The position numbers and the translations under genes are program-made. 64,000 nucleotides of DNA from an uncultured Gemmatimonadales bacterium (GTDB lineage Bacteria > Gemmatimonadota > Gemmatimonadetes > Gemmatimonadales > GWC2-71-9). This document shows positions 1 through 64,000 of this stretch, one piece after another. How positions within the stretch are numbered: position 1 is the first letter of the stretch; every line of letters starts with the position of its first letter. A model generated the notes under the pieces. It saw only the letters and a list, made by a program, of their open reading frames with translations. It had not been told where the DNA came from and searched no databases. The stretch spans positions 864,001 to 928,000 of the forward strand of contig CAWGED010000019.1 in NCBI GenBank assembly GCA_963821525.1, written 5' to 3'.

Positions 1-1
1 C

Positions 2-574
2 CCGAGCGAACTCGTGTCCAGCGTCCCACCAGTTGAGCGTAACGTTTGCCCCGCCACTGCGGAACAACTCGGCGAGGCGCTCGGCGTTGGCCAGGGGAAC
101 CAGGGGATCGAATCTACCTTCGGAGAGCAGGACCCGGGTTCCACTGAGCTCAGGTCGTTGCTCCGGCTCGAGGGGAACCATCGCCCGGAACAACACGGCT
201 CCTTTGAGCAGACCGGGACGGAGAAGCAGCAGGCTCGCCGCGATATTCGCTCCGTTGGAGAAGCCGACGGCGGTGATGGCATCCGAGTCGAGGCGGTAGC
301 GAACCACAGCTTCCTCAACGAACGTGGCGAGTTCTCCAGTCCTCGCAATCAGGTCCGGTATATCGAACACACCTTCCGCCAGACGACGAAAGAAGCGCGG
401 CATGCCCCGCTCCAGCACCCGCCCGCGCGGGCTGAGCACCGCGGCGCCCGGAGCGAGTGCCGAGGCCAATGGGAGCATCGAGTCCTCGTTGCCGCCAGTT
501 CCATGCAGCAGGAGGAGAGTGCGCGAGTCTCCCGGAGCACCCGGCACGAATCGGTGCGCGAAGGTCTCGATCAT
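2..574 (-). CDS. Alpha/beta hydrolase (phospholipase/carboxylesterase, MhqD-like), 3' end truncated by window edge
   Basis: Absent from the ORF track; manual translation from ATG at 574 (overlaps the upstream stop) gives MIETFAHRF..LLLLHGTGGNE..SPRGRV..PRFFRR..GFSNGANIAA..GRFDPLVP..DAGH, with a GxSxG nucleophile elbow. Confidence 0.85.
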   Translation of the reverse strand, partial: MIETFAHRFVPGAPGDSRTLLLLHGTGGNEDSMLPLASALAPGAAVLSPRGRVLERGMPRFFRRLAEGVFDIPDLIARTGELATFVEEAVVRYRLDSDAITAVGFSNGANIAASLLLLRPGLLKGAVLFRAMVPLEPEQRPELSGTRVLLSEGRFDPLVPLANAERLAELFRSGGANVTLNWWDAGHEFAR

Positions 575-1536
575 GATGCCGCCGGGACCCCACGCTGGGG
601 AAGTGCGAGTGGAGGCAGGATTGCCTCGAGATTCGGCCGGTTGCGCTCGTACTGCGGCGGCAGTTTGAGAGCTTCACCCAGGGACTCGACTGGCTCGTCG
701 ATCAGGAACCCGGGGCCGTCGGTGGCAACTTCGAACAGCACACCGCCCGGCTCCCTGAAGTAGATCGAGCGAAAATATTGCCGGTCAATCACCGGGGTCG
801 CAGGCACACCACGCCGCAGCAGAATCTCCCGCAATCCCAATTGCTCGTCCTCGCCGGTCGCCCGCCAGGCAATGTGATGCACCGATCCGACTCCGTTCAC
901 CGCATGACTGGCATCCGGTTCGATCCTCAGGTCGACGATGGCTCCAGGACCCCCGGCCCCGGCCTCGAACCGATGGCGATTGTCCTCTGCGCCGAGCGGG
1001 CGGAAGCCAAGTGCCTCGGTGAGCAAGTCCGCAGTCGGATCCGCACTCGTGAGCGTGAGGGTGGCAGAGTGAATGCCGCGAATCGCGTATTGCGCGGGGA
1101 CTATCGAATCGGACCAGACCCCGGTGGAAGGCGCACGGTTCGACGCGATGAGCTCGAGCCGGAGTCCGTCCGGGTCTATCAACCCGATGGCCTGCTCTCC
1201 GAAACGGGCCGGAACTTCGAGCACCTGAAGCTTGTGCTGGGCCAGGCGGTCCCGCCAGAAGTCGAGCGCTCCGGCCGGTATCGTCAAGGAGACGACGCCC
1301 ACTTCTCCGCTGCCCATCCGGCCGCGGAAGGCGCCCGCCCAGGGGAAGAAGGTCATCAAACTCCCGGGCTGACCGATCTCGTCGCCGAAGTAGAAGTGGT
1401 AGGTGCCGGGATCGTCGAAATTCACCGTCCGCTTCACCAGCCGCAGCCCGAGGAACCCCGCGTAGAAATCGAGATTGCGCTGGGGATCTCCCGCGATCGC
1501 GGTGATGTGGTGAATGCCCTGTGCAGCGTGAGCCAT
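571..1536 (-). CDS. Ring-cleaving dioxygenase, VOC/glyoxalase superfamily (MhqO/MhqE-like)
   Basis: GIHHITAI..FY..LGLRLVKRTVNFDDPGTYHFYFGD..HHIAWR..DRQYFRSIYFREPGGVLFEVATDGPGF; start ATG 1536 with GGAGGA RBS. Confidence 0.9.
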   Translation of the reverse strand: MAHAAQGIHHITAIAGDPQRNLDFYAGFLGLRLVKRTVNFDDPGTYHFYFGDEIGQPGSLMTFFPWAGAFRGRMGSGEVGVVSLTIPAGALDFWRDRLAQHKLQVLEVPARFGEQAIGLIDPDGLRLELIASNRAPSTGVWSDSIVPAQYAIRGIHSATLTLTSADPTADLLTEALGFRPLGAEDNRHRFEAGAGGPGAIVDLRIEPDASHAVNGVGSVHHIAWRATGEDEQLGLREILLRRGVPATPVIDRQYFRSIYFREPGGVLFEVATDGPGFLIDEPVESLGEALKLPPQYERNRPNLEAILPPLALPQRGVPAAS

Positions 1537-1564
1537 ATGTCCTCCTGAAACCATGTTGACGTCC

Positions 1565-2026
1565 TTAGTCGCTGCCGGCCACGGCGCGCCCCAGCTTGCG
1601 GCATAGCCGGCCCAACTCGACTTGCTCTTCCCGGGTGAGGTGCCGGAGCACCTGGGTGATGCGGGTGGCATGACCGGGGAACGCCCGGGAAATGATCTGC
1701 CGCCCGGTGGGGGTCAGCTCCACCCGGTGGGCCCTGCGGTCATCCGGATCGGCTAACCGACGCACCCAGCCGTGCCGCTCAAGGTTGTCCACGACCGTCG
1801 TGAGGTTACTGCCGCTCACCAGGAGTTTCTCACAGAGTCGGGCCTGGGCCATCGGCCCCTTGTGATGCAGGGCCTCGAGCACGCCGAACTGAGTCTCCGT
1901 GAGCCGGTGCTCCTTGAGCAGCGCCGGATTGAGTCGAGCCCCGATAGCGTTCACGGCGCGACGCAGCTTTACGAACGTATCTAGGGCCCGGGCCGTTCCG
2001 GGCGACGGTGCCGTCGGCATATTCAT
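1565..2026 (-). CDS. MarR family transcriptional regulator (MhqR-like)
   Basis: LTETQFGVLEALHHKGP..VSGSNLTTVVDNLERHGWVRR..DRR..VELT winged-helix signature; start 2026 or 2020. Confidence 0.9.
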   Translation of the reverse strand: MNMPTAPSPGTARALDTFVKLRRAVNAIGARLNPALLKEHRLTETQFGVLEALHHKGPMAQARLCEKLLVSGSNLTTVVDNLERHGWVRRLADPDDRRAHRVELTPTGRQIISRAFPGHATRITQVLRHLTREEQVELGRLCRKLGRAVAGSD

Positions 2027-2036
2027 CCATATCGGA

Positions 2037-2054
2037 TAGTTCGATGTCGAATAT
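2037..2054. promoter_or_regulatory. Candidate MarR operator, imperfect palindrome TAGTTCGA-TG-TCGAATAT
   Basis: AT-rich inverted repeat TTCGA-n2-TCGAA just upstream of the marR start. Confidence 0.55.
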
Positions 2055-2085
2055 AATGGGGAGGGGACCGCCAAGCAACAACGCT

Positions 2086-2763
2086 TCAGAATCGCGGTTC
2101 ATCAGCCAGGGCGAGGAGGGTTGGGGCGTCGAGTCGGTGCCCACCGGCGAAGGAGCGTTGCCGGCAGCGGATACCGTGCCGCTCGAGATCCTTCAGCTGC
2201 GCGGCGTGCAGATCAGGAGACACCAACACGTCGTCCTGGCCCCGCACCAGGGTCACACTTCGGTCGCGCCAGCTAGAGTCTCCCAGACGGGCGAGAACAT
2301 CCTCAGGAAACAGGCTTCCCCAGAGGATCAGATCCCGAGCCGCCCGTTTGCCCCGTTCAACCCAGCGTGCCGCCGTCGCCCCACCTTGAGAGAAGCCGAG
2401 CACTCGGACGTCCGCGGGAAGACCCACGAGCCGCTCTTCCACGTGCCCGACCAGGTGGTCCAGGTAGCCGACATAGTCCGCGATCTCGGTGTCACGATCC
2501 TCCCGCGTCATCCAGGTGGCACCGACCTTGTGACTGTGCCGTCCCTGGGAGTTGGTGTCGAGATAGAAACGGGAGAGCGCTTCGGGTGCCACGATCAGGC
2601 GGCGGCCATTGTCCAGTGGGGCGGCGTCGTGCAGGAGCGCACGAGCGAGCTGTGAATACCCGTGCAGCACGATCCACACTTGGGAGACTGACTGCCAGGG
2701 ACCAAGACTGTAGAATCGCGCGGTACGCTGCACCGGCAGGTGATGCTGCTGGAGTTCGCTCAT
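2086..2763 (-). CDS. Alpha/beta hydrolase (predicted esterase)
   Basis: VLHGY..APEALSRFY..GATWMTRE..LGFSQGG..GQDD..GGH catalytic triad pattern. Confidence 0.85.
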   Translation of the reverse strand: MSELQQHHLPVQRTARFYSLGPWQSVSQVWIVLHGYSQLARALLHDAAPLDNGRRLIVAPEALSRFYLDTNSQGRHSHKVGATWMTREDRDTEIADYVGYLDHLVGHVEERLVGLPADVRVLGFSQGGATAARWVERGKRAARDLILWGSLFPEDVLARLGDSSWRDRSVTLVRGQDDVLVSPDLHAAQLKDLERHGIRCRQRSFAGGHRLDAPTLLALADEPRF

Positions 2764-3206
2764 AGACCGACGAGCGCGGTCAGCACCCCGGTGTCGGCGA
2801 TGCCGACGTGACGCTTCGTCTCCTGCCCATTCCGAAAGACCAGAAATGCCGGAATCCCCCGGATGTTGAAGCGTTGGGCAATACCGGGATTCTGGTCGGT
2901 GTCGACCTTGAGGACCAGCAGCTCGCCGGCGTGCTCGCCCGCAACGGCGTCAACGTGAGGAGCGGAGACCTTGCAGGGACCGCACCAGTCGGCGTGGAAA
3001 TCCACCAGAACGGGAACCGATGCGGTCTTGATCGTCTGATCGAAGTCCTCCTCGGTCGCGGTAAGAGGACGGTCCAGCCTGAGCGGGCGACCGCAATTGG
3101 CACACTTGGGCCCGCTGGACAGCCGATTGAGATCGACCCGGTTGAGCGTCGTGCAGAAGGGACAGCGAACCGTTACCGGTCGGGGAGTCTGCGCTGGCTG
3201 GTCCAT
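2760..3206 (-). CDS. trxC: Thioredoxin 2 (Zn-ribbon plus thioredoxin domain)
   Basis: N-terminal CPFC..CANC pair and WCGPC active site. Confidence 0.85.
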   Translation of the reverse strand: MDQPAQTPRPVTVRCPFCTTLNRVDLNRLSSGPKCANCGRPLRLDRPLTATEEDFDQTIKTASVPVLVDFHADWCGPCKVSAPHVDAVAGEHAGELLVLKVDTDQNPGIAQRFNIRGIPAFLVFRNGQETKRHVGIADTGVLTALVGL

Positions 3207-3253
3207 GAATTCGCTGCCCTAGGTCCGAATCATGTGGGACCCGGAAGGGGCGC

Positions 3254-7595
<4,342 letters not shown>

Positions 7596-7728
7596 TGAAG
7601 GAGTTGCGGGAATGCGGCACGCCGATTCTCAGAGGACAGGGCTTAAAGGATACCGATGGCCGGACAGTGCCGCTAGCTGCCTTCCCGAGCCTGGCGGAAA
7701 CGCGCTGGGCACGAAGGCGACCCGACTG

Positions 7729-10518
7729 TCAACCGGCGACGCGGGCCTTTTTCGAAGCGGAGTGCCAGCGGTGAGGACCGGAAAGCCGCGGCCCCGGCTC
7801 GGCTAGCAGCCGGTCGATCCCGGCAGGCGGCAGCGGCGCCGCGAAGAAGTAGCCCTGCCCCATCTCGCATCCCAACTCGATGAGCGCTTCACACTGCTCG
7901 ACGCTTTCGACGCCCTCCGCCACGGTCTTCAGCTTGAGCGTCTCCCCCAGCCCGATGATGGCCCGCGCGAGCGCCGACTTGTCCAAGCCAGCGCCGACGT
8001 CCTCGACGAACGGCCGGGCGATCTTGATCATGTCGATGGGGAAGCGCTGCAGATAGCCCAGCGAGGAATAGCCGGTCCCGAAGTCGTCGATCGCGAGTTG
8101 CACACCGAGCCCCTTGAGCTCCCGCAGCCGGGCCAGCACCTGGCCGGTCTGCTGCATCAGCACGCTCTCGGTGATTTCCAGTACCACGGCATCCGGCTCC
8201 ACCCGGGTATCGGCCAGCGCCTGGCGGGTCTCGTTGACGATATCGAGCTCGTGAAGCTGACGGCCTGAGACGTTCACCGCGATGGTCAGAGACAGCTCGG
8301 GATACATGGCGCGCCACAGCTCCGCCTGACGGCAGGCCTCGCGCAAGACCCAGCGACCCAGCCGCACGATGAGTCCGGTTTCTTCGGCGAGCGGTACGAA
8401 ATGCTGGGGCAAGAGGTGCCCGAACTGGGGATGTTCCCAGCGCAGCAGCGCCTCGACGCCGTGAACCTTGCCGCTTCTGAGGTTGAAGATCGGCTGGTAG
8501 ACCAGGGTTAGCTCTTCCTTCTCGATCGCGCTGCGGAGCGCGGCTTCCATCTCGAGCCGCTGCTTGAGGTCGTGATACATCTGCGACTGGTAGGTCTCGC
8601 AGCGCCCCTTGCCCTTCCGCTTGGCGGTGTACATCGCCATGTCAGCATTGCGGAGCAGGTCGTCCGCGGTTTCGTCGTCGCTGGCCGACGCGATGCCGAT
8701 GCTGGCGCTCACGCTCACTTCGTTGCCGCTCAGACTGAAGGGGCGGGCCATCGCCTCCACCAGCCGGCCGACAAGGAACCCGGGGCCTTCGGGCGCGCCG
8801 CCGTCCTCCAGCAGGATCGCGAATTCGTCGCCGCCCAGCCGCGCTACCGTGTCGGCCGCCCGAACGCACGCTTGAAGCCGCTCGGAGGCGGCGACGAGAA
8901 GCCGGTCGCCCTCCCCGTGTCCGAGGCTGTCGTTGACCTTCTTGAAATCATCCAGGTCGAGGAACAGCACGCTGATCGCATTGCGCTGCCGCATGCGCAG
9001 CTGCAGTGCGTGACTCACTCGGTCGCGGAAGAGCGCGCGGTTGGCCAGGCCGGTCAGGGGGTCGTGGAACGCCTGGTGCATCAGCTCCTTCTCGAGCCGC
9101 TTGCGTTCGCTCACGTCCCGGGTGTTGAGCACGACCCCGCGAACGGTCGGATCCTCGAGCAGGTTGGTCGCGATGGTCTCCGCATTCAACAACGAACCGT
9201 CGGGCTGCCGGAACCGCCATTCGACCGGCTGGGTGACGCCCGGGTTGGTAACCGCATCGCTCAGGAAGGTACGCGCCCGTTCCTGGTCATCAGGGTGCAG
9301 CAGGTCGATGACGGTGCGGCCCATGAGCGGCCCCGCATCGTAGCGCAGCACCCGGGTCACGGAGGGACTGACGAACTTGATGCTGAGGTCCGGCTTGATG
9401 ACCATGATCACGTCGGACGAGTGCTGCACCAGGGAACGGAAGCGGGCCTCGTTCTGCCGCGCGGCGTTCTCCGCGAGCAGGCGTACGTTCTGCCGGACCG
9501 CCATCAGCTGGCGCCCCACCACCAGGACCGTCATCAGCACGGCACCGACGGCGATGCCGCTGATCGGATCGCTCCACGGTTCGAGCGCAGCGGTGAGCAG
9601 CAGGCCGTAGGTGGACGCGACCGCGAGGTAGGGCAGCGGAGTGATCGGCTGAACCCGCGGGCGATGCGCCGCCATGGTCGAGCTGCGCGGAACCGGACTT
9701 CGCCAATAGAGCTCGCCGCTCGAGATGAGCATCAGGTAGAGCAGCAGGTACACCGCGTCGGTCCAGGCCGCGCTCCGTTCGCCGGTCTGGAGCAGCACCA
9801 GGTCGAAGGTCAGATCCGCCACGATTCCGACGGTGATGCCGATGACCAGGAGGTGGAAGGCGAGGCGATTCCCGTCGAGCGGGCCGCGCAGCATCACCGT
9901 CGCGATGCCGAGCAGCAACAGCAGATTGGCCAGCGGGTAGGCGAACGCAAGGACGGTGAGGACGATTCCGTTTCCAGCCGTAGCACCCGCCGCGGTGGTG
10001 GGCCGGATCGTGTAGTACCAGATGACGACCGCTCCGCCGACCAGCACCATGGCGGCGTCCAGCACAAACTTCCAGCGCTCCACCCGAATGCGCCGCGCGA
10101 GCGGGAACGAGAGCAGCGCGGCCAGCATCAGGAACGAATCGGAGAGATAGAACGCGTCGGCCCAGCTGACCGGAGGGTTCTCGCCGAGCGCGGTGAGGTA
10201 GTAGACCGAGATGCTGTTGCCGATGAGGACGGTCAGCGCTCCCAGCGCGAGCAGTCTCAGCGCCTGTCGCACCGACGGGTCGAGATCCTGATTGCGGGAG
10301 GCTACCACGTTCAGAATCATCACCGTCAGATTGAGCGGCATGAACGCGACGTTGCCCAACAGATCCCGCAGCTCGGTGGATCCCCACCCCGCCCGCTCGA
10401 ACACCAGGTAGAACAGCATGTAGACGGCTGCCAGACCGGTAAGCGTGCCGACCGGAAGCCGTGAGGCTTTCCGGCTCAGATTGCTAAGCACACCGACGTT
10501 CCCGTCGACTTTAGACAA
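7729..10518 (-). CDS. Multi-pass membrane PAS-GGDEF-EAL diguanylate cyclase/phosphodiesterase
   Basis: Hydrophobic N-terminal ~340 aa; PAS (RFRSLVQHSSD..LHPDD); HDPLTGLANR, RLGGDEF; VEALLRW, DDFGTGYSS. Exact start uncertain. Confidence 0.93.
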   Translation of the reverse strand: MSKVDGNVGVLSNLSRKASRLPVGTLTGLAAVYMLFYLVFERAGWGSTELRDLLGNVAFMPLNLTVMILNVVASRNQDLDPSVRQALRLLALGALTVLIGNSISVYYLTALGENPPVSWADAFYLSDSFLMLAALLSFPLARRIRVERWKFVLDAAMVLVGGAVVIWYYTIRPTTAAGATAGNGIVLTVLAFAYPLANLLLLLGIATVMLRGPLDGNRLAFHLLVIGITVGIVADLTFDLVLLQTGERSAAWTDAVYLLLYLMLISSGELYWRSPVPRSSTMAAHRPRVQPITPLPYLAVASTYGLLLTAALEPWSDPISGIAVGAVLMTVLVVGRQLMAVRQNVRLLAENAARQNEARFRSLVQHSSDVIMVIKPDLSIKFVSPSVTRVLRYDAGPLMGRTVIDLLHPDDQERARTFLSDAVTNPGVTQPVEWRFRQPDGSLLNAETIATNLLEDPTVRGVVLNTRDVSERKRLEKELMHQAFHDPLTGLANRALFRDRVSHALQLRMRQRNAISVLFLDLDDFKKVNDSLGHGEGDRLLVAASERLQACVRAADTVARLGGDEFAILLEDGGAPEGPGFLVGRLVEAMARPFSLSGNEVSVSASIGIASASDDETADDLLRNADMAMYTAKRKGKGRCETYQSQMYHDLKQRLEMEAALRSAIEKEELTLVYQPIFNLRSGKVHGVEALLRWEHPQFGHLLPQHFVPLAEETGLIVRLGRWVLREACRQAELWRAMYPELSLTIAVNVSGRQLHELDIVNETRQALADTRVEPDAVVLEITESVLMQQTGQVLARLRELKGLGVQLAIDDFGTGYSSLGYLQRFPIDMIKIARPFVEDVGAGLDKSALARAIIGLGETLKLKTVAEGVESVEQCEALIELGCEMGQGYFFAAPLPPAGIDRLLAEPGPRLSGPHRWHSASKKARVAG

Positions 10519-10605
10519 GCCGTCTCCGCAGAGTATAACTCGTTGTCAGATAATAAGATCCGAGATCTGCCGCTGACAGACAGACCTCACCGTAGGCGGT
10601 TTTAA

Positions 10606-10621
10606 AGCAAGGCTGGTGCCG
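10606..10621 (-). promoter_or_regulatory. Sigma54-type promoter (-24/-12)
   Basis: Minus strand CGGCAC-CAGCC-TTGCT matches GGCAC-N5-TTGCW, ~90 bp upstream of the GGDEF-EAL gene. Confidence 0.65.
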
Positions 10622-10917
10622 GGATCGACAGATTGCCGGTCCCACGTCAAGAAATCGATCAGTGGGCTGACGAAAAGTTGCTCGGTCCTCTCACCGCAGC
10701 GGCGATGATCGACCTGGACCGTTGTGGCTCATCGACATGCGGGCGCCGAAACTTCAGGGACAGACGTCGAAGAATTGCACGGTTCGGGGGCGACGCTTCG
10801 CTTGCCTCCACCAAGTGTGGAGGATCAAGTCGAGAGCCCCATTTTGTCGACGCGGATAAACGACAACAGATCGTACTCGAAAGTACTGCCGCAGGGAAGG
10901 CTCTTTGAACTGCGGGC

Positions 10918-13130
10918 TCAAGTCTTGGGGTTTCCCTCCGCCGGTGTCGCACGCTGCCGCACCGCGGCGAGGGCCAGCACGATCGATTCCTGGGAGGCGA
11001 GCAGCTCCCGCACCACCTCACCTGACGGCCGTGGCTGCCGTCTGGGTCGATCGGTCTGCTCGAGAAAGGGCCAGAGCGGAACCCGGATGCTTTCCGGGAG
11101 GACACTTTCCAGGTATTCCAGCGCGGTTCCTCGCAAATACGGCTCGTCGGTGAGCAGCGCACGGTACGCCAGGCGAAGAGGAGCGGCCGGCCTCACGAGG
11201 GCGAGCAGGGTGAAGACATGCTCGAGGCTTCGGTTGGCGCGATCCCGGACGATGTCGGCCTCCGTGGGCGACCACAGCTCGTCGTCGGCATCGAGCAGAC
11301 GGCGGCCTTCCCAGACCCCCCGCTCCACTGTGAGCTCTCGGTGGATCGCGTTCATGACCTGGTCCTCCTTCACCCGGATGCCGGGCATCCGTTCCATCAT
11401 TCGGGCGAGCGCTCCCCCGGCACGATACCGTACTTCGAAGCGCCGGTCTCCCAGCGCACCCAGGAGTGCCTCGAAAGACTGGTCGGTGAAGCAGTCTGCC
11501 AGTACTGCGACCAGTCTGCGCCGCACCGCGAAATCTTCATCGGGATCGAGCAGCCGCCGGGTCAGGAGATCCAGGTTCTCGGAAGCGACTCTTCGCAGTG
11601 CCGCGACGGCATCGGAAGCCACCGCATCCCAGGCCAGGAGATCAATCACTCCGCCAACCTGGTCGCGAGCGAGCGGCGGGCCTCGAAGTCTCGACCGCAC
11701 CGCGGCGACATCCTGAGCGGGCGAGGGGTGTGGCTTCTCCTTATCCTGTTCCGGAGCCGCGGAGCCAGCTTCGTGGCAGTGTCGGGATACTCGCCGGATT
11801 TACCCTCAACGAGGTCAGATCGATCGCGCCAACGGTCTGGAACATCGCGGCCGCGACTTCTTCCGGCCCCAACTGGTCTTCCCTGGCTCGGAGGCTCCGT
11901 TCGAGCGCGCCGAGATATCCCCGTTGCATCCGGCGGGCGATCGCAAGGGTGCCCAGGGCAAGCGCGAGCGTTGCGACCGAGCAGGAGCGGTCGCGACCTG
12001 GAGCGGCGCCGCGAGAATCGCGAGCTGGGCCAATCCCGCCCCGGCGATGTCTCCCAATCGAGCGCCGCCGACATCCACTACCGGCTTTGCGGCTCGTCGC
12101 TCCAGAGCGGAGACCGGGGAGTAAAGCAGCTCCTGGGCCGATCGGAAAACCGAATTGCGGAGCACTGTTTCGACAGCCACGCGCCACTGCCACGGAGGGA
12201 AAGCCGGGTGCCACCAGAGGCTACCAGCGAGCCGAGGGCCACTCCACCGGGCAGCAGCATGCGTGCTCCGAGCGACACCCAGCCGATTGAATATCCAGCC
12301 GGAGCACCGACACCTGCAGCAGGACGGTGAGCAGCGAGGTCACGGTATAGAACACGCGCGAAGAGCCGGAGCAAGCCAGGCCCGTCGGTCATCGTGGACG
12401 CCTGCAGCTTGAAGACGTAGTCCAGCACTCCTTCCGCCGCCGCGGCGAGTGCAACGAGGTAGAAGAGCAGGCGGAGGTATGAGGAGTGGCGCAGCGCTTC
12501 GATGGCCGACGAGGTCGTATCACCCGCCTCAGCGTAATGGGGCCGGCTGGCCGAAGCTGCGGGCGAGGGGCAGTACCAGGATCGCCAGCACCCAGCTGGA
12601 GCAGCGCAAGAACCGGTAAGCATGGAGCTGGCGGAGAACGCGGTCCCCATCGCGCTCCGTCAGGAGGCCGCCCAGGAGCCCGCCAGCCGAGGCCCCGGCA
12701 GTAATCAGGCCCACTGCCCGCCGGGCGGAGCGAGGGTCGAACGATTCATTGACCAGGGCCCAGAATGCCGAGACCAGGAGGGCGCCAAGGCGGTGACGTG
12801 GAGATAGACCAGGAATGCCGCCGGCCGGAGAGACACGAAGCTCAACAGCCACTCGCACGGACGAGCAGGATCGCGACTCCGGCGAAGAGCCGGGGCACCA
12901 GCGTCGCGGGACCCTGCTGGGCCAGCCGTCGTGCCAGCCACAGGGTGACGAAGCAGCGACGAGACCGCGGCGGTCACCACCATCCGCGGCAACAGCGTGA
13001 CGCCAAAGCTGGTGATGAAGAGGGCGTCGCGCGTGGCCTTGGCGGCCAGTTGGAATGCGATCGCCACGGTGCTTGCGAGGACCGTGGCGCGGATGAACCC
13101 GGGCTGATCGCCCGTATTGCGCGCGCTCAA
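10918..13130 (-). CDS. NTT/Npt (TLC, ATP/ADP translocase-like) transporter fused to C-terminal HEAT repeats; multiple frameshifts
   Basis: Fragments across frames: KATRDALFITSFG, FWALVNESFDPRSARR, GVLDYVFK, ETVLRNSVFRSAQELLYSPV..KPVVDVGGARLGD; HEAT-like LLGALGDRRFEVRYRAGGAL. Probable TTG start at 13130 overlapping the upstream stop. Confidence 0.7.
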
Positions 13131-15679
13131 AAGGCGAAACCGGCCTGGACGTAGAGGGCGGTTGTTCGTCCCCGGCGGCCACGGCGGCACTCACTGTGTA
13201 GTCGCGGGCAATGGGCGCCAGCCAGATGCCGCCGCCGAAGGAGCTATGCCAGACATCGGAGTTCTCGCCCTCGAGGAAAACCCGGCCCACGTCAGCCAAA
13301 CCGAACACTCCGAAATCGGTCGGCAGGACGATGGTGGCGCGGCCCAGGCCCAACCGCAACTCTGCGTTGCCGTAGGCCGAGGCATCGCCGGCATAGCGGT
13401 TGTCGCGGCCGAGACGGACGGTCCCGGCGTCTCCGATGTATGCCGCTTCGAAGTAGGGATACGGGCCCCAGATTTTCTTCCCACCCGCCCTGAAGGCAAA
13501 GGTGGGGTGTAGCGGCAATTTCGGACTCAGGAACGTCGTGGCCTCCGCCGCGACATCGCCGAAGTCCTCTTCGACATCCCACCACGCCGGGAACACCCGT
13601 CCGGTGACCTCGACCGTCCAGCCCCGAGTGGCGGCGTGCAGCCGGTTCCGGCTGTCGAATCGGAACGCTACTCCGGCCCCGACTTCACCAAAATTCCCCG
13701 AGCCATATGGATTGACCGTGGCGAGGAAACGATCGGTACGGTTGTCGGTGCTCGCATACTTGAAATACGGTCCGAACGCGATATTCCCGTGTTGGGTCAA
13801 GGGGAACAGGAAGAGGGGCGACACCGTGTACGCGTCCTGAGTCACCCGGTAGAACTCGGCGCTTCCTGGATCATCGATTTCGTTGCCGAAGCCGTGGAAG
13901 TTCAGCACGTCTATGCCCGACGCCCGGGCCAGAAGCAGAAATCCGGCCCGTGAGTTCTCCCGATGGAACTCGCCTCGGTAGTCCACCCGATAGGAGAGTG
14001 GACCTGTGGCGAATCCCGCCCTGATCCGCTGCCGACTGGCAAAGGGAAGTTTGCGGAAGCCATACCGAGTGTAGGTGAGACCGGCGCCGAAGAAGAAGCC
14101 CAGGTCGGGGCCGTAAGAACCCCATATATGAACCTGCGAGCGATGCCCCCAGTCCCGGGGAGGGAGCTGACCCGCCGGGCGGGGCGGCAGCACGTATGGC
14201 TTGCGATCGATCTCCTCGCTTTTTCCCAGAGTGTGTTCCGGCGCCGCAGGATCATCGTAAAACCGATTGCTTCCGCTGGCCGCGGAATCGACCAGCACAT
14301 CGTCACCTTCATCCGCGAGGATTCTCAGGGTGGGGCCGCCACCGCTCCCGGATACCATCGCGCTGTCATCGCCATTTCGCAGAGTGACCCGGATGTCCTT
14401 CGTCTCATTTGCGAGGAACTTTCGGCGAAACCAGGGCAGACCCGGGCGTTTCGCGGGAACCTATGGTGAGCTCGAGGCCTGACTCATCACGGGTCGCGAT
14501 AGCCACATCGCTGCTGTCGGTCGCGGTGACGTCGACTTCGCCCGCCAGCATTTGATAGTACTTCCGCGCTTCCTTGGGCAGGCCGTTTCTGCGTTGGATG
14601 ATCCATTCGGTCAGGCGGCTCCCGATGAGCTGCAAATGCTCCGGAGGGAGGGCGGCCACCGCGTCCTGAATCACGCTATCGCTGAGGGCAGCCGTCAATC
14701 GGCTGACGACGGCCTCCCAGTCCGACCAGGAAAGGCCGATGAGCAGCCGACGATCCAGGTCGCGCCCGTTCCAGGCGGCGCCGACCGGATTGGAGTAGGC
14801 GCCCTTGAAGTCGGTGAGCTGAGGGGCGCTCTGCCGCGCGATCCACAGCAGGAATCCGTCGTACTTGGCGAAGGCCTGATCCCGGTCGAGGGGAATGGGG
14901 ACCCACCGTCGAGGAACTGAGTCTCCGAAGTAGGCCCAGCGCCATTGATCGCGGTGCCGGTCCCAGTCGCCGATCAGAACATCGAACAGCCTGGCCGTAA
15001 GGAAGGCGGGTCCGTCCACCTGATCATCCGAGGATCGTTCGAGCCGGGCAAAAAGGGTGTCGGTGAGGACGATCTCGGTGGCTCCGCCCCAGTGCGCCGC
15101 GGGACCCGACCCACCGACCCGATCTTCGAGGGTGCCCATGAGTCCGGCAAAGTCGGAGCGGAACTCCCCCATGCGCTCGACATCGGGCAGGACGACGATC
15201 GCCGGATCGGCGTGGAGAATGCCGGCGGCCTTGAGCAGCCGGCCCACGACCAGGGGCGCCGTCGGCAGGGCCGAGCTGGTTTGATCCCGCGCCACACCCG
15301 CCGCAACGGTCTGCCGGAATTCCTCCGGGAGAGCACCCGAGGGATCCTTGTCGATTGAGCGGAAAAAGAACTGTCGCCCGTCGGTGGCCTGCAGACGAAG
15401 GGTCTTGCTCTGCTGGCCTCCGGTTCCGGACACGGCGCGTACTCCTCCCGCGAAGGTATCCATGTCCAGCACTGGAACCGTTATCGGAGTGGTCCACACC
15501 TCGCGATACTCGCTGCCCAACAGGAACCGATGGAACCAACCGGCGCCATACTGTTTGCCGGCAGCCTGAAGAGTCGTCTCGGGCTGAGGCTCGGGAACCT
15601 GCTGTGCGAGGAGGGACCCAACCGGGAGTGTGGCACTCAGGACGAGGGTTACCGCCGCGACTCCCCGCCGGATCCTCAT
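13127..15679 (-). CDS. Secreted Omp85/BamA-TamA-family outer membrane protein with N-terminal atypical kinase-like domain; 2 frameshifts
   Basis: Signal peptide MRIRRGVAAV..SLLA|QQ; barrel motifs FRFDSRN..RG, GRDNRYAGD..GNAELR, FGGGIW; C-terminus ALYVQAGFAF* (terminal Phe). Joined from ORFs 14405..16051 and 12529..14358 plus a final frame. Confidence 0.75.
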
Positions 15680-17090
15680 GCCAATCCTGCCGTCTTCAGC
15701 CGGTACGCACGACCGACCAGTACGGCCAGCACCAACCAGCAAAGCGCCAGCACCAGGTTCACCTTGGCGAACTGCGATGTAGCCGAACCGAAGCTGACTG
15801 GTCCCCACGAAGACCAGGAGGGCGGACAGGACATCTCCCGACCGGACGAAGAAGGAATCGATGACCTGTTTCGCCTTGTACTTCTGTTCCCGGCTGGTGG
15901 GGAGGAAGAGTACGTTGCGCACCGTGTTCTGCAGCGAATAGTCGTTCGCGTTTTCGGCGATCTTCACCGAGCGAACCACGGAGAGAACCGGAAAGAGAGC
16001 GATCGCCGGATAGCCGACCATGGCGATGATTGGCGCGACGAGGACTGCCACCTGAACTCCGAAATACTTGAAAATGCCGGGACACTACGAACAGTTGGAG
16101 CAGGATGCCGACGCTGTTGACGACGAAATAGAACTGGGAGTAGAACGCCCCGATGAACTCCGCCTCCGAGAGTCCACCGGTAGCCCCCTTGGCAACGGCG
16201 GCCTTGGCCGCGGCGGTCAACGGTGCTCGAGAGGATATACTCCCCAGTGGTGTTGACCCAGTTGAGCACCAGAATCATCAGCGCGATCAGCAGGAGATAG
16301 CGATCCCCGAAGACCAGCCGGAAGGTGCCGGGCCGAGGCGGCAACCCGCTGCGGGAGAGCGTTACCGCCTTCTTCTCTCCCCTGGTGACGACTTCGTACT
16401 CACCAGTCGCCGCGGGTACCGTCGCCGTAGTGAACCGGTCTGGAATCCCGGCCTCCGCGTGCCGCCGCTCTCGCGCATCCACGCGATTGCTCAGGACCGC
16501 GGCGATCGCCAGCAGAGCAGCGGCGACCAGCAGCAGCTGCGGCACTCCCACCAAGCGGAATGAGCCGGTTGGTCAGGAGACTTCCAACCACGGCACCCAG
16601 CGATGCCCCGAAGGCGACAATCGGAAACAGCCGCTCGCCCTGATCCTTGGTATACAGGTCGTTAGCAAAGGACCAGAACTGCGCCACGATCATCAGGTTG
16701 AAGATGCCGACCCAGAGAAAGAACGGGAACGCCAACCGGCACGCGAGCATGGGCCAGAGCCCAGAACCCCACGAGGCACACGATGAAGAAGCCGGTGACC
16801 ACATTGAGCAGGCGCCGGCGCGGAAGTCGGTCGGCCAGGGCGCCATACGCGGGAACCAGCACGAGAAGGAGCAAGGCCTGTCCCGCAGCGACGTAGCTCT
16901 TGACCACGGCCCCTTCGTGCGAGAGGATGAGCGCCTCCCGAACCGGCTTGAGGATGTAGTAGGCGCACAGCAGGAGAAGCACATTGAGCGCGAGAAGGAG
17001 GGCCGTTACTCCCTCCCCCGCTCGAACATCGGTGAACAACCGAAGCGCTCGATCCAGCGGCGCGGCTTGATCCACGGTGGACGTAGTCAC
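15676..17090 (-). CDS. NTT/Npt1-Npt2 family nucleotide (ATP/ADP) transporter homologue; multiple frameshifts
   Basis: DVRAGE..AYYILKPVREAL; WVGIFN..AQFWSFANDLY..GERLFP..GASLG; ENANDYSLQNTVRNVLFLPTSREQKYKAKQVIDSFFVRSGD. Confidence 0.8.
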
Positions 17091-18502
17091 CCGATGCTCA
17101 CCGTGACGAAGCGAAGTTTGCTGTCCCGAAGGACCTGGAGAACCACCGTGTCTCCCGAATTCAGCGCCGAAAGGCTTTGCCGCAGATCCGCGACGGTGGC
17201 CACGGCGGTTCCGTTCAAAGCATAGATCACATCGCCTGGCTGCAGTCCGCCCTGCCCGGCGGTGGCGTCCGGGGTGAGAGCCGCGACGACCACTCCGCTT
17301 GGTTGCCGCAGCCCCGGGATTTGAGCCGCCAGTTCCTTGGTCATGTCGAGCCCCAGCACACCCAGCCTCGGCACGAGGTTTTTCTCGGGCGTCACCAGAC
17401 TGCCCAGGCGAGCTGCGTTGTCCTGTCGCTCGATCACCGGCACCCGAATGGTCTGGTGCTGGAGGCCTCGCCGCACATCGAGCGCCACCGATTGCCCCAG
17501 GGGCTGGCGATAAAGCGTCACGTCAAACTGCCGCCCGTTCTCAACCACCTTTCCGTTCACCGATAAGACGACATCGCCGGTCTGAAGGCCGGCCTTGGCA
17601 GCGGGACCGCCTGGATACACATCGCCGATGACCACGCCCCAGTTCTGGGGGAGACGAAGGGCCGTCGCCATGGCGGGCGTTATCGTCTGGGCGAAGACCC
17701 CGATGTCGCCCCGGCGGACTCGGCCGTATTGCCGCAGCTGGTCAACCACGTGGCGGACGATGTTGCTGGGGGCGGCAAAGCCGATCCCTTCGCTGCCGCC
17801 CGACTGGCTGAGAATGAGGGTGTTGATGCCAGTCACCGCTCCATCGGTGGTCACCAGAGGCCCTCCGCTGTTGCCCGGATTGATCGGGGTGTCGGTCTGG
17901 ATATAGACCATCCGATCGTCTTCCCGAAGCTGCCGGCCCACCGCACTCACGACCCCCATCGTCACCGTGCTGGCCAGCCCGAGCGGACTGCCCAATGCGA
18001 GGACCAATTCGCCAGGCTCGAGCGAATCGGAATCAGCGAGGCGAGCGACGGGCAGTCCGGTGGCTGGAACCTTGAGAACGGCGAGGTCCGTCTCGCGATC
18101 GATTCCCACCAGCTCGCCCTGGAGCTCGCGAGCGGGACCGGCCACGAGCGATCTCCCCGGAGCGTCGGGTGCGGCCGGAGTGGCCAGCGCGACTGTGAAG
18201 CGGCGCCCGCCCTCGACCACGTGTGCATTGGTGACGATGTAACCGTCCGGGCTGAGGATGACGCCAGAGCCGGTCTGTTGCTGGTTGCCCAGAAAAGCCG
18301 TGCCGCTCTTCTCGCCTAGCGGACCCCAGGCGGCGACTCGAACCTGAACCACGGCGGGTTGTACCTGGGAGGCGACCTTTGCGAGATCCCGACTCAGGGC
18401 TCGCAGATCTTGCTGGGCTGGGAGCGCGTTGGGCCACGCAAGTAACGCCAGCAGGGCAGCGAGCCTCGCCAGCGCAGAGAGGTGCAGGTCAGCGCGCCCC
18501 AC
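17087..18502 (-). CDS. HtrA/DegP-DegQ family periplasmic serine protease with two PDZ domains
   Basis: GSGVI..VTNAHVV, TDLAVLK, IQTDTPINPGNSGGPL; signal peptide ending ALPA|QQ. Confidence 0.92.
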   Translation of the reverse strand: MGRADLHLSALARLAALLALLAWPNALPAQQDLRALSRDLAKVASQVQPAVVQVRVAAWGPLGEKSGTAFLGNQQQTGSGVILSPDGYIVTNAHVVEGGRRFTVALATPAAPDAPGRSLVAGPARELQGELVGIDRETDLAVLKVPATGLPVARLADSDSLEPGELVLALGSPLGLASTVTMGVVSAVGRQLREDDRMVYIQTDTPINPGNSGGPLVTTDGAVTGINTLILSQSGGSEGIGFAAPSNIVRHVVDQLRQYGRVRRGDIGVFAQTITPAMATALRLPQNWGVVIGDVYPGGPAAKAGLQTGDVVLSVNGKVVENGRQFDVTLYRQPLGQSVALDVRRGLQHQTIRVPVIERQDNAARLGSLVTPEKNLVPRLGVLGLDMTKELAAQIPGLRQPSGVVVAALTPDATAGQGGLQPGDVIYALNGTAVATVADLRQSLSALNSGDTVVLQVLRDSKLRFVTVSIG

Positions 18503-20157
18503 TGGCCTGCTCGACCGCGTCCGGTTCAGAAGTGAGGGCCGGCATCAGGCGCATATCACACTCGACACACTCTTCGCTGAAGGCATTGAGCGGCCGATGC
18601 CTTTCCCACCAGTGTGCCGCCCGCTCTTCATCCCAGACTGCTCCGGGTACTGCAGCCTGGAGCCGCGCGGCCAGCTCTCTCGCCGACTGTGGACGGTCCT
18701 CGGGACGCTTCGCCAGACAGGAGAGGATCACCTCGTCGAAGGCTGCGGGCAGCTCGATCTCGGTCCGCCGGGAAGGTGGTATTGGCGGCTCGTTCGCGTG
18801 CTTCAGCATCATGGCCACGGCTGACGGCGCGTCGAAAACCAGTTTACCCGTCACCAGCCAATAGGCCACGCAGCCCAGGGCGTAAATATCCGCCCGGTGG
18901 TCCACCGGAGTCCCCAGAACAGTCTCCGGTGCGATGTAGGCGGGAGTACCGGCCGTCGCGTTGGGTGCAGTCAGCATCGACTGGCCAGGGTCCGCGTTCT
19001 CGGCCTTCACCAGACCAAAGTCCAGCACTTTACGAAATCAACTTCGAGACCGAGACGACAGGTGAAGATGTTTCCACGCCTTAATGTCGCGGTGGACCAG
19101 CCCATTCACGTGAGCCTCTTCGAGCGACGCGCACGCCTGGGTCAGCAGATACACTGCCCGTTCGGCCGACACCGGACCGAAGGTCTGCACCAGCCTCTCG
19201 AGGTCCAGGCCATCGAGCAATTCCATCACCAGAAAGAAGGTGCCGTCCTCCGACACCCCGAAGTCGTACAGGCTTATCGTGTGCGGCGACTTCAGGGAGG
19301 CGGTGGCCTGTGCCTCGCGCCGGAATCGCTCGAGAATCAGCCGAGCGCCAGCCGCACTGGTGCCACCCAGCACTTCCTGGCGGATGAGCTTGATCGCTGC
19401 CGGACGGGCGAGGGTATGATGCGTGGCTCGATACACCTCGCCCATGCCACCCTTGCCCAACACCTCCTCAAGGCGGTAGCTCCCCAACTCACGCGCACGA
19501 TTGACCTGCTGGCCCAGGCGCCGGATCACCTTGACGGGGACCACCGCGATGGCCGCCGCGATGTAGTTGGGGAGGAAGGCCCAGAGGTAATTGAACAGGG
19601 TCGCGTTCACTTCCTGTCCGCGCAGGGTCGAAATCCAGAGCGCGAGCGGCCCCATGCTGGCCGCCAACAAACCAGTGAAGAGTGTCTTCCGCACCGTATT
19701 GGGCACGATCGAGGGATAGACAACGATTCCCACGATGATCCAGGAGGGGCTCGGCTGGGTGACATGGGGCTCCCACTGCTCAATCAAGCCCACGAGCAGT
19801 GACGTAAGCACCAGGTAGCCCGAACCCAGGTCGAGCAGTAGCTGCTGTCTGAAGCCCTTAACACGGCCCAGGTAGGCCATGAGCAGGGAAGCGGCCAGGC
19901 CGATTCCCGCAGATGAGGTTCCCCGGCATCGGCCAGACCGGGTAGTAGAGCATCGTCACTCCGAGGATCCGGGCGACGACGTTGTTCATGAACAGGGCGA
20001 ACGCCCACAGCGCCGCGAAAGGCGAGAGCTGGCCGCCCAGACCCGTTGGCAGGTCTGGTACAAGACATCGTTAGGCAGGCTGCGCTCAGCCCCACTCGCG
20101 GACATGGCCTGGAGCGGGGGTGGAGGGACGGCGTTGAATAGTCCGGGGTGCGGCCAT
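18489..20157 (-). CDS. Membrane-anchored Ser/Thr protein kinase; frameshifted
   Basis: N-terminal TM segments then LGKGGMGEVY, AAIKL, HRDIK (ORF 19038..19880) continuing DFGLVK..GTPAYIAPE (ORF 18489..19028); probable ATG at 20157. Confidence 0.8.
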
Positions 20158-20237
20158 GATAACCCTGGAAACGGACGAAGTGGCTTCCTGAACGTAGCCT
20201 TTCCGGGGCCATGATGTAACCGCCTCCCAGGGACCAA

Positions 20238-20271
20238 CAAAACGCCCCCGGTGGGATCTCCGGGGGCGTTG
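20238..20271 (-). terminator. Rho-independent terminator
   Basis: Stem AACGCCCCCGG/CCGGGGGCGTT followed by T-rich tail on the minus strand. Confidence 0.7.
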
Positions 20272-20295
20272 CCAATCCCTTAGCGGGGGACGCAG

Positions 20296-20967
20296 CTAGT
20301 GAGCGCCCGTCGTATCCACGGTAAGCGAGAACCCGTTCTTGTCCGCCTGAAGCCGTACGACCGCGCGCCCGTCCTTGCCATTTACCAGCAGGAAGGCGCC
20401 GTTGCTGTCGGCCTTCAGGTGAAGCAGCTCGCCCTTATCGCCCTTGGCACTCACGCGAATGGGACCGGTGAAATCGGCGTCGGCCGAGAACGGGTCTCCC
20501 TTGTGGAGCTGAGCCACGACCTTGCTTCCGGCGAGAACGGGGCGCTCGAGCCCCGAAGGCTGGAACACGATCGACCCGACCTCCTGCCACCCGCTTTCAC
20601 CTTTCGCGGCGCAGCGGAAACCATCCTCGAACTCGAAGTCATCACCGCCGACCGGCACCAGCTGACACGCCTTCAGCTGCGACAGGTCCGCATCCGAATC
20701 GAGGGCTACGGTAAACGTGAAGTGAGCGAGATCCTGGTCGGCGGGGCGGCGAATCGACATGTGGTTGACGGTCCCCAACCGCTGCCCTTCCAGGACGAAG
20801 GGGATGTCCGCCTGCAGCTCGGCGGTCGCGACATGGAGCGGCCGGGTTACCCGGGTTAGCGCTGCCTTCATTGTACTCTTGGCATCTTCGACGACGGTGA
20901 CGAGCAGCATGCCGACCAGAAAGACGCCGAGGGCGCCGAGGCCGATTTTGGTCCACAGGGTGCGCAT
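20296..20967 (-). CDS. Hypothetical protein with N-terminal membrane anchor
   Basis: Clean 223-aa ORF, GGAGG RBS, single TM helix, downstream terminator; no family recognised. Confidence 0.7.
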   Translation of the reverse strand: MRTLWTKIGLGALGVFLVGMLLVTVVEDAKSTMKAALTRVTRPLHVATAELQADIPFVLEGQRLGTVNHMSIRRPADQDLAHFTFTVALDSDADLSQLKACQLVPVGGDDFEFEDGFRCAAKGESGWQEVGSIVFQPSGLERPVLAGSKVVAQLHKGDPFSADADFTGPIRVSAKGDKGELLHLKADSNGAFLLVNGKDGRAVVRLQADKNGFSLTVDTTGAH

Positions 20968-21008
20968 GGGAGACCTCCGGGAAGTGACCGACGGGGCAAT
21001 GGTGCCCG

Positions 21009-21035
21009 TACGACCCCGGTCACCGAGCGGTTTCA
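21009..21035 (-). promoter_or_regulatory. ECF sigma (SigW-like) promoter
   Basis: Minus strand TGAAAC-N17-CGTA about 40 bp upstream of ORF 20296..20967. Confidence 0.5.
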
Positions 21036-21085
21036 GAATGGGACATGGCTAGACCAGCCCCGGAGGAGGAGGCTTGGAGGAAAGC

Positions 21086-21115
21086 CAACGGGCGGGGGAT
21101 ATCCCCCGCCCGTTG
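21086..21115. terminator. Stem-loop downstream of pilC
   Basis: Near-perfect palindrome CAACGGGCGGGGGATATCCCCCGCCCGTTG. Confidence 0.6.
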
Positions 21116-21138
21116 ACGATTCCTGTGGGATCCGGCGG

Positions 21139-22344
21139 TTACTGGACCGCGTTCACCATGTCGAAGATCGGGAGGTACATCGCGACCACCATGCCGCCCA
21201 CGATGACGCCGAGGACGACGATCATGATCGGCTCCATAAGGGAGAGCAGCGCACTGACTGCGACGTCAACCTCGTCATCGTAGAAGTCGGCGATCTTGGA
21301 GAGCATCTCGTCCAGGCCGCCGGTCTGTTCGCCGACCGCGATCATCGAGATCACCATCGGCGGGAAGACCTTGGACTTCTCGAGCGGGGCGGCAATCGTC
21401 TCACCGCCGGCGATCGACTGCCGGGAGGCCATTACTGCGTCATGGATGACCCGGTTGCCGGCCGTCTTGGCCGTGATCTCGAGTCCGTCCAGGATGCTCA
21501 CGCCGGAGCTGATCAGGGTGCCCAGCGTCCGGGTGAAGCGGGACACGGCCGACTTCCGCAGCATGTCGCCGAGGACCGGAGCGTTGAGCAGCATCTGGTC
21601 GATCCGCTTCTTGCCGTCGTCGGTGGCGTAGTAGCGCCGGATGCCGAAAATCGCCAACCCGATCACGGCGATAATCACCCACCAGTAATTGATGAGCAGC
21701 TGGGACGCACCGATCACGATACGGGTCGGGAGCGGCAATTCCAGGTTGACCGAGGCGAACATCGCCTGGAAGGTCGGGATCACGAAGATGAGCAGCACGG
21801 CCACGGCCACCGCGGCTACGGTGAAGATCACGCCGGGGTAGACCATCGCGCCCTTCACCTTGCGCATCAGGGCGTCGTTCTTTTCCAGGAACGTCGCCAG
21901 ACGGAGCAGAATGGTGTCCAGGATACCGCCCGCCTCACCGGCCGCGACCATGTTGACGTAGAGGTCGGTGAAGGCCTTGGGATGCTTGGAGAAGGCATCG
22001 GCCAGGGTGTGCCCGCTCTCCACGTCGTACACCACCTGCCGGGTGACTTCGGCGAGGGCGGGGTTCTCGGTCTGCTTGGCGAGGATGTCCAGCGATTGGA
22101 CCAGCGGCAGACCGGCGTTGATCATGGTCGCGAACTGCCGGGTGAAGATCACGATGTCCCGGGTCGCGACGCCCTTCCGCTTGAGGCTGAAGCTGATCTG
22201 CTTCGGCTGCTCGCGGATGTTCACCATCATCATCTTCTGCTGCTTGATGTGCTTCACTACGTCGTCTTTCGACGCCACATCGAGCTGGCCCTTTAGGATC
22301 TGGCCATTGGCAGGGTTTCGCGCGGTGTACTCGTAGACTGGCAT
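21139..22344 (-). CDS. pilC: Type IV pilus inner membrane platform protein
   Basis: FTRQFATMINAGLPL, AGEAGGIL, AMVYP, VGEQTGGLDEML, MYLPIF. Confidence 0.93.
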   Translation of the reverse strand: MPVYEYTARNPANGQILKGQLDVASKDDVVKHIKQQKMMMVNIREQPKQISFSLKRKGVATRDIVIFTRQFATMINAGLPLVQSLDILAKQTENPALAEVTRQVVYDVESGHTLADAFSKHPKAFTDLYVNMVAAGEAGGILDTILLRLATFLEKNDALMRKVKGAMVYPGVIFTVAAVAVAVLLIFVIPTFQAMFASVNLELPLPTRIVIGASQLLINYWWVIIAVIGLAIFGIRRYYATDDGKKRIDQMLLNAPVLGDMLRKSAVSRFTRTLGTLISSGVSILDGLEITAKTAGNRVIHDAVMASRQSIAGGETIAAPLEKSKVFPPMVISMIAVGEQTGGLDEMLSKIADFYDDEVDVAVSALLSLMEPIMIVVLGVIVGGMVVAMYLPIFDMVNAVQ

Positions 22345-22362
22345 GAGGCAGCCCCCCCTGAG

Positions 22363-23490
22363 TTAGCGCCGGCCGGCCGGCTTGGCGGACTTCTCCACAG
22401 TCCCCATCTCCTGCTCCTCGATCGGCGTCTCGCCGCACATCCGGAGGAGCTCGTTCGGATCACTCGAGGCCCGGAGACATTCCTCGAGGGTTACTTCCCG
22501 GCTGGTGTGCAGCTGGAAGAGCGAATCGTTCATCGTCTGCATGCCGTGCTTCTTGCCCGACTGAAGTGCGGAGTAGATCTGGTGGACTTTGTCATCGCGG
22601 ATCAGTGCCCGGATGGCGGGGGTGCAGACCATGATTTCGGCGGCCATGGCGCGTCCCCTGCCCTTCGCTTTCTGCAGCAGGGTCTGGGTCACGACGCCTT
22701 CCAGCACGAAGGCCAGCTGGGCCCGGACCTGCTGTTGCTGGTTCGAAGGGAACACGTCGATGATGCGGTTGATGGACTCCGCCGCCGAGTTGGTGTGCAG
22801 CGTCGCCAGAGCCAGGTGGCCGGTCTCGGCGATGGTGAGCGTGGCGGCGATCGTTTCCAGGTCGCGCATTTCGCCCACGAGCAGCACGTCGGGATCTTCG
22901 CGAAGAGCGTACTTCAGCGCGTTGGCGAAACTCTTGGTGTCGGTGCCCACTTCGCGCTGATTGATGATGCAGCTCTGGTGACGGTGGATGAACTCGATCG
23001 GGTCTTCGACCGTGATGATGTGACCCTTCCGCTCCTTGTTGATCTTGTCGAGAATCGCCGCGAGCGTGGTTGATTTCCCCGAGCCGGTCGGCCCGGTTAC
23101 CAGGATCAGCCCGCGCGGCTTCTCCGCCAGCTTGGAGAGGATCGGGGGAAGGCCCAAGTCCTGGAAGGTCCGCACATTGAAGGGAATCATGCGGATCACC
23201 ATGGCCACACAACCGCGCTGCTTGAAGACGTTGCCGCGGAATCGGGCAAGGTTCTGGATGCCGAAAGAAAAGTCCAGCTCGTCCTCGGTCTCGAATCGCT
23301 TTTTCTGATTTTCGGTGAGGACCGAGTAGGCGAGCGAGAGGGTATCCTTCGGGGTCAGCACGTCGGGCGGCGCGGCGTTGGTCATGTCTCCGTCGACCCG
23401 AATTTTGGCCCGCTCGCCGGCAGTAACGTGGAGGTCCGAGGCCTCCTTCTCGATCATCTCCTCGAGCAGCGCGCGCAGATTGATCGTCAT
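22363..23490 (-). CDS. pilT: Type IV pilus retraction ATPase
   Basis: GPTGSGKSTT, EDPIEF, ALREDPD, GEMRD, TLHT, AIRALIR motif, GMQTM. Confidence 0.95.
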   Translation of the reverse strand: MTINLRALLEEMIEKEASDLHVTAGERAKIRVDGDMTNAAPPDVLTPKDTLSLAYSVLTENQKKRFETEDELDFSFGIQNLARFRGNVFKQRGCVAMVIRMIPFNVRTFQDLGLPPILSKLAEKPRGLILVTGPTGSGKSTTLAAILDKINKERKGHIITVEDPIEFIHRHQSCIINQREVGTDTKSFANALKYALREDPDVLLVGEMRDLETIAATLTIAETGHLALATLHTNSAAESINRIIDVFPSNQQQQVRAQLAFVLEGVVTQTLLQKAKGRGRAMAAEIMVCTPAIRALIRDDKVHQIYSALQSGKKHGMQTMNDSLFQLHTSREVTLEECLRASSDPNELLRMCGETPIEEQEMGTVEKSAKPAGRR

Positions 23491-25199
23491 CCAGCCGTCT
23501 CCTTGATGACCTCTTCGAGCGTGGACACGCCTCTCTCAATCTTCTTGATTCCGTCCATCCGCAGGGTCAGCATGCCCTCGGCCACCGCCTGATCCCTGAG
23601 CTCCGCCACCGAGGCCCCTCGCAGAATGCCACGCCTGAGGTCGGGTGAGAGAGCCATGACCTCATAAAGGCCCGCTCGCCCCTTATAGCCCGTGCCATTG
23701 CATGTGTCACACCCAGAGCCCTTCTGGAAGGGCAAGTTCCGGACCTTCTCTATATCCTCGTCCAGGGACTTGAGTTCCACATCGGTATAGGTGTGCGGCC
23801 CCTTGCAGTCCTTGCAGATACGCCGTATCAGCCGCTGGGCCACGACCAGGTTGACGGCACTGGCCACATTGAACGCCTCGATCCCCATGTCGATCATGCG
23901 GGTGATCGTGCTGGGTGCGTCATTGGTATGCAAAGTGGAGAGCACCAGGTGCCCCGTGAGTGCGGCTTTGATCGCGATGCCGCCGGTCTCCAGGTCCCGG
24001 ATCTCCCCGATCATGATGATGTTGGGATCCTGTCGCAGGAACGCCTTCAGCGCCGCCGCGAAGGTGAGCCCGATCTCGTTGCGGACCAGGACCTGATTGA
24101 TCCCCATCAGGTTGTACTCGACCGGGTCCTCCGCCGTCATGATGTTGGTCTCGATGGTATTGACCCGGGACAACGCGGAGTAAAGCGTCGTCGTCTTTCC
24201 CGAGCCGGTCGGCCCCGTGACCAGTACCATGCCGTACGGATTCAGAATCGCCTTCATCAAGTCCGCCTCGGCCTTGGGCTCGAAGCCGAACTTGCTGAGA
24301 TCGAGAGTCAGGTTCCCCTTGTCGAGAATTCGCATCACGATCTTCTCGCCGAAGAGCACCGGCAGAGTGGATACCCGGAAGTCGATCACCCGGTTGCCCA
24401 TTTTCAGCTTGAGGCGGCCGTCCTGCGGCACCCGCCGCTCCGCGATATTCAGCTGGGAGAGAATCTTGACGCGCGAGGTGAGCGCGGCCTTCATCTTCAC
24501 CGGTGGCTTCATCACTTCGAGCAGCGCGCCGTCGATGCGGTAACGCACCCGGATTTCGTGCTCGAACGGCTCGATGTGAATGTCCGACGCACCCCGCTTG
24601 ACCGCGTCGGTCAGAATGCCGTTGATCAGCTTAACGACCGGCGCGTCGTTGATCTGCGCCTGGGTCGCGGCCTCCTCCTCTGCGTCCTCCACCACCTCGA
24701 CATCCGTATCACCCATGTTCTCCATGTCCTTCAGCAGCGTCTGCAGCTGCTGATCGGAGGACTCGTAATGCTTTTCCAGGAGATTGCGCAGGGTGTACTC
24801 GCCGGCGATGACCGGGAACAGGTCGTACCGGGTAATGAACTTCAGGTCGTCGAGCACCCCGGTGTTGGTGGGGTCCGCCATGGCGACGGTCAGGGTGCGT
24901 CCTTCGCGCTTGAGCGGGAGCAGGATGTGTTTCAGCGCGAAGTCCCCGGGGACCATCTTGAGGATCCTCGGATCCACCTCGAACCGGGACAGGTCCACCG
25001 CCGGCATCCGATACTGGCGGGCCAGGACCTTGGTGACCTCCAGCTCCTGCACCAGTCCCAGTTTGACCAGAACGTAGCCCAACCGGTGTCCGGTGGACTT
25101 TTGCTCGCTCAGGGCCGCCGAGAGTTGCTCACGTGTGATGAGCCCTTCGCGGATGAGTATGTCACCCAGCCGATCGTTGCTGGCCGCAGCTGTCGCCAT
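23487..25199 (-). CDS. pilB: Type IV-A pilus assembly ATPase
   Basis: N-terminal RLGDILI (MshEN-like), SDIHIEP, ERRVPQDG, GPTGSGKTTT, LRQDP, tetracysteine motif. Confidence 0.95.
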   Translation of the reverse strand: MATAAASNDRLGDILIREGLITREQLSAALSEQKSTGHRLGYVLVKLGLVQELEVTKVLARQYRMPAVDLSRFEVDPRILKMVPGDFALKHILLPLKREGRTLTVAMADPTNTGVLDDLKFITRYDLFPVIAGEYTLRNLLEKHYESSDQQLQTLLKDMENMGDTDVEVVEDAEEEAATQAQINDAPVVKLINGILTDAVKRGASDIHIEPFEHEIRVRYRIDGALLEVMKPPVKMKAALTSRVKILSQLNIAERRVPQDGRLKLKMGNRVIDFRVSTLPVLFGEKIVMRILDKGNLTLDLSKFGFEPKAEADLMKAILNPYGMVLVTGPTGSGKTTTLYSALSRVNTIETNIMTAEDPVEYNLMGINQVLVRNEIGLTFAAALKAFLRQDPNIIMIGEIRDLETGGIAIKAALTGHLVLSTLHTNDAPSTITRMIDMGIEAFNVASAVNLVVAQRLIRRICKDCKGPHTYTDVELKSLDEDIEKVRNLPFQKGSGCDTCNGTGYKGRAGLYEVMALSPDLRRGILRGASVAELRDQAVAEGMLTLRMDGIKKIERGVSTLEEVIKETAG

Positions 25200-25252
25200 C
25201 TCGCCAAGATTCGGATTGTGAGGAATGACAACGGTTTAGGGCACTTCCTCCT

Positions 25253-25280
25253 AAGCTAGATAGAGGGGTGGGGGTGTCAA
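25253..25280 (-). promoter_or_regulatory. Possible sigma70-like promoter of pilBTC
   Basis: Minus strand TTGACA-N16-TAGCTT. Confidence 0.4.
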
Positions 25281-25323
25281 GTCGTGAGCCGCACCGGAAT
25301 GACTTTGCCGGCTGGCAGAATTT

Positions 25324-25932
25324 CTACTGGACTGCCAAGGATTCTCGCACTTTGGCCAGGGTGGCGGGTCCGATTCCTCCTACCTTGAGCAGTTCGTCCA
25401 CGTTGCCAAAGGACCCGTGCCGGGTGCGATAGGCCACGATCCGACCGGCCATGTACGGGCCGATTCCGGCGAGGCGCTCGAAGGCCGCGGAGTCTGCCGC
25501 ATTGATGTTGAGAGTCGCGCGGTGAACCGAGGGTTCGACCGTTGGTCGTCCGGAAAACACGACATGAGGGGAGAGACCTGCCAGGAGACCCGGACCGACT
25601 CCCGGCACTCGATCGAGTCCTTGAAGACTCCCGAAGGGCCCACGGGCATCGCGATCGGCTTTGATGGTTTTGGCCAGGGTGCGTCCCACTCGAGGTAACC
25701 TGGCGATGTCATCCACCGAGGCCTTATCCAGATCGATCATCTCTCCGGGAGCGAGCGGCCGGTCCAGACTCATTGATCGCTCGCGCTGAGCCGCGAGCGG
25801 CTGACTGGAATCCGGAGGAAGAAGGACCAGGCCACCAGGTGCGGTATCGGGACGATTCCACCAGACCCGAATGCCCTGCCCCACGAGGGCAAGCCCCAGC
25901 AGGAGGAGGATGGCGCGACGCTCCGGGCCCAT
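25324..25932 (-). CDS. comEA: ComEA-family helix-hairpin-helix DNA-binding protein
   Basis: N-terminal TM and two HhH domains (LPRVG..VPGVGP; LNINAA..LAGIGP..GGIGP). Confidence 0.8.
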   Translation of the reverse strand: MGPERRAILLLLGLALVGQGIRVWWNRPDTAPGGLVLLPPDSSQPLAAQRERSMSLDRPLAPGEMIDLDKASVDDIARLPRVGRTLAKTIKADRDARGPFGSLQGLDRVPGVGPGLLAGLSPHVVFSGRPTVEPSVHRATLNINAADSAAFERLAGIGPYMAGRIVAYRTRHGSFGNVDELLKVGGIGPATLAKVRESLAVQ

Positions 25933-25989
25933 GGCCCATGGTAGCGCTGAAGTCGCGAGAAGGGCTTACCGGGAAAATGCGGGTATGGG

Positions 25990-26925
25990 TTACTTCTCTG
26001 CTTTCCTTACCAAGGCCATCCCCACGTCGCCCACGACCTGAAGAGATTGGGCGCTGACCTTATCGAGAGTGTCTGCGGGAGTGTGCCAGTAGAGGCGCCC
26101 CACGCTGTCGGGATAAGCGAAATCGACGACGTCGATGGCTCGGATGCCCACCTTCTGCAGCTCCACGTGATCGTCGATCAGTGTCGGCCCGAGGCCGGGA
26201 GAGTAGACGAAGACGCTGCCGTGCCCGATTTCCCTCGCCGTATTCCAGACCAGCTCTACGACTTCCGGGGCGGCGAGCAGCGACTGTCCCTCGGGCAGCA
26301 GCTTGAGATCCTTGTCGGCCACGAGGTCGAAGAGCACGGCGTAGAGTGGGAGCTGGCCGGGCTCCAGGTGCCGGGCGTAATAGCGCGACCCGATGAGAAC
26401 GTCGTCCTTCTCCTTCTCAAAATCGCCGTAGTCCTCCCCATCCACAAACAGCAGGTCTATGCCAACGCCTTTGGGTGGGGACTTTTTGAGGACGTCCGCC
26501 ATTCCCATCAGCACGGCGGTGCCGGAGGCGCCATCGTTGGCTCCGGGAACCGGCGTGTGGGGACCGTTGTACTTCGGGTTGTCGGAGCGTGGCCTGGTGT
26601 CCCAGTGGGCCAGGAAGAGGAGCCGATCGCGGGAGCCGGGATTGAACCGCGCGATGAGATTGGTGAGCGGCAGCGTGTCACCTTTCTGGGTGACGTGCTT
26701 CCAGCTCTGCACGACTACTGTGTCGGCACGCTGGCGCAGCAGCGAATCCATCCAGGCAGCCTGTGCCTCGTGCGCCGGAGTCCCCGGAATTCGGTAGCCG
26801 AAACCGACCTGCCGCTGCAGGTAGGTGAAGGCGGTAGCGCCGTCGAACTCGTGGAGAGGAATGTCTGCCTTTGGCGAGCAGGCGAAGAAGCCGAGGGCGA
26901 GGAGTTGGAGGTGGCGAATGGTCAT
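25990..26925 (-). CDS. M28-family lipoprotein, glutaminyl cyclase-like
   Basis: Lipobox-like FFA|C; AHWDTRP, GANDGASG, DGEDYG, DDH, WHT..D zinc and catalytic motifs. Confidence 0.8.
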   Translation of the reverse strand: MTIRHLQLLALGFFACSPKADIPLHEFDGATAFTYLQRQVGFGYRIPGTPAHEAQAAWMDSLLRQRADTVVVQSWKHVTQKGDTLPLTNLIARFNPGSRDRLLFLAHWDTRPRSDNPKYNGPHTPVPGANDGASGTAVLMGMADVLKKSPPKGVGIDLLFVDGEDYGDFEKEKDDVLIGSRYYARHLEPGQLPLYAVLFDLVADKDLKLLPEGQSLLAAPEVVELVWNTAREIGHGSVFVYSPGLGPTLIDDHVELQKVGIRAIDVVDFAYPDSVGRLYWHTPADTLDKVSAQSLQVVGDVGMALVRKAEK

Positions 26926-26946
26926 GGGGTAGGTGGACGTTGTCGG

Positions 26947-27038
26947 TGGTCAATGGTCGATGGTCAATGGCCGACAGTCAATAGAGGTCATTCGTGAGTC
27001 TTGAGGCTCATCGACCATTGACCCTCGACCATCGGCTG
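26947..27038. repeat. Paired inverted 7-bp tandem arrays (TGGTCRA x5, then TYGACCA x4)
   Basis: 26947..26981 tggtcaa tggtcga tggtcaa tggccga cagtcaa; 27011..27038 tcgacca ttgaccc tcgacca tcggctg. Confidence 0.8.
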
Positions 27039-27052
27039 TCGCCTCTAGAAGG

Positions 27053-30000
27053 CTACCGGTAATCTCCCGCAAACAACGACAACTGCACCGAGGCCGTGAT
27101 GATGATTTGGGAGAACTTCCGGTTGATGTGCCGCGCCTCGTTGACCGAATAGGAGAACTGCAGTCCCGCCGACAGCGTCTGCATGACATCGGTATCGACA
27201 CCGGCCCGGAGCTCCTGCCGCCGGGTATCCGATGTGACCTCGCATTCTGACACACTCGGCCGATCGAGGCAGGTGATCGCCTTGGACCAGAGTGCAGTGA
27301 GCGAGGAGCGCGCGACCTTCTTCTGCCGGTTGATCCGGAACGGGAGGGGGAAGGAATAGTTCAGGCTGCCGTTGATGTCATCCTGGTTCAGGCGGTTGAG
27401 GTTTCCGTTGTTCTCCGATTCCTGGTCCAACATGTTGTACGCGACCGTGAGGGCCACACCATTGGTAAACCCGACCTGGAGATCGGGCGTGACCGAAGAG
27501 GACTTGGTGGAGCTCACCGTCGGTTCGGCGCCGATGGCGCCCGGGGAGGTGGTTGTCCCTTCCCTCACCCGGAACGCCGTGCCCAAGCCGAGCAGGGAAA
27601 ACGGTCCGTTCCGCAGCGTGCGAGTCCACCGGACGTTGCCACTGGGCCACTCTCGCTGCAGGCTCTCGGTGTTGAGATAGCGGCCGACGATCTGCTGGAA
27701 GCGGTTCGACCGAATTCGGGAGTAGGTGAGTTGCGCACTGATCCCGAATGGCAGGTCCGCACCGCCGCTGAATGACGTGGTGCGCGTCTCGGTGGCGGCG
27801 ATCGCCTTCTCACCCTCCTGGTTGAGGAAGTCCTCCAACCCGCCGAGCGCCAGCATGTACGACAGACCGGGATCAAAGGTCGCGAGATCGTAGGTCGAGG
27901 TGTGCCCCAGGCGGTCGCTCAAATCGAAGGGGCGAGCCCGGCGGGCCAGCCGGCCTATCGACGTACTATCTCCGAAGATCCCCGCCAGGATTCCGCCCAG
28001 ATCAAATCCGACTCCAATCTCGTTCTGCCGGCCGTTGTTCAGCGTCTGGGGGAGAATGAAGGCGCCCGCGGTGTCATCGATTTCCCGGACCGGATCGCGG
28101 CTGGTCAGGCTGCGGGAGAGCACGAAGGTGCTGCCGCTGATCAGGCGGGGCCGCAGCCAGGACGTGACCCTCGGAGTAAGCCCGAACGTCGTGGTGAGGG
28201 TTCGGTCGCGCTCGACTCCAACATCGATGCCCAGGAACTGCTTCCTCGAGTCGCCGACCAGTCGCCCGAGCGAGGTCGAATCGGGATAGTCACGAAGATC
28301 CCGGGTGCTGGCGAGGTCTCCCGAGAGCCGGAGCATTCCGAGCGGCTGCCAGGTCATTCCGGCGGAGTTGCGCCAGAGGTCGGTGAGCGACTGGAGCACC
28401 GGAAGCAGCGAGTCCGAGGCCCGTTCCACCGGCACTCCAAACGAGGTGAGTTGCGACTCGTTCTTGAGCAACCCGCTGGATAGGCGCACCGAGGTCGGTG
28501 CCAGGTTCACGAAGGGCCGGCGCAGCCCCTCTCCGCCCTGGCTGTTCTTGAGGAACCCGGGCAGATGGTCCACCAGACCTCCGAGATTGAGACCGAACCC
28601 GCCTCGTCCAGGAATCAGCGCATAGACCGCATTGTACGCCTGGGCGTTGGAGCTGGCGGAGGAAAGCTCGGTCTGGCTCCGGCCGTCGGTGAGGGCGGCG
28701 TTGAGGGACAGCGGGTCGAAGAACCCTCGCACCCACCACGAACGGCCGCGTGTCGCTCGCCGCAGTGAGACGGTCCAGGCGAGCGTCCAGCTCTCCGGCT
28801 TCCGGAGGTTGGTGAGGTCGGAGCCCCGGATGTCGGTACCGGTCAGCAGCTCCGGGTTGGTACCGCTCCGGACATACGACACACCAAACGGCATCGAGAT
28901 GCCGAGTGAGGTGGGAAGGAACCGCTCGAGTCGCAGCGAGCTTGCCGCGGTGAGGACACCGGTCGTGCGGTAACTCGGATCCTGACCCAGTTGCTGGAAG
29001 AATCCGTCCTGCCAGACGTACCCAAGACTGAAGTCGCCAACGTCGGACGCCGTGAGGTGCGCATCGAGCGCCATCGCAGTACCGAGGTTCGATACCGGCT
29101 CCACCAGTCGAATGTCGTCGATCCAGACTTCCGCACTGTCGGTGCTGGCGTTGGACGCCACTCTGAGAATTCCGGCGGCAAGCTCCTGGACAGCGGCAAG
29201 GTTCGGTGGACTCACATCGGGATCACCGACGTGAACCAGGTAGCCGTTGTTGTTGCAAAGCACGTACGCGGTGGAAATCGTATCGCCGCCGCAGGCGACG
29301 CGAGTCGCGCTATCGGCTGGAAGGCCCTGGAGCCGTCGCGACTCGATCTGCGCCCGCATATCGCGGAAGACCTCCAGATTGACGGCGATCTCCGGCAACC
29401 ATGTCGTAGTGGATGAGCGGGTCCGGTATTCATAGAAGTTCCGGCTGTCGCTACCCATGCGGATGTAGGCCTCGTAATCGCCTTCGAGCCAGCCATCGCC
29501 CGAACCGCGGGCCCACACTCTGAGCTCCCGATAGCCCAGCACGTTCTGGGGGCCGCTGGGAAACCGGAAGTACGCCTCGGCGCGCTGCCCCTGGGTGAAC
29601 CGGCTGGCCACGATCCGGAGCGAGCGCTCGTTGATCTGCCGCCCAAACTCGTCAACTGCGCCGCCCTTGCTGGAAGTGGATCCGCTGACACCCGGCGGCG
29701 AGACGTAGCCCAGCTCGCTGTTCTCGGTGGAGATGGTAGAGGCAACGACCTCTCCAATCGGTGCCCCGGTCGCCCCCTGGATGCTTGCGATAGGCGATTC
29801 GGCCCGGCGGACCCAGGGAGCACCCAGGAACCGCATGCGGCCGAGCGCGAAGCGGGCGACGATATCCGAGCCCCCCTGGTCGGGATCGGCTACTACGGTC
29901 AACCGCAGGTGCTGAATCAACCTGATGTTGGGTGTGCCCAGCTCGAACTCCGGCCGCCGGAGCGGAATTCGGTAGAGCTTCCATCCCGCGATCGAATCGG

Positions 30001-33000
30001 CGGCGAAAACCCCGTTCCGCACGAAGTACTTGGGATCGGTGACGTCCACCACCCAGCGGAAAACGTTCTCGGCGGTGCCAGTGGCGTTGAGGAAGTTGTC
30101 GTTGTTCAAGTCTTCCGTGTCGAGCAACCCATTGCCATTGGTACAGCGGGCGCCCAGGTCGCCCCAGCGGTAAACCGGGACGGTGCTGCTCAGCACCCGC
30201 TGGCAGAGGGCCGGGTTGAGGACCGGCCCCGAGGGCGAAAAGATCGTGTCCGGCCGGTCGGAGAGGATCCCGATGTCATCCACTTCGGCGTTGAAGATGC
30301 CGGTCGGCTCGCGCTCGGTATTGAGCAGGTTCAATCCGTCGTATCTCCTTCCCGTGAAGGTTGAGTCGACATGGACACTATCGGGCGCCAACGCGAGCGC
30401 GTCCTCATTCACGCTGCCCAGATCGACTACGATCTGGACGTGGGCGGAATCCGCCGTCCGGGGATTGCCCTCGAACACCCAGAACTCGAGAAACTCGTTC
30501 TTGGAGAGGTCGACGCCGGTGCTGCTCAAGGCGGAAACCATTGAACGCCAGCGCGGACGGTTGGGCCGAGCCGGCAGTGACCAGAGCGAGTGATTGTTCT
30601 GCTGGACGATGCCGCCCGCCGTATCGGCATGCAGGGTGGTATAGAGCACCGTCTCCAGCTGATCCGCGGAACCAGCCACCTGGATGCTGGGATCAATGTC
30701 CTTGGCACGCAGCTCCACGACGCCGCCGGTGCCGTTGGGGATCAGATTCTGCCAGGTCATCTGGACAGCATCGGCGCTGTCGAACGAGGCGCCAACCACC
30801 TGCGTCACGCCATCGGCGAACTGCGGCTTGCTGGAGAACTCCCACAAGTTCTCCCGGAGTGAGACCGGCACTCCGTTGTCGCCCTCGAACTCCTCCAGGT
30901 AAGCCTGTCCTGACCGGTTGGGATCCGGCCGCGTCACGGCGAACTCGGCGTTGACGTCCAGCCGAGAAGGCGCGACGGCGGGACTCGAGGTGAGCTTGTT
31001 GAAGAAGCGGGTTACCGCGTCCGGCTTGAAGCGCAGGTCGGTGCTGATCCCGCCCACCATGTTCGCGCTGGCCTCGAAGCCCAGCTGAGGACGATTGAAG
31101 GCGGATTGCTCCACCTGGTAGATGCCGATCAGGTTGATCCCGCCGGTCTGACCGAGAGAGTAGCGACTGGCCACACCGTAGATCGAAGTCGGAGCAATGG
31201 CGAATATGCCGCGCTCCTCGAATCGGGCGGTTACCTGGGTGGTTCCCGCGGTCCCAAACAGCCCGTCGGGATCGAGGAAGGTGATCTGGCCAACGTCGTA
31301 GGAGATGTTGTAGTCCACTCCCCGCTCGAGCACCCGGCCGTTCACAATGAGCTGCTCGCTCCCGTCGCGGATCTGCAGCGCGTTGAGGTCAAGCGTGCTC
31401 CGGTCTCCGGTGCTGCTGGCGTTGTACTGCAGGCGCAGGACGAACTTTGCCGGAGGCCCCTCCTGAAACAGCAGGTAGATCGGCGTCTTATAGAGGGAGT
31501 CCGACACCTCGGACAGGTTGAGCTTGGTACTGTCGGCGAAGGGAATCAGCGTGGGGAAGATGATGTACGCTTCCCTCACCGTCTGGTCGGCCGCCGCGTC
31601 CCGGACTCGGGGGAACAGCCGGTCCTGAAGATTGAAGAGGGTCGGATCGCTGGAGGTCGAGAGGCCCAGTTGGGAGAGGTAGGTCGGCTGCGCACCCGGC
31701 TTGAGAGGCCGCTCCGACTGGTTAAGCGTGATGGTCAGCTTGAGCGAGGTCAGGATCCAGGTCGGTGCCAGCCACCCGGTAGACCTGCCGCATCTCGTGC
31801 CGGAACGTCGGCTTGGTCGCGTCCACCTTCGGCTCGACGATGAGCCGAAGGGTATCCCGGGCCGCTCCGCCCGGAGGCGGGGGATTGTCCCGGGCCGGGA
31901 AGGTGCCGACCTGCCCCGCCGGCGTCGTGTAGCTGACGGCCAGATAGTCGTTGCGGTCCAGCCGGGTGCCCAGCGCAAACCAAAGCCCCGAGCCATCCAG
32001 GTAGTAGTCGGTTCCCTGAATGAGGAGCTCCCAGATCGCGTTCACCCGCTGGGTGGGATCTGCGCCGATGGCGATGGCGGTAATGCCGCCCAGGTTGGGG
32101 TTGGTGCCGTTGTGGGTCGCCGAGGGACGGTACCGATAGATCCTGACCTGCACCGGCTGGCTCGGCGCCGGCGCCTGCGCCGGATTCAAGGTGAGAATGT
32201 CCAGCGCGGGATACCCGGGGAGCAGCTGGGGATCCACCACCCAGAAGAACCTTCCGCTCTCGAAGTCGAGATCGCGGAGCAGCCGGTCCTGGGGCTGCAC
32301 CGTGGTGGCGCCTACCGTATAGGTCCGTTCGGCGACCTGACTCCCCTTCTGCGTTGCGGCGATGGTCTGGAGCTGGAGGGCTCCCACCTCGAAGGTCGCG
32401 TTGACTCCGAAGTTGTTGGCGGGGATCGAGGCAGTAATGAAGCGCGAGGAGGGTGGGCGGAATGTTACCGTTCCGACTTCGACCCGTCGCACAATCTCGT
32501 CGGGAAGCCCCTCGTAATAGATCTGAAAGTTGTTCTTGGCGTTGAAGTCGCGTGAGGTGTCATAGTCCACGTCGACGTGGAGCCGGCGAGCGAGGAGCCC
32601 GCCAGAGACGATACTGAGCTCAGTGTCGAAACGTGGAGCCTTGAATCCTCCCGAGCAGCCCGAATTGGGGTCGAGCAGCTCAATCGGCGTACACCGTTCG
32701 TTCTTGAGCCGTTCGGTCCGGATTTCCAGCCTGGCGTTACCATCGATGGTAAGGTCCACGTACTTGCGAGAGATCCCGATCAACCCCTTTTCGTTGCGGA
32801 GCGAATCGGCCTCAAATTGATCCATGGCCTTCTGGCCATAGACCTCCTTCAGACGGTGGGCAGTGAGCTCGGACACCCGGTTCGAATCCACCGCTGCGCG
32901 AAGGCCCGTTTCCCACGCTTCGCCGGCTTGGCCGGGCAGGGTCCGACGTCCCCCATACCAGGGGTTTCGCAGGGTGGGGGGCTCCTGGAGAGTGAGGTCG

Positions 33001-33245
33001 GGCCCGTGGAAGCGCAGCCACTGCGGGACAGGAGGGACGGTATCGGCAGTCGCCTGCGAGACCGTATCCACCCGCGCCGGCGGCAAGGTGTCCGCCCGAG
33101 CTGGCTGCAACGTATCCACCTGCGCCGCCATCCTTCCGGGCAGGGCCAGCAGGATGGTCAGGGCGAAGAGATTACGCGCCACTCGTAGAGAATTGACCGG
33201 GGGCGAAATGGCGAAGTCGGGCTTGAAGGCGAGGGACACCGGCAA
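27053..33245 (-). CDS. sprA: SprA/Sov-like very large outer membrane beta-barrel (T9SS translocon homologue); one frameshift near 31750
   Basis: ~2000 aa when joined; VDVDYD..NNFQIYYEG..VEVGTV..FGV..IAATQKG, LERGVDYNISYDVGQI, EFLEFW..DLGSVNED, LDTEDLNND, WKLYRIPL, VWIDDIR motifs recalled from SprA. True start may be ~60 bp downstream. Confidence 0.8.
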
Positions 33246-33290
33246 TATAATGACCGTTGGAACTCCTTACAACTCGGAGACTTAGCTCAC

Positions 33291-34871
33291 GTGCGGCTGC
33301 TAGACCGGTACCTGCTTCGGCAACTTCTTCCCCCGCTCCTCTTCGCCTTTACCGCGATGACGAGCATCATGCTGCTCAACCAGGTGGCCCGACGCTTCGG
33401 CCAGCTGGTGGGAAAGGGCTTGCCCTGGACGGTGATCGGCGAGGTGTTTCTCCTCTGCCTGCCTTTCATCATCGCGATGACACTGCCTATGGCGGTCCTG
33501 ATCGCGATGCTCTACACCTACAGCCATCTGGCTGCGGACAGCGAGATCACCGCGATGCGGGCAAGCGGGGTCAGTGTACTGCAAATGCTGCGACCCGCCC
33601 TGCTCGCCGGAGGCACCCTTGCCGTGGTGAACTTCTGGTTCACCGACCAGATCCTGCCGGACAGCAACGCCAAACTGCGCAACCTGCTGATCAACATTCA
33701 GCGCAAGAAGCCCACGCTCGAGATGCGGGAGCAGGTAATCAACGAGATCCCGCCCTCGGGGCTTTTCCTGCGAGCGAGCCGGATCGATCCCAATACGGGC
33801 CGGCTGCGGAATGTGACGATCTACGACATGGCGGCCACCGACGGACGCCGCATCATCTACGCGGACAGTGGAGTGATGGGGTTTTCATCCGACGCCACTG
33901 ATCTCACGCTGCGGCTCTTCGACGGCTCCATTCACGCGTTCAAGGCGACCGAACCCAATCTCATGCAGGTGACCGATTTCTCGGTCAATAACATCCTCGT
34001 CAAAGACGTGTCCAACCGGCTCGACCTGGAAAGCAGCGACGGGGTCCGCGGCGACCGGGAAATGAGCACCTGTGAGATGATGGACGTCGTCTGGGAGGCG
34101 GACTACGAGACCCAGTTGAGCGATCAGCGCCGCGCCACGGCGCTGCAGAAAGATCTTCGCGCGCTGATGGGACTGGAACCGCCGCCTCCGCTGGCCTCTC
34201 CACCCGCGCCCCGGCCAAAGGGCTACTGTCGCGTGTTCCGGCGAGTGGGAGGCTGGCTCAAATCTCAGACGGTTGGGGAAGATTCGTCTACACAAGCCGC
34301 GGCTCCGGTCGACAACATGGAACCTAAACCGGGCGGAGACCGACAAGATCTTCGAGCAGATCGCAGCGACCGGCTTCCGGTCACATCGCTGAAGACCGGA
34401 TTTCCGCAGCCGGCGCGTCAGGCTTCCACTCTGCGACGGCCAATCCCGCTGACTCAGTGGGGAGAAATTTCGGCCGCGCTGGACGAAGGTCGCACTTCGT
34501 CACTTCGAGCCGACCAGTATGAAGTCGAGGTCCACAAGAAGTGGGCGATCAGCGCCGCCTGTCTGGTATTCGCCATCGTGGGCATCCCCATGGCCCTCCG
34601 ATTCCCCCGGGGCGGGATGGGTCTCGTCATCGGCGGCGGGCTGTTCGTCTTCTCGATCTACTACGTCGGCCTGATCGCCGGTGAAGGCCTGGGAAACAAG
34701 GACATCGTTTCGCCGGCCACGGCGATGTGGGCGCCGAACATCATCTTCGCGGTGCTCGGCATCTTCGGCATCTACCGGGTGAGTCGCGAGTCGGGATCCA
34801 CCCGCGGCGGCGACCTCGCCGACCTGTGGGAGTCGCTGACCGGACGCTTCCGCCGGAAGCGGGTCGCCTGA
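33291..34871 (+). CDS. lptF: LPS export ABC transporter permease (LptF/YjgP), long variant
   Basis: LLDRYLLR, LPMAVL..LAADSEITAMRASGVS, EVHKKWA, AMWAPN. Confidence 0.85.
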   Translation: MRLLDRYLLRQLLPPLLFAFTAMTSIMLLNQVARRFGQLVGKGLPWTVIGEVFLLCLPFIIAMTLPMAVLIAMLYTYSHLAADSEITAMRASGVSVLQMLRPALLAGGTLAVVNFWFTDQILPDSNAKLRNLLINIQRKKPTLEMREQVINEIPPSGLFLRASRIDPNTGRLRNVTIYDMAATDGRRIIYADSGVMGFSSDATDLTLRLFDGSIHAFKATEPNLMQVTDFSVNNILVKDVSNRLDLESSDGVRGDREMSTCEMMDVVWEADYETQLSDQRRATALQKDLRALMGLEPPPPLASPPAPRPKGYCRVFRRVGGWLKSQTVGEDSSTQAAAPVDNMEPKPGGDRQDLRADRSDRLPVTSLKTGFPQPARQASTLRRPIPLTQWGEISAALDEGRTSSLRADQYEVEVHKKWAISAACLVFAIVGIPMALRFPRGGMGLVIGGGLFVFSIYYVGLIAGEGLGNKDIVSPATAMWAPNIIFAVLGIFGIYRVSRESGSTRGGDLADLWESLTGRFRRKRVA

Positions 34872-35953
34872 TGGTGCTCCGACTGCTCGATCGCTACGTC
34901 CTGCGTTCGTGGTTCACCATCTTCGTGCTTACCGCGCTGGGGTTTCCCCTCGTGTCGATCATCATCAACATGACCGACAACCTGGAGAAACTCCTGGACC
35001 GCGGGCTCACCCTCAAGCAAATCGTGGTGAGCTACTTCTACGCCGTGCCGGAGAATGTTTTTCTGGTGATGCCGGCGGCGGTCCTGTTCGCCACCGTTTT
35101 TACCGTGGGGAATCTGGGAAGGAACTCGGAGCTGACGGCCGCCAAGGCGGGCGGGCAGAGCTTCCACCGCGTGGCCCTCCCGCTCTACCTGTCGGCGCTC
35201 TTCGCCGCCTGCCTTGCCGTTGTGGTCGGGGAACTCTCGCCCGGCACTACCGCGAAAGAACTGGAACTGCAGAAGTCCAAGCTCTCCAAGCCCAAGACGG
35301 CACGGTACAACTTCGTCTACCGCGCCGATCAAGGTTGGGTGTACACCATCCGTTCGCTCGACGTAGCGAACCGGTCGCTGCGCCAGGTGGTATTTGAGCG
35401 GCAAGGCACCGGTCCCGAATATCCCGGTCTCGCGGTGATCGCCGACAGCGCGACCTTTGAAGATTCCCTCGGCAAGTGGCGGGTCTGGTCGGGCACCACG
35501 AGGATGTTTGCGGGTGAGGGGGTGGAAGACGAGTTCAAGTTCAAGTCCATGCGTCTCCGCGCGCTGCAGCAGCAACCCGCCGACCTGCTGGTAGAGCCCA
35601 AATCTCCAGAGGAGATGCGCTACGCGGAGTTGAGCCGGTACATCGATGCCCTGAAGCGATCGGGCAACGACGCCAGCAAGCTCGAGGTAGACCGGGCGCT
35701 CAAGATCGCGCTCCCGGCAGCGTGCCTGGTGATCGCCTTGTTCGGGGCTCCGCTCGCAGTCACCTCTCCCCGCCAAGGCACCGCCATCGGCATCGCGATC
35801 AGCCTCGGCACCACCCTGATATATCTCTCCACGATTCAGCTCTCGAAGGCGGTCGGAACCAGCGGCATCGTGAACCCACTCGTCGCGGCGTGGTTCCCCA
35901 ATGCTCTCTTCATGGCGGCCGCCATGTGGCTGCTGGTGAAGGTGAGGACGTAG
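34871..35953 (+). CDS. lptG: LPS export ABC transporter permease (LptG/YjgQ)
   Basis: Start ATG 34871 (MVLRLLDRYVLR), NSELTAAKAGG, AAWFPN. Confidence 0.85.
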   Translation: MVLRLLDRYVLRSWFTIFVLTALGFPLVSIIINMTDNLEKLLDRGLTLKQIVVSYFYAVPENVFLVMPAAVLFATVFTVGNLGRNSELTAAKAGGQSFHRVALPLYLSALFAACLAVVVGELSPGTTAKELELQKSKLSKPKTARYNFVYRADQGWVYTIRSLDVANRSLRQVVFERQGTGPEYPGLAVIADSATFEDSLGKWRVWSGTTRMFAGEGVEDEFKFKSMRLRALQQQPADLLVEPKSPEEMRYAELSRYIDALKRSGNDASKLEVDRALKIALPAACLVIALFGAPLAVTSPRQGTAIGIAISLGTTLIYLSTIQLSKAVGTSGIVNPLVAAWFPNALFMAAAMWLLVKVRT

Positions 35954-36041
35954 CCGATTGCAGATTGCAGATTGTCAGATTGCAGATGTTGTGCAGCTTA
36001 CTCTCCAATCTGATCAATCTGACATCTTCAATCTGAAATCT
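35954..36041. repeat. Paired inverted 7-bp tandem arrays (CAGATTG x5, then CAATCTG-like x4-5)
   Basis: ccgattg cagattg cagattg tcagattg cagatgt, spacer, then caatctg atcaatctg acatcttc aatctga aatct. Confidence 0.8.
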
Positions 36042-36065
36042 CCCGAACTTCCCTATATTTCCATC

Positions 36066-37591
36066 ATGTCGCACCATCCACCCGACCGATCATCATCGGC
36101 ACCGGCATCGCTGGGCTCTGGACAGCCTGGCGCCTGGCCGTTGAAGGGCGGGCCTCGGTCCTCCTGACCAAGGGTGCGTTGACCGACAGCGCCAGCGCCT
36201 GGGCTCAAGGTGGCATCGCCGTGGCACTGGGGCCGGGGGACAGCCCGGGCCAGCACGCGGCCGACACGCTCGCGGCAGGTGATGGCCTCTCGGACCCGGA
36301 AGCGGTCCGGGTGCTGACGAACGAAGGGCCCGATCGCATTCGGGAGCTTCTCGCGATGGGAGCCGTGTTCGACCGGGGCCCCGATGGCTCACTCAGAATG
36401 GGCCTCGAGGCGGCTCACACACGACCTCGGATCATCCACGCCGGCGGCGACCGGACTGGTGCCGCCTTGATGGCCTGGCTGACCGAGATCGTCCGGGCCG
36501 ATCCCTTGATCGAAATCCTCGAACACACCGAGGTTGCAGCGCTGCGTCACGACGGTCTATCGGTGACTGGCGTGATAGCCCTGGGCGAATCGGGAGTGCG
36601 GGAAATTCCCGCCCCGGACGTGGTGCTGGCGACCGGCGGTGTCGGCCAGCTCTATGCCGTAACGACCAACCCGCTGGTGGCGACCGGCGACGGCTGGGCC
36701 CTGGCATGGCAGGTAGGCGCCGAGCTGCGAGACCTCGAATTTCTGCAGTTCCATCCGACCGCTCTCAAGCTTCCTGGCGTAAACCCCGCCCCGCTCATCA
36801 CCGAGGCGGTGCGAGGCGCCGGTGGACTCCTCTTGGACCGCGATGGCCATCGCTTCGCCTTCGATGCAGATCCGCGCGGTGAACTGGCGCCCCGGGATGT
36901 TGTGGCCCGCGCCGTCGCGGCGGCCGATGCCACGGGCGGTGCCTGGCTCGACGCGCGGGAGATTCCGGATTTCCCTGAACGGTTCCCCGGGGTCACCAGC
37001 ATCCTGGCCGCTCACGGAATCGATCCGTCGAAGGAGCTGATTCCAGTAGCCCCGGCACTGCACTACGCGATGGGAGGGATCCGCACCGATCTCGACGGTC
37101 GCACGACGCGTGAGAAGCTCTGGGCAGTCGGTGAAGTAGCGTGCACCGGAGTTCATGGTGCCAACCGGCTGGCATCGAACTCCCTGCTTGAGGGCCTGGT
37201 TTTCGCCGACCGGGTGGCCCGTGCTCTTACGGAAGGACCGGAGAGGGAGTGGGGCGGGACTCAGCTGGTCCGGGCGGTACCGAGTACGGCGGTCGCTCCT
37301 GAACTTGGCGCTCCCAACGCGGATCATGACTGTGAACCTCTGCGGGACCAGATGCGCCAGATCATGACCTCCGACGTGGGATTGACCAGGACGGAGGCGC
37401 GGCTCACCCACGCCAAGCGCGCCCTTGGCCGGGTCGCGCGTCAGATTCCGCCTGGAGCATGGCGCAGCGCGAACCAGGTACTGGTTGCGCGGCTCATTGC
37501 TCAGGCGGCAAGGCGGCGGCGTGAAAGCCGAGGCGGCCACCGGCGTCTCGACTATCCTCCTCGGGCACGAGTTGGAGGAAGCACCGCATGA
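36066..37591 (+). CDS. nadB: L-aspartate oxidase; 1-bp frameshift immediately after the start codon
   Basis: Frame upstream of the listed ORF reads VAPSTRPIIIGTGIAGL (Rossmann); SAWAQGGIA, LEAAH, QFHPT, TEAVRG, ELAPRDVVAR, HYAMGG, GVHGANRLASNSLLE, ESRGGH. Confidence 0.92.
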
Positions 37592-38601
37592 CCGTCGTAT
37601 CACCGTCGGGAGCCATGCTTCCCGTCATCGATCCTGAGCCCCAGGCTCCGGTCGATATCCCGGCGCTTCAGAAGGAAATTCGGGAGCTGGCGCAGCGGCG
37701 GAATGCCGTCATCATCGCCCACAACTACCAGCGACCCGAGGTGCAGGACGTCGCGGACTTCGTGGGAGACTCGCTCGGCCTCTCGCGGAAGGCCGCGGCC
37801 GTGGAACAGGATGTCATCGTGTTCTGCGGCGTTCACTTCATGGCGGAGACCGCCGCGATCCTGGCTCCGACCAAGCGAGTGCTGTTGCCCGATCTGCGGG
37901 CTGGCTGCTCCCTGGCGGCGACCATCACCGGAGAGGACGTCCGGCGCTGGCGAGCCAAATTCCCCGGCTACATCGCCGTCGGGTACGTCAATACGACCGC
38001 GGAAGTGAAGGCCGAGCTCGACTACTGCTGCACCAGCGGGAATGTGCTCGATGTGATCGACGCGATCCCGGAGGACAAGGGAATTCTGTTCTGTCCCGAC
38101 TTCTTCCTGGGCGCGCACGTGAAGCGGATGCGGCCCAACCGTCGCATCGAGGTCTGGCTCGGCGAATGCCACGTGCATCGCGAGATCAATCCGCAGACTC
38201 TGGACCGCGTCCGTCACGAGCATCCCGACGCCGAGGTCCTGGTTCATCCGGAATGCGGCTGCGCGGGCCAGCTGATCTATGCGATGGGACTGGGCGACAT
38301 CAAGTCGGAGGGAGTCCATGTCGCCTCGACCGAGCGCATGGTGAATCTCACCCGGGAGCGTCCCGCCAAGGAGTTCATCATCGCCACCGAAACCGGGATC
38401 ATGCACCGCATGCAGCAACTGAACCCGGACAAGCACTTCTACGCAGCCGATCCGGAAGCAGTCTGCGCGTTCATGAAGACCATAACCCTCCCCAACGTGC
38501 GTGACGCGCTGGCGCTCGATCGCTATCACGTCAGCGTGCCACCCGACATCGCCAGGCGCGCCCGGGGTGCTCTGGACCGGATGGTGGCCCTTGGGAAGTG
38601 A
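37588..38601 (+). CDS. nadA: Quinolinate synthase
   Basis: AHNYQ, GDSL, FCGVHFMAE, AGCSLA, YVNT, CHVH, HPEC, CAFMK. Confidence 0.96.
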   Translation: MTVVSPSGAMLPVIDPEPQAPVDIPALQKEIRELAQRRNAVIIAHNYQRPEVQDVADFVGDSLGLSRKAAAVEQDVIVFCGVHFMAETAAILAPTKRVLLPDLRAGCSLAATITGEDVRRWRAKFPGYIAVGYVNTTAEVKAELDYCCTSGNVLDVIDAIPEDKGILFCPDFFLGAHVKRMRPNRRIEVWLGECHVHREINPQTLDRVRHEHPDAEVLVHPECGCAGQLIYAMGLGDIKSEGVHVASTERMVNLTRERPAKEFIIATETGIMHRMQQLNPDKHFYAADPEAVCAFMKTITLPNVRDALALDRYHVSVPPDIARRARGALDRMVALGK

Positions 38602-38625
38602 GCGGTAAGCGGTGAGCGGTGAGCA
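38598..38625. repeat. 7-bp tandem array GTGAGCG x4 spanning the nadA stop and nadC start
   Basis: gtgagcg gtaagcg gtgagcg gtgagca. Confidence 0.75.
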
Positions 38626-39511
38626 GGCCGCACAGCCCAGAGTAGTTACCGCAGACGCGACTCGGCTCGCGCGCGAAGCACTCGCCGAAGACGGTCCCCG
38701 CGACATCACGTCCGAACTGACCGTCCCCTCCCATCTCACCGGTACTGCCGTCATCGAATTCCGCTCGGCGGGAATCGTCGCTGGATTACCCTACGCCGAT
38801 GCAGTCGCGGAAGAATGCGGACTGGGGCGGATTAGGTGGCTCGCACAGGAGGGCGATCGCCTCTTCTCTCAAGCAGTGATCGGCACCATGGATGGCAATC
38901 TCAGGCCAATCCTCCGTGCTGAACGGCCGCTCCTCAATCTCCTCCAACGGGCATCGGGGATCGCGACCTTGACCCGGACGTACGTGGACGCGATAGAAGG
39001 CACTGGGGCCAGGATCCTGCACACTCGGAAAACTGCCCCCGGCCTACGCCTCTTCGATGTGCACGCGGTGCTGGCCGGCGGCGGATCGGGCCACCGTCTT
39101 GATCTCGCTCAGGAAGTGATGGTGAAGGACAATCACTGGCGGGCCCTGGAGGAGACCGGAATCCCGCTGGAAGATGTGATACGGCAAGGTCGTGCGCGCG
39201 GGGTAACGCGCTACCACATCGAAGTGGAAAATACGAAGCAGCTCGAGATGGCTTGTGAGGCGGGGGCCACAAGGCTGCTGATCGACAATCAGGTGCCGGA
39301 GATCGTGCGGGCCTGGACCCGGGTCGCCCGATCGCTCGCCCCGACGATCGAGATCGAAGCCTCGGGCGGAATCGATCTGACCAACGTGCGGGCTTATGCC
39401 GAGGGCGGCGTGGACTACATCTCGATTGGGGCGCTGACCCACAGTCCGAAGGCGGCGGACGTCGGGTTAGAGGTGGTGGGTGGGGAGTGGGGAGTGGGGA
39501 GTGAGAAGTGA
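38612..39511 (+). CDS. nadC: Nicotinate-nucleotide pyrophosphorylase (carboxylating)
   Basis: ALAED..DITS, AER..LNLLQRASGIAT, TRKTAPGLR, HRLDL, KDNH, EASGGI, ISIGALTHS. Confidence 0.95.
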   Translation: MSGEQAAQPRVVTADATRLAREALAEDGPRDITSELTVPSHLTGTAVIEFRSAGIVAGLPYADAVAEECGLGRIRWLAQEGDRLFSQAVIGTMDGNLRPILRAERPLLNLLQRASGIATLTRTYVDAIEGTGARILHTRKTAPGLRLFDVHAVLAGGGSGHRLDLAQEVMVKDNHWRALEETGIPLEDVIRQGRARGVTRYHIEVENTKQLEMACEAGATRLLIDNQVPEIVRAWTRVARSLAPTIEIEASGGIDLTNVRAYAEGGVDYISIGALTHSPKAADVGLEVVGGEWGVGSEK

Positions 39512-39650
39512 GAAGTGGGAAGTGAGACGGAGACGAGTGAGACGTGAGAAGTGAGAAGTGAGAAGTGGGGGCGAAGCGTTCGGCGTCTGTTAGAAAAAGT
39601 CAACAAGAACTTCCCATTACCCACCACCCACTCCCTACTCCCTACCTCCC
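39473..39650. repeat. Paired inverted 7-bp tandem arrays (GTGRGRA ~x14, then ACTCCCT/ACYACCC ~x6) between convergent genes
   Basis: gtgggga x3, gtgagaa x2, gtgggaa, gtgagac .. gtgagaa x3; 39609..39650 acttccc attaccc accaccc actccct actccct acctccc. Confidence 0.85.
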
Positions 39651-41000
39651 CATCTCCTCCACCCGTAATACGCCGGCACCCCCGTCAGAATGATCCCGAT
39701 GTCCAGGGTGAATTGCCCGGTCTGCGATACCAGATAGTTCCCCAGCAGAAACAGCGATCCCCCCAGAAACAGGAGCGGCACCAATGGGTAGCCCCAGGTG
39801 TGATAGGGGCTTTCCAGGTCGGCGCGTTTGCGGAGCACGAACACGGCGGCCACGGCGAGCGCGTAGAACGGCCAGATCCCGATGATGAATTGATCCGCCA
39901 GTTGGGAGAAAGTGCGGATCAGGATGAAGATCACGCCGAGTACGGCGGCGAGCAGAATTGCGCCCGTGGGAGCACCCGTCTTGGGATCCACCTTCGCGAT
40001 CGCCTTCGGGAAGAGACCATCCTCGGCCATGGCGAAGAAGATTCGCGGCGCGGTCATCATCGACCCATTCAAGGTGCCGAAGGTCGAGACGGCAACCGCG
40101 CTCGCGACGAGCACGGTACCTATCGCACCGAAGACGAGGGTCGCGACATCCGCGGCGACCAGCTCCGCCCCCTTCATCTGCTCGATCGGAATCAGGTAGA
40201 GATAGACGAGATTGGCGCTCAGGTAGAGCACAACCACCAGGCCGGTCCCGATAAAGAGCGCTTTGGGAAGATTGCGCTGGGGATCTTGGACTTCACCGCC
40301 CACGAATGCCAGGTCGGCCCACCCGTCATAGGCCCACAGGATGGAGACCATGGCGAGCAGGAATGGCGACGTTGCAACGCTGGCATGCTGGCTCAGCATC
40401 TCGCCGGGACCCATGCCGGAGCCGAATGCGAATCCCAGCAGTATGAGGGCAGCGAGGGCCCCGACCTTGAACAGGGTGCTCAGGTTCTGCAGCACGGCAC
40501 CTTTCCGGATCCCATGATAGTTCACCACCGCGACCAGAATGATGAGCACGGCGCCGAGCAGCTGGTCTGCCCTGATTCCAACTCCGGCTATCGCTATCGC
40601 TCCGGGATCGACGTCCGACAGCTCTGAGGGCATAGCCCGACGAGGTAATACCGATTGCTCCATAGGCTCCGGGCCGGATGATGAGGAGTTCGGCCCAGCC
40701 GAAGAGAAACGCGGGTAGCGGGCCGAATGCTTCACGGAGAAAAACGTAGATGCCTCCGCTCCTCGGGAACTTCGCGGCGAGCTCGGCGTAGGTCAGGGCT
40801 CCACAGATCGCGACGGCTCCGCCGATGACCCAGGCCAGAAGAAAGAGGGGGACGTCGTCAATCTTCTGGGCGACCAGCGCCGGGGTCCGGAAGATTCCGC
40901 TGCCGATCGTCGATCCGATCACCACCGCGACGGCGCTCCAAAGGCCTAACCGGCGCGGCAGTCGCTCTCCCCAGGGGTCCGGCCTGGTTGGCTCAGTCAA
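39635..41000 (-). CDS. APC-superfamily amino acid permease; frameshifted
   Basis: LPRRLGL..GSTIGSGIF..YAELAAKFPRSGGIYVFLREAFG then WAYDGW..GEVQDPQRNLP..PRIFFAMAEDG; TTG start at 41000 with AGAGGA RBS. Confidence 0.88.
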
Positions 41001-41181
41001 TCGATCCTCTTTGGCGACACGGAGATAACGCTTCGGATGCCGTAAGTTCCCACAGTCGCGCCCGCTTGACAAGGCAGCGCAGGAAGCGTTCTTTCCCCAC
41101 CGAAAACACGGGTCTTCTTTCCTTTATAGTGACAAGCGCTCACCCCCACCCCGCCCGATTTCCGCCTCGGAGCCCTTCTCG

Positions 41182-43089
41182 ATGCCTGTAGAGCATTCCC
41201 CCAGTCCGACACTGTATCGCCGGCTGGCCCTCGCGGCCTCCGCCTTGGTGATCGGCCTGATCACGCTGGGGGGTGTGGTGCGGATCACCGGCTCCGGGCT
41301 CGGCTGTGGCGATCATTGGCCACTGTGCGACGGGCAGTGGTTCCCGCCGCTCGATCTGCCGACTCTCATCGAGATCAGCCACCGCTGGGTCGCCGCCCTG
41401 GTGACGGTAGCGGTCTTTGCCCTGTTCGTGGTCGCCTGGCGGAGACATCGGAAGCAGCGCGAACTCTTCGCACCGGCTCTCGCGGCGGCGATCCTGCTGG
41501 TCATTCAGGTACTGCTGGGACCGGTGATCGTGAAGCTCGACTTGCCACCGGCGGTCGTCATCGTGCACCTGCTGAATGCGATGGTGCTGCTCGCGGTGCT
41601 GGTCGTCGCTGCCCTGCGGGCGGGCACGGTTTCGGTTGGCCACGTTGAATCGCTGCCTCGTTCCCGGCCCTCGCTGGTACACCTGACCGCGAGCGTTGGC
41701 TTCGTGACCATAGCGCTCGGAGCGCTTACCGCGAATCTCGATGCCGGATTGTATTGCCTGGGATTCCCGCTCTGCGGCGGCAGTGCCGCTCCGCCCGCCA
41801 CGACGCTCGGGCTGGTGCAGTGGATTCACCGTCTGTCGGCCTTCACTCTCCTGGGCCTGACGGTGACCCTGGCCGTACGAAGCTCGGGATGGGGAGCCGG
41901 TGCTCGCCGAGCGGCGATGACCGTGCTGGCGCTCGCCCTGACCCAGATCGCCGTCGCCGCCTTCATGATTCTGCACCTGCTGCCGACTTCGTGGCGTGCG
42001 CTGCACCTGCTGGTGGGAACGCTGGTCTGGGTGGGCCTGGTGGTGCTGGTGTATCGGACGGGAAGAGAGGCGGTCAGGTCGGACGAGGCGGACAAGGCGG
42101 TCAGGTCGGACCCAGCGAGAGCGACCGCGCCAACCGCCGCTCCAACGTTGATCGCCGATCTCGTCACGCTCACCAAGCCACGGATCATTTCCCTGCTTCT
42201 GGTCACGACTATCGCGCCGATGTTCATCACCGGACACGGCCTGCCGAGCGCATCGCTCGTGTTCTGGGTCTGCGTGGGTGGGTACCTGATGGCAGGCGGC
42301 GCCAACGCGATCAACATGTGGTTCGACCGGGATATCGACGATCGCATGACGCGCACGCGCCTCCGCCCGATCCCGGCGGGGCGGATTTCGCCACTCGCGG
42401 CGCTGCTCTTCGGCGTCACACTCGGTGGCCTCGCCTTCTGGACCTTCTGGGAGATGGTGAATCCCCTGAGCGCCTGGCTGGCGCTCGGCGGGCTCCTGTT
42501 CTATGTGCTCGTCTATACCATGATGCTGAAGCGATGGAGCCCGCAGAACATCGTGATCGGCGGCGCGGCCGGCGCCTTTCCGCCCCTGGTAGGCTGGGCC
42601 GCGGTGGCCGGATCGCTCGACCTGGCGGCACTCTATCTCTTCGCCATCATCTTCTTCTGGACCCCGCCGCATTTCTGGGCTCTCGCCCTGCTCAAACAGG
42701 GTGACTACGCCAAGGCCGGCGTCCCCATGATGCCCAATGTCCACGGTGAGCACTGGACCAAGATCCAGATGCTGGCGTATACCCTCATGCTGTTGCCACT
42801 CACGATCATGCCTTCGGTGTTCGGAGCGCTGGGCCTGTTCTACGCTCTGGCGGCGGCGGTGCTTGGGGGGCGCCTGCTGTGGTACTGCTTCAAGCTTCTG
42901 AGAGAAGCCGGCGTGACACCGACCGCGTGGAAGATGTACAAGTACTCCCTGCTCTATCTGGCCCTTCTTTTCGCGGCCATGGGAATCGATCGCGCGCTGC
43001 CGTTCGGGCATCGGTATGAGCGGTCACCCATTCTCATCCTCGATCAACCCGAGGTCGAGGCCATCGGAGCACCGGACGGAGGTCGGTGA
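41182..43089 (+). CDS. Fused heme A synthase (CtaA/COX15) and heme O synthase (CtaB/CyoE)
   Basis: N half GGVVRITGSGLGCGDHWPLC, EISHR, CLGFPLC, QWIHR; C half LTKPRII, NMWFDRDIDDRMTRT..RP, NIVIGG..PPLVGW, WTPPHFWAL in one ORF. Confidence 0.9.
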   Translation: MPVEHSPSPTLYRRLALAASALVIGLITLGGVVRITGSGLGCGDHWPLCDGQWFPPLDLPTLIEISHRWVAALVTVAVFALFVVAWRRHRKQRELFAPALAAAILLVIQVLLGPVIVKLDLPPAVVIVHLLNAMVLLAVLVVAALRAGTVSVGHVESLPRSRPSLVHLTASVGFVTIALGALTANLDAGLYCLGFPLCGGSAAPPATTLGLVQWIHRLSAFTLLGLTVTLAVRSSGWGAGARRAAMTVLALALTQIAVAAFMILHLLPTSWRALHLLVGTLVWVGLVVLVYRTGREAVRSDEADKAVRSDPARATAPTAAPTLIADLVTLTKPRIISLLLVTTIAPMFITGHGLPSASLVFWVCVGGYLMAGGANAINMWFDRDIDDRMTRTRLRPIPAGRISPLAALLFGVTLGGLAFWTFWEMVNPLSAWLALGGLLFYVLVYTMMLKRWSPQNIVIGGAAGAFPPLVGWAAVAGSLDLAALYLFAIIFFWTPPHFWALALLKQGDYAKAGVPMMPNVHGEHWTKIQMLAYTLMLLPLTIMPSVFGALGLFYALAAAVLGGRLLWYCFKLLREAGVTPTAWKMYKYSLLYLALLFAAMGIDRALPFGHRYERSPILILDQPEVEAIGAPDGGR

Positions 43090-44863
43090 TCGGCCGAAAG
43101 CTCCCCTCTCCCGAGCCGCTATCCCGGCTCTGGCCCAGAGTTCGTCCTCACCTGGGCCCGCTGACCCTCGCAGCGGCGTGTCTGCTGGGCAGTGCCGCCA
43201 TCTCGCTCGCCTTCCCTCTGATCGTCGGCAAGCTCCTCGATGCGGCCTTCGTCACCCGGGGCCGGGAGTTGCTGGACCGCATCGCCATCCTGCTGCTCGG
43301 ACTGTTCGCGATCCAGGCAGTGCTCAACTACGGCCAGGCCTATCTGTTGAGCGCGACGGGAGAACGGGCGGTGGCGGGAGTGCGTCAGGAGCTCTTCGCC
43401 AAGCTGCTTTCGATGCCGCCGGGATTCTTCGCCGACCGACGGACCGGAGAGCTGACGAGCAGGCTCACCACAGACGTGGGTCTTCTGCAGGGAATCCTGA
43501 GCCACCAGATCGCCGAATTCTCGAGGCAGGTTCTGGCTCTGGTCGGTGGCATCGTGATGCTGACGGTGAGCCAGCCCAAGCTTACGCTGACGGCGCTTGC
43601 AGTGGTTCCGATTGCCGTGGGCACCGCGTTTTTCTTTGGCCGCCGGCTACGCTCAATGAGCACCGGTGTTCAGGACAAGATTGCCGAGGCGACGGCCGTC
43701 GCCGAAGAGGCGTTCAGCCAGATCAGGACGGTTCAGAGCTTTGTACAGGAACCCCACGAACGCGGTCGCTTTGGCGACCGGATCCGCGAGGTAGTCCAGG
43801 CCGCGGTTAGCCGCGCTCAGATTCGTGGAGTTTTCTTTGGGGCCATCACCCTTTCCGGTTTCGGCGCGATGGTAGTGGTGCTCTGGCAGGGTGGCCTCCT
43901 CGTCCTGGAAGGGAAGCTGACTGCCGGTTCTCTGTTCTCGTTCCTGCTGTACACCTTCACGATCGCGGGGGCGGTGGGCGCGCTCGCGTCATTCTTCAGC
44001 AGCTACCAGGAGTCAGTAGGCGCGGCAGAGAGAGTTTTCCAGCTGCTCGAGGCGCCGGTTCCCATTTCGGATCCTGAGAGTCCCGAGCCGCTTCCCAAGC
44101 CGGTGCGGGGCAGCCTCGCCTTCGAACAGGTGTCCTTCAGGTATCAGAACTCCCCGACGCACCCTGGGCTCTCTGGAAGATTGATTTGCGACTCGAGCCG
44201 GGCGAGGTCGTGGCGATTGTCGGCCCCTCCGGTGCCGGGAAAACAACACTCGTCTCTCTCCTGCCCCGGTTCTGGGACGTGACCGAGGGGCGGATCCTGA
44301 TCGACGGCACCGACATTCGGCGGCTTACCCTGGCTGATCTCCGGGGGATGATCGGGGTGGTTCCACAGGAGCCGGCGCTCTTCGGAGGAACCGTGCGTGA
44401 GAACATCGCGTATGCGCGCCCAGACGCCCCTGAGAGCGAGATCGAAGCGGCGGCCAAGGCGGCACACGCCGCCGAGTTCATCGAGCGCCTGCCGGCCCGC
44501 TACGACACGATCGTCGGCGAACGAGGGGTCAAGCTCTCCGGCGGCCAGCGGCAACGGATTGCCATCGCCAGGGCGATCCTCAAGGATCCGGCCGTGCTGA
44601 TTCTGGACGAGGCGACCAGCAGCCTGGATACCGAGAGCGAGCGGTTGGTCGAGGACGCCCTGGAGCGTCTCCTGGTGGGACGGACAACGCTGATCATTGC
44701 CCACCGGCTCAGCACTGTCCGCCGGGCCGACCGGCTGGTGGTTCTGGACCACGGCCGGATCGTCGAGGAAGGCACCCACGCGGATCTCCTGGCCGAGGGT
44801 GGCCTGTATGCCCGGCTCTACCAGCAACAGTTCCGGGACGATCCGCCGGTGCCGGTCGGCTGA
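43086..44863 (+). CDS. ABC exporter, fused permease/ATPase (MsbA-like); frameshift near 44160
   Basis: TM domain with [50 protein letters not shown]. Confidence 0.88.
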
Positions 44864-44889
44864 GCGATCAGTTCCCAGCCCGGAAAATC

Positions 44890-44926
44890 AAACGGCCCCC
44901 ACCTCTCGGTGGGGGCCGCTGGTTTT
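44890..44926. terminator. Probable bidirectional terminator
   Basis: CGGCCCCCACC/GGTGGGGGCCG stem between convergent genes with A- and T-rich flanks. Confidence 0.65.
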
Positions 44927-44941
44927 GTGCTGCCGACCAGA

Positions 44942-46070
44942 TCACTGCGTAGTGATCTGGAGCTGGAATACCGGCGGATCGACGTCGTCCGGTGCGGCGT
45001 AGAATGCCGCGAACGTAACCATGGCGATGTAGTACGTGCCGGCCCCTAAACTGACCGTACAGGTTTCCGTGACGCCGTCGTTTCCGTGCGCATCACAACC
45101 GAAACTACCCAGAGTCGTTGCCGCCAGCATCGACCATGTAAACTCCCAGGTCGGTTGTGGCGCCCACTCCCGCGGGATCGTCAAACCAGCTGGCAGCGAA
45201 GTCCATAGTCGTTGCGGCAGCCAGATCGATCCTGTAGAAACGGCACGGAACACCTTCGGAGCCCAGGCAATCTCCACTCCCGTTCATAGCCGCAGCGTCG
45301 TACAGGATCTCGCTACTGCCCGACGCGGGAACCGAAATAGCCGGAGCAGTGGCCAGGGCACCAGTCGCGAGACCGCCGCCCGGTTTGGTGATGATGACCG
45401 AGTCGGTCAGGAGAGCACCCGAGGTTCCACCGGCGAAGTCGAAGAGCACCTGCAGCGTCAGAGAGCCGCTGGTACCGCCGGCCGGAACGAACGAGAGGTT
45501 GCTGGCGGTGAAGTCGGTCACCAGCGGAGCGCCGGGGGCGCCCGTGATGGTGGGGGGGATGGTCACATCAAATGAAAGCCCGGCGGGCGGAGCTACCGAG
45601 ATGGTATCGAACAGCCCGACGTTGTCGAGCGGCGGAGCCGGGGTGTACGCCAGACCGAGCGCGGTTGGCGAGCTGAGCACGCTAATATCACGCGACGAGC
45701 CGCCGCCGCTAACCGTGACCGTCCCACTGGTAAGACCGAGCGCCTTGACGAAGAATCTGGCCCTGGTCGATGAGGTCGGTGGGACGAGGTGGTTCTCCGC
45801 GTCATAGACCGGGATGAAGCTGTCATCCTTCTTGAAGGAGAGCTGCGGATCGGCGGTCGTGCCGGTGAACTCGGTGGCGATCACATTGCCTTGCGCATCG
45901 ATGGCCTGGACCGTGATGGCGACGCTATCACCCTGGGCGACCAGGACATTGGTCGGGGATGCGGTCAAATGATCGATCCCGTTCCGCAGGTCGGCTGTCG
46001 GGTCCCCCGAGCAGGCAAGAACCCCGAGCGCGGCTGTAAAAATGACCCAACGAAGTTTGGGGTGCATCAT
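44942..46070 (-). CDS. Hypothetical lipoprotein (beta-rich, Ig-like); frameshift near 45110
   Basis: MMHPKLRWVIFTAALGVLA|C lipobox; continues into ORF 44942..45277 (ETCTVSLGAGTYYIAM). Confidence 0.65.
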
Positions 46071-46104
46071 GACGGTGTACCTCACTCTTGACGTCAGTTA
46101 GAGA

Positions 46105-47539
46105 TCACTGATCCTGGCGGAAGAAATCGATATTTAAATAGCGGCTGACGTCCGTCAGCGCGTCATTACCCAGCACATCTCGCCAGCCCGGCTGGCTCGT
46201 TTCCTTGAGATCGTTGGAGTGCAGCAGCTTGTAGCCACCCACTCCACTCAGGTCGGCGAAGATGTAGTACTCACGCTTCCCTGTCGCATACCGCCAGACC
46301 TGGTAGGGTGGCGCCTTGCCCGCCGCGACCCGGTCCAGCTTCTCTTCGGCCTCGCCCTGGTGCCGCAGGAAGACTCTCCCGCGGTCCGTATTCCAACCCG
46401 CTCCGGTCTTCCGACCGCCCTCACGGTAGTTCTTGTTCGCGAACGCGATCATCTGGTAGAACGCTTCACGCGCCTCATTTCGCGCCGTGCCCGGGGTTGG
46501 ATCCCGCTTCTGTCCAGAACTGGGTCATGAACTCGCGTTTGGCCGCGAGACTCAAGCCGCTCTTGTAGACCGACAATTCGTCACGCTGCCCCTGGTAAAT
46601 CAGCGGCGCGTACGCGCTGTCGAGCTGCGCTTCATTCATCTGGCCGAAGTAACCTGCATCGGTCTCCCGCTCGGCGGCGAGTCGCACGGCCTCGCGATTC
46701 ATCGCCTCCTGGAAGTCCGCCATGATCAAATCGTCCGACCGTTCCTCCGTCTTGCCACCGGCGGTGAGGCTCAGCGTGAGCCGGTACGTCCCGGCCGGCA
46801 AACCCGTCAGGTCCAACTGGCCCTTCAGAATCGATCCACCCGCGGCAACCTGAACCGGCGTGGCCGGAGTCTTGATCAGAGCCTTGCCGCTGGTGTCGCT
46901 GACCGAAACGGACATCGTTCCGGGTTCGTCACTGTCAGCATACGCCTCGAGCAGGTAGAACGCTCGGGCCCTGAGGGGTGTCAGCCGGAGCCGGGTGGCG
47001 GTGGTAACCAGGGTGTTGCCCCATCGCCGTTCCCCCGGCTTGGGCAGGGTATCGCTCCCCGTTACCGGCCGCATCGCCGGCGACAACATCAGATCCGACG
47101 CACCGGGCGACTCGGTGTAACCGATCAGATCCACGCTGGACGCCATCTGCTGGCCGGAGACCGAGTCCTCTACCGTGACATCGAGCCGGAAGCGGCCCGG
47201 AGCCAGGCTGAACTCGACGACCTCCATCGCTGAGGCACCAGCGGCCTTCAAATCCGCCCGGGCGTGGTTGGCCCAGTTGTTCTCGTACAACGCCAAGCCG
47301 GTCTAGTCCGAAACCTTGACCCGGACCTTGTAGCTGAGCTGTCCCCCTGGATCACTCGATGTCGGGGTCATCCCGCTGAGCGGGATTTCGGCGAAGGCAG
47401 TTACCCTCGTCTGATTCCCTTCCGCCCGATAGTAGCGGAAGGCGCGCAGCGACAACTCCGGAGCCGACTGCTTTGCGATCGCCGAGCCCGCGCCTGCGAC
47501 GGCTGCGGCCAGGGCAACCATTAACGACAACCGATTCAT
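46105..47539 (-). CDS. GWxTD domain-containing secreted protein; 2 frameshifts
   Basis: Signal peptide (ORF 47303..47539), middle ORF 46475..47296 (SDLML, FW), C-terminal GWNTDRGRVF..YQVWRY..YIFAD. Confidence 0.8.
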
Positions 47540-47596
47540 TGCATCCCTTCCAGCGCCGGGAGTCGCAAGGACTCCCGGTCACCGGTCAAATCAGAT

Positions 47597-48718
47597 TTAC
47601 CACCCCAGGCCGAAGCTGATGAAGTGCGTCGGTCCGAGGACGCCGAGGTAGCGATAGGCGTAATCGACACCGAGGTTGAAATTGCCCATCGCATAGAAGA
47701 GTCCACCGCCCGCAGCCAGACCCTCGAGATTCTCTTCGTCATTCAAAGCCGTCGTAATGGTCGAGGGGTCCAGGTTGTTGGACGGGAAGTAGGTATAGCT
47801 GCCTCGCAGGGCGACGCCGAAGGCGGACCCACCAAGGTTCTTGGACATCCACTCCGCGCCGCCGGAGAAGCCGGCCTTGGTGTTGTTGGGCTGGTTGAAG
47901 TCGGCCAGGAAGGTCAGCCGGTTCGCCGTGCCGGTCACGATATCATAGGCCAGACCGACCCTGAACGTCGTGGGGAGCGGGAAGCCCTTGGTCCTCAACT
48001 CAGCGGGCTGGGGCGCCGACGGTACGGGATCCTCACCGGGCAGCGGCTCACGGGGCGTCTCGCTGTTCAGCGCATTGCCTGAATAGGAGAGGTCCGTGCC
48101 CAGGTTGGCCAGCACAAACGAGAACTTGATCGGGTGGTTGTTGAGCGAGGCGTGGAAGTTGGTGCCGAAGTCCACGGCGAAGGCGTTCCCGCTGGCATCA
48201 CCCAGGTTGTCCGACACGTACTTCGCGGTAACACCCGCCGAGAAGCGGTCCGAGAAGTTCTGGGCGAAGGTCAAGCCAATGAAGGTTTCGTTAACCGAGT
48301 ACACCGACCCGGTACCATCCGGTTGCTCGGTGGTGTAGACCGGCTGGTCCTTGAAGCCGAAGGTGCCGATCTGTAAGCCCACGGCACGGGCGCCGCCGCT
48401 GAAGGGGAGGGCAAAGCCGCCCCAGCTGTAGCGGGTATCCGCGACGTAGTCGTAGGTGCCGACCAGGATACCGGGCCGCGTCATCAGCGCGGTACCAGCC
48501 GGGTTGTAGTACAGTGCGCTGACATCGTTGGCGATGCTGGCGTACGCGCTGCCGAGCGCCGCGCCCCTTGCCCCGGCGCCGAGCAGCAGGAACTCGGCGG
48601 AGGTGGTGCCGTACGGCGTGTTGTCCTGTGTAGTCCCGGCCTGGGCCGCGAGGCCAACCGGCAGACCACCCAGCAGGGCCGCCAGCAGCACCAGGCGCTT
48701 GGGAAGATTCTCGATCAT
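47597..48718 (-). CDS. PorV/PorQ (UPF0164, FadL-like) outer membrane protein
   Basis: SAEFLLLGAGARGAALGSAY..DVSALYYNPAG, FSAGVTAKY, VDFG, NLG, LPTTFRVG, VDYAY, C-terminal FGLGW. Confidence 0.82.
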   Translation of the reverse strand: MIENLPKRLVLLAALLGGLPVGLAAQAGTTQDNTPYGTTSAEFLLLGAGARGAALGSAYASIANDVSALYYNPAGTALMTRPGILVGTYDYVADTRYSWGGFALPFSGGARAVGLQIGTFGFKDQPVYTTEQPDGTGSVYSVNETFIGLTFAQNFSDRFSAGVTAKYVSDNLGDASGNAFAVDFGTNFHASLNNHPIKFSFVLANLGTDLSYSGNALNSETPREPLPGEDPVPSAPQPAELRTKGFPLPTTFRVGLAYDIVTGTANRLTFLADFNQPNNTKAGFSGGAEWMSKNLGGSAFGVALRGSYTYFPSNNLDPSTITTALNDEENLEGLAAGGGLFYAMGNFNLGVDYAYRYLGVLGPTHFISFGLGW

Positions 48719-48780
48719 AGCTTAAGATCTCCTGGGGTGCTTGGGGGCCAGGCGGCGAACCGCCTGGCCCCACGGTATCA

Positions 48781-51700
48781 CTACTGGGCGAAGTTGACGA
48801 CCGTAAACCGGCCGACCCGACGGGCGTCGCCGGACTCGATGTGGTAGAAGTACACCCCGCTCGCAACCACCTGGTTGTTGCGGTTCCGGACATTCCAACT
48901 GCACTCGCCGCCGCTCGGGTTGTCAGCAGCACCAGCGAACAGGTTATCGAAGTTCTGGCAGGTAGTTCCCCGGGTTCTCCAGGACGTTCACCAGGACTCC
49001 GCTCGACGAGTAAATCCGGATAATGGCCTTGGCTGGCAGGTTCACGAACTTGATGAACTTGGTGTCCGTGGTCTGCTCGAATTCGCTCGTCACGTAATAC
49101 GGATCGGGAACGGTGTGGACCTTCTTCAGGTCGGTAACCGTGGCATGAGCGACCGTGTTGTTGGACTGGAAGGACACCCGCAAATCGGTCCCCACCGCGG
49201 TGAGTGGACGCACCCCATCGGGCATGCTGAAGGCGTAGGGGCCTTCAGAGCCGCCCGCCCCGTTACCGCCAGTGATCGCGCCGACGTACTGCCGGAGGGA
49301 CCAGACCGTGCCGCTGGCGGGTACCGCGCCACCAGTCAGCTCCATCGCGAAGATGTCTCCCGCGACATACAGCACGAAGCCGTTGTTGGCCGCGGTGACT
49401 ACCGGTACGGCCCGGCGGGAATGCGCCGCCGCTCCAGAAGCCCACCGGTCCCGGGGCTGCCGTATTGCTCAGCGTAAAGGCCGGGGTGCCGGCAGGGCAG
49501 ACGAAGCCGCCTGCCGCGATAGTCCGGAAGGGCTCGACGCACGCGAAGTCCATCGGCGTCACGGTGCCGGATCCATCCGGATTGGGCCCGACGCCGGTGG
49601 CATTCGCGTTCAGAATGCCCCAGGTGCCGCCCAACGTGAGTATTCCAGTTCCCCGGATCAGCGGGACCGGGAACCGGCACGTTGTGGGTCGCGTCGATCA
49701 CAGAGTCAATGACCCCGCCAGTGCCCCAGTACACGTTGAAGTCTGCCGCCCGGTGGGCACCCGCCATGATACCGGTCGACTCACGGCAACCGGCGCCGCC
49801 CGACGACTGGTAGCACTTGTTCTGGAAGATCGTGGTCACACCGGTAAGGGCACCCGCGTTGCTATAGCAGGTCATCGGCGTGCCACTGAAGTTCGCGACG
49901 TCACAGGCCTGCGGATCGGCCTGGGTCTCGTTGGTCGTCGGCGAGGGGCCGTCGAACCAGCGGGAACCGTTGTAGCTGCAACCGGCGCCCGTATCGAACC
50001 CGGGAACTCCGTTGACACAGCCGCGGCCGTACAGGATCAGGTACTGACGCCGGTGCTCGAGATATCGACCTGGCCCGGCAGCTTGAAGTTGCTGTTGCCG
50101 CCGAACTTGCTTGGCCAGGCTATTGTCGATCGGCAACGCGCTGAATGCGGCAGAGGCGGTCTCCACCCCATTCTGCTGCTGCTGGTCTACTGCGATCGAG
50201 AAGACCGTGTTGGACCCGCCGGCAGCCGCCGTAAACCAGTAGGTGTGCTTCGCGGGGGCGGTATACGGCGAGCCCAGCTGGATGCTGTCCATATGGGCCA
50301 CATACGAACCCGCGCCGGCCATTACCTGTGAAACCAGCGCTCCAAGCCCCGCGAACCAGTGATTGGCCGCCGGGAAGCGCCCGCTGAAGCGACCGGTGGT
50401 CGCATCAAGCGTCGGATTCGCAACCGACGTATCCAGCACGACGCCACGGCCCTCCAGAGTCGCCGCGGTGATCTGCGCCGAGCTGCTGGCGTTCGAGGCC
50501 GACTTGACCGGCGTGACCGCCTTCGTCGACCGGGCCGACTCGAGGCTCGAGTTACCCGACTGGAAGGAGTTCACGTCGAACGCCGTGACCGAGTAGAAGT
50601 AGCGGAAGTTGTTCCGCGGCGTGTTGTCCACATAGACAAACGGCACGCCGGTGTCATCCAGCGAGGGGCACCGGCTCTTGGGCCCGCAGGGACCGTTGAG
50701 CGCGGCGCCCGTCACGGCGGTATCACCCGTAGACGATCAGCGCCGTGCCGTTACTCAGGAGGAAACGGCCCACGCCCGGACGGACCTGCACCACGTTACC
50801 CGCCAGCGGAATTGCGTTGGGAGTGACCGTGGCAACGAGGTCGGTGCCGTCCTTGAGGTTTGCCACCAGTCCGGGGCACGAAGTCGTGAGCGCGAACTCC
50901 GGCGCGCAGTCAATGTCGGTATTGATCGTGCCGGTGTAGTCGTTGATCGTAGTGCCGCTGTAGTCGAATTGAGCCAGCAGGGTCAGCTCGTTCGGAGAGT
51001 CCACCCGGCCCCGGTAGACCCGGTACCCTTCGACGTCGTTCTGGACATAGCTCGGATCGTAGAAGGGGTTCGGCAAGCCCTGACGCAGCGGCGTGCTCGC
51101 GACCTGGAAGAACGGGTCGCCGGCACCAGTCTCGGTTGACGACGGCTGCCACATCACCGTCACCGAGTTGTCGCCCGGAATCAGGAAGAACTCGGGAGAA
51201 GCCGGTGCCGCCGGCAGCAGGAACTTCCCGTCAAACAGCGTCTGCGCGAAGATCGACTTCTGCAGCAGCGAGCCGTTCACGACGGTGAACTCCGACTGCT
51301 CGACGACCCCGTCGCCGTTCACGTCGGTCCAGTCCCGGAACCCGGAAATGGTGTCCACCGTGCTGGCACCGGTTCCATTTGCCATCCTCGTCGGATTGCT
51401 CAGGAAAGTCGGATTGCCCGGCACGATGCAATTGCTGCTGCCGGCACAGTTCGGCTGGGGACCCACCGGCGCGGCGAAGACATACGCCACCACGATGGAG
51501 CCATAGCCGCCGGGGCTCAACGTAAGCGGACTGGACGACTGGAAGAACCGCATGTCGTCGGGGCCGCTGGTATTCACGAAGCAGATGTGATCCGTGCTCG
51601 GGCTGTAGGTGCACGACGCGTCGCCCGCCGCGTTGCTGATGTTCCCCGACAAGTACCGGTAGAGCTGAATCGTGTTCTGAGCGTCGTCGAAGGCGCCCTG

Positions 51701-52834
51701 GTTGATCGTGTTGCTGAACAGATTGATGACACCGGCGCCGGTCGGGCTGGCCAGGTACTTCACGCCGACGAAGCCCGCGCCAGCGAAGAACGGCGCCTTG
51801 AAGATCGAAGGATCAAACTGCCATCCCTGGGCACCCAGAAAGTCGTGGGCATACACGTAACCCAGCGCGAAGGGCAGGTTCACCGAGGAGTAGTTGGTTC
51901 CGGCCTCCGCGACGTCCATGTCGGCCGAGAAGGCGGCGAACAGGTTGTTGATGGTATAACCGCCGGCCGGCACCGCCACCCCGAAGCGCTGCTGTACCAG
52001 GTCATGGAACTTCTGGGCCCGCTCCATCAGGACCGGCTGAATCGAAGGCCGGACCGCGGCGTAGTCGGCAGCGTTGGTGGAGGTGATGTTATAGAAGGTA
52101 TAGACGAAGTACAGGATGTCCTCGTTGCCGACCGGGAAGTTCCAGCTCATGCCCCGAGTTTCGACCATGATGCCGAGCGGGTGCTTGCGGCCCGCGTTCA
52201 GCGCCGGGTTGCCTTCCCAGGACAGGAACCACACATCCTGCTGCGAGGCAAACTTGCGGCAGTTGGGGTTGGCCACGTTGCCCGGATCGGTCTGTAGCGC
52301 CTCGTCGAAGAAGTTGGCCGTATTGTCCCCGTTCGGCACGCAGGCGGCGTCCGGCCACTCGGCCAGGTCGTCGGCGCGCGACGAGTTGTACAGGCCCTGG
52401 ATGAGTCGGTGGAGCCCGGCGATGCCGGAAACGTTGACCGGCTCGCCGTGCTCGGTGGTGCCCTTCGGGTCGAAGAAGAAGGCGCCGACCGTGTCGCCCG
52501 CCCAGGCGCCGCCGTCCGTGCCGATGATACCGGCCAGCTGCAGGCCTGAGTTGAACACATACTGGTCGGGCGTACCCTTGGGCCAGAACCCGCCACCGAT
52601 GGTGGACGAGTTGGTGGAGTCCACGCAGACCCGGCCGTCGGTGGCCAGGCCGCAGTAGACCCGGTTACCGGTCAGTGCGCCGAGCACGCTGCCGGAACGG
52701 GCGAAGAGGCGGAACCCGCGCGGCTTGGCGCCCGGCTTCGGCAGCGCGTCCGCCACGCTGGGAAGCAGAACCGCGATAGCCAGCGCGATCAGGGCTGCTG
52801 TAAGCGCCCCTCTCGTACGGAATCGTGAGTGCAT
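48781..52834 (-). CDS. Large secreted protein (~1350 aa) with T9SS type A CTD / FlgD-Ig-like C-terminus; several frameshifts
   Basis: Signal peptide; DVEGYRVYR and YFYSVTAFD (FnIII-like); C-terminus VHTVPDPY..KFVNLP..IRIYSSSGVLV..WNVRNRNNQVVASGVYFYHI..GRFTVVNFAQ*. Confidence 0.72.
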
Positions 52835-52852
52835 TGCATCCTCTCCAGAGAG

Positions 52853-52900
52853 AAAAAAACGTGGTGCCCGGTCCGGGGCGACGCCCCGGACCGGTCAACC
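52853..52900 (-). terminator. Intercistronic stem-loop with U-tract after the TonB receptor gene
   Basis: CCGGTCCGGGGCG/CGCCCCGGACCGG stem followed on the minus strand by T7. Confidence 0.6.
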
Positions 52901-52909
52901 GGTTACGCT

Positions 52910-55900
52910 TTAGAAGCTCAATTCCACGCCAAGGCGAACCCGGCGCTCGGGACCCGTGAAGTTCTGCTCGCCGCGGATGTGGTTGTACAGCGCATCCACC
53001 GCGCGGGTCTGCTCGGACACCGTGAAGATCCCATCGCCATCGCCGTACCGCTGCTCGGTCCGCTGCAGGTAGATGCAGTTGGGCGGAGCTGCCACCAGGT
53101 CGGAACTGATCCAGGTGGCGCAGGAATTCGCGCTCAGGTCGATGTCACCGTTGCTGAGTAGTGCATTGGGATTCGCCGCGGCTTCGTTCTGATAGTCCTG
53201 CAGCTCGCCGCGGATGATTTCATCGTGTTCCACGGAGCTGGTGATGTCATTGGTCGTGGTGAAGACCTGCAGGATGTTCCTGAAGTTGAACAGGTTCCGG
53301 ACGTCCATATACGCGGTCAGATCGACCCCGCCCAACTGGAAGCCCTTGGTGAGCTTCATATCGAAGAACTTGAGCATCGGCAGCCGGGCGCCGTTGTAAT
53401 CGCCCTCGATACGCTTGGCGCACACGGTGCCGGACAGCACGTTTTCGTCACCCGAATCGCCCGGGCAGCGGGTGTACGGCGTACCGCTGGCGAAGCGGAA
53501 GGTGGCGAACACACCCACGTTCTGGAAAATCGCCCCGCCAGTCGAACCCTGATGCCAGTTGTCGGGGAAGTTCAGGGCCAGCTGGCCGGCCAGGTTGTGC
53601 GGCCGGTTCTGGTCGGTGGTCAGGATCGCCTGAGGCGGAGGATTGTTGCCGCCGCCCAGGGCGTTCAGCACCCGTGAACCGAAGTTGATGTAGGTCGACG
53701 GATCCGAACCGGTGTTCTTGGCATCCTCAAAGGTGTACGCCAGGGTGCCGTTGAACAGCTCGCCGAAGCGGCGGTCGAACCGGATGTCGATACCCCGGGC
53801 GTTGCCGAAGTCGGCGTTGGTGACCACCCGGATGTCCACCGGCGCCTGCTTGAACGGATCGTAGAACGACACCAGGCGGCCCGCGGCATCCGACAACTTG
53901 TCCTTGTTGTACGCCGAGATGTCCAGCACCATGTCGTCGCTGAACGAATGCCGGATCCCGAACTCGAAGGTGATGGTCTTGCCGAAGTCGAGATCGCTGC
54001 CGTAGAAGTGGTTGGTGTTGGTGACGCTCAGGTCGGTGTTGATGCCGCCCAGGATCAGGCCGAAGTCCGGCGCCTGCACCTGGTGGGCGTAGGAGAGCCG
54101 GAAGTTGGTCCGCTCGGTCACCGGGAAGGACACCTGCACGTGCGGGCTCACATAGTCGTGGCTCTGATCCTCGACCATGATCGCGTCCGGATTGGACGAA
54201 TTGAAGCCCGGCATCGTGGAGATCCGGGGGAACCAGCTCTTGTTGCCAAGGCTGTCGGTGAAGTACGGCCGCGAGGCGCCGGTCTTGTACCAGTCGTAGC
54301 GCAGGCCGCCCACCAGCACCAGGTCGCCCAGGTCCAGCCGGTCTTCCACGAAGGCGTTCCAGCGGGTGGGCTGTTCCTTATATGCGTCGGAGAAGGCCTG
54401 GCTGGTCAGCTGGCTCGAGTAGTTGGTGATGTAGTACTTGGTGTACTCGCCACCCAGCTTGACCCGGTTATAGCGATCCACCTGCCAGTCGAGGTTCGCC
54501 TTGCCGATCGCCCGGTCTTCCTTGTACATGGAGAGACGCCGAGTCGGGCCGCCGCCGTCGAGGAAGGAAAGCGCCAGGTCGTTGGCAATCGGACCACGGC
54601 TGGAGGTCGAGTAGGGGTTGTTCCGGTACAGCTCTTTCAGTTCGTACTGCGCAGTGTTGTCCAGGTCATACGGCGACCGCCGGCCCGACGTTGCGCTGGA
54701 AGTTCCGCACCAGCCCCTGGTCGAGCGGGAAGTTGTCGAAGTTGAACTGGAAGTCCATCGGCTTGACGATGAACCCGCCCCACGGATTCCGGGTGTCGTT
54801 CTCGCTGCTCGTCGTGAGCGGACCCTCGATCGCCCGGTCCCACTGGTACGACGCGTACACGTCAAGCGCCAGAGCCCGCTCCGCCGACTTGGAGAGGTTC
54901 TGGGTGATGTTCAGGGTAGCCACGTTGTTGCCGGTGTACAGCGCGTCGAAGTCCACCGCGGCGCCGAACATCCGGCTGTAGCTGAAATTCCGCGAGTTGA
55001 GCTGGTTACGCAGGAAGCTCAACGCGGCCCGGGAGCCGGTGCCGTAGGTGTACGACAGCTTCGCGCTCGCCTGATAGGTCGAGGTCGGCGACACCGGAGC
55101 CTGACCACCGCGGCAGTCCAGCCCGTAGTTATTGCGGATGTCCGCGACGTGCGGGTTGGTCGGGTCCGCCGAACCGGCGTCCTTGAATGCGTCACACTCG
55201 CCGCGGTACACCGCGAACTTGTAGATGTCCACACTGTCGACGCCGCCCGATACCGGTACCGCCACCGTGGTATCGATGCCGGCGCTGACCAGAATCGGGG
55301 CCTTCTCGGCGTTGAATCCCTGCGCCGTGCCGGGGGCCGCGAAATCTGCCGATCCGCCCGTCGTCTGGCCCAGCAGGTCGCCACTCACGTAGAAGCTGAG
55401 GTTGCCGGTGATGGGGCCGCCGAAGCCGAGCCGCACCCGGTTCATCCCTTGGCTGTTGTTGTCCCCGGTGAGCGCGTCGGATTCATAACCGAAGGTCCCG
55501 CTCCAGGCAGTCCCGCCGCCCCGAGTCTGGACCGCGATCACGCCCGACTGCGCGTTGCCGAACTCCGCCGACGAGGCGCCGGTGGTCACCGAGGCGTCTT
55601 CGAATCCGCCCGGGCTGACCGCGATGGTGCCCGCATCCATGCCGACGAAACCGCTACCACGATTGCCCGGCGTTACTGGCACGCCGTCAATGTAGGTCAC
55701 TGCCTCGTCGGTCCGGCCGCCGCGGATCGTGATGGTCCTGGCGCCGTTGCTGGCTACTACGCCCGGCTGCAAGGCCAGCACATCCTGGATCCTGTCGACC
55801 GGAAGCTTCTCCACGTAGTCGCCCTGGAGGGTCTGCTTCGTGGTCACCTGGTCGCGGGGCACCAGCGCGTTCTGGGCTCCGACGACGGTGATTTCCGTGA

Positions 55901-56258
55901 TTTCAATGGGGGTCTGCTCGAGGGTGAAGTCCTGGGTGATCGTCTGACCGGCCGCTACGCGAAGGCCGGACACCCCGACGGGCTTGTACCCCACGAACGT
56001 CCCGACCAGCTCATACACACCGGACGGCACGTTGTTGATGAAGTAGTAGCCCTGCGCATTGGCCACCGCACCAAAGGCGGTTCCATTGATTCGGACCTGA
56101 GCGCTCGCAATCGGAGCGCCAGCCTGATCTCGAACCCGTCCCTCGATCTTACCAGTCGACTGCGCCAGGAGCGTGCCCGCTCCCAAGGTCAGTGCGACTG
56201 CCGCACACGCGATCCATCGCGCTAGGCGGACGAAGGCGCTAACACTGCTTTCTTTCAT
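52910..56258 (-). CDS. TonB-dependent receptor with N-terminal carboxypeptidase-regulatory-like domain; frameshift near 54670
   Basis: Signal peptide ..LLA|QSTGKIEGRV; plug LALQPGV..IRGGR..YIDG..AEFGNAQSGVI; GLRYD, SPHVQVSFP, RLSY, VRNLFN; C-terminus LGVELSF. Start ATG 56258 with GGAGG RBS. Confidence 0.88.
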
Positions 56259-56437
56259 GGAAACGTCCTCCGAAGACGTGAACACGACCTGCTGCACCGA
56301 AGGATCGAAAGCGTGCACAACCGTGGCGGCCCAGAGGCCACACAGGGGAGTGACATCGCCGGAACAACCTGCAGGAGATTGAGAGTGAAACGGACAAAAC
56401 GAACTATTTCCCGGCCGCGGCCGTGGTCGGGAGCATG

Positions 56438-56466
56438 AATATGAAGGCCGCCTCCGTACGTGTCAA
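56438..56466 (-). promoter_or_regulatory. Sigma70-like promoter upstream of the TonB receptor operon
   Basis: Minus strand TTGACA-N17-CATATT; implies a ~170-nt leader. Confidence 0.5.
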
Positions 56467-56632
56467 GGAACCGTAACGCGTCGAAAACCGAACACTCGTT
56501 CTGAGTAACCGTTTGAAACAACAGAGGATGGACCCCGCCGTTTCACGATGGCGACTTTGGTCTCATATCGCTCACCGCGCAATTTCACGCCGCACGAGCG
56601 GAACCGACTCAGCCCGCCCCCTAAACTCCATT

Positions 56633-57797
56633 TCAGGGAAGAATCAGGTCCCGTTGGGGGGTGTTGGGGGTGACCCGGGGTCCTTCCGGGCCCCAGAACA
56701 TGTTCACCTCGCTCCGGACCCCGAACTCGCCCGGCAGGTAGATCCCGGGTTCGATCGAGAACCCGACCCCCTGGATCAGCTGTCGGTCATCGTGGGTCTC
56801 GTAGTCGTCGAGATGGGGACCCGAGCCATGCAGGTCGCGATCGATCGAATGCCCGGTGCGGTGCACGAAGTAGTCGCCCCATCCCGCCTTCTCGATCACC
56901 GACCGCGCCGCCCGGTCCGCCTCGAAGCCGGCAACCGGCCTCTTTCCAGCCGCGCCCATCACCAGCGGCGATCGCCGCATCGCGCGCATCCCGCACCGTC
57001 TCCCAGACCCGCTGCACCTTCTCGGGTGGCCGCGCTCCGCTGAATCCCATCCAGGTCTGATCCGCAAACACGGTCGCGAGACCGCGTCCCGCCCAGAGGT
57101 CGAGCAGTACTACCTGCTCTTTCTGTAGCACCGCGTCGGTTCCCTTGACCGGTTCGTAATGCGGGTTCGCCGCATTCGCCCCGTAGGCCACGATCGGCGG
57201 ATGGTCGAATTCGAGGCCGCGCTGGTGCAGTCCGTCAACCACCCTCGCCTGCAGCTCGGTCTCCCGAATCCCCTGTCCGCGAGCGACCGCCCAGCGGAGC
57301 TCTGCCTGGGCCACCTCGGCCAGCACTTCCGCCGCATATAAATGATCGGCCGTCTCCGTTGTACTCCAGCTCGCGGCGAAGCGGCTGACCAGGGGCGCCG
57401 AGGGCACCACGGTCCCGCCAAGTTTTCGGATCAGCTCCACGACCCCGGCGGGCACCCGGTCCAGATACGGGACCGCGTCTTCCGGCGAGACTTCCATTGC
57501 GAGCCGCTTCCCGCGGACGAGAGAGCCCAACTCCTGATGCAGTTCCTCCCATCTGGCGTAGGGACGGACCTGGCCGGGAAACCCACTGACCGGTTGCAAC
57601 TCGATCTTGTGCGCAACGGCTGTGGCCTGACCCTCTCGCGGGATAAGCACGAACAGCCGCCTGCTTCCCATGCCGCCGACTCCCAACACCCGGCCGGTGA
57701 CCGGATTGACCGCGCGAAAATCGTAGAGCAGCCAGCCGTCGAGCTGGAGTTCCTTGAGGCTGGTCTGAATCGCCGAGACTTGGGCCGGAGTGATCAT
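56633..57797 (-). CDS. M24-family metallopeptidase (Xaa-Pro aminopeptidase-like); frameshift near 56965
   Basis: DGWLLYDF, NAANPHY, LLDLW..ADQT, then HRTGHSID..HG..FSIEPGIYLPGEFGVRSE. Confidence 0.88.
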
Positions 57798-58411
57798 CAG
57801 TATCCCCCAACGGGCATCGCCCGCCAATGGCAAGCGTCTTCGCCACGGCCGCGGCAGCGGTCGTGGACCATCAGTCCTTCGAAACCAGTCATCATCCTGA
57901 GCAACTCGCCGAAGGCCGCGCCATAGAATGAGCAGGCTCCCCCATCCGGAACCGCGTGGATCGACAGCGGCGACGGCACCTGGGCCACCGCCCCGTCCGC
58001 TCCGACTCGCAACGAAGCATTGAGGACCCGGCGCGCCGCGTTGGTCGCGACTCGAGCGCCGATCGCCTTCCCCATCCCCGAGGGAGTCACCTGCGCCAGG
58101 GCGCGAGCCGGCAACGCGCTTGAGCGGGCAGCATACCGCGCGGCACGCCTTCCCGCATCCGCGAACACGAGTTGCGCATCGGGGCGGCGGCTCGCCAGCC
58201 GGAAGACGGCGATCGCCTCGTCGGTCGCAACCCGGCCGTCCCGTTTGGCGGCGTCCTGGTATCTATTGATCTGTGCGGCCACGGTGGCGCTGAGTCCAAG
58301 GCGCTTGGAGACGATCTCGCCGGCAAGCTCCTCGAGGCCGTCCTCCACCGGCGTGTCGAGGTTCCGAAGCGCCTCGAGCAGGCTCAGAGGGATGATGGCG
58401 TGAACGGGCAA
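57797..58411 (-). CDS. Hypothetical protein with V4R-like C-terminus
   Basis: AGRRAA..CSFYGAAFGELL..DRCRGRGEDACHW cysteine pattern typical of V4R/BchJ-like domains. Confidence 0.6.
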   Translation of the reverse strand: MPVHAIIPLSLLEALRNLDTPVEDGLEELAGEIVSKRLGLSATVAAQINRYQDAAKRDGRVATDEAIAVFRLASRRPDAQLVFADAGRRAARYAARSSALPARALAQVTPSGMGKAIGARVATNAARRVLNASLRVGADGAVAQVPSPLSIHAVPDGGACSFYGAAFGELLRMMTGFEGLMVHDRCRGRGEDACHWRAMPVGGY

Positions 58412-58509
58412 GTAGGGGAATCGGGCAAGAGGGATCAGGGAGCAGTGAGTCCGGCGGGATTAGAATAACCGAAACTGCTCCCCGGGGACAATCATCAGGA
58501 GGTTAGCCG

Positions 58510-59311
58510 ATCAATCCCTTTACATCTCCCCTCGGCTCGCTTTCGGTTCCGGCCAGCTTTCTGGTCAGTGCGGCCATTGCTTTGATCGCCTTTGGCTTCC
58601 ACGCCCTGACCGGGTTCGGCGCCTTGGCCGCGACCGCCATCGGGAGCGCCATCCTCATCGGAACCGGGCTCCCCGGTGGGGCTGCGCTCCTCACGTTCTT
58701 TATAGGAAGCAGTATCGTATCCCGGGTAAGCCCGGATCCCGCCAGCCGGCTGGGGGCAAAGGGCTCCCGCCGCGACCATTGGCAGGTGCTGGCCAATGGC
58801 GGGGTGGCGGCGGCCGGGGCGCTCCTCGGAGCGGGACCAGGCCTCTGGATCGTTACTGCGAGCCTGGCGGTGGCTGCCGCTGATACCTGGGCGACTTCGA
58901 TCGGTGCGTGGAGTCCGAGTCCGCCTCGTCACCTGCTTAGTGGAAAGGTGGTCCCGCCCGGGACCAGCGGGGGTATTACACTCCTCGGAACGCTGGGAGC
59001 GCTGGCGGGAGCGGTCGATGGTCGCCGGGGTGGGAGCATGGGTATCCCACCAAGGTTGGCTTCTTCCTGTCGCCACGATGGTAGGTATCGCCGGAATGCT
59101 GGCAGACTCGGCGCTGGGAGCAGGGCTGCAGGGACGGTTCTATTGCGCTCAATGCAGGGAAGACACCGAGCGTAGAGTGCATCACTGTGGGACGCGCAGC
59201 GTACCGCGCGGAGGGTTGCCATGGCTGAACAACGATGGAGTCAACGCGCTGGCCACGGCACTCGGTGGAATGGCCGGCTGGGCTGGCTGGTGGTTGCTGG
59301 GCTCGCGCTGA
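58510..59311 (+). CDS. DUF92 / TMEM19 family membrane protein; frameshift near 59015
   Basis: RDHWQVLANGG, AAADTWATSIG, VPPGTSGGITLLG, then DSALGA..Q..C..C..HHCG..WLNNDGVN. Start uncertain. Confidence 0.82.
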
Positions 59312-59778
59312 GTATTGCCGCCTGCACGGCCGACGCTCGTGATCCTGTTGGCATTACTCCACCGAATGATCCGGGGACGACCAGCGGCGGTGGTGGAGAC
59401 GGAGGGACCGGGGGCGGTGGGACGGGCGGTGGCGGCACCGGAGGCGGTGGCACCTCGATGGGTGGTTCGGCGGCCGAGGCTCTGGTCGGCGCCTGGGAGA
59501 ACGTGGTTGCGATCGAGATGTCCGGCGACTTCCAGACCGTCAGGACCCGCTGGGATTTTCGCGACAGTGGAGGCTGTCGTCAGACCGTGAGCACCTTCTC
59601 CGTGCTGGACGGGATGACCTTTGTCACGGTCCGAGACTGCATCTTCACGATCAACAACGGCAACGTGGTCATCAGCTTCACTGACGCGATGGCGTCGGTC
59701 AGCTTCTCGCTGAGCTTCCCCCAGTTCACTCGCGATCGCATTCTCCTCGGCGGCATCCCCTTCGATCGCACCGCCTGA
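59221..59778 (+). CDS. Hypothetical lipoprotein with Gly/Thr-rich linker and small beta domain
   Basis: Lipobox IAA|C, (GGGGT)n linker, lipocalin-like LVGAW motif. Start uncertain. Confidence 0.6.
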   Translation: MAEQRWSQRAGHGTRWNGRLGWLVVAGLALSIAACTADARDPVGITPPNDPGTTSGGGGDGGTGGGGTGGGGTGGGGTSMGGSAAEALVGAWENVVAIEMSGDFQTVRTRWDFRDSGGCRQTVSTFSVLDGMTFVTVRDCIFTINNGNVVISFTDAMASVSFSLSFPQFTRDRILLGGIPFDRTA

Positions 59779-59785
59779 GGCACGC

Positions 59786-61000
59786 GTGACCAAAGCCGGG
59801 GTCGACGTCCTAGTCGTAGGCGCGGGACCGGCGGGCAGTGCTACGACCTGGCATCTCGCGCGCCAGGGCTATCGAGTGGTCGCGGTAGATCGGGCGACCT
59901 TCCCCCGTGAAAAAGCATGCTCCGAGTACATGAGTCCGGAGGCAGTCCGGCTGCTCGACCGGCTTGGGGTAGTTGCGACGCTGGAAGCCGCAGGCGCGGC
60001 CCCGCTCTACGGCACCACCGTCATCGGTCCTGCCGGAAGCCGGCTGACCGGATTGTTCGCGCGAGCAGGTGTGACCCTGACCCGAAACGCCGGTTTCTCG
60101 ATCGCTCGGCGAATTCTCGACCAGCAACTGGTTGACGCGGCCCGCAGCGCTGGCGGAGAGGTGCTGGATGGTGTGGGTCTGGAAGCTCTCCTTTATGAAA
60201 ACGGCGGCGTGGGCGGCGCCGTGCTCCGCGATGCCGCCGGCCGCAGACGGACAATTCGCGCGCGCCTCACCATCGGCGCCGATGGTCTTCGCTCGCTGGT
60301 AGCGCGCCGGATCGGGCGCCGGACTCATGGTCGGCTATCACGGATGGCCTTCGTCGCTCATGTCGCTGGCGTCCCCGGAATGGGCGATGTGGCTGAGATG
60401 CATGTGGGTCGCTCGGGATACGTCGGACTCAATCGACTGGGCAAAGGCGTGACCAATGTCGCGCTGGTCGTTCCTCGATCTCTCGCGGGCCAGGCAAAAG
60501 GGCGGGCCACCGCATTCTTTCAGGAGCAACTCGAGCTCTTCCCCGGAGTGCGCGGGCGAGTCCCGCGAGATGGTATCGTTCGCGAAGTCCTCGTCACGGG
60601 ACCCTTCGCCGCCTGGTCCGGCAGAGTCGTAACCGACGGCGCGCTCCTCGTGGGCGACGCTGCCGACTTCTTCGATCCCTTTACCGGTGAAGGCATCTAC
60701 TCCGCGCTGCGGGGTGCCGAGCTGGCGACAGACGCAGCCGTGGAAGCGCTTCATCGTCCCGGCCAGGTCGCCGCATCCCGACTTGCCGGGTACGTTGGAG
60801 CACGCAAGCGAGCGTTTGCCGGAAAGTGGGCCCTGGAACGCCTCATCGGGTACGCCATGCTGTTACCACCTCTGTTCGATCGCGCCGTGGAGCGGCTGGA
60901 GCGCCGCGGACTGTCGCATACCCTGATTGGCGCGACGGGAGACCTGCTGCCCGCCCGCCAGGTATTGCATCCCGGTTTCCTGGCCAGGATGGTCCTCTGA
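59786..61000 (+). CDS. FAD-dependent oxidoreductase (geranylgeranyl reductase / aromatic hydroxylase-like)
   Basis: DVLVVGAGPAG, FPREKACSE, RRILD, GADG, LVGDAA..DPFTGEGI. Confidence 0.88.
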   Translation: MTKAGVDVLVVGAGPAGSATTWHLARQGYRVVAVDRATFPREKACSEYMSPEAVRLLDRLGVVATLEAAGAAPLYGTTVIGPAGSRLTGLFARAGVTLTRNAGFSIARRILDQQLVDAARSAGGEVLDGVGLEALLYENGGVGGAVLRDAAGRRRTIRARLTIGADGLRSLVARRIGRRTHGRLSRMAFVAHVAGVPGMGDVAEMHVGRSGYVGLNRLGKGVTNVALVVPRSLAGQAKGRATAFFQEQLELFPGVRGRVPRDGIVREVLVTGPFAAWSGRVVTDGALLVGDAADFFDPFTGEGIYSALRGAELATDAAVEALHRPGQVAASRLAGYVGARKRAFAGKWALERLIGYAMLLPPLFDRAVERLERRGLSHTLIGATGDLLPARQVLHPGFLARMVL

Positions 61001-61488
61001 TCGTCCCCGACATTGATCGCGCCGTCTTCCGGCGGCTCCTTGGCCGGTTCGCGACCGGGGTCACCATCCTCACTGCAAGGGACGGGCAAGGCAGGATTGC
61101 CGGGATGACCGCCAACAGCCTGGCCTCGGTTTCCTTGGCGCCGCCTCTGGTCTCCGTCTGCGTCGAACGCCTCGCTGAGATGCACCAGGTGCTGAACGGC
61201 GCCACGCGATACGTCCTCAACGTCCTGAGCGAGGCACAGGAAAGCCTGTCCCGCCGGTTTGCCGAATTGCCCGTTGCCGAGAGATTCCATGGTGTGCCCT
61301 ATCGGGAGACGGAGAACGGGCTGATCGTGCTCGAGGGAGTGCTGGCCCACATCGAGTGCGAGCGGTTTGCCGATTTTCCGCTCGGCGATCACACGCTATT
61401 CGTCGGTCGAGTAACTGGCGGTGCATCTGGAGAGGGAGCCCCGCTGCTCTACTATCGCGGCAACTACGGTTCCATGAGATCACTGTGA
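60997..61488 (+). CDS. Flavin reductase-like (HpaC/DIM6) protein
   Basis: FRRLLGRFATGVTILT..GMTANS..SVSLAPPLV..GDHTLFVG..PLLYYRG; no ATG/GTG/TTG at the expected start. Confidence 0.85.
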   Translation: MIVPDIDRAVFRRLLGRFATGVTILTARDGQGRIAGMTANSLASVSLAPPLVSVCVERLAEMHQVLNGATRYVLNVLSEAQESLSRRFAELPVAERFHGVPYRETENGLIVLEGVLAHIECERFADFPLGDHTLFVGRVTGGASGEGAPLLYYRGNYGSMRSL

Positions 61489-62177
61489 ACGGCGTCGAGC
61501 TTGCCACGATCGGCCGGGAACTGCTGGATGATCCGGCCGCCGATCCCGCCGCGGTCCGGGAGTCACTGCACCACATCGCCCGATCGAATCGCTGGTTTGG
61601 CGGTCGTCAAGCTGTTCGTCACGGTCTCGCCCGGCTGTGCCAAGGCCTGCCCGGCGGCATGACACTCACGATGCTGGACGTCGGCACCGGACTCGGCGAT
61701 CTCCCTCTGGACGCCGTGAAGTGGGGTGCCGGTCGCGGCATCCGCCTGGTTCCGTTCGGGCTCGAACGGAGTCGCCCGGCCGCAGTGCTCGCTCGGGACG
61801 CCGGGCTTCCGATGATCCTGGGATGTGCCGGTGCGCTGCCGATCAAGCATCGCTCGGTGGACATCGTGGTGTTGAGTCAGGTCGCTCACCACATGCACAG
61901 CGACGCAGTCATGAGGATGGCCCGGGAGTTCACCATGGTCGCCAGGGTCGGCGTTGTACTGGCGGACCTCCGCCGCTCCCGGCTGGCGATGATCGGTTTC
62001 TGGTTCGGCTCGCGAATGCTCCGCTTCGATCCAGCGACGCGCGCCGACGGCCTCACCTCCGTGAGGCGCAGCTACACCCGGATCGAACTGAAAACCCTGC
62101 TCTCCCGGGCCGGAATCGATGCGAACGTCGAACAGCGTCCCGGGTTCCGGCTCGTCGCGACGTGGCGCTCGGGATGA
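61485..62177 (+). CDS. SAM-dependent methyltransferase domain protein
   Basis: GTG start overlapping the upstream stop; ELLDD..SNRWFGG, LDVGTGLGD, VAHH, DLRR, DGLTSVRRSY. Confidence 0.82.
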   Translation: MNGVELATIGRELLDDPAADPAAVRESLHHIARSNRWFGGRQAVRHGLARLCQGLPGGMTLTMLDVGTGLGDLPLDAVKWGAGRGIRLVPFGLERSRPAAVLARDAGLPMILGCAGALPIKHRSVDIVVLSQVAHHMHSDAVMRMAREFTMVARVGVVLADLRRSRLAMIGFWFGSRMLRFDPATRADGLTSVRRSYTRIELKTLLSRAGIDANVEQRPGFRLVATWRSG

Positions 62178-62653
62178 AGACCGTGGATGAGCGGCGCATG
62201 CGCGCGCCGGCCGACTTGGTGTTCAAGGCCGCGAGCGAGGTCGAGCGCTGGCCCGAATGGCTCACGCATTATCGCTGGGTCCGGATTCTCGAACGTCGCG
62301 CCGGAAGCGTCGTCGTCGAGATGGCGGCATGGAGACCATTCCCTGTAGGTAAATACCCTACATGGTGGGTATCCGAGATGTGGGTGAAACCGGCCGATCT
62401 TGAAGTCCGATACCGACATATCCGAGGGGTGACAAAAGGGATGGACGTCGTATGGCGGCTGGTGCCCTCCGGCGAATCAACGGACGTCTCCATTATTCAT
62501 GAGTGGGACGGCCCCCGCTGGCCCGTGATCGGGCGGCCGGCGGCGGAACTGGTGATCGGGCCGGTGTTTGTGCACGGCATCGCGTCGCGAACGCTGGCGG
62601 GAATAGCCCGTCACGTAGAAAAAGCCGCGATGGGAACAGCAGCGACGCCGTGA
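62174..62653 (+). CDS. SRPBCC / polyketide cyclase-aromatase family protein
   Basis: APADLVF..DVERWPEWL-type motif (EVERWPEWLTHY), WWVS, GMDVVWRL. Confidence 0.75.
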   Translation: MKTVDERRMRAPADLVFKAASEVERWPEWLTHYRWVRILERRAGSVVVEMAAWRPFPVGKYPTWWVSEMWVKPADLEVRYRHIRGVTKGMDVVWRLVPSGESTDVSIIHEWDGPRWPVIGRPAAELVIGPVFVHGIASRTLAGIARHVEKAAMGTAATP

Positions 62654-62678
62654 TGAGCTAAGCAATACAAGAGGTAAC

Positions 62679-63926
62679 ATGGAAAATCAGAGAAGGGTCG
62701 TCATCACTGGAATCGGGGCCATCACTCCCATCGGCATTGGAGTGGACGCCGTGTGGGACGGCCTGCGGAGCCGCCGCTCGGCAGTACGGGAAATCACTCG
62801 CTTTGATGCATCACCATTCAAGTCGCGGATCGCCGCTCAAGTCGACGACTTCCATCCCACCGATCACATCGAGGAGCGCCGGGCCCGGCGGCTCGATCGC
62901 TACTCGATGTTCAGCGTGGCAGCGACCCGGATGGCGCTCAAGGACGCCGAAATTGATCTCGCGAAAGAGGATCGGGACCGGATTGGCGCGATGATGGGGA
63001 CGGCGCTGGGCGGCATCGCTCGGGCCGAAGCCGAGCACCGCCACTTCGTCGAAGGCGGAGTGCGGGCGGTAGAGCCAACGCTCGCGCTGCAGGTCTACGC
63101 CGGCGCGGCGAGTTGCAATATCGCAATAGAGTTCGGGGTTTGCGGACCCAATTCGACCAACGGGATGAGCTGTGCTTCAGGCACCATCGCGGTGGGCGAT
63201 GGCTTCCGCGCCATTGCACGGGGCGATGCGGACGTCATGGTAGCCGGCGGCGCGGAAGCTCCGCTGGCACCACTCTGCTTCGCCGCGTTTGCCATCATCC
63301 GGGCGATGTCTACCCGGAATGATGATCCTGCGACGGCCAGCCGTCCTTTCGACCGGCATCGCGATGGGTTCGTGATGGGGGAAGGCTCTGCGATTGTGGT
63401 TCTCGAGGAGCGGAATCGCGCGCTCAGCAGAGGCGCAAAGATCTACGCCGAGGTATGTGGGTACGGGCTCACCAATGACGCGTTCCATATGACTCAGCCG
63501 CGTCCCGATGCCCGCCAGGCGGCTCGCGCCATGTCCCTCGCGCTAGCCGAAGCGCGACTGACTCCCGGCGAGGTGGGGTACCTCAATGCGCACGGGTCCT
63601 CGACTCCGCTCAATGACCCGACGGAGACCGCGGCAATCAAGCAGGTGTTCGGAGAAGCCAGCAAGAGTCTCTTGCTGAGTGGGACCAAGGGCTACTATGG
63701 CCACGCCCTCGGCGCGAGCGGAGCGTTCGAAACTGTCATTTGTGCCTTGGCAAGCAGCCACCGGTGGCTTCCGCCGACGGTCAACCTCGCCGATCCCGAC
63801 CCGGCCTGTGACCTGGACTATATCGCCGGCGAAGGCCGCGAGGCCGATCCGGAATTCATCCTCACCAACTCGTTCGGTTTTGGAGGGATTAACGCCAGCC
63901 TGGTTCTCCGCCGAAACGACCCCTAG
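62679..63926 (+). CDS. Beta-ketoacyl-ACP synthase (FabF-like / type II PKS KS-like)
   Basis: RRVVITGIG, catalytic SCASG, SRPFD..DGFVMGEG, NAHGSST, GHALGA, NSFGFGG. Confidence 0.92.
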   Translation: MENQRRVVITGIGAITPIGIGVDAVWDGLRSRRSAVREITRFDASPFKSRIAAQVDDFHPTDHIEERRARRLDRYSMFSVAATRMALKDAEIDLAKEDRDRIGAMMGTALGGIARAEAEHRHFVEGGVRAVEPTLALQVYAGAASCNIAIEFGVCGPNSTNGMSCASGTIAVGDGFRAIARGDADVMVAGGAEAPLAPLCFAAFAIIRAMSTRNDDPATASRPFDRHRDGFVMGEGSAIVVLEERNRALSRGAKIYAEVCGYGLTNDAFHMTQPRPDARQAARAMSLALAEARLTPGEVGYLNAHGSSTPLNDPTETAAIKQVFGEASKSLLLSGTKGYYGHALGASGAFETVICALASSHRWLPPTVNLADPDPACDLDYIAGEGREADPEFILTNSFGFGGINASLVLRRNDP

Positions 63927-64000
63927 AGCGCCGGGGGACCACCGTTTACAGTTCACCGTCCCTTAAGCGGCCTTCACCCTTTCCTCCCGGAGCCATGGCG

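Follow-up and report, generated by a model that had tools for sequence, protein, structure and literature searches.

Nucleotide carriers of the NTT/TLC family (PF03219; AtNTT1, CpNTT1 and PamNTT1) share a homologous membrane domain with the two carriers encoded by the locus described here. According to the part of Major et al. 2017 (PMC5381601) that was available, characterised NTTs import nucleotides, PamNTT4 carries NAD, NTT4 of S. negevensis moved no nucleotides, and no function has been assigned to NTT-HEAT fusions or to NTTs of free-living bacteria; a periplasmic kinase partner for NTTs is not proposed in that part. When position K446 of PamNTT1 was made acidic, affinity moved away from ATP-in and towards ADP-in/ATP-out (PMC2606016, Table 1); the authors of this K446E variant regarded ATP export as impaired too. 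The NTT-HEAT(-cNBD) fusions of the same available part of Major et al. (cNBD, cNMP-binding domain) are matched by a HEAT fusion in our locus, which nevertheless pairs a single NTT with a short NTT-HEAT and has a membrane Ser/Thr kinase in place of the cNBD. Unlike the known NTTs, moreover, its carriers belong to a free-living host, do not conserve the equivalents of K155, E245 and K527 in place, and are predicted to work for the envelope of the cell itself.

The 'Metallo' subfamily of Omp85 proteins (PF00149 + Omp85; Heinz & Lithgow 2014, PMC4104836) lacks POTRA domains, as does the Omp85-type protein of the locus; the word kinase is absent from the main text of that paper, and gene context is not given. 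PF00149 is missing, however, from the protein of the locus and from its homologue P0001, many relatives encoding the phosphoesterase as a gene of its own; two relatives with the fusion, P0165 (1335 aa) and L190 (1284 aa), have the order phosphoesterase, kinase-like domain, linker, barrel. In PlpD, an Omp85 protein of the patatin-like kind, as far as the available part of its description goes (PMC11116518), the enzyme domain is also N-terminal to the barrel and is periplasmic, but it is lipase-like rather than kinase-like, and PlpD has POTRA. How the periplasm receives ATP through the inner membrane is called unclear in the available part of a 2020 review (PMC7432876).

The HipA/PI3-4K/Fam20/CotH atypical kinases have in common with the N-terminal domain of the Omp85-type protein (family KIN1) a Gly-rich loop, a Lys, a D-x-H-x-x-N/Q loop and a downstream Asp, whereas KIN1 has no direct Pfam match, carries Gln for Asn in most members and is fused to an outer-membrane barrel. 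The eukaryotic lumenal kinase Fam20C is supplied by the ER ATP/ADP exchanger SLC35B1; the logic of a carrier that feeds ATP to a kinase beyond a membrane is the same, but the carrier family is unrelated and the setting is the eukaryotic secretory pathway. A Gram-positive exported atypical kinase, whose gene adjoins one that makes polyphosphate and one for a membrane protein, resembles the DUF4956/PPK1 form of kinase-barrel locus described below, but has neither barrel nor NTT, and its authors propose no donor export. All parts of our locus belong to known families, and no description of an NTT/exported-kinase system was found in the main texts of open-access full-text articles.

Gene layout and protein features of the operon

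The window (the whole stretch of DNA analysed) comprises 64,000 nt, and its source organism is a soil Gemmatimonadales bacterium. Five co-oriented genes with overlapping stop/start junctions, which a sequence-only reading of the window had described, were confirmed on the minus strand in the order membrane Ser/Thr kinase (STK), HtrA, NTT, kinase-like Omp85 and NTT-HEAT, from the STK start (ATG 20157) to the last stop at 10918 (Table 1). Of the four overlapping junctions, the first is a 14-nt overlap between the GTG start of HtrA at 18502 and the STK stop at 18489, followed by GTGA (HtrA/NTT, 17090-17087), ATGA (NTT/Omp85, 15679-15676) and TTGA (Omp85/NTT-HEAT, 13130-13127). The profile searches for which that reading had called matched the five products, in operon order, to Pkinase, Trypsin_2 with two PDZ, TLC/MFS, Omp85 (weakly) and TLC with HEAT_2. 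Terminator-like sites in the region (six) are at chance level, as is the result of a promoter scan. Two RNA runs contained only 9% of the sequence words.

Table 1 Features of the operon and its upstream boundary (window positions).
Feature	Position	Strand	Characteristics
Terminator-like hairpin of upstream gene	20241..20270	-	11-pair stem, 9 G-C, T-rich tail; likely operon 5' boundary
Membrane Hanks-type Ser/Thr kinase	18489..20157	-	Pkinase E 4.5e-42 (intact orthologue); about 6 frame changes in window assembly
HtrA/DegP-like protease	17087..18502	-	Trypsin_2 + two PDZ; intact in window; triad motifs in orthologue
Single-domain carrier of NTT/TLC family (relatives: 469 aa)	15676..17090	-	PF03219; 5-6 frame changes in window
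Omp85-type protein, about 850 aa	13127..15679	-	Signal peptide followed by kinase-like domain, beta-rich linker and a C-terminal barrel whose last residue is Phe
Predicted Sec signal peptide of Omp85 protein	15602..15679	-	Basic start, hydrophobic core, A-Q type cleavage site (by eye)
Atypical-kinase-like domain (predicted), residues 36-379	14543..15574	-	Conserved motifs, 110 homologues
Omp85-type beta-barrel	13162..14169	-	tblastn of orthologue's barrel
NTT-HEAT fusion of short type (relatives: about 730 aa)	10918..13130	-	HEAT_2 + TLC; no cNMP-binding domain

The window assembly contains approximately 29 frame changes within the operon. Counted in 30-nt steps against three same-genus relatives, these amount to 15/15/19 in NTT-HEAT (its HEAT part, 10921-11706, being in one frame), 2/2/3 in the Omp85 gene (the two lying near 14438 and 13164), 6/5/6 in NTT, 6/6/5 in STK and none in HtrA, the flanking EAL gene or pilC. 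In the relative G001 (locus L033) all five genes are intact, encoding 554, 471, 469, 847 and 732 aa in operon order. A comparison with soil/rhizosphere contigs, covering 12 of 89 indel rows, revealed that the window has a base too many at 12175, 12262, 12299, 15782 and 16076 relative to the contigs of all four independent runs, and at 12358, 16221 and 16556 relative to those of three of the four. Because G001 is intact and the four-run contigs lack the extra bases that were checked, errors of the assembly are the most likely source of the frame changes. The decaying locus that the sequence-only reading had named as an outcome speaking against it is therefore ruled out as a general state by intact relatives and independent contigs; since the contigs derive from near-identical strains, not necessarily the same one, decay may still affect the window's strain alone.

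P0001 is an intact 850-aa homologue, 94% identical to the window's Omp85 protein, of which an orthologue has one hydrophobic segment (residues 7-25). The N-terminal domain of the Omp85 protein contains atypical-kinase motifs, with predicted roles for G87 (Gly-rich loop), K111, D132, D240/H242/Q245 (catalytic loop; D240 encoded at 14960-14962) and D265 (metal-binding; 14885-14887). Among 110 homologues, D240 is conserved in 110, D265 and K111 in 109 each, D132 in 108, G87 in 106 and H242 in 104, while position 245 is Q in 102 and N in 8. KIN1 aligns in register across 195 columns (E 2e-4, against 0.46 for a reversed control) with KIN4, a Fam20/PI3-4K/HipA-like family that itself weakly matches the HipA/PI3-4K/Fam20 Pfam models; in the KIN1-KIN2 alignment the catalytic loop is out of register. 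Pfam kinase families gave no match at even E 1 in 46 kinase-barrel members, PDB sequence searches with P0001, A1 and A3 returned no kinase relative, and the ESM Atlas kinase neighbours of the domain score 0.78-0.82, values often reached by shuffled proteins. The domain is predicted to be atypical-kinase-like and is a candidate kinase. A search for it in 81 phylum-sample genomes around G043 gave 0 matches and, having no positive control, is uninformative.

The barrel ends in Phe, matches NF047779 (E 6.7e-17, below the model's cut-off) and, in a PDB sequence search, BamA chains; Pfam Omp85 is found in 34 of 46 members and the ShlB profile in 22 of 46. No POTRA domain, as expected of BamA/TamA/TpsB-type proteins, was matched in P0001, the G001 orthologue or the 46 members. 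The linker of 59 of the 110 homologues holds a GGxGxD motif, which we take to be RTX-like.

The single NTT (PF03219 35.1 bits, cut-off 21; ten hydrophobic segments) matches by profile the solved NTT1 chains 9J3N (E 1.3e-5) and 9J3J, and scores 33 bits against a cut-off of 387 with TIGR00769, the model of canonical ATP/ADP translocases. Residues K155, E245 and K527 of AtNTT1 correspond to A68, G128 and D418 when numbered by a single offset of 84 that fits all three, but the HMMER alignment with the Arabidopsis protein places R415, not D418, opposite K527; K64 and R415 sit one turn from canonical sites. Among the best 80 of at least 577 relatives, D418 is present in 80/80, K375 and R415 are invariant, and K48, R51, K64, K404 and K406 are near-invariant, and these conserved basic residues could still offer a polyanion site. 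The G-D pair is not a special adaptation, since it is also seen in NTT-HEAT and in a distant NTT clade, which adjoins Tat-signal NAD(P)-dependent enzymes. With regard to the earlier proposal that the NTTs may deliver nucleotide to the periplasm, replacement of the canonical residues leaves ATP as substrate unproven.

NTT-HEAT, an NTT domain fused to HEAT repeats, matches NTT in a profile-profile comparison (probability 98.5) and scores 20.2 bits with TLC in G001 and 25.7 in G011 (cut-off 21). No cNBD, fused or adjacent, was detected in the window's operon. Short NTT-HEAT loci have STK nearby in 26/32 cases and cNBD in 1/32; for long ones the corresponding counts are 0/11 and 8/11. The STK itself carries the Hanks-type motifs GKGGMGEV, AAIK, HRDIKAGN, DFG and APE (subdomains I, II, VIb, VII and VIII), and is predicted to have N-terminal membrane segments and a cytoplasmic kinase (four hydrophobic segments above threshold).

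Neighbourhoods of the carriers and of predicted exported kinases

In an even phylum sample of 120 genomes, 45 kinase-barrels were found, 9 near an NTT, 17 near DUF4956, none near both and 19 near neither. Of 16 clade NTTs in this sample, 11 have a gene for a kinase-barrel or split kinase no more than 10 kb away, with approximately 0.15 expected if kin are treated as independent, which they are not, and the 20 NTT-linked kinase domains form one branch in a quick tree. The NTT linkage of the kinase-barrel thus holds in one Gemmatimonadales clade only. Across the family as a whole, DUF4956, SdiA-regulated and PPK1 neighbours are commoner than NTTs, PPK1/Ppx/DUF4956 being its usual surroundings (a polyphosphate context), and in a second phylum 0 of 12 kinase-barrel loci adjoin a close NTT. 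The NTT-Omp85 co-localisation that the sequence-only reading had proposed to check across genomes is consequently borne out within that clade, and does not extend to the family; a general pairing of kinase-barrels with NTTs is ruled out by the 9/45 and 0/12 counts.

The reverse, NTT-centred survey covered the best 80 GTDB loci of at least 577 relatives. A predicted exported kinase was found in 47 of these best 80, and none was detected in 33, solo NTTs often being without one; DUF4956 occurs in 0/80. By family, the kinases are fused KIN1 (19), split KIN2 (20), KIN3 (4, including one 21-bit match), KIN4 (3), KIN5 (1) and CotH-like KIN6 (2), two loci holding more than one family and the KIN2-KIN6 profiles having been built from the same loci in which they were first counted. 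Exported PPDK-like proteins occur in 5/80. Within the same best 80, a kinase is present in 37 of 40 loci with NTT-HEAT versus 10 of 40 without it, and, where both flanks are at least 5 kb, in 23/24 versus 4/21. No kinase was detected in 8/10 Acidobacteriota-side loci or in 47/49 distant NTT-family loci. An NTT was present in 9 of 30 KIN3 metagenome loci, mostly short, while locus L199, from another phylum, combines Omp85, KIN2, NTT, NTT-HEAT, STK and HtrA. Phytase-like propellers and a nucleotide pyrophosphatase lie near relatives.

KIN1, KIN2, KIN3, KIN5 and KIN6 match no Pfam kinase family; from their motifs we take KIN6 to be CotH-like and KIN3 Fam20-like. CotH-like, Fam20-like and PPDK-like proteins are ATP-using families. 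In pairwise profile alignments of the six kinase families, only KIN1-KIN2 and KIN1-KIN4 are significant (E about 2e-4), the other 13 of 15 pairs giving E 0.01 or worse, so that families that are barely or not alignable occupy the same slot across several phyla. The earlier idea that the NTTs serve an exported kinase is strengthened by the five further families in this slot. Its 'protease control' fares poorly, given that HtrA accompanies only 5 of the 47 kinase-bearing NTT loci (from the best 80 of at least 577) and is thereby ruled out as a core part; a secreted metallophosphoesterase, absent from the operon of the window's genus, is the more regular partner (27 of the same 47).

Proposed nucleotide route and alternative explanations

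Because related carriers recur beside several other predicted exported kinase families, it is likely that the NTT carriers export ATP, or a nucleotide related to it, from the cytoplasm and thereby power envelope phosphorylation. In the reading preferred here, with a probability of approximately 0.47, the carriers feed ATP to a kinase in the periplasm, the membrane kinase takes the place of the cNMP-binding partner that NTT-HEAT usually has, and HtrA is an occasional accessory. The two carriers would export ATP across the inner membrane and take ADP back, and the Omp85 barrel would, by analogy with PlpD, hold the predicted kinase domain at the outer membrane, facing the periplasm, where it may phosphorylate an envelope protein, lipid or glycan. 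An exported phosphoesterase, present in most relatives but not in the operon of the window's genus, would reverse this, and the STK, filling the slot that a cNBD has beside longer NTT-HEATs, may regulate NTT-HEAT. An older kinase-barrel form would take phosphate via a DUF4956/polyphosphate-kinase route, which the NTT pair would have replaced in one clade; the mutual exclusion of NTT and DUF4956 fits donor replacement better than product clearance. A wider generalisation is more doubtful: free-living diderms might possess a dedicated ATP export line, in which paired NTT/NTT-HEAT, gated by cNMP or a membrane STK, feeds at least six interchangeable exported kinase families (one Omp85-fused) as well as dikinases, opposed by exported phosphatases, with DUF4956/polyphosphate as the alternative donor route.

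The carriers might instead serve the kinase by recovering ADP or another product, or by carrying NAD(P) or another nucleotide, its donor being polyphosphate or some other compound. This is rendered unlikely by the exclusion between NTT and DUF4956 loci, by the ATP-using nature of the CotH-like, Fam20-like and PPDK-like partners, and by the possible polyanion site formed by K375, R415, K48, R51, K64, K404 and K406, even though the canonical ATP-binding residues are not conserved, K-to-E at the K527 site favours ADP, kinase-barrels usually stand beside PPK1/Ppx/DUF4956, the distant G-D clade adjoins NAD(P)-dependent Tat-signal enzymes, and the predicted catalytic loop has Gln instead of the usual Asn; NAD transport by PamNTT4 (PMC5381601, available part) also accords with it. 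Scavenging, whereby nucleotides or phosphorylated compounds from outside enter through the barrel, are remodelled by exported enzymes and are then imported by the NTTs, appears improbable: a donor is required by any kinase outside the cytoplasm, phosphatases alone suffice for scavenging and none is encoded in the window's operon, and ATP import by PamNTT1 falls when the K527 site is acidic (PMC2606016). It would nonetheless agree with import by characterised NTTs (PMC5381601, available part), with uptake and hydrolysis of periplasmic ATP by E. coli (PMC7432876, available part), and with the metallophosphoesterases (27/47, as above), phytase-like propellers and nucleotide pyrophosphatase near relatives.

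It is comparably improbable that metabolic coupling is absent and the genes form a signalling cluster, co-regulated and inherited together as a block, in which the NTTs would be sensors or would handle an unrelated substrate, the window copy possibly decaying. The fused form is mostly confined to one clade (quick tree), many NTTs and many kinase-barrels stand alone, the S. negevensis NTT4 moved no nucleotides (PMC5381601, available part), and frame changes concentrate in the operon rather than its flanks; against these stand the six barely or non-aligning kinase families in one slot in several phyla, the DUF4956 exclusion, and intact copies in relatives and independent contigs. Least probable is display or secretion of the kinase domain through the barrel towards targets outside the cell (type V-like, the split form being a two-partner pair), since POTRA was not detected and the barrel is missing from KIN3 and KIN4 loci, which do have NTTs. 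The ShlB matches, the presumably RTX-like linker motif and the position of KIN2, which in the loci examined always adjoins a barrel that has no N-terminal domains, are in keeping with display. Omp85/TpsB barrels do translocate proteins (PMC4104836), but PlpD, formerly thought to do so, keeps its enzyme domain periplasmic (PMC11116518, available part).

For the preferred route of ATP export to a periplasmic kinase, the locus offers candidates for the exporter, the consumer and the regulator, each of which can be expressed in E. coli, and therefore makes both the periplasmic ATP route and the function of NTT-HEATs and free-living NTTs directly testable. If this route is correct, the Omp85 family would gain a kinase-bearing class, and the unannotated middle of 'Metallo' Omp85 proteins would be explained. 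Under the more doubtful generalisation to free-living diderms, a bacterial counterpart of secretory-pathway phosphorylation would exist, and the original task of NTTs would have been supplying nucleotides to periplasmic enzymes, before energy theft by parasites.

Catalytic motifs are intact in 24/24 complete NTT-linked and 16/16 DUF4956-linked domains, and in 14/20 domains near neither partner; all six altered complete domains fall in the latter group, including the two orphan kinase-barrel paralogues of the window genome.

Layout and integrity of the operon

The five co-oriented genes with overlapping junctions proposed by the sequence-only reading were borne out by the gene ends in the window, all five being joined in this manner. 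Four of the five are broken there, mostly by single-base insertions; frame changes concentrate in positions 10918-20157 (densest in 11770-13165), the adjoining long genes are intact, and no frame change is present in the EAL gene or pilC flanking the operon. All five genes are intact in G001, a same-genus relative, and, in a comparison resting on 12 of 89 rows listed, the window's extra bases are absent from contigs of four independent soil/rhizosphere runs (five sites in 4/4, three sites in 3/4). Where one run contig covers the NTT-HEAT region, 149 of 3862 letters disagree with the window and there are 21 gaps; the difference elsewhere is approximately 1%. Such a local excess fits poor assembly of this stretch. 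The frameshifts, which the earlier reading proposed to correct from reads, are therefore taken as probable errors, and protein analyses were performed on intact orthologues.

A terminator-like hairpin probably separates the operon from the upstream genes; one of these encodes a 223-aa protein that matches no Pfam family, and others we take, from their sequence, to be pilC/pilT/pilB-like.

Features of the window (plain coordinates) and of compared loci (L-numbers) or contigs (C-numbers); G000 is the window's own genome
Feature	Position	Strand
Ser/Thr kinase (STK)	20157-18489	minus
HtrA	18502-17087	minus
NTT	17090-15676	minus
Omp85-type protein	15679-13127	minus
Linker between kinase domain and barrel	about 14170-14540	
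NTT-HEAT	13130-10918	minus
Two tandem 722-aa Ser/Thr kinase-TPR paralogues	3257-7595	
Membrane PAS-GGDEF-EAL gene, after the tandem	7729-10518	
223-aa protein, pilC/pilT/pilB-like genes	20296-25199	minus
G000 regions outside the window that weakly match long NTT-HEAT-type profiles, in fragments	C12:150541-152632, C9:35286-37022	
Further kinase-barrel paralogues in G000	L051:9158-11578 (C4), L052:8465-10921 (C19)	
Kinase-barrels next to PPK1, Ppx, DUF4956, SdiA-regulated propellers	L042:5924-9121, L045:11270-14422 (PPK1 fused to CYTH domain), L049, L188	
PPDK-like (ATP-grasp) proteins, signal-peptide-like starts, near NTT-family genes	L129:9842-12772, L122:18095-21004, L119:13715-16270, L206, L210, L141	
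NTT flanked by three or four short genes for exported Fam20/PI4K-like proteins, a phosphoesterase and two NTT-HEATs (Aminicenantes)	L125:8066-14881, L127:7851-13161	
Solo NTTs near conserved 442-aa gene and 290-aa membrane protein	L192-L195, L198	
Distant single-domain NTT clade, examples	L136:8299-10832, L137:5194-7688, L170-L172	

The kinase-like domain of the Omp85 protein

Four parts make up the Omp85 protein (approximately 850 aa): a predicted signal peptide, a domain of 345 residues, a linker rich in beta structure and a barrel, no POTRA being detected. The N-terminal domain, found widely (2751 clusters when grouped at 50% identity), has no direct match among Pfam kinase families; 110 homologues keep the Gly-rich loop, K111, D132, D240-x-H242-x-x-Q/N245 and D265. 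Over 195 columns the domain can be aligned, its catalytic loop staying in register, to a secreted family of Aminicenantes loci, which itself weakly matches PI3_PI4_kinase, Fam20C and HipA_2, and its Atlas neighbours (Fam20C, HipA and CotH clusters at 0.78-0.82) serve as a lead only. In two longer relatives, a PF00149 phosphoesterase precedes the same kinase-like domain, linker and barrel, so that the window protein corresponds to the Omp85 'Metallo' architecture, as outlined in PMC4104836, minus the phosphoesterase. The linker bears a GGxGxD motif in 59/110 homologues; its weak matches are to designed beta-sandwich proteins.

The two further paralogues in the same genome have lost the Gly loop, the Lys and the catalytic-loop residues, adjoin neither NTT nor DUF4956, and are likely pseudokinases. 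Among open-access main texts, a full-text literature search turned up neither an Omp85 protein with a kinase domain nor NTTs that serve exported kinases.

Genomic partners of the kinase-barrel and the carriers

An NTT is adjacent in 5/20 loci around the best kinase-barrel matches in relatives, four of the five being same-genus and one from G011; most other loci have DUF4956, an SdiA-regulated propeller, metallophosphoesterases, PPK1 or Ppx. An even phylum sample of 120 genomes, many with short contigs, yielded 45 kinase-barrel loci in 34 genomes: 9 have an NTT nearby, 17 have DUF4956, no locus has the two together, and 19 have neither; in a second phylum, none of 12 had a close NTT and three had DUF4956. 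On a quick tree of 41 kinase-like domains, 20 of the 22 NTT-linked domains form one branch (SH-aLRT 96), from which it follows that the fused form acquired NTTs few times. The predicted NTT-Omp85 linkage thus holds in one clade and does not extend family-wide. All 24 complete domains linked to an NTT and all 16 linked to DUF4956 retain their catalytic motifs, as do 14/20 partnerless ones; the six altered domains, which include the two G000 paralogues, lack both partners.

Viewed from the NTT (best 80 GTDB loci of at least 577 relatives), the Gemmatimonadales clade has the order STK > NTT > (phosphoesterase) > kinase-barrel > NTT-HEAT. A split form, in which a gene of its own for an exported kinase-like protein of 570 aa (KIN2) comes after a barrel that lacks N-terminal domains, occurs in Eisenbacteria, Acidobacteriota, KSB1, Krumholzibacteriota, Myxococcales and other records. 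The same set contains a third family (KIN3; Gamma- and Betaproteobacteria), a fourth (KIN4; Aminicenantes, up to four copies), a fifth and a CotH-like sixth at single loci, and exported PPDK-like proteins at five loci. A predicted exported kinase is present in 47/80 loci, namely 37/40 with NTT-HEAT versus 10/40 without, accompanied by phosphoesterase (27/47), STK (27/47), barrel (35/47) or HtrA (5/47).

Because this set contains many close relatives and also supplied the KIN2-6 profiles, counts were tested outside it. In the phylum sample, 11/16 clade NTTs lie near KIN1 (the fused form) or KIN2 against 0.15 expected, a few genomes overlapping the best-80 set; for distant NTT-family loci the figure is 2/49. 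An NTT-family neighbour is found at 4/15 KIN2 loci, and an NTT at 9/30 new, mostly short KIN3 loci. In an even Acidobacteriota-side sample, a kinase occurs at only 2/10 NTT loci, one of which (L199) holds barrel, KIN2, NTT, NTT-HEAT, STK and HtrA together. The exported kinase is predicted by the NTT plus NTT-HEAT pair, rather than by a solo NTT. The 442-aa gene near solo NTTs presumably resembles inositol-phosphate synthase.

Carrier residues, regulation and mechanism

The single NTT scores above the cut-off of Pfam's TLC family, and NTT1 chains of solved structure are among its matches. AtNTT1 K155, E245 and K527, to which PMC3306366 assigns roles, correspond under one numbering offset to A68, G128 and D418 (the last in an ungapped register), HMMER's Arabidopsis alignment placing R415 rather than D418 opposite K527; D418, R415, K375, E378 and D382 are invariant in 80/80 NTTs. 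As reported in PMC2606016, PamNTT1 K446E raises the Km of ATP-in/ADP-out exchange from 8.6 to 552 uM and lowers that of ADP-in/ATP-out exchange from 1401 to 29 uM, with low Vmax, and its authors suspect that ATP export is impaired too. By our analysis this behaviour fits export better than energy theft, with ATP as a candidate cargo.

In the account of Major et al. (PMC5381601), NTT-HEAT is accompanied by a cNMP-binding partner, and no role is assigned to it; here, short NTT-HEATs have an STK in that partner's place (STK 26/32, cNMP-binding domain 1/32), and long ones the cNMP-binding domain (8/11; STK 0/11). This division suggests STK as a candidate regulator of the NTT-HEAT carrier.

According to PMC7432876, it is unclear how ATP reaches the periplasm. 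The leading mechanism, given a probability of 0.47, combines an ATP-exporting carrier pair, a barrel-anchored periplasmic kinase, a phosphoesterase and STK gating: the carriers would move ATP out and ADP back, the anchored kinase would phosphorylate an envelope substrate, the phosphoesterase, where present, would undo this, and the membrane STK would gate the carrier. It is less likely that the carriers instead move another nucleotide or recover ADP. The G-D combination (G128, D418) also occurs in NTT-HEAT and in the distant NTT clade. Genes of that clade directly adjoin those of NAD-dependent epimerases or aldo/keto reductases with Tat signals, a hint in favour of this alternative, since such carriers may supply NAD(P) to the periplasm. 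A scavenging module appears improbable, and equally so a set of neighbouring genes without coupling. Least probable is display of the kinase domain on the surface; PlpD illustrates, according to PMC11116518, that the N-terminal enzyme of such a protein can remain periplasmic.

Under the leading mechanism, loci of the DUF4956/PPK1 form would encode the same kinase, fed by a polyphosphate route; S. intermedius offers a parallel in a secreted CotH that is accompanied by VTC and a 4TM-ACT gene (bioRxiv 10.1101/2024.04.20.589940).
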